46,247 nucleotides of DNA from Gemmatimonadota bacterium (GCA_003697105.1 RFFQ01000168.1:1-46247); one strand, 5' to 3'; shown: positions 1-46,247, counted from the first letter of the stretch. The notes: generated by a model from the letters alone, not told the origin. Numbers and translations are program-made.

Positions 1-612
1 CCCTTGTCTTTTGAGAAATTTGACCCTGTTATTGATTCCTTCGACAATGCCATTTGAGACCCTGTTGATGAAGAAATTCAAGATATATTCTTTGTAGTTT
101 TTCAGTGTTTTCAAGAACAGTTTGACGTATACATTATTGAGGGCTTCTGCTTTCTCAATCCAGGCATTGAGTCGATTTTCGCCTTCGTCTCGCTCAAGCA
201 TTTCATCAAAGATAGCTCGGAATTCCTCTTTGAGTTGATAGACCTTTTCCAACTCTGGTGAACATTTGAAAGCCTTTTCCAGCAGTTGTTTTTCGTCGTC
301 ATAAAGCTTATCCGGATGTTTTAACAGCGCCCAGCGTAAATACTTGAGCCTGACTTCATCCGGAAATTCTTTCCGTAAAGATTTGCGGCATCTGTCCAGA
401 GCCGTATTGATGTGGTTGCTAACATGAAATCGGTCTACAACAATGACTGCGTTAGGCATTCGTTCTTTGGCAACGGAGATAAATCCATCCCACATATCAC
501 AGGAAAATACGGTGATTTGCTGTAGAAATGATTCCCCGAATTTTTCCTGCATATATTTGATAATAAAGTCCTTGTTTCTCTGTGATAGTACATCGATGAC
601 ACATGCTCGTTG
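1..612 (-). mobile_element. ISL3-family transposase fragment (5'-truncated; runs off window start)
   Basis: Not in the ORF track. Manual minus-strand translation gives QRACVIDVLSQRNK...FSCDMWDGF...VIVVDRFHV...LRWALLKHPDKL...RVSNGIVEGINNRVKFLKRQG, containing the DMW, DRFH and SNGxxEGINN motifs of ISL3 DDE transposases. An in-frame TGA lies a few codons upstream, so the N-terminal zinc-finger/HTH part and first catalytic Asp are missing. Confidence 0.9.
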
Positions 613-816
613 AGGCGTCTTTTTCAACCCTCTTCAGACATCACCGACCGGTGCTTCCCGCAAAATTCAAACAGAGACGATGGTCACCCGGCTGGTTTTT
701 TTTTGCTCAATTTCAGCTCTTTTTTCGTTTCAATAGCTGATATTCTGCGTCGAACACGTTCATTTTGCGGACGGTCTCCTTGTCAGATGGGGGGTAAAAT
801 TGGGTTTACACCTCAA
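610..816. repeat. ~205-bp imperfect nested inverted repeat (fold-back) abutting the ISL3 breakpoint
   Basis: Nested arms: TTGAGGCGT(610-618)/ACACCTCAA(808-816), TCAGACA(634-640)/TGTCAGA(781-787), GACCG(646-650)/CGGTC(772-776), CCGCAAAAT(658-666)/ATTTTGCGG(762-770), inner TCAGCT(713-718)/AGCTGA(735-740). Confidence 0.45.
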
Positions 817-833
817 AACAAATCTGATATAAT
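805..833 (+). promoter_or_regulatory. sigma70-type promoter with extended -10
   Basis: TTTACA(805-810), 17-bp spacer, TATAAT(828-833), with TG at 825-826 (TGnTATAAT). Predicted start near 840. Confidence 0.75.
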
Positions 834-844
834 GGGTCTGTCAA

Positions 845-948
845 GGGTGAAGCGTTTGCGTCGAACGGCGACGTACCGCCAACACAAAGGACGGAACGCT
901 TCACTCGCTCCCTCTGCGAGAGTCCGCGAGTCGTGTAAACGGCTCGGA
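845..948 (+). ncRNA. Candidate structured RNA / 5' leader, family unassigned
   Basis: Begins just after the predicted TSS. It has a 12-bp stem GGGTGAAGCGTT(845-856)/AACGCTTCACTC(895-906), extended by CGTC/GACG and an inner GGCG/CGCC hairpin. A second 8-bp stem CGAGTCGT(927-934)/ACGGCTCG(939-946) is capped by a GTAA (GNRA) tetraloop. Non-Watson-Crick positions read as G-U pairs on the + strand. Confidence 0.45.
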
Positions 949-1012
949 AAGTAAGATAGACATCGTTATCCCCCTTAATTTATCATCTTTTTTACCCCAA
1001 CGGAGTAGAGTG

Positions 1013-1486
1013 ATGAACGCCACCCTCATTTATTATACCCATTTTACCATTGGGATGATCATCGCGTTATATGCGATTTTAGTTTTTACCTTAGATATGC
1101 TTTCCAAAGCGCACGATCTGGATTCGGAGACCTTCAAGACGCTCAATGAGCGGCTTTTTTGGACTGTCTGGATCGGCAATTTTATTGTTCTTGCCGCCCT
1201 TCTCACCGGTGGCTATTTGGGTACACCCTATTTTAAGCTCAAATCGACATGGATTTTTGGGAAGGTACTCGGCTATCTGTTTCTGGCTGGGATCATGGGG
1301 ATGATGGGCACTCGCCTCCTGAAAAAACGGCGGAACGCCCTTGCAGCGAATGATCTACAACAGGCAGGTCACCTCTCTAACCATATCCACCGGTTTGCCT
1401 ATCTCCAATTGATAGGGGTTTTGCTGGTCATCGGATTTGCTTTCAGCCGGCGGATATTCCCGAAATTGATCCTACCCCTGTTTTGA
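1013..1486 (+). CDS. Integral membrane protein, ~4 TM helices (DUF2269/CopD/SirB-like)
   Basis: Four hydrophobic segments, an N-terminal His (YTHF), and LLTGGYL followed by WIFGKVL. GGAG at 1002-1005 lies 7 nt before ATG 1013 (the track starts at GTG 1010). Family assignment is tentative. Confidence 0.75.
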   Translation: MNATLIYYTHFTIGMIIALYAILVFTLDMLSKAHDLDSETFKTLNERLFWTVWIGNFIVLAALLTGGYLGTPYFKLKSTWIFGKVLGYLFLAGIMGMMGTRLLKKRRNALAANDLQQAGHLSNHIHRFAYLQLIGVLLVIGFAFSRRIFPKLILPLF

Positions 1487-1507
1487 GGAAACCGCACGCT
1501 TTCAGTG

Positions 1508-1569
1508 CCCCATTTGCGGACGTTGCTGGCACGGCACAGACCCGCAAATGGGGTTCGTAGCCCCGAACC
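1508..1569. repeat. Intergenic inverted repeats (REP-like hairpins)
   Basis: Perfect 12-bp IR CCCCATTTGCGG(1508-1519)/CCGCAAATGGGG(1542-1553), plus an overlapping IR GGTTCG(1552-1557)/CGAACC(1564-1569). Confidence 0.6.
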
Positions 1570-1612
1570 AAGTAAATTATGTAAATATAATTATAGAGGA
1601 TCGCCCCCTCCA

Positions 1613-2311
1613 ATGACCTTTAATCCCCCGTTGATACCGGCAACCTTGATCAAACGATACAAGCGATTTTTAGCCGATGTTATGCTGGAAAACAACAAAC
1701 CGCTTACCGTACATTGCCCCAACTCCGGTAGTATGAAAAGTTGCATCCAACCCGGATGGCACGTAATGATCAGTGACAGCCAAAACCCCAACCGTAAATA
1801 CCGTTATACCTTGGAAATGGTACATAACGGCACATGCTGGATCGGTGTCAATACAAACCGCCCCAACGCCATCGTGGAAGACGCCATTTTAGCCGGAAAC
1901 ATCCCGGAATTAAGCGGGTATGAAGAGATAAAACGGGAGGTGAAATACAGCCAGAATAGCCGGATCGATATTTTATTGAAAAAGGCAGACCAGCGGTGCT
2001 ATGTGGAGGTCAAAAATGTTACGTTAGTGGAAAATGATGGCTTTTACAAATTTCCAGATGCGGTCACCATCCGCGGGCAGAAGCATTTGCAGGATTTAGC
2101 CCAGATGGTTGCAGAAGGGCATCGCGCCGTGATGGTTTATCTCATTCAGCGGAGCGATGGCACCCTGTTTACCCCCGCCGATGCGATCGATCCGGAATAT
2201 GGCAAATTACTGAGAGAGGTACATCAAAAAGGGGTCGAAATCCTGCCCTACCGCGCAGAAGTGACCCCAGAGTGTATCCAAGTTGTGGAGAAAATCGCTC
2301 TAAAATTGTAG
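1613..2311 (+). CDS. sfsA: DNA/RNA nuclease SfsA (sugar fermentation stimulation protein A)
   Basis: Motifs LIKRYKRFLADV, HCPNSGSM, SRIDILL, YVEVKNVTL, FPDAVTIRGQKHL and IDPEYG. The 232-aa length from ATG 1613 fits the family; the track's 1505 start is over-extended. Confidence 0.95.
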   Translation: MTFNPPLIPATLIKRYKRFLADVMLENNKPLTVHCPNSGSMKSCIQPGWHVMISDSQNPNRKYRYTLEMVHNGTCWIGVNTNRPNAIVEDAILAGNIPELSGYEEIKREVKYSQNSRIDILLKKADQRCYVEVKNVTLVENDGFYKFPDAVTIRGQKHLQDLAQMVAEGHRAVMVYLIQRSDGTLFTPADAIDPEYGKLLREVHQKGVEILPYRAEVTPECIQVVEKIALKL

Positions 2312-2317
2312 GCGATC

Positions 2318-3250
2318 TTAGGGTAACACGGCGGAAAGTGAAATCCGGTGAGCATTCCCCAAATCGCTGTCGTTATCCATCATAAAGGCATAATCGAGTT
2401 TGAGCCGGTCAATATTGATACCCACACCGGCAGAGTAGATAAATCGTTTATCCACATCCACCACACGAGACAGCCCGAACCGCATCATAAACACATCTTC
2501 CAGCCCGCGGAGGGGCAGACCCAATTCGCCACCACCGGTCACCCGCTTGATCACTTCTTCTTCGCTACCCGACAGGTCTATTTCCGTCCGTAAGAAATTC
2601 AGCGGGACAAAGGCGATTCCCACCGCATACTTAAAGGGGGAACGCTGTTTTTCTTTATTTTTATCCCAGTTGACTTGCGTGAAAATATCTCGCAACATCA
2701 TCCCTAAACCAAATCGCTGATCCGGCCAAACGGAGATCCCCCCATCGACACCAAATCCGGTGGCGTTACCATCGGTTAAATCGGAATTCACCAGTAAAAA
2801 TTTGCCGGTAATCCCTGCCGAGACGTAATCGTTTAATCGGCGAGCGTAACTGTAAGAGAGGGTGTTTTCCAGCCATGATTTTTCATTCTGGTTGGCATCC
2901 GTCAGTTCGGAGGAGCCCAACGCTACCCAGCTCAACCCGGAGGCACCGGTACCGGCATCCGGCAAGGCATACGCCACATAGCCGTTATTGATGACCTCAT
3001 ACAGATTGGCATACATAAACGTCACTTCCCGCTGGGTCAGATAGCCCAATCCGGCGGGATTCCAGTACGTGGACGACGCATCATCTGCCAGCACTAAAAA
3101 CGCACCGCCCATACCTAACCCCCGCGCGCCGACACCAATCGGTGCAAATGCCCCCTCAAAATTGGAGGACGATGTCATCGAACCTTGTCCCCACCCGGCG
3201 GCAGGGCACAGCAACACAACACTGAGCAACATTACTACTAAGCTACGCAT
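2318..3250 (-). CDS. PorV/FadL-like (UPF0164-type) outer-membrane beta-barrel protein
   Basis: Signal peptide ending AGWG|Q, hallmark GVGARGLGMGGAF..LADDASSTYWNPAGL, amphipathic beta-strands, and C-terminal LKLDYAF...LGNAHRISL. SD TGGAGA lies 7 nt upstream of the ATG. Confidence 0.85.
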   Translation of the reverse strand: MRSLVVMLLSVVLLCPAAGWGQGSMTSSSNFEGAFAPIGVGARGLGMGGAFLVLADDASSTYWNPAGLGYLTQREVTFMYANLYEVINNGYVAYALPDAGTGASGLSWVALGSSELTDANQNEKSWLENTLSYSYARRLNDYVSAGITGKFLLVNSDLTDGNATGFGVDGGISVWPDQRFGLGMMLRDIFTQVNWDKNKEKQRSPFKYAVGIAFVPLNFLRTEIDLSGSEEEVIKRVTGGGELGLPLRGLEDVFMMRFGLSRVVDVDKRFIYSAGVGINIDRLKLDYAFMMDNDSDLGNAHRISLSAVLP

Positions 3251-3279
3251 GCGACTATCTCCACTTAGAAAAAGATGAA

Positions 3280-3319
3280 GGATGAAGGCAGGATCAAGTG
3301 TACGAGCCCGCCTTCATCC
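3280..3319 (-). terminator. Intercistronic stem-loop (leaky terminator or mRNA-stabilising hairpin)
   Basis: Perfect 10-bp stem GGATGAAGGC/GCCTTCATCC with a partly paired inner extension. On the minus strand it is followed by UUCAUCUUUUU, an interrupted U-tract. Confidence 0.55.
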
Positions 3320-3325
3320 GTCAGG

Positions 3326-3640
3326 TTATTGAAGCACCGCACCTACTTTTTTGTAAACATCTTCCGCACCTGAGGTGTAAGAGACGCGAATGATAAACAC
3401 ATACAGCCCATTATTAACCTTATCACCGTTGTCATTGAGACCATTCCAATCCATACTGATCGCGATACCTCGCTCAACGGAATCAAAGAAACCATCCCAC
3501 GGCACCGTCGCCACCAGATCACCCGCCGCATTGTAAATGCTGACTTCAATCTGATCAATCTGCTCTTCGGACACATCCTTGAACCGGATCAAAATTTCCT
3601 GTTCGTCATTCGGCTGCGGAATGGGACTTGCCACAAAGAC
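3326..3640 (-). other. C-terminal FlgD-Ig / T9SS-CTD-like sorting domain of the giant protein
   Basis: ...IEVSIYNAAGDLVATV...MDWNGLNDNGDKVNNGLYVFIIRVSY...KKVGAVLQ*. This matches the IYNxxGxLV / WxGxxxxGxxVxxGxY / terminal basic-hydrophobic pattern of FlgD-like T9SS CTDs. Confidence 0.75.
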
Positions 3641-6600
3641 GGCATCTTCGGTTACGCGGTAGCCGCGCATATCTTTGCCATCGGTGGTATATTGGCGATA
3701 ATTCTGACCTTCTAACTGTCCGGTCATGTATTTTCCTTCATTACCCGCACCATCAAAGACCCGCACGCGATATTTGTTCTTGCCATCGTCCATAAAGACC
3801 CAAATGTCAAACGGTACAAATTCCGCACCCTGCGCAATCGTAGCCAGATTGGTCTTAGACGGATACCACGTGCCATCTTTTGTGGCTTTTGTGACCGAAT
3901 GGGTTGAGAGGACGGGGCGGTCATAACTGCCGCCGGATGACGGACGCACGCCCGGATTATCACCCGTGAAGATCAACTGGCGCAGAACAAGCTCCCACAC
4001 ATCATCATCAACTTCACGCTCGATAAAGAGGGTCGAACCGTTTTCGACCATACCCCAGAAGTGCGCCGAATCCCCGCTGGTCTCAAAGTAGAGTTCAAAT
4101 TGCTCGTCATCCAGTGCCGGCGGCTGGTTATCAACCGTCATGACCAGACCTTCATACACCGAGATCAAGTTGCCGGTGGCACCCGCGTACATCGTAATCG
4201 GGATCGTATCCGTTACCGGCGCAACAAATCCCAGTTGGTTATTCACATCGATCACATAGGTAATGTCAAAATAGCCATTACCGTTGGGGATGATTTCCAG
4301 ATCGTCATCGACTGGGATAGGTCCGGAACTCCGCTGGAATTGGTTATCCACTCCGCTAAAGTCGATATTTAAGCCCTGCACGATCTGGTCAAACGTGTTC
4401 CAGATGGAGCGGATTTGCACCCGGTCTCCGTTTTTGTACACGCCGCGCAAACCGACCGGACGTTCATCGATAAAGTCTGTGCCACCGGGTACTACTTCCG
4501 GCGTCATGGAGGTAAAGTAGAAGGTAGAAGTAAACGGCAGACGCATATCATTCCCTAAGCGGTCGGTCAACGTGACCCGAATTGTGTACTGTCCATCAAC
4601 CGACCCATCTGCGGGCAGGGCATCATCAAACAGATAAACAAAGGTATTGTTATCACTGAACGCCGCCCGCCCTTCTACCGGACCTGCCGGACCTTCGACC
4701 GAAAAATCGTAGCCATTCACCTGATCAATGCCGACCCCCGGAATGCCATACGTGCGGGTAATATCGGTGACGGTTACTTCAACCCGGTCAAAGCTGACAT
4801 CAATATTTGCCTCATTTGCCGGAGTCACACTTGTTACCCGTGGCGGGCGCGTATCGTAGAAGAAACTGCGTGCCCCAGAGACCGTGTGTGGCGATGGTTG
4901 GGCACGATCAACCGCATCGACTTCAATGATGTACTCTCCGTTCCATTCCTCAGTGGTACCGAGAGCGCCGTCACCAATCAGCAGACTCAAACGACCGTCA
5001 CTATATTGCTTGGTACCGGCAATCTCCTGCTGGGAGCCATCCGGTAAGATGCGGATCAAGCGAATTTCCGAATTTTCCACATCAATACCGGCGCCGAGGT
5101 CTTCCAGTTCCACACTCACTTGGGTGACATCTGCTGTTTTCCAGCGGGTGATGTCGGTGGGTTGGGTTCCAACGGTATCCGCCTCCACATAGTAGCTGAG
5201 GAGTCTCGGTGCCGCGTTGTCGTAGATGAAGTGATACCGGTCGGGTACCTCCACCACATTCCCCCCGGCATCGGTCAGCGTTCCTTCGATCACATACAAA
5301 CCTTCTTCTGTGATCGGTTCGTTGCTCAAATCGATATACGCACTATCCACATCTTCATTAAAACGGAAGGTCGTGTTGGTCAGACTTCCATTCGGACCGG
5401 TAATCGAATACTCCAAGAAGGTGATTCCGGCAACCACATCCGCATAGGGATTGCTATCGGAAATTTCCAAAATCAACTGGGTAATCGGTTGTCCGTTGTT
5501 ATCCAAGCTAACCGGCTCTTCCGTGGTACGGGTGATCGGTACGGAATCGGTCTGGACATAAGCTCCGCGCACCCGCGGTGCGGTATAATCCACGATGAAC
5601 GGCACGCTGTGGTAACCAAACTCGCGTAACACCAGTGCGTAATCCCGATCCGAGATCTCCAGCAGGTGTTCTTCATATTGCTCGTAACGGCGGGCGTCCA
5701 TATCAAATTCCATCCCGGGCAGTTCTGGCTGAACGTCTGGCATATTTGGTTCGCGTTCCGGCAGGCGGATCGATTTTTCAGGGGTATTCTCCTGCAGTTC
5801 TACCGGTTCAACCGTGCCTTTGTGAACCGTGCCCGCCTCACGGATAGACTTGCCCGGTTCTGGCATGGTTTCACGCGTCACTTCATCCAGTGATTTCACC
5901 GCTACTTCTGGCTGGAATGCCAGCGCTTCCGGCACGGCTTTGGTTGCTTCAATGAGCGGCAAGCCCCGATCCGCCGGTGAAGGCGGTACTAGACCCGGTA
6001 AGACCGAGACATTGATCGAATTGCCGTTGAGGTCATTTGCCCGTACCCAAATATAATAGAGACCGTCCATCGTTCCATCGGTTTCAATTGGGTTGGGGGA
6101 TGGAACCCTTGCTCCCATCGTCACGATGTTATTCTCTTCATTGATTGAATACCCGAAGCCCACCAAGGGTATTTCACCCAAATTGGCTTTTTCGAGTTTC
6201 ATATCAAAGCTAGAGACATCAAAACCGATGTAATTTTCCGGTTGTTCATTGACCGTCACCGAGAAGCTCCCCACAATATCGGTGGTGCCCGGCGGGTTGG
6301 CATAGATGTAATGCGGTTCGGGCGAGCTTTCCGTGATGATCGCCCCTTCCACATCATAGCGATAATTGAAGCGGAAAGAGAGTGACGAACCGGTCGCACC
6401 ATTGCCCAAATTATCCACCGGCAAGACCCGCACTTGATATTCACCCAGTTCGGTAATTGCCCCGCCTGCCGGACGGAACTGAATGGCATGATAGACCGGA
6501 ATTCGCACCACCTGACCTTGAATCTGCTCCCCACTAGGACTGATCAAGACGATGTTCGAGGCATCAAAATTGACCCCCACACCCTCAAAATCATGATCGT

Positions 6601-9600
6601 ACACATCATCGCTCAAGGTGGCAACGATGGAAGTCACCGGCTCGTAAATTTGCGGTAAACCTTCAATCAGGTTGGTGGTATCGGGATAGACATAAACTCC
6701 GGTCACTGTGGGCGCTTGAGTATCGTACACAAATGTGGCGGTATCGGCACGGGTGGCGGCATTACCCAACTCATCCACCGGATGAACGTGGATTGTGTAA
6801 ACCCCATCCGCCGAACCATCCAATGGTAAAGTGGTATCAAGCTCATATTCCAGCGTAGAGGCAGAAGATGGATTCTCCGGCGAGAAGGTGCTAAAGATGA
6901 AGCGATCCCGCGCGGCAAAATCCCCTTGGCTGGAAACCGAAATCCGCAAGCCAGCCACTTCCAGTGTCGAGCCGCGTGTACCGATGGCGACTTCACCGGA
7001 GTTGGAACCAAAGACAATATAATCATTGGAATTGATAAACCGGATAACCCAATCTTCCGTGGCAAGCTCCGCTCCATCGCCCAACGGACGCACGATGATA
7101 TTCCCACCCTCAGAGCCAACGTCTGACCGGAAGACCACATTGGAGATGGTCGCCACCTCTACCGGATAAGTTTCCGGCAAGGAGACCGTTAGTGTACCAC
7201 TCAAGGTATTGCCAAACGGGTCCGTAACCCACATATCGGACGCCTCCGGATCGAGGAAGCTCTCGTTATCCATTGCTTTTGCCCGTACGGATTCCACCGG
7301 GATGTTGGTCGAATCGCCACCGCTTTCCGGCGTTGGAAAGATTGCGATTTCCGCCGGGATAGTGTACGGATGGGCGACATCCTTTGCCACGCTAAAATAG
7401 ACCGTGTCTGGGGTGGCAAGATTGCCGTTCAGGTCTTGGGTACGAACAATCATCTGGTATGTGCCATTAAAGAGCGGTCGCTCATATTCGGCAATGTGGA
7501 AGACCAGCATATCGCCAAACACCCCGGCACGCTCTAGGTCGATCACATCTGCCGGGAAGATCGAATCTCGCAGGGTGATGGTGGTGGCGTCAAAATCCAC
7601 CCCGGCCGTGTGCCAGCTAGAGCCACCATCCCGAATAATGGCATAGACACTATCCGGAGCGGTACTGTACGGTAGACCGTTATTTTCATCCGGGAAGGTC
7701 GAGATAATCGTTGGGCTAACGGTATCAAATCCATAACGGAAGTTGAACTGACTCGATCCCACATTACCGGCAACGTCTCTCAAGGTTACGCGTACCGTTA
7801 CCAGATCATCTGCTTGCGGCACGGAATCCCCAAAGGTGAAGACAACCAACGATGGACTCTGAATCGAGGTGTAGCCCAAATAGGTACGGCCTCCGGCGGT
7901 GGCGTACACATCTGCCGAATCCAGACCCGTACCGGTATAATGCAGACTATCCGAGACACTCAATTCAATTTGGGAATTGCCCGGCACTAACTCATCGATG
8001 ATCAAGGTAGGCTCGCTAAAGGAGAGTTCAACCGCATCCAACATCGCCCGGGTGGTGTATGGGGCTTGGGTATCCACCGTGAAGTAAACGGAATCCACGA
8101 CCGCCAGACTGTCCACATCACTGCCGCCGTTGCCACTCAGGTCAATCGGCTGGACAAGCATCAGATATTCACCGTCTGTCGAACCATCCGGCAGACCCAG
8201 CGCCGGCTCAGGGCGAAAACCGAGATAACTAAAGGAGCTGGTTTCGCCGACCGTGGTGAAGACAAAGTAATCTCCCGCGTTATAATCAGAGGCAAAGACG
8301 GTAAAGCGCAAGACGCCGTTATCGGTGGTAAAGAGCTGACTCACCTGACCCGTACCTTGCGAACCGGAACGGGTTCCAAACACTTGGAACCGGGTTGCCG
8401 TTTGCCCCGGTGCCGCCACCATCGTGATGATCCAATCTTCGGTTAGGACTTGAGATGGTTGAAGCATACTCACGGCGCTCATCTCCCCGCTGTTGCTGTT
8501 GACCGGCGGCATGTCGATAAATTCCGGCGAGGTTACAAATGCTTGACCGGTACTCACCCGTTCAAAATAGAAGGGCGTACCGCTAATGGGTTCCTCAGTT
8601 GCCGCATCCAGCACTTGAATTTGTTCACCCAACCGCGAGAGGTCAATACCGACACCGGCTTCTACAATCTGCGCACTGGTGGTATCCAGCGGCGCCATAT
8701 CGGCATTGACAATCGCACCGTCCACCGGATTTGTGCGGCGAATTACCGGCGCTTGGCTATCCTGCGTAATCACGAAGGAAATCGGATCCGTCTCGGTGCT
8801 GTTGCCGTTGCGGTCAGTCATTACCACCGAGAGTTCATATTGCCCGTTCAACAAAACGGGGTCAGCCGGTACAAAATAGACCGTGTCACCGGCTTCACTG
8901 TAGAACGTCACATGTGGCATTTCCAGACCTGCCGGATTGATAATCCGTAGATAAGTGGTATCCGGGTTCGTCCAGATACCCGCCGGTTCACATGATGCCG
9001 AGCCGCTGAGGTCTTGGAGAGACGCCCAGAAGCGCGGGACGCTACCACCCGGCTCAATGACCAACACTTGATATTCCACCGGGAAGGTTGCCAGTAGTTC
9101 CGGTGGGGTAGTATCAATGCCGTAATTGAACGTAATCAGCTCGGTGCGGCTGTTCCCCGCCAAGTCGGCACAAGTAACATAAACTCGCACTTCACCTTGA
9201 GTTTCCGGTACGGTGAGGAAAGCATATTGCAGTTCATTTAGATTCACTTCCACCAGATCAAGCGCCATGCTATCGCCATCTGCCGGCAGGAAGGAGGCAC
9301 TCACAACCACGTCCGCCACATTGAACCCAGAGCCGGCAAACTCACCAACGGCATCACTGATTGCCAGATCAAGAATGGTTTCATTGGGGAGGATTTCCAG
9401 ACAGATGTCATCCCCATTTTCAAAGGGAATACCACCCAATTGTTGATCCGATACGTGCGGCGCTTGGGTGTCATAAATGAACGGCAAGGTCAGCAGTTCT
9501 GCCTGATTGCCATTCACATCCACCGGTTGCACCTGAATGGTGTAATTGCCATCATCGGAGCCATCCAAGGCGAACGGTTCTTGCAGCATCCACGTCAAGG

Positions 9601-12600
9601 TGGCGATATTATCCACCAGATACTCTCCGGAAGCTTGACCCGGCACCAGTTGGTTCATACGGTCATACAAACCGATATGCGAGCGGGTGAAGTCAATCCC
9701 GCCGCTATAGTCCGTCACTTGCGCTGTGACCCGATCCAGTTGGGTGTAGGTGCGGAAGTAGAAACGGTCACCAATACTGTACGGCGGAACGGCTTCATTG
9801 ACGGTGAATTCGTAGAAATAACTAAACGGTTGGCCCACAACCCCATTGACCGGCAGGGCACCCAGTTCTTCACCTTCAACAAAGTAGTAAGTGAGGTCTT
9901 CTACCGGATCGATTTCGGTGATCGTTACCGTCCAGCTATCGGCGGGTGCATCATCGGAAAGGGCAACCGGAGTGCTCATGGATCCGCCGGAGATCGCACC
10001 GCGATCATCAAACAAGGGGCGCGAGGCAAAGGGTAGCCGCCCGACGACACCCCGCGGCGACGCCGACAAGACCACCGGATTGACTTGATCCGTTCCGATA
10101 CTAAATTGAATCTCCCGTACCGGTGCAAAATTGCCGTTGTTATCCAGCGTAGTGACGATCAGGGTGTAAAGACCTTCCGTCAAGTTGCCTGCCACATCAT
10201 AAACCAGCGAATCTCCTTCTATCCGGCGATTGCCCAACGGAATCGAATTACCGGCTTCATCCACCAAACCCATAGAAGAATGGGTAAAATCAACACCCTC
10301 AATCTCACAATCGGTACCAAAATCTTGAATCAATGCCCAGACCGTCGAGAGGCTACCGAGTGAATACCCCTCTTCCGGATAGTTCGCCAATACCACCGGC
10401 GGGACAAAATCCACCCCGTAGATAAACGGTATCACGGCGGAGGTGATATTACCAGCAACATCTTGCGTGGTCACGGTGATCCGGGCTTGTCCACTCTGGC
10501 GCGGCAACGGATCGGTAAACGTGAACCGCAGTTGTTGACCGACACGGACGGTTTCACCGGCGATATCCGTGTTATTGAGACGGAATGCCACGGCGGCAGA
10601 ATCAATCCCGGAAGCATCCGCCATCAGATTCACCCGAATCTGGCTACTAACCGGTGCGGCATCGGCAATAGAGACGGTTTCCACGACGAAATAATCCCCC
10701 GGATTGAACGGCTGTGAGCCTTGTTGGACTACGAAGCGGAGTGCTCCATCAGCGGCGTCAAACGGGATGCCATACTGCCCAAAGTTCGGCTCGGCTCCGG
10801 AGACAGAGCCAATGACACTGTAGGCGTTGCGCCCTAAACTGATCGTCCAGACTTCCGTTTGGATACGAGCGGGGTCTAGGATTTGAACCGGACTGAGCAC
10901 CCCATTGGACGGAGTACCCACATCAACCGTATCCACAATGGTGGCACTCGCTGTGGCACCACCAAAAATAGGATAGCAGTAGAGTTGATTCTCATCCACT
11001 AAATCCAGTTCGATGTTATCCACAAAAAGAGAGCTAACGCCCGGCGCTTGGGTGTCGATGGTAAAGAAGGTACTCTCCGTGGCGGCGTCACCGGTGGTAT
11101 CCTCGGCATAGACGCGGATTTCATATTGACCATCGGACTGGGGATCGGCTTCTAGCGGGGTATCCAATACCCAGCGTACCTGACTGACAGTACGGGTAGC
11201 CGAGACCGTCGTGAAGACGAAATAATCAGTTGGCTGGTATTGCCCCGGTAAGACCGTGAACGTAAAGAGCGGGTCACCATCTACCGTAATTGCGGTATAT
11301 TGCTCGCTGGTGCGTCCACGTTGGGATTGCATCCCGGAGACCGAACCGAAAACAGTGAAAGAATCGGGGGAGACAAAGCTGACAAACCAATCTTCACTGC
11401 GGATGCGGTTCTGGTTTTCTGGGATGAGGGTAACAGGGGTCATGTTGCCGCTACCCGTACCGAAGAAGCGAACGGGCGATACCGCTGCTTCTGTCAGGGT
11501 GATATATTCCATTTGGGGTTGGCTACCGGCGACGCGAGTGCCATCGTGATAGAGTTCGATGGTAGCGGTTGCCAGTTGCGACCCAACCTCGGCAATGCGG
11601 GCACTGACCTCGTAGAGCGGCATCTCCGCAGCACTGAGAATCGCATCCGCCGCGGGGGTCGTGGTAAGGATGCCCGGCGGGACATTATCCGGGCGGTAAG
11701 TAAAGTATGCCGCCCCGGAGTGAGTGTAGGAATTACCGTTAAAATCGAAAATGACGGCATCAATGCGATAGCTACCTTGAGGCAGTTCCACGCCGGTGAG
11801 GTCATAGATGAGGGTAGAATTGCCCTGAATCATGGGAGCATCCAGCGGGATCAGTTGGTCTGAATCCACATGGGTCAGGCTGGCGGCGCTTCGGCTGAAG
11901 TCGATCCCAGAAACATGGGGTGGAATGGGATCACCGAGGTCACGCAGTTCGACCGCCAATTCTGTTAAGCTCCCGGTCGAAACCACCTCTCCATTTGCCG
12001 GATCGGTAGCGACCAACGTCGGAATACCGAAGTCGTAGGCATAGCGGAACGGTATCTGAATCAGATCGGTATAATTCCCCGCTTTATCGGCAATCAGTGC
12101 GCTAAGGATGGCATCACCGTTACCAGCGAGACCTTCCGTAATACTATAAACCGCTTGATCGGCGGAAATGACAAAATTTCCATCGATTGACGTATTATTA
12201 AAGAAAAGATTCATCGTCGAGCGGCTTTCTGAGAGTCCGGCGGTACGGTCGGTGAACGTGAGATAGAAGCCGACCGGCGGTTGTTCCCTTTCCTCTGCAG
12301 GAAGCGTATTAAAGACGAAGCGGTCACCCCGATTATAGCTGGTGGGGGATTGGGCGGCAAAGACACGAAATGCGACGCCGCTGCCACTACCGTCATTGTA
12401 ATCATCGGATTCGTAACGAACGCCGACAAGTCCGGTATTTTCCTGTAGCCCCGTGATGGAACTCCAGACCTGATAAGCAACCGGGGAGGTAAAGCGAATC
12501 TCCCAGACATTGACAGGCGCCCCCGAGCCAACACCGAGGATGTTGACAGGTTCAGTGATGGTCATGGGGTCGGTATCGATAAAAGTCGGAATTGTGGCAA

Positions 12601-15600
12601 AAGCTTGTGGGAAATTCCAGCCAATGAGGTCTCGCACCACATTATCGGCAAGGAGGTCATGTTGCTGCCACTGATCCGTTGCCCAGACATCGACGGCGGC
12701 GGCATCGAGGCGCGGCGCTTGGGTATCGTAAACAAAGGGGATATCCAGTTGGCGGACATTCCCGTTGTGATCCACGGCGGTAACAGCGATGGTATAGGCA
12801 CCATCATCGGCGCCATTTTCCGCGAGCAGTTCTTCCAGCACAAAGCCGACGGTGACGAGGGTATCCTGACCGGCTGGAGTATAGAGAGTATCACGTCCGA
12901 CAAGGTCGCCACGGGGTCCGGAGAGGCGGACAGTGGTTTGAGCCACATCCACCCCAGCGCCACCATCCCACAGGGTAACCCGGACATCGGAAAGACGCGG
13001 AAGAATATCGACAGTAAAGCGATCACCGGTGGTATAACCGGGTTCGACCTCTTCCACTACCAGATAAAGCCCCTCACCAAAGGGGTGGTAGCCAGTGGTG
13101 GTATAAGGTACGCCGACGGTACCGATGCTATCCTGTGTACCAGAAAATGAGCCGCTGACGGTGAAGTTTTCAGACGAAATAAAATCAATGGTCCAGGTTT
13201 CCATCGGGGCGGTATCACCCACATCGAGTACCTGCATGAGACCAGCGGTGGGCAGCCCGGTATCGATAAAGCGCGGTTGGGCAGGATACGGGGTCGCATT
13301 AATAAATTGATTGGCATACGGGGTGGTGTAGAGCACCAACGGCGGAATTTGATCCGTACCCAGAGCAAACAGGGTGGTATCCTGCCGGACATTGCCGTTG
13401 TTATCCACTGCGCGGACAATCATTTGATAGACATCCGTGGGCAGGGGTTCTAGGGGTTGAACCTGAACGGTATCCCCGTGGACGGTCTTCGTTGCCGGGA
13501 AAAATTCACCCAACAGATTGTAAATGAAAATGGTCGAAGCGTCAAAGTCCACCCCAGCGATGAGGTCTGGATATTGGGGACGGGAGCGATAGGTATCTGC
13601 GAGGCGTGCCCAGAGTTGGGGTTGACTGGCTTCTACGATTGTATTTGCCGCCGGATAACGGTTGAGAACAAGCGGGGCATCGACATCATATACATATTCG
13701 ATAGGAATCACCGTTTGACTGACATTCCCTGCCCGATCCACAAAGCGGATGCGGACGGCACCGGTATCGTTAATGGCGGGAGCATTCGCCAAAAGAGTAA
13801 TCATAAAGAGGTCATCGCCAAAACAGACGGCATCCACCGGAATGGGTTGCCCGCCGAGAGTCATTTCAACTTGTGTGGTATCCAAATCGGGGCAGGTGGT
13901 CTGAAATTCGATGCGGTCAGATTGGTCTAAGCTCGCACCAATCACGTTCATCTGACCGGGAGTGAGTACCTGACCATCACCCCCTTCGACGTGGGAAAGC
14001 ACGATGGGTTGAAAGATCACCGGTGGCTGGCTATCAATGGAAAAATCCAGAAAGGCGATGGTTTCCTGACCGGCTAAATCCGTGGCATGAACTTCCACCA
14101 GATAGGTACCATCTGCCGCTAAGGGAGTGTTAAAGACGTAGCCAAGGCGCGGCAAGCTGGTTTGTGCCGAAACGGTGGAAAAGATAAAACGATCCCCCGC
14201 CTCGTAATCCGAACCGAGAACTTGGAAGCGGAGCGCCCCGTTATCCGTCGTATAAACCTCACTGACCTGCCCGTTTGCTTGCCGCCCGGAACGTGTACCA
14301 AAAACGGTAAAGGAATCCGGTACCCCCTGTTGATCTTCAAAGATGGTGATGAACCAATCTTCAGTGCGAAGGCGGTCTTCATTCTGAATGGTCAAATTCG
14401 CGACCGTGCCCGGATTGCCCGGTAATGCCGTCACCGGCGTGACAAACGCCCCGTAGGTATTAGGCACTTCATAGAAGATCGACTGTCCCGGCGGAACATT
14501 CACCCCTTGCACACTCACATAACTCACGCTCGGGTTGGGATTAAGACCCATATTCGCATCCACAAGTTCCACCCACAGGGTATCCAGCGGCACATCCGCC
14601 TGATTGAGAATCGAACCATCTGCCGGATTCGACGTATAGACCAGCGGCGCGACATCATCTACCGTGACAGTGAAATTGACAATTTGCGGGTCGGTACTAT
14701 TGCCATTGGAATCCACCCCGGTAATGGTCAATTCATAGAATCCATTCGGCAGTGGCGACGCCAAGTGAAGGGTGACTTCTACGGGGTCTGTTCCGGCGGA
14801 AATCACGAGGGAATCTCCGCGGTCATACTGCGGATAGAGCGTTCCATCATCCAAATTCAGCAAGGATAAGCTAGCGGAGGCGACTCCAGAAGGCTGACGA
14901 TCTCCAATGTCGGTCAACCGTACCCACAACGAATCCAGTTGATTCGCCACAAAGACTTGTCCCTCCTGAGGATAGCTCTCCTGAATTTGCGGCGGGTCAA
15001 AATCATAGGCGTAGCGGAACCGCTGGGTAAACTGGCTGCGATTGCCGGCAAAATCCACTAATTCCACCTCAAAAGTACCAAATCCATTTTGATTAGGCAG
15101 GGCGACCTCCAAGATGACCCCCTCCAACGTGACCAGCGTATCGATAATCACGGCGGCAGGATAATCAAAGCGGAATGTGCTGGCGGCAGTATTAATCCCC
15201 GTCCCGGAAGGATTATCCGAGGCGTTCAGCCGCAATTCGACCGATTCCAACACCTGTGCCGCTTCACCGGGCGCATAGGTGCTAAACGTAAAGATGTCAC
15301 CGGGGTTAAAGCGCTGGCTCCCCTGCGTAATACTAAAGAAGAACGCACTATTATAGGGTTGGTAGAGAGACCCCACCGTCCCATACGGCTGAATACCGGA
15401 AACACTGCCCACAACTTGAAATGTATTGATTCCGATAAACGTTACCGTCCAATCTTCAGTATAAATTCGTGACGGTTGGACGATGACCGGTAAAGACATC
15501 TGCCCATTGGAGGGCAACCCGTTATCGGTAAAGACGGGAGGTGTCACCGAGGCATCTTCCGTACCACCCACATAACTGCCCAGACGTTCATAGACATCCT

Positions 15601-18600
15601 GATCCGGTTGGGTTAAAACGGTCGAACCCACTACAATGGAATCCACCGCCGCCGGACGGGTATCATAGGTGAAATTCACAATGGATGTGCCCGGACTAAA
15701 CCCATTATTATCCACGGGGGTAATTTCCACGGTGTAAAGTCCATCTTGCGAGCCATCTTCCAGACGCGGGGTATCAAGTTCCCAACGCAAGACCACCGTA
15801 TCTCGACGACCCGGCGTAAATTCCTCAAATAATTGTTGCCCGTTCACTAAATTACCATCAGGATCATACAACCGGATGGTGGAGGCTTCCACATCGACAC
15901 CGACCCCCTGATGATCGGTAATTGTTGCCGAAACGGCACTTAAATTGGAGAAAGTACGGAAGCGGTAAACATCCCCAAAACCAAAGCCGGGGATAGTTGG
16001 GGTCACCATCAACTCAACTCCTGAGCCAACGGCATAGGTATCCGATTGGTACACCTGACCGACCCGTCCACGATTGCGTTGCAACCCGGCCAGAGAACCC
16101 CGCACGGTGTAAGTGGTATCACTGGTAAAGCGCACTTCCCAGCGTTGGGAGGGGGTATCAGCCCCGACGTTCCGCACGGTCAACCGCCCATTACCGCCCG
16201 TCACACTGCCGTAATTCACAAAGACCGGTTCTGAAGCATAACTATCCCCATTGATCACTGCCCCATCTGCCGGACCGGACGCTAAAATCTCGGGCGGTAC
16301 AAAATCATAACCGATGCTGAAAAAGACCGTATCTTCTAGCGTATTGGCGTTAAAATCGACCAAATCCAGCCGCAACTGGTATTCTCCATTGGTCAACGGG
16401 TCGGGCTGCCCGTTATCACGAAGATAGATAAACAGGGTATCCCCGCGGAACGCCACTTCATCGGGTTCAATGGGGGTTTCCGTGGAATCCAAGAGGGTGA
16501 TCGAACTAACAGCGGGATCGACGCCTGCGGTCTGCCATTGGTTCCCAACATCACGGAAATTCACCCAGAGGGTATCTACCGGGTCATCAATAATCGTAGC
16601 GTTATTGGGTGGGTAGGAGGCCACCACCACCGGCGGTTCAAAATCCCGCCCGTAGGTAAACCGGACGGAATATGCCTCGCTGTTCGTCCCGTAGTCCTGT
16701 AAACTCAGGATGAAAAAGCCATCCAAATTAAATTGGCGCAAGGTATCTCGTACCCCAAAACGCAAATGGTTCTCATCCGCGCTCACTGTTCCATTGACCT
16801 GTTCATTTTCAAAATAGAATAGAGGCGCGCTATTATCCGGGTCAAAACCGGTTCCGGCAAACGGAACTCTCTGTGATTCATCTTGGATTTCCGCCACAAA
16901 CCACGGTTGCTCTTCCTGACGGAGTGCGCTCAAATCTGCCGTAATCACATTTTCGCGCCAATTTGTCAAACTCAGCGTATCCACAATACTATCAGGATGC
17001 CCCACCGCAAAATAGACCGCCACCGGATACGGTGCTTCGGTATCAATAATAAATTCAGCGGTATCTACCGGTGCGGCATTTCCGGCGCCATCTTCTGCGT
17101 AGGTTCGCAACTGGTACACCCCATCCTGACTGCCATCCGGCACGCTACCCAACGGATAAATCGGCGGATCGGGCGTAAATCCCAGATATTGCGTATTGCG
17201 CGTTGCCGAGATTGTGGTAAAGGTAAACTCATCACCCGCATCGTAGGCGGCACCGTTGACAATAAAACTAAATGCCGGCGCACCGTCCAACAACACCACA
17301 TATTGTTCGTTCACATGGCCGGAAGCCTGATTTCCGGAGACCGTACCGTACACATTAAACGTGGTAGCGGTTTCCATGATCACCCGCCAATCTTCGGTAA
17401 CCAACCGTTCTGCGCCACCGGGTTCAATTTGCGGGTGTAGCATCGAGCCACTCGGTGTCGACATCCCTTGATCGTGGAAGATCGGCTCCGAAATAAACGC
17501 CCCATGCCCCGGCGCACTATAGTGGAAGTTCTGCCCGGATAGCGGGTTTGCGCTGATGTACGGCGGTGGCATGACGGAAATATAAGAAGCACCGTAATTC
17601 AGACCCACATTGGCATCGATTACCTCTGCCGCGAGGGTATCCAAATCCGCCAACCGGTCTGAAAAGACCACATCCCCATCTGCCGGAATCGTACCCACAA
17701 TTACCGGCGGAGCATTATCGAACGTGACTGAAATTTCAGTCTCATACGGGGGTGCCAGATGATTATTCAAATCTTGAGCGTAAACCGTTACGGCATAATT
17801 ACCATTGGATAACGCGCCATCTGCCGGAATCCAATAAAGCAGACTATCACCGATCAAGCCTTGATCCGCCGCCGGGAGCAGTTGATTTGAACCCAACGCA
17901 ACCACTTCCATAAAGGAAGCCGGGCTAAGACCCACCGGCGTCATATCCCGGTCGCGCACAATCGCATACAACGTATCAATTGGCGACCCACTATAGCCTT
18001 CGGGGATAGTACGAACCACCACCGGCGCGGCGTGGTCATACTGGTAATCAAACGCAACATCAATTTCGGCAATATTCCCTGCTCCGTCGATCAGGGTTAA
18101 TCTTAACATACCTTGACCATTTCCACCGGGGGCGCGATCAAAGGTATAAGCCAGTGAATCACCCGCGACCGTAACAACACCTACCGGCGATTCACCCACG
18201 AAGGGGTGATCAAAATCGACCGTTAGCGTTGACAGCCGGTGGTTCAATTCGCTGGCATCCGGCTGGACAGTCACTTGAATAGCGGTTGGGGTTGCTCCGC
18301 TAATTCGTTCGGCAAATTGTTCAAACACAAATTTATCGCCCAAATTGTATTGGGTGTTATTCGCCGCCGCTTGGACGGTATAGGTAAAACCTTCATTAAC
18401 GGTATAAGCCTGACCCACTACCTGATTCTCGGTCACCAATTCCCCATTTTGATAGACATCGTAATGGCGCGCGCCGGTAAAGATCAATTCCCAATAGATG
18501 TCACTTTCGGGGCTAACCGTGCTATTATAGACGAGTGACATCTGCCCTTGGGTTACCCGTCCGGCATTATCCACAAACGTGGGACGGGTCGCAAAGGTGG

Positions 18601-21600
18601 GGGTAACATTGCCTTCTGCGAGTTCGGTCACAATATTGAGTGATGCGGGTTGTAAGACCTGCGAACCCCAACGGAGTTCGGCAATTTCCGGCATTTGCGT
18701 ATCAATGGTAAAGGTCGTCGTATAGACCGGCGCCACATTGCCATTCCGATCCACCGGCGTGATCGTCATTGTGTAGTCACCATCGGCTAAGGGAGCATCC
18801 GGTACCAGCGCCACCCAACTAAAATTACTGCCAAAATTTGGTACAAATGTGCGAATGGTATCCAACGTGACATTGGTAATGGCAATCGTCGTGGCATTCA
18901 AGTCAATCCCGGAGCCACCATCATCCCCAAAAGCGACCGGGATCACGGTGAGTGGTTCGGCAACCGTGCTGAGATGAAAGGCATCATCGATGCTGTATCC
19001 CCCACCTGTGCCCCGAATGCGGAAGCGAATCCCATCACCGGTAGCAAAGGTGTTAGACTCATAAATTTGACCCACACGACCGTTCTGTTGGGGTCCGGAG
19101 ACCGACCCTTCCACCGTGAACGTGGTGCTGGTAATCATGGTAATGACCCAATCTTCTGTGGTGGAATAGGGCCCAACTTCCAAATCTTCCAAAATGGGGG
19201 TTGTGGGGTTCCCGGTATCCACAAAAATCGGGTCTGTCACATACAGATTCGCGCCGGCGGCAGTGCCATTTGCCGGAGCAACCGCCAGCACTTGCGGCGG
19301 AGTCACATCATATTGGAACGTAAATGGTGAGACCACCGTCGCACTATTGCCTTCCACATCCACCGCGTAAACCCGAATAAAATAGTCACCATTTTCCGCT
19401 TCGGTATCCAGCGGATCATCCAGAGAGAGCACTAAGCGACCGTTTGCCGGTTCAGGGGTCAGCGTGCCCGACAGCGCTTGCCCGCCGGCATCTTGCAGAT
19501 CGATATGGGAATGATCCCAATCGACACCGGCACCGCGCCCTTCACTCAATTCAGCGATAATCTGACCGATTTGCGATTGGACCAGCGAATCGGGAGCTGG
19601 AATAGTCCTTACGACCGGCGCCCGGACATCTAGATTGAAGAGGAAGGAAGCTTCATAAGCCCCTTGGATGGTATTTCCGGCAAGGTCGTAGGGTTGAACT
19701 TGGAAGTAATATTCTGCATTTTCGAGCGCTTCGACCGGTTCAAAATAGATCACGGTATCCCCAACGGCGGTTTTGGTACCGGAAATTTCCGCGCCGGTTT
19801 CAGATTCAAAAAGCCGTATAGTTGTCCGCACCACATCAATTCCGGACGCCTCTGGATGAGCCAGACGGCTCGCCGGTACCGGGTCATTCAGGCAAACTTT
19901 GATGCGGAAAGCGTTACCTAGAATGGAGTCCACAATGGCACCCGGTTGCGGGTAGAGACACGCCTCTACAATATCGGGGTCAATGGTATCAAAGATGAAG
20001 GCGGAGGTATCCGGCGGTGCTTGATTGCCGAGCGAATCCTGAGTTGTAACCACAATGCCATAACGCCCATCCGCGGAGCCATCAATCGGTAACGGTAAGA
20101 AGTTGAGTACCAAGAGGGAATCGCCCTGAGTCGTTTTGGTAACCGGCACACCTCGCCAGACATCGCCGGCAGAGAGTAGTGAATCCGCTGTTGGAATCGC
20201 CAGTTGGATGGTCGAGGTTTGGACATTCGCCCCAATGCCAATCCCATCATTCAATAGGGCGGAGACCGACGAAATGGGTTGATTTTCCGCACTATTCACC
20301 GGCGGAAGAGTCGCGACAACCAGTGGTGGTGTATCATCAAAGCGGAAGGTAGAAGTCGCGGTTGTGAAGTTACCGTCGCGGTCATAGGCCTCAACGGTGA
20401 AGGTGTAAGTACCGTCGCCTTCTAGAGCTTCGGTAAGGGTGAGATAGATCGTATTAATGCCATCGGTAGAGCGGACCCCATCCAGAGATTCACCGCTTGG
20501 GCTGAGCAGGGTGATGGCGGAATTTTCCAGATCGACACCGAAGCCGGGGTTGCCGAGATCACCGCCATCCTGTAGTTGTGCGGAAAGGACAAGCAACGAG
20601 TCCACGGCTTGGTTAAGCGCCGGATAAAACTGGGTGACGGCGGGTCCAGTGGTATCGCGTTCCATACGGAGGTTTCGTTCTGCCCGGCTGGGTACGGTTT
20701 GGGAGAGAGCTTGGGCAAGAACGATAATTTTATACGTACCTTCACTGAGTCTTCGTCCGTTGGCATCATTACCGGTCCAGAAGATGGTGTGCCCTTGGTC
20801 TTCCGTGGGGAAGCGAATACCGGCATCAATGGTTTGAAGGAGTTCATCAACGTAGTACGTGCCAAAGGTAAAGACATCGCCGGGTTCAAAGGGGGTAGTA
20901 CCGGAGTAGATGGCAAATTCCAGCCCATAAGTGGAATTCGTATAGAGACCTTGGTCAATGGTAAAGGTATCAACAATGGTATAAGCTGAACCGGTATCCC
21001 GATAAGCAAGTGCCCATTGGGTACCTTCAGCGGAGATAGCCTCCACGCGCCAGTCATAGGTGCGGGCGTTGGAACCATCGGTTTCTACGAGGGTCATGCG
21101 CCCTTTACCCGGAGAGGGGTTGGCTGATTGGAATTGAGGAATCGTGGCGGCGGTGGTGATGGAGCGGACTTCTATCTCGACTTCGCTTTGGCGGTCCACC
21201 TCAAAGGTGATGTCGGCACCGTGACCGTTTTGCTGGACATTTTCGATGGTGACGGCGACATCAATGCTGATATTGAGTTGTTCGGTAACTTGGCTGGTGA
21301 CACGGTTTCCAGCGACATCTTGCCCATCGATAATAAAGTTATAAACACCGTTGGGCATGGTTTCACCGTTGGTATTGGTACCATTCCAGCTGACAAGCCC
21401 ACCGTCATTTTCATCAGCGGAGAAGGTGAGTTGGCGGGTGATATTGGGGTCACTGGAATTAATGATGGTGATGGTACCAATGATATTTTCGGTGACGCCA
21501 AAGCGGAAGCGAATATTGCTAGATTGTGATGGAGGCGAATAACAGGTATAGAGACGTTCTCGCCCGAGCCAGACCGTGGGACAGACAGGCTCATCATTAT

Positions 21601-24600
21601 CGGAGTCAACGATAAAAGAGGGACGTTGATTATCAATGACAAACGTTCGTTGGATGGCAGATTGCCGCGAATCCGCCTGAATGATGATGGTCATGGTATC
21701 GGGGTCGGTACCGGGTTGATTGAAGTGGAAGTCATCGCTCGGGTCTTCTGGAGTACCGCCATCATGCGTGCCGTACCAGACAAGGGTATTTTCGCCGGAG
21801 TTATTGGGTGCTGGTGGATTGGAGCGAGCCACGGTGGTAATTTGGATGAGATCACCGGCACGAAACGGAGTATCACCATGGACAACACGGAACATCAAGC
21901 GGGCATCGGTAAGAGGAGCGGTTTCGGGTTGGTAATTTTCATTGATCCAGTACAGTTGGTTGGTGGAAAGGGGTTGCCCGTTATTGACCGGGGTTTGGAT
22001 CCCATTTCCATCCGTGAAAGTAAGACGAAATTGGGTGGAATCATCAAAAGCGACCGTCCACTCGCCGGTGGGCGTCGAATCATCAGAGACGGCGAGGGTA
22101 TCCACAAAACCATTGCCGGTATTGTTAGGATTGATAGTCACACAGGAGACAAAGGCTTGGGAGGTATAGAGCCGCCGGAGGCGTCCATCTTCGTCATAGA
22201 GTTCAATTTGGACGAAGGAACCTGGTCCAGAGAGGTTATATAAGATTTGTGTCGAATCTTTAACACCATCAAAGATAGTTGGGCTAAAGGGGTCATTTTC
22301 AATACGGAGGTCACTGACATAGACCTGCTGGTTGACTGAGATATAATCAAAGACGAAAGTAGAAGTATAGATGCTTTGATTAGGTTCGGGGATGGCATTA
22401 TCGACAACAGTGACACGGATAAGGTAGCAACCATCATCATTGGGATCGGCAATTTGGTTATCTCCGATGAGAAGAAGCCGGAGTTCGCCAGTATTGGGAT
22501 CATATTGTTGTTGACCGTTTAGACGTCCACGCGGCCCGTAGAGTTCAATTTGAAGCAAGTCTTCATTGATACCGGAGCCAGTATCGGTAATAAACGCGGA
22601 GACGGAGTTCAGCGGTGTACTAATGTATTGTCCGCTGGGCGGATCAAATTCAACCACTTGTGGGTCATCAAGGTCTGGATTAAAGATAACGGAATCCACC
22701 TGAATGGTAGAGCGATTGAAAACTTCATCCCGGGCGCGGGCGAAGATATAATTGACGCCGTTGAGAAAATCGGGTGAATCTTGAAGGTCGAGGGCAATGG
22801 TAAAGAGCCCGGTAGTGGGGTCTGTGGTGGCAGTACCTTGGCTAATGGGTAGAATATCATCGTCCTCATCATCTTGGGTATAGCTTGGGTCATTATCGAT
22901 CCAGACTTCGACAGTGGTATTTCGTTCGCTGACACCGGTGACGGTAAGGGGGTCATCGTTCGTCCAGACGGGAACATCGATAAACTGGGGCGGTACGGGT
23001 GGGGTAACGTCCACCTCCATAATACCGGCGGTTTGAGCAAGGGTGCCGTCATTGACAAATTCAGCGCGGAGCTGATAGGTATAGGCACCGCTGGTCAGAT
23101 TCAGTCCGTCTTGATAGGGGTTCCAGGTTAATTGTTGGGAGATGCCGCCGTCCTGATAGATAGCAATTGGATCGGCACAGAGGGTATCAGCCGAATCGAT
23201 GGTCAGGGTATCAACGGGAAGACCGCGCGAGTTGTAAAGAATGACAGATACACAAGCATCCGCCGCTAAGGTATATTGCAGGGTAGAGGTTTCAAAGACA
23301 AAATCACCGTTGGGGGAGAAGGTTTCGGGCACAACGGTAATGTTTTGGATACCGAAGTTCTGTTGGATATCAAAATCAACGAACTGGGTATTCCGGTTTT
23401 GCAGGCTATCAAGGGCAGTGACCACGATATAGTAATCATCATCGGGCAAGGAATAGCCGTGTTGGACGTAGTATCGCATTTGCAGGCGACCATTGGGTAA
23501 CCGGGTTTTCACGATGGAGTCTGCTGGAATCGGGGTAATATCGGAAACAGGTCGCAGATAAAGTGTGGAAGCGTTGAATGCGGGACCGATACCAGCACCA
23601 TCATTGAGAGTAGCTTGGACATAGAGCGCGCCACTGTCATTTTCCGGAAGTTGAGAGACAACCGAGCCTTCTACCGGGGTGGTGGCGATACTGGGAGCAG
23701 AAACATCAATATTGATAATCTGGATGGCAGTGGTATCCTGCGAGGGATTCCCCACCGCATCTTCCGAGAAGAGTTGAAGCGTGTGCACTCCTTCGGAGAA
23801 ACCGACACCGCCTTGATCGACAATCATGCGGAATGAACCATCAAAAGAGATGGGGTCGGCATCGGAACGTGTAACGATACCATCAATGATAGGGATAACG
23901 GTAGCATTTGCCTCATCAACGGAGCCTTCCACCGTGATGTAGGAGGCACGTCCCCAGAAAGAGTTGGTGGATTGAGTCCAGATACCGGGTTCAATATCAA
24001 AGATTACGGGAGCGCCATCGGGACCAGTGAGGTCCACCAACACCGCGATTACACGTTCAATGGAAACATTTCCATCGAGGGTCGTTGCGCGGAGGCGTAC
24101 TTGGTAACCGCCGTCATCGGCGATACCATTGCCATCTGCATCAGCGGGACCATTGAGGGTCACTTCGCCGTTCCACAACTCCAGTTGCGGGTTGACCAGC
24201 GCATAGCGCAGGATGTTATTGGCGAGGGTATCAACCACATCACCTTCCAAAGTCTCAACAGTGACCGTCATGCGGGCGTTTTGAGAGATTTCATACTGAA
24301 TGTATGTGCGGTCATAGCGGTTATCGCCATTGGGACTAAACGGATTAACAGTGGCTGTCGCATTGGCAATGGTGAGTTCTGCAACCAAAATATTGACCGT
24401 ATCGGAAGCGGCACTGCGGTTACCGACGGCATCCTCCGCATAGGCAAAGATGCTGTTATAATCATCGGCAAGCAGGTTCACCGTTTGGCTGAAATTCCCA
24501 TTGAGTGGGTCCGCCGTTAAGGTCGCGATTTCTTCCAGTGATCCTCCAGCAAGGCGGTATAGATAGACGGTACTGTTCTGTTCGGCATTCCCTTGCACGG

Positions 24601-27600
24601 TGTAAGTGGGTTCAGAAGTGGTGATCAGGCTATCGGTATTAGCCAGAGTTGGTCGTGCTGGGGCTTGGGTATCCGTGCGGACACTCCGCTGGGCAAACGC
24701 ACCGGTACCGGCAGTGGTACGGGCAATAATGTCAATCAGATAGGCTTTGGTGGTATCAGCAGGAACCGCCATTTCACCACTTATCCCGGGCTGGGTGTAC
24801 GTCCCGTTCCAAATGATATTTTGGGGATTGAGAGCTTCAAACGCCTGCCGCTCAGGGCTTTGGTAAACAAAATTATCGGGGTCTTGAACATCACGTACTA
24901 CAATCTGCACCGAGCAATCTTGTGACACATTAAAGCTGATTATTGTTTGATCATACAACAAGTCACCATTTGGGCTGAATGGATTCGGCGAGACCGAAAT
25001 GTCACTCAGGTTCATGTCACTCAAACTAACTTGGCGTACAACGGAGTAAGTAGGTCCGTTGCCAAACACGTCATATGCCCGCGCGATCAGGTAGTTTGCT
25101 GAATAGGGTAACTCGACCCCGCTAAATAGGAATTCACCAGTATTCGCGTCGGCAGTCGTTTCCCCCAACGGGATGGGCTGGGTGAGATCGCCGGTTTGGG
25201 GTGGAATCAAATTATTATCATCATCGATAAATAGTTCCACACGCGATTCTCGTTCGGCGGCACCCCGCACATCAATCGTCGCCGAGGTAGTGGGGCTGGG
25301 CAGATTGGCGATAACCGGTACGGCAGGTGGGCGGCGGTCGATTTCCACCGAGCCAAGTCCAGTAGCCGTCAAACCATCTTGGGTGAGCGTTACCCGAAAA
25401 GCAAAGGTGCTGTCGTGCCCATCCGGTACGACATACTGCCCGGAATTGTTTGTACCATCCCACTCAACGGTTTGTGGATTGTAAAACGCAAATTGCTGGT
25501 CACTCACCACCAGATTTTTAAGCACCGGTGGATTATCGGGGTTCGTCTCGATATCGACAATCTCCACACTGACGACACCATCAATGGAGATGTCATAGTT
25601 GAGTTCGGTGGTTTCATAGAAGCCATCTTCATTACCGGGGGCAAAGGTCACCGGAATTGCTTCCAGATTAGAGACATTTACCGGGCTAAGGGTGATGACC
25701 TGTTCCACCGGACTGCTACTATTTCCAACCGGATCGCGGGCAATCACCCGTAGGGTGTCATCGCCGACTTCCAGTTCCACACCGGGGAATTCAAAGCGAC
25801 CAGTCTCATCATTGACGGAGGCTTCTCCGAGCAGGTCGAATCCATCCGAAGAGGGTGTATTTAGGTAGATTTCGATTGTAGCACCCGGTTCGGCAGAGCC
25901 GGAGACAGTCACTGGCGACGAGGTTCGAGGGGAAGCTATCGCATCCAATACCGGCGGGTCTGGTGCGAACACATCAATATAAACGGGAGTTTCAATCTGC
26001 CCAAAGAAATCATCATTGACTTCATCATAGATATCCAAAATAAACCGGTAGTTGAACAAGCCGGGGTCTTGCCACGCGTAATCACCGGTAAAGAAGTTCC
26101 GCCCATCCCACCAGACTTCATGTCCTTCATTTTGGTTTTCGACGAAAAACTCATAAAAATCACCCGATGTAGCGCCGGTCAAAAAGTCAACGGGTTGGCT
26201 GCCGGTTAGTGTAACCACCCGCACCCGGATATTCGCACCTTCATTCGTGGTAAAGCGCACCCGGGCTCGATCTGCGTAATTATCCCCATTGGGACTAAAC
26301 GGATTCGGCACGACCGGCGGATCGAGGAACGCAATTTGGGCGGTACGGCGGTACTTCCGCACTTGATCCACCGGCGGCGTTGCCGAGCGGTTACCGAACG
26401 GGTCAACCGCGAAGATGAAGAAGAAATTCGCCCCTTCATTCACAGGAATGCCTGAAATTGAGAAAGTGCCCAGGTCATCAGCCGTACCTTCCGCAACCAG
26501 TTGCGGGTTCGTATTATCCAGATTGGCAAACAGACTATCATCATCAACATAAATTTCAATTGCCGAACCGGATTCCGTTGCTAACCCTTCAATCGTAATT
26601 TGATCCACATTGACAATGTAACTGCCCGGAATGGTGCGCGTCACAAACGGAATGGGGGGCGGTGCATTATCCACATTGACCACACCCCGCACACTGGCTA
26701 ATGCGCCACTGGTTCGGGCGGTAATCCGGTAGAAGAAAGGTTCTTCCCGATTTTGGGCGACATAAAAGCCCAGTGAATCACGCCCGTTCCAGCCAACCGA
26801 TTGGGTAAATCCCGGAAAGTTAAAGGTGTAATCTTGCAACAACCGAATTTCCTGCCCAAACGAATTTTCAATCGCCACCCGCACCGAACAATTTTGTGAC
26901 ACTTGGTATTGAATCTGAACACTATCCAAAATAGTGTCGTGATTTTGGGGAGAAAAGGTTTCGGGTTGGGCAGAATGGTCTTCAATCCGTAAATCGGTCA
27001 GGATCACCGCCCGTGGAGTTGACGGATCGGAGACATTTCCCTGCTCATCTGTTGCCACAGCAAAGAGGTAATTTGTGCCCACATGAGGCGAACCGGTATT
27101 ATCCACCAGATTTACGCCGGTAATCGTAAACGTACCGGTAATACCATCGGTTGTACCCGTACCTTGCAACGTGCGCGGGGTAATATCGCCACTATTGCTG
27201 AACGTCGGGTCGTCATCCACGTAAATTTGGATAGTGGTACCCCCTTCGGCGGTACCAAAGACATCAATACTCGAGGTGGCGAAAGACGACCCCGCTTCCG
27301 GTTCGATAATAGCCGGTGCGGGGGGTTCATCCGTATCAATAATCGCGGTGGTGACATCATCCGCGCTAAAATCACCGCTGGTGGCAATCACCCGGATCAG
27401 ATACGCCCCATCCGCCACAACACTACCGGCATTATTCCGCCCATTCCATGCAAAGGTTTGCGGGCTGAGGACAGCATACTGGCGACCGAGCAAGGTGTCC
27501 AGAACGGCATTCGCCGGATTATCAATCGGTGCAATCCGAACCCGAATATCGGCATCCTGAGAGATACCATAGCTAACCGTTGTAAAATCGGAACGTCCAT

Positions 27601-30600
27601 CACCATTGGGGCTGAACGCATTGGGTGTCGCACTGATTTCCGTGATAAAGAGATCGGTCAAGACGGCCAGAACTTTGGTCGAAATTGGACCGGTATTGAA
27701 GTAGGCATCCGTGGCACTTGCCCAGATATAGTTTGTGCCGATTTGGAGGGGCACAGAGGCTTCAAATACACCGGTCTGGGCATTGGCGGTGGTTTCACCC
27801 ACCAAAACCGGATTGACGAGATCGGTGGTATCGGGATCGGTGTAAATTTCAACGATTGCGTTCGGTTCTGCTGTTCCGCGCACGGTAATGGATTGAGCCG
27901 TAGCATACGTGGTATCCCCCGGAGCGGGGAAGTTAAAGACCGGTGCGGCAGGCGGTGTCACATCTACAATCACCCGCTGGCGGGTCTGGACGGTATTATT
28001 TCCATTGCCGACCGCTTGGATAAAGAAGAAGTAATCGGTCACATTCGGCAGAATCGATGCGGGTGAAGGTGCCCATGTCACCGTTTGGGGATTAATTTCC
28101 GGATCGAGCATGACATTATTTAGCAAGGTGGCACCGGGTAAGTCGTTGAAAATCCCGCCACTGTAATACTGCATTTTCACGGTCACCAATGCCGCTTCAC
28201 TGATTTCAAAACTGAGCCGGGCTTGTTCTAAGATGTTGTCGCCATTCGGGCTGAATGCTTCCGGTGGAGCGGGTACAACTGCCGCATTTTCCACCACCAG
28301 TCCACTAATTTGAAGTTCATCCGTTACAGCGAAACCGGATTCATTGTAGTACGCATCCCGCGCTTTCACATGAACAAAATTACTGCCTTCATTGAGTTCA
28401 ACCGGTGCTTCCCACTGTCCGGTTAGCGCATCCGCGGTGACCTCCGTTACAAAATCCGTATCCGTGGGGGGCGCGTTGGTATCGGTGCGGTACAACAGCA
28501 CCGTCGCCGAGGGTTCCGCCGTACCACGCAAGGTAAACGGATTAACCCGAACCAATTGCGCCGCACCGTTGGTGATTACCGGCGTCCCCGGAGCCGTGCG
28601 ATCAATTTCAAGCGGTACAAACACTTCCGTAAACACATTGCCATCCAGAACCGATTCCGCTCTGAATTTGAGAACGTATGGTCCGGTTGATAACGTTTGG
28701 GAGGCACTTCCCGGCACCTCGCACGTGCCACTGACACGACCGCGACCATCCCACACAAAGGTGTGCGGATTCAACTCGCTCTGGACCCCATTCTGTTGGG
28801 CAACAAAGCGGTAATTCTGCCCGAGACTATCCGCCCAGCAGATGCGGACATTGGCATCTTCGGAGACATCATACGTGATCGTGGTGGTGCGCGGAAATCC
28901 ATCTGGATTGAAAACCGGCGCGGAAATGGACGTTACCGTAAAGCTAATATCCGTTAAAATAACTTTGCGAACATAATTATCGGTAAACGTACTGGGGTTC
29001 GAGGGTGCTAACGGCGGATCGGATAGATTACCGGCCACATCGCGTACCCGCGTAAAGAACCAGTTTTCGCCGGGTTCAACCGGCACGGAGGTTTCAAAGA
29101 AGCCGGTTTGCGCATCGGCGGTCACTTCCGCTACCAGCACCGGCGCCGCGGCGGTTTCCGTCGAGCCCGGCGGATAGAACGGATTTTGACGCGGATTATA
29201 ATCATCATCCCGATAAATATAGACAATTGAACTGCGTTCTGCCGCGCCTTGTAGTGTAATAGACGTTTCAGAGGTGGAGCGCACCGGTTCATTGAGCAAA
29301 GCCGCCGCCGGCGGAACCAGATCGCTGGAAACCGTACCGAGTACTTCGGCACGAACCGGTGAGCCGCTCGGGTTCGGGCTAAGACGAATCCGGTAGCGAA
29401 AATCTCGCACTTCCGCATTGACGGGAATCGTAACCGACCCATTGGGGAATTGGATATCCAGCGGCACACCCCCTAATTGCAGACCATCGCTATAACTACG
29501 TAATTCATGATCCCATTCGGTAGGTGTCGTCAGATCATCAAATTGAATCCGCACATACGCATCTTGCGAAAGTTCATAGCTCAACACCGTATAATCGTTA
29601 AATCCATTACCTAAACCATTGCCACTTTCCGGGCTAAACGGTGTCGGCAACGCACTATGGCTCGTTACATTGAGGATCGAAAGAACAACTGTATCCGCCA
29701 CCGAAGGTGCCGAAGTATTAAACACCGCATCGGTTGCCGTTACAAACAGGCCATAGGGGATTCCCGCCTGCGGGATCGTCACCGGAATCGAAAAATTGCC
29801 CACCGCATCGGAATTACCGCTGTTGACCACGGTGGTATCGCTCCCCTCGCTATATAGATAAACCTCCACGGTCGAATTGGGGTCTGTCAAGCCTTCCACG
29901 TTGAGATTCGCTGATGGAATAATGGGGTCTAGGTCGAATAATGTCGGGCGAGTCGGAGCCCGAAGGTCCATCACAAACGCCCCAAAAACCGGCGGGGATA
30001 CGCGCCGCTGATCGCCGGCGGTGATTCGGAAGCGGTAGATCGTCTCCGCACTATCGATAATACCTCCCGCCCCATTCCAATATTCGCGGAGGGTGACCCC
30101 ACCCGGGCGATACTCTCCTTGAATCAGCGTATCGACGGGAGTTCCACTTTGATTCAAAATCACAATAGTGACTGAATCCGCACCTGCATCGGGAGTAATC
30201 ACGTATTCCACGGCGACGCTATCCAAACGCCCATCCGCATTGGGTGAAAAGACTTCTGGATTGGCAGTGGCGGAAACAACACCCACCTGCGAATAAAAGA
30301 CAAATCCCGTATCTGCCGGACTCGGTCCATTGAAGACCGCATCAATTGCTTCCACAAATAGATAATTATCTTCCGTATCTTCTAACAATTGAACGCCATT
30401 GACGGTAAAATTACCAGTAATATCCTCCGCAACAGCCTCATTGGTCTGTTGGATGGGTGGAGTCGCATCATTCCCCTGTACAAAAAGGGAATCATCATCT
30501 ACCCAAACCCGGATAGTGGCACCGGGTTCAGCAACCCCAAACACATCCACCGTTGCTTGAATCACCGGACTTGCCGGACGGGTGCCCGAAATACGCGGTT

Positions 30601-33600
30601 GTGGTGGAGCTTGGTTATCCACAATAACCGACTGGGTTTGCGAGAAGACAATATCGCCCACCCGCACCGTCACGGTGTAGAGAAAAACGCTGGTCGAATC
30701 TTGCGCGACAAAATTCCCATTTTGATCCCGCCCATCCCAGACCACTTGCTGCGGGTTTGCGGCGGCATAACGATTCGAGGAATCGATCACGGCAATGGGC
30801 GTATTGGGGTCCTCGATACGGAAAATGGAAACGCGGGTAGAGCAATCTTCCGAAACATTAAAGGTAATGGTGGTAAAATCAAACAATCCATTTGTATCTG
30901 CCGGGGAGAAGGTAGCCGGCGTCGCGGTTAGATTTTCAATGCGGACTTCGCTCAACGTCACATGGACGGGAGTGCTGAGGGTATCGCTATTGCCTACCGC
31001 ATCGGTTGTAATAACGGTGATATAGTTATTACCTACTTCTAAATTGACATTTTCAGTGGAAAATAAACCGGTCACATCATCAGCATCTTGGATATCCCCT
31101 TGATCTACCGGTGGGGTGACATCACCCGGTTGAACAAATAGCGAGTCATTATCAACAAAAATTTGGATACTGGCGCCGGCTTCCGTTCGACCCGCCACCC
31201 GAATCGGATTTTGATTGACAAAAATATCCTGCGGTGGATACGTCACAATCAAGGTCTGTGGGGCTTCGGTATCAATCACAAAGGTACCCCGACCGGAGGT
31301 CGTGAAGTTTTGCAATTCCGCCACGATGAGGAATTGGTACACCCCATCGTCTAAAATCCCATCATTATTCGCATCGTAAGTCGGATTATTGACCCAAGCG
31401 GCGTTCAACGTACCGTCCCACGTTTCGGCGCTGTTTAGCACTTGAAATCGTTGTTGCCGCTCAATAACCGTTGCCAGCGTATCCACATCGGCCAAGTCTT
31501 TGATATAGACCGAAACAAGGGCATCATCCGAAAGTGAATAGGAAATGGTAATAAGGTCAAATAGCGCATCCCCGTTTGGCGAAAATCGCTCTGGAGTGGC
31601 TTGTTGGTTGCTGATGGCTAAATCGGTGAGGCGCACCCGTAAGGTATCCGAATACCCGGAGTAATTGCCGACCGGGTCTAAGGATCGCGCCGAAATATAG
31701 TTATAACCGCTGGCAAGAGGGATATCCGCCTCAAACCGTCCATCCACATCGGCAACCGGTAAAGTGCCTTCCAGCAAATTACGCCCGTTGTCATTATCAA
31801 CCCAAATTTCGATTTCTGCCCCAGGTTCAGCGCCACTCCCGCGCAAAACAACCGATTCCGTGGAGACCACCGAATCTCCCAAGACGGTAATCAGCGGAGT
31901 CGGCGGCGACAACAAGTCCGCTTGGACAAATCCCGTACCGGTTGCCACCAGGTCACCCACCTGTGCAGAGACCACAAACCGGTACAGCGTTTCGGAACTA
32001 TCCGTGGCGGCAATCTGTCCGGCGTTGTTTTGCCCGTTCCAAATTTCATTGATAACGACACCCCCTCGCCGGAACTGATCCGTAATCAGATTGCGCACCA
32101 GCGTATCCGTTTGTGCATCATAAATATCGATAGAAACGGATGCCCCGTTGGGATCAGAAATTTGATACTGAATATTGGTCACATCCACAATTCCGTCGCC
32201 GTTCGGGCTAAACGGGTCGGGTAAGGCTTGTACGGAAGCCAAATTCAGATCGGCAACGGTTAAAATAATAAAATTAGAAAATCCGGATCGATTTCCAACC
32301 GGATCGACTGCGCGGGCATAGATTGAGTTCACGCCCTGATTGAGGGTCAGATCGGCGCTGAATGTTCCATCTTCATTGAGGGAAAATTCGCCCTGTAAGA
32401 GGCGCTGAGAATTTTGGGGCGTGCTATCCCCATCAGCTTCAACCCAAATCTGAACTACGGTTGTGGGATCAAAATCCGCATCAATGGGCACAAATCCATC
32501 GATGGTCAAATTGGTCACAGTGAACAATGTATCTTCTGGGGCGATAAGTACCGGTGCTTGGGGCGGAGTGCGATCCACCGTGACATAGTCTTCCCGATAG
32601 ACTTCACGTTGCCCATCATTTGCGATAATACGGGCACGGTATAAGCCGGAGGCAACCAATGCTCCGGTGCTATCCTGACCATTCCAAATACGCCGGTTGG
32701 GGTTATTGCCAATCAACTGGTATTGGGCGGGTAAGCGGTGCACCAGATTTCCACTGGCTTCGTTATAAATATGGACCGAGACTGAGCAATTTTTGCTCAG
32801 GCTATAGCGAATCACCGTACTATCTTTGACACCATTTCCATCGGGTCCGAACGGGTTGGGGGAGATCGCCAGATCATTGATCTGGATCGTGCTTAAATTG
32901 ACCGTTCGTAGCGCCGACCGGGCGGACGGATTCCGTTGGGCATCGCGTGCAATGGCAAAGAGGTCATTATCCCCTTCCACCAATCCCGTAATCGTAAACT
33001 CAAAGTTTCCATTGGTCTCGTCTGCTGTACCCGAACCCATGAGGGTGCTATCACCATTGGCTTCCAGCCGGTAGATTTCCACCGTGGCGCTGCGTTCGGC
33101 GGCACCTTCCACCGTAATCGAGGAGGTCACTACCGGTGAGGCGGGCGCCGCAAAGAAGGGGGGCGGCGGGGGGCGGTTATCCACCCGAATAACATTATCA
33201 TTGGAGACAAATTGATAGTTTTCAATCGATCCCTGAATCGTAAGCTTAAACGTTGTGTCAATCGGTGCACCTACTGCGCTGCCCGGCTGGCCGCCATTTA
33301 CACGCCCATCCCATTGGATAAGTTGGTCGCCGGCGGTCTGGTAAACGGGACCATAACTCCACACCAAATTGGTTTCCGTGGCGTCATAGACAAAAACCCG
33401 CACACTACAATCCGCACTGAGCGTATATTCAATTTGGACACTATCGTTGAAGGCATCCCCATTGGGTGAGAAGGGGTTCGGCAACAGGGTGACATTTGCA
33501 ATACTCAGCTCCGTTAGGGTCAATTGGACAACATTGGAATAATCCGTCGGGTTACTATTGCCCACCGCATCCACGGTGATACCGTAAACATCATAATCCC

Positions 33601-36600
33601 CGGGTTCATCCAGCGGAACACTGACCTCAAACTGACCCGTCTCCGTCACATCCACGCTGAGAGTCTCCACAATGATATTGTTTGCCGGGGTCGAATCACC
33701 AAACGCTTCGATAAAAATTTGGACCGTAGCGCCCGGTTCAGCGGAGCCGGTCAATGTCACCGGACTTTCGGAAACTGTCGTGAATAGCGGTTGGTTGAGC
33801 TGCGGCGCTTCCGGAGCAGTTAAATCCACTTCCACCAGCGCGGTTTGACTCACGGGGACCGTATTTGCATTAAATCGAGCACTGATCAACACGCCAAAGA
33901 CATCACTGGAATCAACAAACCCATCGCCGTTGGGGTCCACCTCATCTTGTAGGGTTTGGGTGACGGCATCAACCGAGCCGTCCCAAATGCGAGAGCGCAG
34001 CGAGTTCGGTGTTTCAGCAACCGATCCATCCAGAATCGTCTGAATAACACTATCGACACTGCCCTTAAAAATCTGTAAGGTCACAAAAACATCATTCGCT
34101 TGGGCAGAGTTGATCTGGTAACGGATAAACGTCCGGTCTAGTACATTGTTGGAATCTGGGCTAAACGGGGTCGGTTCAACGGTGAGGGTACCCACAGAGA
34201 GGTCAGAATAAAATACTTCGTAAGGTGCGATCATCCGGGTGGGTCCGTTACCGACCGCATCTAATGCTTGAGTTGTGATGTAATTGGTAATACCGGGTAA
34301 CAAGTTCACCGTACCGCTGTATGTGCCTGTGGGGGACAATGCGGTTGTGGTGGCACTTTCCTGAAGAATTGGTGGGGTATTATCCAACGAATCCACAAAA
34401 ACGGCATCATCATCCACATAAAATTCGACGGTTGCTTCCGGTTCGGTAATCCCTTCCACGAGAATCGACGGTTGGGTCACCGGTGATGCGGGGACGGTAC
34501 GATTGATGGAGATCAAGCCCGGGGCGCGGGTATCCACTCGCACCACACCACTGGCAGAGACCGTGGTGGTGGAATCGGTCGCCGCCACAGCGGTAATTTG
34601 GTAGCGATAAAGCCGGTCGGTGCCATCCGGGGGATAAAACGGTGCGGCATAATTCACGGAATCTCGCCCATCCCAGAAGAGTTGTTGGCTACCAACCGCC
34701 GAAAATTGAAGCGTGCTATCCAGCAAAGTCCAAACGGGCGCTGTGCCACCGACTTCAAAGATTTGAACGGTTACATAGGCATCCAACGACAACTCATAAC
34801 TGATAACGGTGCTATCAACCACCCCATCGGCATTCGGGCTGAACGGATCGGGTTCAACGTTCACATTTGCAATATTGAGCGGGCTGAGAATCACGCGGAA
34901 CGGATCCGACGCCACAGAGGTATTCCCTTGCGGGTCGGTTGCCAGTGCAAACACATAATTATTGCCCGGCACCAAGTTTACACCGCTTTGTTGCCACTGA
35001 CCCACATTGTCGGCGGTTGTTTCACCGATCAGTTGGGGTTGGTCGCCGCGTTCGGTGGCTTCGGTAAAATTATCATCATCATCAACCCATACTTCAATGG
35101 TGTTATTCGGGTCTGACACACCTTCGACAGTAATCGGCGTCTGGGTAACGGGTGAGCGGGGGATAGATCGGGCAATGGTCGGTTGTACCGGAGGTTGGGT
35201 ATCGATTGTGACGGCTAACGAAGTGGAAGCAGAAAGCCCGCTGGGCAAGTTCGCATCAATCCGGATCAGATAAAACCCATCATCAGCGATACCATTGTTA
35301 TCCGCATCGGCATAGGTGGAATCTGTACGCCCATCCCACCGGACGACATGCGGATTCAGCACTTCGTAGAGAAATGTACGGGGCTGAAGTGTTCGCACCA
35401 AGCGTCCATCGGGGAGCTCGACTCGCACCGTAACCGAACAATCTGTGCTGACTTCAAAGGTAACGGTGGTGCTATCAAAAATCCCATCCCCTACCGGCAC
35501 GGCACCCGTCGCCGGACTAAAAATAGACGGCACAGCTTCAGGGTTATTGATCGTCAAATCCGGGGAGAAGAAGGTATATACTTGATTGGAAGCACTCGCT
35601 CGATTCCCTACGGCATCCCGGGCAATCGCGTAGATAAAGTTATCACCGGTAGTACTGGCAGATTCTGACTCATACAGTTGCACCGGTGTCGTAAACGAAC
35701 CTTGCTCCGGGATTTCCACAATTTGGCGCAACAAAGGTGGAGTAAAATCATTGGACTGGTTGATCACACTATCATCATCCACATAAACATAGGCAAAACT
35801 ACTGGCATCGCCCGCACCTTCTACCGTAATTGGATTGACTGTTGTGACAGAATCCGGTTGTGTTAGCCGAATGATTGCCGGTGGTACATTATCCACAATC
35901 ACCGGAGCGAACCCGGTCACCGTAATGTTCCCATTCTTCAACACAATTTCAAAACGAAACGGGTGATTTTCCGTATCCGGAACATTGATACCGCTAACCG
36001 AGGTATCCGGTTGCCACGATTGGACATGCGTCACTCCGCCGATCCGGAAAGCGGACGTCAGCAACGTATCGACTCTCGTTCCGGTGAGGGCATCTTGCAC
36101 ATAAATACTGACACTGTCCACATCTTCGGAGAGTGTGTATTCCAAAAAGGTTTCATCCAGCGTATTATCACCATTCGGACTAAATACAAACGGCGTCGCG
36201 ATAGCCTCATCAATATTTAATTCGGTTAGGCGGATACGCAACAAAGTGGAGGCACTGGCCGCGGAACGATTCCCGGCGGCATCGGTCACAAAACCGTACA
36301 CATCATACGATCCGGCGCCTTCTAATTGGAAGTCGAGGGTGAATCGACCGCTCTCGGTGAGTGTACCTTCTGCCCCCGTTGGAGAGACGGCTAACTGGTT
36401 GCCAATAATGCCATCTCCGTCATTTTCCCGGTAGAGTTTCACGAACGCGTTCGGTTCCGCATATCCTTCTAGTTGGAAGCTATTCAACGCCGTGAGGGTA
36501 TCTTGAATCCCATCGCCATCCAAGTCAAACGAAATATGGAGAGTATCTGGTGGGATGTTATCGACCCGGACAAAGCCCGGTGCACTTTGAACCACCGTGC

Positions 36601-39600
36601 CATTATCATCTAAAGCATAGACGATATACCGATATTGGATGTCAATGTTACCGGGATTTGCCGGCGCCCAAACCAGTGAATTCGGGTTATTGACCACAAA
36701 TTGTTGTCCGGTACGTACGGTATCACGGATGCTCGTCGCATTGATCCGGTTAAACACAATCCAAACGGAATCGGCATCAGCACTGAGATTGTAAATAATC
36801 CGGGTTTGATCGCGGAAACCATCATCATTGGGAGAAATGGCGTCTAATGACTGCCCCAGCAGTTCTATGGAGAGTGACGTGCGATAAATACTATCCGGTA
36901 GGGAGAATGCCGAGACATTCCCCACAGGATCAAGGGCACGCACAATAAAGCGGTTCCAGCCGGTATCTAAGGGGAAATCCGTCACTTGCCAGACGCCGGT
37001 GAAGGGGTCTGAGACGGGGTTTGTTCCCACATCCACCAGTGTGGTATCCCGAGAGCCGTCCTCATTCACGGTAATGCGATAAATTTCGACTTCCGCCCCG
37101 CCTTCAGAGACCGCGCCTTGCAAAGTGGTGGTTTCGCGAGTGGTGGTTTCGTCCTCAATGGTCAAAACAACTTCATCCGGGGCTTCTCGGTCCACCCGAA
37201 TGGTGCGGTACGCCACCGCTTCTACGCCAGTACCCGCCTGACGCGCCGTAATTCGGAAGAAATAGGTCGAATCCTCTCCAGCACTAAAGCCGGCAGCGGA
37301 TAACCCTTGTCCTTGCCAAATCCGCTCCTGCGGGTTATTCGATTCAAGTTCAAAGGCGTTCGGCGTTTCAACTGCCGCGACAACACTGCTCGGTGTGCCA
37401 TCAGGGTTGATCCGGAGCACGTCCACTGAAACCGTCGCATCATCCGAAAGGTTGTATGATAGCAACGTCCGATCAGCAAAACCATCCCCATCCGTCGGGT
37501 TTGGGAGACCCGGGCTGAACGGGTTGGGAGAAATACTGTTCACACTGATGTTAAACGAGGATAAAATCGCCACGAGTGCCGTATCCGACGGGGCAAATAG
37601 TACGCGCGAGATGGGTGAAATATTGCCCACGGCATCAACTACCCGCGCCGAAACCAAGTTCCGTCCATCATAAATCGGGACGGTCGTCGCGGTAAATTCT
37701 CCCAACGGGTCAATGGTAATCCCCGTTAGACTATCGACGCGTGCAATCTGATTTTCATCGGTATAGTGGGTGTAAATCCGCAAACTGGCACCGGGCTCTG
37801 CCGTACCGCTGACGGTAATCGGTTGACTGGTAAAAAGCGAGTCAGAAAATGGGTTTAGCGTCGGTGCGCTGGGCGCTTGCAAATCCAAGACGACTTGTAC
37901 CTGTTCCGAGATAAAATAGGTATCGTTAGAATCTTGTTTAGCGGTAAATCGGATATTGTACACCCGTTGTTCACCCACCAGCGCGGGGAACGCACCAGCG
38001 GGACCGCCCCACGTAAAGCTATTGATGCCTGCCGGTTGGTTAATGAACCCGGTACCTCCGACCGTCACACCGGTAAACGCATCTTCTATGGTCACCGCTA
38101 CCTGCGCCGCTTGAGACAACCCATATTGCACCCGCACGGAATCCCGAATATTATCCCCGTTCGGGCTAAACCGGTCAAACAGGGCGGTGGGAAGTTGGGT
38201 AAATGAAAGTGAAATTTTGCGCAAGAAAATGGGGTCCGAAATGGCACTATCGGCAACGGTCTGCCAGCTATTAAACATTTCATCAGTCACGGTGACAAAC
38301 ACATAATTCACCCCATCATTCAACTGATCCGGGTTGATCGACGCGGTAAAAATACCATCGTCATCGCTGATTACTGAGGTGAGAAACACCGGTGGGGTGG
38401 AATCCGAAGTTTTTTGAACAAATGACGAGTCATCGTCATCAAAATAGAAATCAATGGTGGCGTTGACTTCTGGTAAACCGCGTTGATCGGTTACCGTTCC
38501 CCGTAACAAGATGGTTTCCGTAATAATGGAATCTGGCTGGATCAAAATTGGTTTTGCTGACGGTGCGTTATCTAATATTAGGATACCTTCGGCACTGGCT
38601 TGCACCGCATCGGGGTCTTCGATATCAACGGCTAAAATTTGGTATCGCAGGGTTTCACGATGGTTATTGGGTGGGGCAACGGCCGCACCGCCTCCAACAC
38701 CCCAATCCAGCCCGCGCGCATAGCCGTTCCACGTCAGTTCTTGCGGATTTTCGGATTCCCGCTGAAGAACTCGCGTTTCCGGCAGACCCGGAGTTTGGGT
38801 TAGGACGGTTCCATCTTCCCGCGTAATCGTCACGGTCACATTAGCATCTTCGGACAAATTATACCGGAAGATGACATTATCCCGCAAGTTATCGCCATTC
38901 GGGCTGAACCCTGGGGTGAGGTCCCGGAACGTCGGTGAAATCGAGGTCACATTGATGTTCAAGGTGGAAAGATTTGTCCGGTAGTTGGCATCATTTTTCT
39001 GCACGGTACGCAAGGCTTCAATGGAAGAGTTACCATAAGGGTCTGTAGCAACTGCCCAAAAATAACGCCATCCTTCTGGATTTTCATCCAAAGTCCCTAA
39101 CCGGAGCGAGACCGCAGCGGTAAAAAATTGACCGGTCTCATCCGCAATAATGTTCCCCGTAATTGCCTGCAACGGCAAAGAACCGGAAGTTTCATTGACA
39201 AACAGAGAATCATCATCCACATAAATTTGAACTTCGCTACCGGGTTCAGCAATTCCCGCAATAGAGATCGGAAAAGAGGTTACGGAGGGTCCGGCAAAAT
39301 AACCACTATCAGTAGCCGCATTATAGGGAAAGTCCACATCCAGAACAACCGGAGCACCCGCAATGTGGGTAATTTCCGGAATATCTGGATCGTTCGTATC
39401 GACAATAAATGACGCGGTGGGTTGAGAAACCGGCTGTCCGTTCAAATAGGCAATCGCGCGAATGATATAGAGGCTATCGGTTTCCGCACCCCCTTTGATA
39501 TAGTTTCGGCTACCAATTAAGGTAAAAGCAGTTGAATCTAAGACCGTTCCCCCATTGGTTACCAGTTCTTCACGGCTACCATCCCATGCCGGAGTGGTGA

Positions 39601-42600
39601 TGGTACCTAAAGCGGATAATTTCGGGGTCCAACTACGAGGTAAAATCGCAATGTGATCTCCATCAACCGTCTCAATCCGCAAGCGGACACTATCGGCATC
39701 ACTGGTCAATCCGTAGGAGAATCGAATATCATCCACCACCCGGTCACCGTTGGGAGAAAAGACCGGTGAAACCGCCGTGATCACTTGAAAATCTTGTAAT
39801 GCCAGATTGGACAGACTGACAGTATCGATTGCCGACGGTACAGATTCATTGCCCACATCATCAATCGTCGTTGCATAAATTAAGCAGGTATCGGCAAAAC
39901 CAATAGGGACTCCGGTGACGGTCCACTGCCCATTTTCATCCACGGTACCTTCATTATCGACTTGTACGGTATCAAAGAGTGCCCCATCGAGCCGGTAGGC
40001 AACATAGACCCGCACATTATTGGTGCGTCCTCCGGCAGAGGGGTCGGCGCTTCCGGAGACGTCGATGGGGGTAAAGGTCGGGAATCGCGGAATATCTTCC
40101 AATAAGGGGGGGGCAGGAGGGCGATTGTCGGCTTCGACAATAATATTGGCACTTGCCGTGAGTGGTGTTCCACTGCCCACTTGCTTTTCGGCACTGACCA
40201 CGATCCGGTAATAAGTCAATTCATTTTGTGCCGTCAACACATAGGCGGAATCCCATGTCACCGTCTGCAAAATACCGCCTGCCATTAATTGGTTGGTGAT
40301 AATGGTATCGGTATTCGCTGGAGTCGGTGAGAAAAAGTCGGAAGCAACAATCGTCACCCGAGCAGAATCAGAAAGGGTAAACGAAATCGCGATGTTATCC
40401 TTAAAATTATCACCGACTTTTTGCCCTCCGGATTCATAACCTGGGGAAAACGGGTTCGGAGCGCCTACTAACCCGGAGATACTTAATTCCGATAAAATGA
40501 TAGAATCTGGAGCAACACTGCGGTTTTGCACTTCATCTGTTGCCACCACAAATACGTAATTTAAACCTAAATTCAGTTGGACACTGGGAACAGAAAATTG
40601 CCCGGTGATGGCGTCTGTCGTCACTGGACCAAAACGGGTTTGGTTGCCATCGGTGAGATCATCCAAGACGGGATCATCATCCACATAAACAAAAATTTCG
40701 GCATTGGGGTCACTCGCCCCGTTAACAGTGAGGGGGGTTTGGCTAGTAACCGAGGGTAAACTTCCTACGGTCAAGGTGGGTGCCGTATTATCCACTACGA
40801 CGGTTTGTGTACTCGAACCCCGTTGGCCCAGGTCGTTAATTGCTGAGATGCGAATAATATAAACCCCATCATCGGCAAACGTACCCAAACGAGTACGCCC
40901 ATCCCAGAAAGGCGTTTGATTGATAACCGGCTCAAAAGCGGCAAACACGCTATCGCCATTATCATTGACAATAGTTGCTAACGTATCACCGAATAAGGTC
41001 AACACATGCACCCGCACGGAGCAGTTTTGGGAAACATTGAAGGAAACCGAAACCTGATCAAATAGCCCGTTTGTATCGGCTGGGGATATCACTTCCGGTC
41101 GAACAACGGCATTGGTAATATTCATCGAACCCAACACAATCGTAAACGGTGCAGACGGGTCGGACAGATTACGAACATCATCAATCGCTTCGGCAAAAAG
41201 GTAATACGTATCGCTGACAGTACCGAGCTCCACATTGGGAACGGTGTATTCACCCGTACTGGCATTGGCGGTTGCTTCTCCACGAAACACCGCGGGAGTA
41301 ATATCACCGGCATCATTAAAATTCGGGTCATCATCCACATAAACACGAACCGTTACGCCGGCTTCTGCCGTTCCTTCCACCGTGATAGGCGAAGCCGTCA
41401 CCAACGTGTCATTTAGTGCAATGAGCGGAGGTTGTGGAGCTTCATCATCCGCAATAATAAAGCCTTGGGCAACAGCGACCGCATTATTGGCATCACGGGC
41501 AGAAATTTCGTAGCGATACACGCTAACGGTACTATCTGTACCTAATACGCCATCAGCATTATCTCGCCCATCCCACTCAATCTCATAAGTAATCCCCTGA
41601 AACTGTTGGATAAAATCCCCCGGAGTTGTTTCCGGATAGTACCAAACAAGGGAATCCGTACCTGCTTTATAAATTTGAACATTGACTCGCGCATTCTGAG
41701 ATAAGCTATACGTAATCCGGGTATCATCTAATCGTCCGGCGCTACTGGGGTTATTTGGGCTAAACGGATTCGGAGTAACCCGCGCATTTTGAATATTGAG
41801 AGAACTAAGTGCCACTTGTGTCCGGCTGCCGACGGTTCCACCATTGGGAACAGAGGCATTATCCACCTCATCCACCGCCACCGCAAAAATATAGTTGATG
41901 CCTTCATATAAAAGGGTCACAGAGGCGTCAAAACGGGTATTTTCAAGCGTGGTAGCGGGGGTGGTTGCAACCAATTCGGCAGGCGTCAAATCACCCAGGT
42001 CATTCGGATAGGTAAACAGGGAATCATTATCCACATACAGCCGTACGATAACATTTTCATCAGCTTGCCCTTCAACCGTGATCGGATTTTCATCAGTGGG
42101 TGAGGAGGGTTGGAACAGCGTCGGCTCGGTAGGAGGTTCATTATCCGATATCAGCAAAGTGGGTACAATCGCCCGAATTTGCGGGTTTGCTGGTGGATTA
42201 TTGATGTCAAAACTCTGTTCATCTTCGGCATAAAATTCGACCTCAAATAATTGAATACCGGTTGTGTCCAACGGGCTGGTGATATTTGGGTTCAACCCGC
42301 CGGCATAGAGCGAGTCATAGGGTGTCCACCGGTCAAACAGGGTAGTTCCACCGGAACGCCGGTTCCAATAAATGGAATCCACCACCACCGCAGGAGTCAC
42401 CTGCGTATCCACAAATTTAATCATTACGTACGCATTTTGGGAGAGTTCGTAACGGATGGTGGCGGTTTCATAACGACCGTCACCATTGGGGCTAAACGTG
42501 GTGGGGGTCACTGATGGGTTTTGAATATTCAAATTGCTGACAATCACGGTATCAATCGCCGAAACAGGGGAGGTATTAAAAACCTGATCAACGGCCGTCG

Positions 42601-44743: not shown

Positions 44744-44969
44744 AGTTCCTTCCACCTTAGCATTAAGGTTTTTGGGATAAGATATAGACATGATTTCCTC
44801 AAGTTCTGGTGCGGTGATAGAGCAAATCTTATACCCCCACCGGAGGGCTAGGCACTGCCTACGTTTACCACCGCAGATAAACATCCAGAGCACCGGATGA
44901 TAGGTCTCAAATCACCGATATTTTTTATAACTTCAAGAATCCAAATGATATAAATAGGGTAACTTAACA

Positions 44970-44986
44970 TTTTACTTGAAGTAAAA
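44970..44986. promoter_or_regulatory. Perfect 8-1-8 palindrome over the predicted transcription start (candidate operator)
   Basis: TTTTACTT-G-AAGTAAAA touches the last base of the -10 box and covers the predicted +1 (~44979). Confidence 0.5.
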
Positions 44987-45014
44987 CTTTATCATAGATT
45001 TGATCGGTTGTCAA
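44986..45014 (-). promoter_or_regulatory. sigma70-type promoter of the giant-protein operon
   Basis: Minus strand TTGACA(45014-45009), 17-bp spacer, TAAAGT(44991-44986), preceded by TGn (extended -10), in an AT-rich intergenic region. Confidence 0.7.
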
Positions 45015-45393
45015 GAGAATTTTTGAAGCAAATACGGTTAGAAATGGGGTGACTTCAGACCGGAAAAAACAGAGATATTACAAGAACAGAACATTATAAA
45101 AAGATATTTATTACCAACAAGTTACAATGAAAGTAATATTGGGGAAAGAACGACGGATTTTTAGCTCTTTCTCGGCAAAATTACCTCAGGAAACAAAGCG
45201 CGGACCACCCTCCATTTTCTCCACCGGGCGGTTGCCAAAGCCGGTTCAAAACGATGTGTCAAAAAAGCGAACATCCCCCCTCACCGGAACTTTTTCCTTG
45301 CCAAACCTACTAAATTTTACTACCTGTTACGAACGCAAATCAGCCAGAATCTCACATCACGTTTATCTTCCCCCAACATCAGGATAGCGGGCA

Positions 45394-45906
45394 GTGGCAG
45401 TTTTCACTTTCAAAGTCCAAAAACTCATCTGTTCCCATTGCGGACAACCGGTTGACCCCGCTCAAATAAAATTAGCGTATTTCGCCAAATCGCGCGGTCA
45501 ATTGGATAAATTTGATCGCTCAAAAATGGAGATCGCCGTGTTCAAACATGCCTTTCCCAATCTGGAATTGGCACAACCCCTGAATGCCCGTAAAAGCCTG
45601 ACAGAAGAGCCTACCATTGTTTACGGCATCGCCCTACTGCACCCCAATTGCGAATTGATCATGGAATCTTGGCTGGAATATTTGGTTGGATTCAGCGTGC
45701 GATTGCAAACTAAAACGGGTGAAGGTTTTGTGATGATGCCCAACCCCTTACCGGAATCCATCACCGGTACCATCTCCACCGAGTGCGTGATTTGCGCCAA
45801 ATCCATTTTTCATAATGGGAAGGAATTTTATGTAGCGTTATGGGATGAGGAAGAATTTGTGTTTTGCAGTTCTCAATGCCTCCAGCAAGGCATCCCCGAG
45901 GATTAA
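45394..45906 (+). CDS. Hypothetical protein with N-terminal CxxC and C-terminal TRASH/zf-FCS-like Cys motif
   Basis: 170-aa ORF with GTG start. It has CSHC near the N-terminus and CVIC-x19-FCSSQC near the C-terminus. Confidence 0.7.
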   Translation: MAVFTFKVQKLICSHCGQPVDPAQIKLAYFAKSRGQLDKFDRSKMEIAVFKHAFPNLELAQPLNARKSLTEEPTIVYGIALLHPNCELIMESWLEYLVGFSVRLQTKTGEGFVMMPNPLPESITGTISTECVICAKSIFHNGKEFYVALWDEEEFVFCSSQCLQQGIPED

Positions 45907-46014
45907 CTGCTCCCAGAGAAATTCCGCATTGCCCCCATCCGCCTAAATTCGTTAATTCTTATCGTGGAACACTTAATAGAAAAGTCCATTAGCTCCCCTA
46001 AATGGAAATTCGTC

Positions 46015-46173
46015 ATGAGAACACAATCACAACTCCGAGCCGCCAAAGTTGGACTGCCACCCGGCACACTCTTACACCCTGCTGAGAACAAAACCAGCAA
46101 AACGAACATCAAACAGATGCACTATAACGAAACCCAGATAGACGAAACTCAGCTAGGTTCTGTTGACATTTAG
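46015..46173 (+). pseudogene. corA: Magnesium/cobalt transporter CorA, N-terminal fragment interrupted by an IS
   Basis: MRTQSQLRAAKVGLPPGTLLH...NIKQMHYNETQIDE matches the KxGLPPGTL...I...Y(D/N)E N-terminus of Thermotoga-type CorA. The frame enters the IS end at 46156 and stops at TAG 46171-46173. Confidence 0.8.
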
Positions 46174-46247
46174 CGTAACCATATCAATGTGGCTACGAAC
46201 TGTAAAAATGCCATAAATGACGTATCGAATTTATCAAAACGGGAAAA
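46156..46247 (-). mobile_element. IS5-family (IS427-like) element: transposase C-terminus and right terminal repeat
   Basis: Minus strand 46247→46170 translates FSRFDKFDTSFMAFLQFVATLIWLR*, matching the R(Y/F)DK...F...LIWLR C-terminus of IS5/IS427-type transposases. The stop is followed by the terminus GGTTCTGTTGACATT (+ strand from 46156) next to CTA, consistent with TA/CTAG-type targets. Confidence 0.85.

Follow-up and report, generated by a model that had tools for sequence, protein, structure and literature searches.

A giant gene and its neighbours

The window, that is the whole stretch of DNA analysed (46,247 nucleotides of a Gemmatimonadota bacterium, GCA_003697105.1 RFFQ01000168.1:1-46247), is largely taken up by one gene on the minus strand. 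A single uninterrupted ORF of 13,855 aa runs from 3326 to 44893 and contains the whole repeat region (20650-44650, or aa 82-8081 in the numbering of this ORF, used throughout). The giant's start is likely M51, at position 44743, because a signal-peptide-like sequence (MKPNNTLRF...AMPAFAQ) follows it and because it agrees with the aligned N-terminus of an orthologue in a related genome, G001. In both proteins the signal peptide leads at once into a first copy of the repeated domain that we call A, with the motif form FSPNNDG in the giant. The features of the locus are collected in Table 1.

Table 1. Features of the giant gene and its downstream partner (window coordinates)
Feature	Position	Strand	Remarks
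Giant gene	3326..44743	-	~13,805 aa + stop codon; ORF open to 44893
Predicted Sec signal peptide	44645..44743	-	aa 51-83; by eye from sequence
First A-type domain	44447..44632	-	aa 88-149, i-E 2.1e-8; directly behind signal peptide
Main A-B array	24032..43159	-	aa 579-6954: 28 A-B units + one extra A (aa 6840-6954)
29th A-B unit	22676..23356	-	aa 7180-7406, 180.8 bits
Last, more divergent A copies	21260..22324	-	aa 7524-7642 (3.3e-8), aa 7785-7878 (7e-5)
C-terminal half	4694..20596	-	aa ~8100-13400; Big_13/Big_3-type Ig domains + inserted ~75-aa module
Terminal FlgD_ig / sorting-domain-like domain	3329..3688	-	aa 13736-13855
PorV/PorQ-family outer-membrane barrel gene	2318..3250	-	310 aa; immediately downstream of giant

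Behind the first A domain, at window 43700-44440 (aa ~150-400), lie two stretches with W..VP.A.YY.VYR-like motifs that resemble fn3-type domains; this region may be the distal head of the giant. The 29th A-B unit is preceded by 225 aa of other Ig-like sequence, and the divergent A piece at aa 7785 scores 23.5 bits with FlgD_ig. A Pfam scan in chunks gave 181 bits for Big_13 and 60 bits for Big_3_3 in the C-terminal half. There, the Big_13-type domains at window 6824-19156 (aa ~8580-12690) are interspersed with 11 or more copies of a module of ~75 aa (TEDWxIxF...F.V.GSVSG.Q...Y...F.F.V...GD.F.F.T); the Pfam chunk scans gave Ig-type families and no other family here. Near the C-terminal end, at 5594-5986 (aa ~12970-13100), a Pro/Glu-rich low-complexity spacer breaks the Ig series.

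The giant's terminal domain exceeds the Pfam cut-off for FlgD_ig (29.4 vs. 27 bits) and matches an HMM of the genome's own C-terminal sorting domains (CTDs), described below, at 21.5 bits (i-E 7e-9); it falls under the cut-off of TIGR04183 (12.7 vs. 23 bits). The barrel encoded downstream matches NF033709 at 118.6 bits (cut-off 90). This is a match to the subfamily model only, the equivalog cut-offs for PorV, PorQ and PorV2 being missed, and its listed matches at E <= 0.01 include no PorP/SprF-family model. This 4.18-Mb genome encodes PorU (649.9 bits) and an SprA_N protein (71.6 bits). In it, 12 loci pass the NCBIfam cut-off for the PorV/PorQ family, and 73 or more ORFs terminate in a type-A-like sorting domain. 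The locus is flanked by an SfsA nuclease gene (1505-2311, 252.6 bits), and the contig end cuts through an ISL3-family transposase gene (1-627, 185.7 bits).

We searched 40 other genomes, only two of them from the same class. One, G001, belongs to a different family. Its orthologue of 10,047 aa, with ~20 A-B units, and a similar barrel gene of 310 aa behind it (contig C15, 8367-39593, L015-L017) repeat the gene order of the window; the other, G002, gave one weak match. The pairing of giant and barrel is thus conserved in one relative.

An alternating two-domain repeat

To describe the repeat we aligned 16 regular units, split them into an A part of ~110 aa (PxxFSPNGDGxxD...WDG...Y...VxVD) and a B part of ~100 aa (DxxxPxxP...ITVxGxAEP...DxVGNxS), and made an HMM from each. 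With them we counted 29 B copies (i-E <= 6.6e-14) and 32 A copies (i-E <= 3.3e-8, between aa 88 and 7642), plus a further A at aa 7785 with 7e-5. At i-E <= 1e-3 a second HMM, built from the 32 copies, raised the A count to 34 (32 confident and two weaker copies) beside 29 B, in the order AAB(AB)n...AABAAA. Every B is preceded by an A, and 29 of the 34 A copies are followed by a B; these alternating pairs, about 30 in number, account for half of the giant. The manual count of an earlier note on this DNA, about 35 FSPNGD...W(D/N)G domains with some 30 followed by a Big-like domain, was therefore close. So was its period of ~210-230 aa, with most units starting 204-244 aa after the one before and outliers reaching 284, and the motifs that it quoted recur in the consensus of the 29 units (PxxFSPNGDGxxD...WxG...Y...VxxDxxxPxxP...ITVxGxAEP...DxVGNxS).

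The units share only 23-33% pairwise identity, and at the DNA level the array contains nothing beyond 30-45-nt motif repeats of 60-87% identity. Low unit identity and the shortness of the DNA repeats show that the array is ancient and not an assembly artefact; recent duplication and assembly collapse are both ruled out by the same observations. Conservation is seen at residues of the core and of the junctions (P, F, S, P, W and the terminal VxVD), and the loops between the motifs of A vary greatly in length and sequence from copy to copy. An AF2 model of one unit (pLDDT 94.7) shows A and B as two beta-sandwiches; A modelled alone with AlphaFold reached a pLDDT of 96.2.

Among known structures, B is matched at the profile level by 7dm0, a stalk repeat of Bap (E 5e-12), and by 2yn3, from SiiE (1.3e-5). 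Pfam recognizes Big_6 in 11 of the 29 B copies, and profile similarity thus identifies B as a probable Big_6/Bap-type stalk domain. The giant resembles Bap and SiiE-type stalks in this profile similarity and in its overall plan of tandem stalk plus anchor, but differs in its stalk, where a strictly repeated heterodimeric unit contains a FlgD_ig-type domain. Big_6 is treated as a stalk domain of fibrillar adhesins in the main text of Monzon et al. (PMC8286594). As set out there, such adhesins share with the giant a long tandem stalk (here 29 A-B units, Big_6 included) and a cell-anchor domain, for which the terminal FlgD_ig/CTD-like domain is the candidate here; the term FlgD does not occur in that main text. 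Pfam and NCBIfam chunk scans of the giant detected no adhesive family that could mark an adhesive head domain.

The A domain and the sorting domains of the T9SS

The earlier note likened the internal domain to type B and FlgD-type CTDs and proposed scoring each repeat with the models CHU_C, TIGR04131 and FlgD_ig. Scored singly against curated cut-offs (TIGR04131 35 bits, CHU_C 27, TIGR04183 23, FlgD_ig (PF13860) 27), the A copies gave little. None of the 32 confident copies reaches CHU_C (PF13585; maximum 25.0 vs. 27) or TIGR04131 (a match at E <= 0.1 in six, maximum 23.3 vs. 35), and only one, at aa 5748, reaches FlgD_ig (29.4 vs. 27; next best 26.0). At E <= 1, 13 of the 32 match FlgD_ig or CHU_C in Pfam. 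TIGR04183 likewise has no copy at its cut-off and any match at all in one (12.8 vs. 23), whereas all three control C-terminal domains from the same genome pass it (50.9, 41.4 and 35.5 bits). The high scores of 4,500-aa chunks (CHU_C 70, TIGR04131 67, FlgD_ig 58.6 and 79.8 bits) are sums over many weak matches. By curated thresholds, A is not a sorting domain, and the TIGR04131 and CHU_C cut-offs rule it out as a type B CTD.

By homology the outcome is different. Run over all 12,696 ORFs of this genome that extend from stop to stop and have 80 aa or more, the A HMM matched the giant and 73 other ORFs (E 1e-10 to 6e-4 for the latter). Each of the 73 has a single match, with 1-11 residues (median 3) left between its end and the stop. 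A profile-profile comparison (hhalign) of A with these genome tags gave a probability of 98.7% (E 4.4e-16, 75 columns), A having a 7-residue NGDGxxD insertion after PNPF(S/N)P. In the reverse direction, the HMM of the 73 tags matches 20 internal places in the giant at i-E <= 1e-3, and four internal A copies (44.0, 26.9, 26.3 and 25.4 bits) outscore the giant's terminal domain on it. The A profile also matches the FlgD structures 7eh9 and 7bhq, at E 9e-4.

Structural comparison points the same way, by a small margin. The top match of A is the PorU C-terminal domain (6za2; Z 11.9, rmsd 1.8 A over 95 residues, VIA-align), followed by the FlgD_ig domain of Vpr (8jmw, residues 705-802; Z 11.3) and by generic FnIII domains at Z ~10, only slightly below PorU; the PorZ C-terminal domain scores Z 9.5. 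Foldseek with A alone placed a C5a-peptidase Fn domain first (TM 0.70), with PorU at 0.62 and FlgD (3osv) at 0.58-0.60; with the two-domain A-B model it returned generic tandem Ig/FnIII proteins only. Together, the sequence profiles and models show that A is a true homologue of the T9SS sorting domains and of FlgD_ig, with an Ig-like seven-strand sandwich. The likeness to CTDs and FlgD was thus borne out by the genome-wide HMM, by hhalign and by the PorU, Vpr and FlgD matches.

The ends of the A copies argue against a role as a signal. With the type A sorting domain (TIGR04183 / PF18962) A has in common the homologous seven-strand sandwich and the elements PNPF(N/S)P, WDG and GxY; it differs in being internal, in carrying the NGDGxxD insertion, in its low score with that model and in lacking the terminal M-V-L-L-K/R strand. 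In the 73 genome sorting domains this strand is well conserved (M at -5 in 58, L at -3 in 65, L at -2 in 61 and K/R at -1 in 67), and neither this motif nor its variant M-V/I-L-L-K/R is found at the end of any of the 32 internal copies. These finish in xVxVD and pass straight into the xxxPPxP of B, with no free C-terminus; all 32-34 A copies are internal (aa 88-7878 of 13,855). The N-terminal PxxF(S/T)PNGDGxxD of A is a signature of the type B sorting-domain family (TIGR04131 / CHU_C PF13585). Unlike members of that family, A is internal and has no copy at the cut-off, and the giant's neighbour belongs to the PorV/PorQ family, with no PorP/SprF match listed; type B domains are associated with a nearby PorP/SprF-family partner gene, according to PMC9143113. 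A review (PMC11611037) states that type B CTDs sometimes carry the label FlgD_ig superfamily.

One protein of the same genome carries an A-like domain at its very end. This 871-aa protein (contig C22, L018:870-4339) has three lamin-tail domains and a CARDB domain, with a terminal FSPDGDG-type domain that on its own scores 31.7 bits with FlgD_ig and 31.0 with CHU_C and that the A HMM matches best outside the giant. A barrel gene distantly like PorV/PorQ (59.9 bits, under the cut-off of 90) overlaps the gene of this protein. This is possibly an A-type domain serving as a terminal tag.

Internal A arrays in other bacteria

The earlier note took this type of domain to occur usually once, at the C-terminus. 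A search of 1.84 billion representatives with the A-B unit profile gave 35,224 matches and did not agree with this: among the best 150 of the 35,224, 132 are B-only arrays and 18 have 4-22 internal A copies. Some arrays among these 150 consist of A only, with a ~104-aa period, behind an S8 peptidase. An example is WP_010245240.1 of Acetivibrio cellulolyticus, an S8 peptidase with 15 copies that is named 'FlgD immunoglobulin-like domain containing protein'; in its cluster representative (P0078) Pfam finds 15 FlgD_ig stretches with CHU_C co-matches. In others (P0044, P0049, P0108, P0116 and P0143) the period is ~210 aa and the alternating partner of A is an Ig domain missed by the B HMM; P0049 terminates in a dockerin.

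Acetivibrio cellulolyticus is Gram-positive and is not known to have a T9SS. With the A HMM of the giant its 15 copies reach 31-52 bits, and with the genome's tag HMM 34-66 bits, compared to 5-44 bits for the giant's own copies on the latter. Since the Acetivibrio copies match the tag HMM more strongly than those of the giant do, these scores argue that tag likeness belongs to the FlgD_ig superfamily at large and is nothing special to the giant. The occurrence of A arrays in the Acetivibrio protease and in the dockerin-ended P0049 likewise argues that such an array is independent of the T9SS.

The giant is similar to these tandem FlgD_ig arrays (WP_010245240.1, for instance) in having the same type of domain, internally, in long arrays; P0044, P0049 and P0116 also have a ~210-aa period in which A and another Ig domain take turns. 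The arrays elsewhere are, however, mostly homotypic with a ~104-aa period, or have a partner unseen by the B HMM. They have 8-23 copies in 1.7-5 thousand residues, compared to 29 strict A-B pairs in a protein of 13.8 thousand residues, and the giant's single copies are so divergent that one in 32 passes the Pfam FlgD_ig cut-off. We found no paper describing internal FlgD_ig arrays in the main texts covered, although the supplements of PMC8286594 may list stalk domains; a literature search with FSPNGDG-type motif strings found no relevant paper.

A proposed structural role for the array

We propose, with a probability of about 70%, that the giant is a fibrillar surface protein of the T9SS type, that the A-B array serves as its distal stalk and that A acts there as a structural module. 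The A domain, a member of the FlgD_ig superfamily, would share its ancestry with the T9SS C-terminal sorting domains and here be put to structural use. Alternating with B, it would form a rod of ~63 Ig domains, ~250 nm long at roughly 4 nm per domain. The strongly conserved PxxFSPNGDGxxD loop that opens each A may make the junction from B to A more rigid, perhaps through bound Ca2+. The giant would pass through Sec and then through the T9SS of this genome, and its terminal FlgD_ig domain would dock on the PorV/PorQ-family barrel encoded downstream, as PorU and PorZ do on PorV and PorQ. Docking at the barrel would leave the C-terminus proximal to the cell, with aa ~8100-13400 presumably forming the cell-proximal part of the fibre and the A-B array pointing outward. 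The negative scans for an adhesive head, the score of the terminal domain under the TIGR04183 cut-off and the narrow structural margin of PorU over FnIII domains weigh against this proposal. The Porphyromonas gingivalis pairs PorU-PorV and PorZ-PorQ, which belong to the attachment complex, resemble the present locus in that a gene for a protein with a terminal FlgD_ig/CTD-like domain adjoins a PorV/PorQ-family barrel gene. They differ in that the giant is a fibre of 13.8 thousand residues and not an enzyme or an LPS carrier. The earlier suggestion that a sorting fold was reused as a rod stands as far as the rod is concerned, a structural rod being the best reading. The direction that it implied, from sorting domain to rod, is without support because internal arrays elsewhere match the tag profile better and both kinds of domain belong to one superfamily.

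The variability of the loops among A copies could also be taken as that of diversified binding loops, in which case the A domains would be ligand-binding modules (for carbohydrate, mineral or protein) and the array would adhere as a multivalent surface instead of being an inert spacer. FlgD_ig-type domains do occur as accessory domains in proteases and glycosidases (Vpr 8jmw, dextranase 5axg, C5a peptidase), which would fit such a role. Variable loops are, however, predicted equally by constraint on the fold only, conservation in the A copies falls on core and junction residues, and no binding-site conservation was found in them; we consider this explanation unlikely. It is more improbable still that the internal A copies are working recognition elements of the T9SS, either export handles that re-engage PorV/PorQ-type barrels or the translocon, or processing points for PorU. 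Their homology to the genome's tags, all 73 of which lie at a C-terminus, the four internal copies that outscore the terminal domain, PorU as the best structural match and the 871-aa protein with its FSPDGDG-type terminal domain beside a distant PorV-like barrel gene would all agree with such a function. Yet no copy reaches the TIGR04131 or TIGR04183 cut-off, none has the terminal strand motif or a free C-terminus, and the FlgD_ig arrays of Acetivibrio cellulolyticus match the CTD HMM more strongly; in these respects nothing favours the repeated handles or processing points envisaged in the earlier note. Because several internal copies score above the terminal domain on the genome-CTD HMM, they may retain a residual role in recognition. 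We think it very improbable that successive A domains are gripped by PorV/PorQ-type barrels or the translocon, as ratchet points for a 1.4-MDa rod or as lateral tethers along the outer membrane. A co-fold of an internal A (alignment A2) with residues 23-310 of the barrel gave a score of 0.04 (mark 0.32), which speaks neither way on binding.

If internal A copies were recognized after all, this would be an internal and repeated use of a secretion signal thought to work C-terminally only, and would bear on how the T9SS transports very large cargo. Since similar arrays occur in many other bacteria, the giant is most likely an ordinary structural stalk. For annotation, the locus is a caution against reading sorting signals into CHU_C or TIGR04131 scores that have been summed over a giant repeat protein. 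It adds a protein of 13.8 thousand residues with a heterotypic stalk, and with a dedicated PorV/PorQ-family barrel, to a class in which only two other species were sampled. Within one genome, a single HMM picks up 73 terminal tags and 32-34 internal copies, which shows that the sorting tag of the T9SS and a common stalk domain are Ig modules of one kind.
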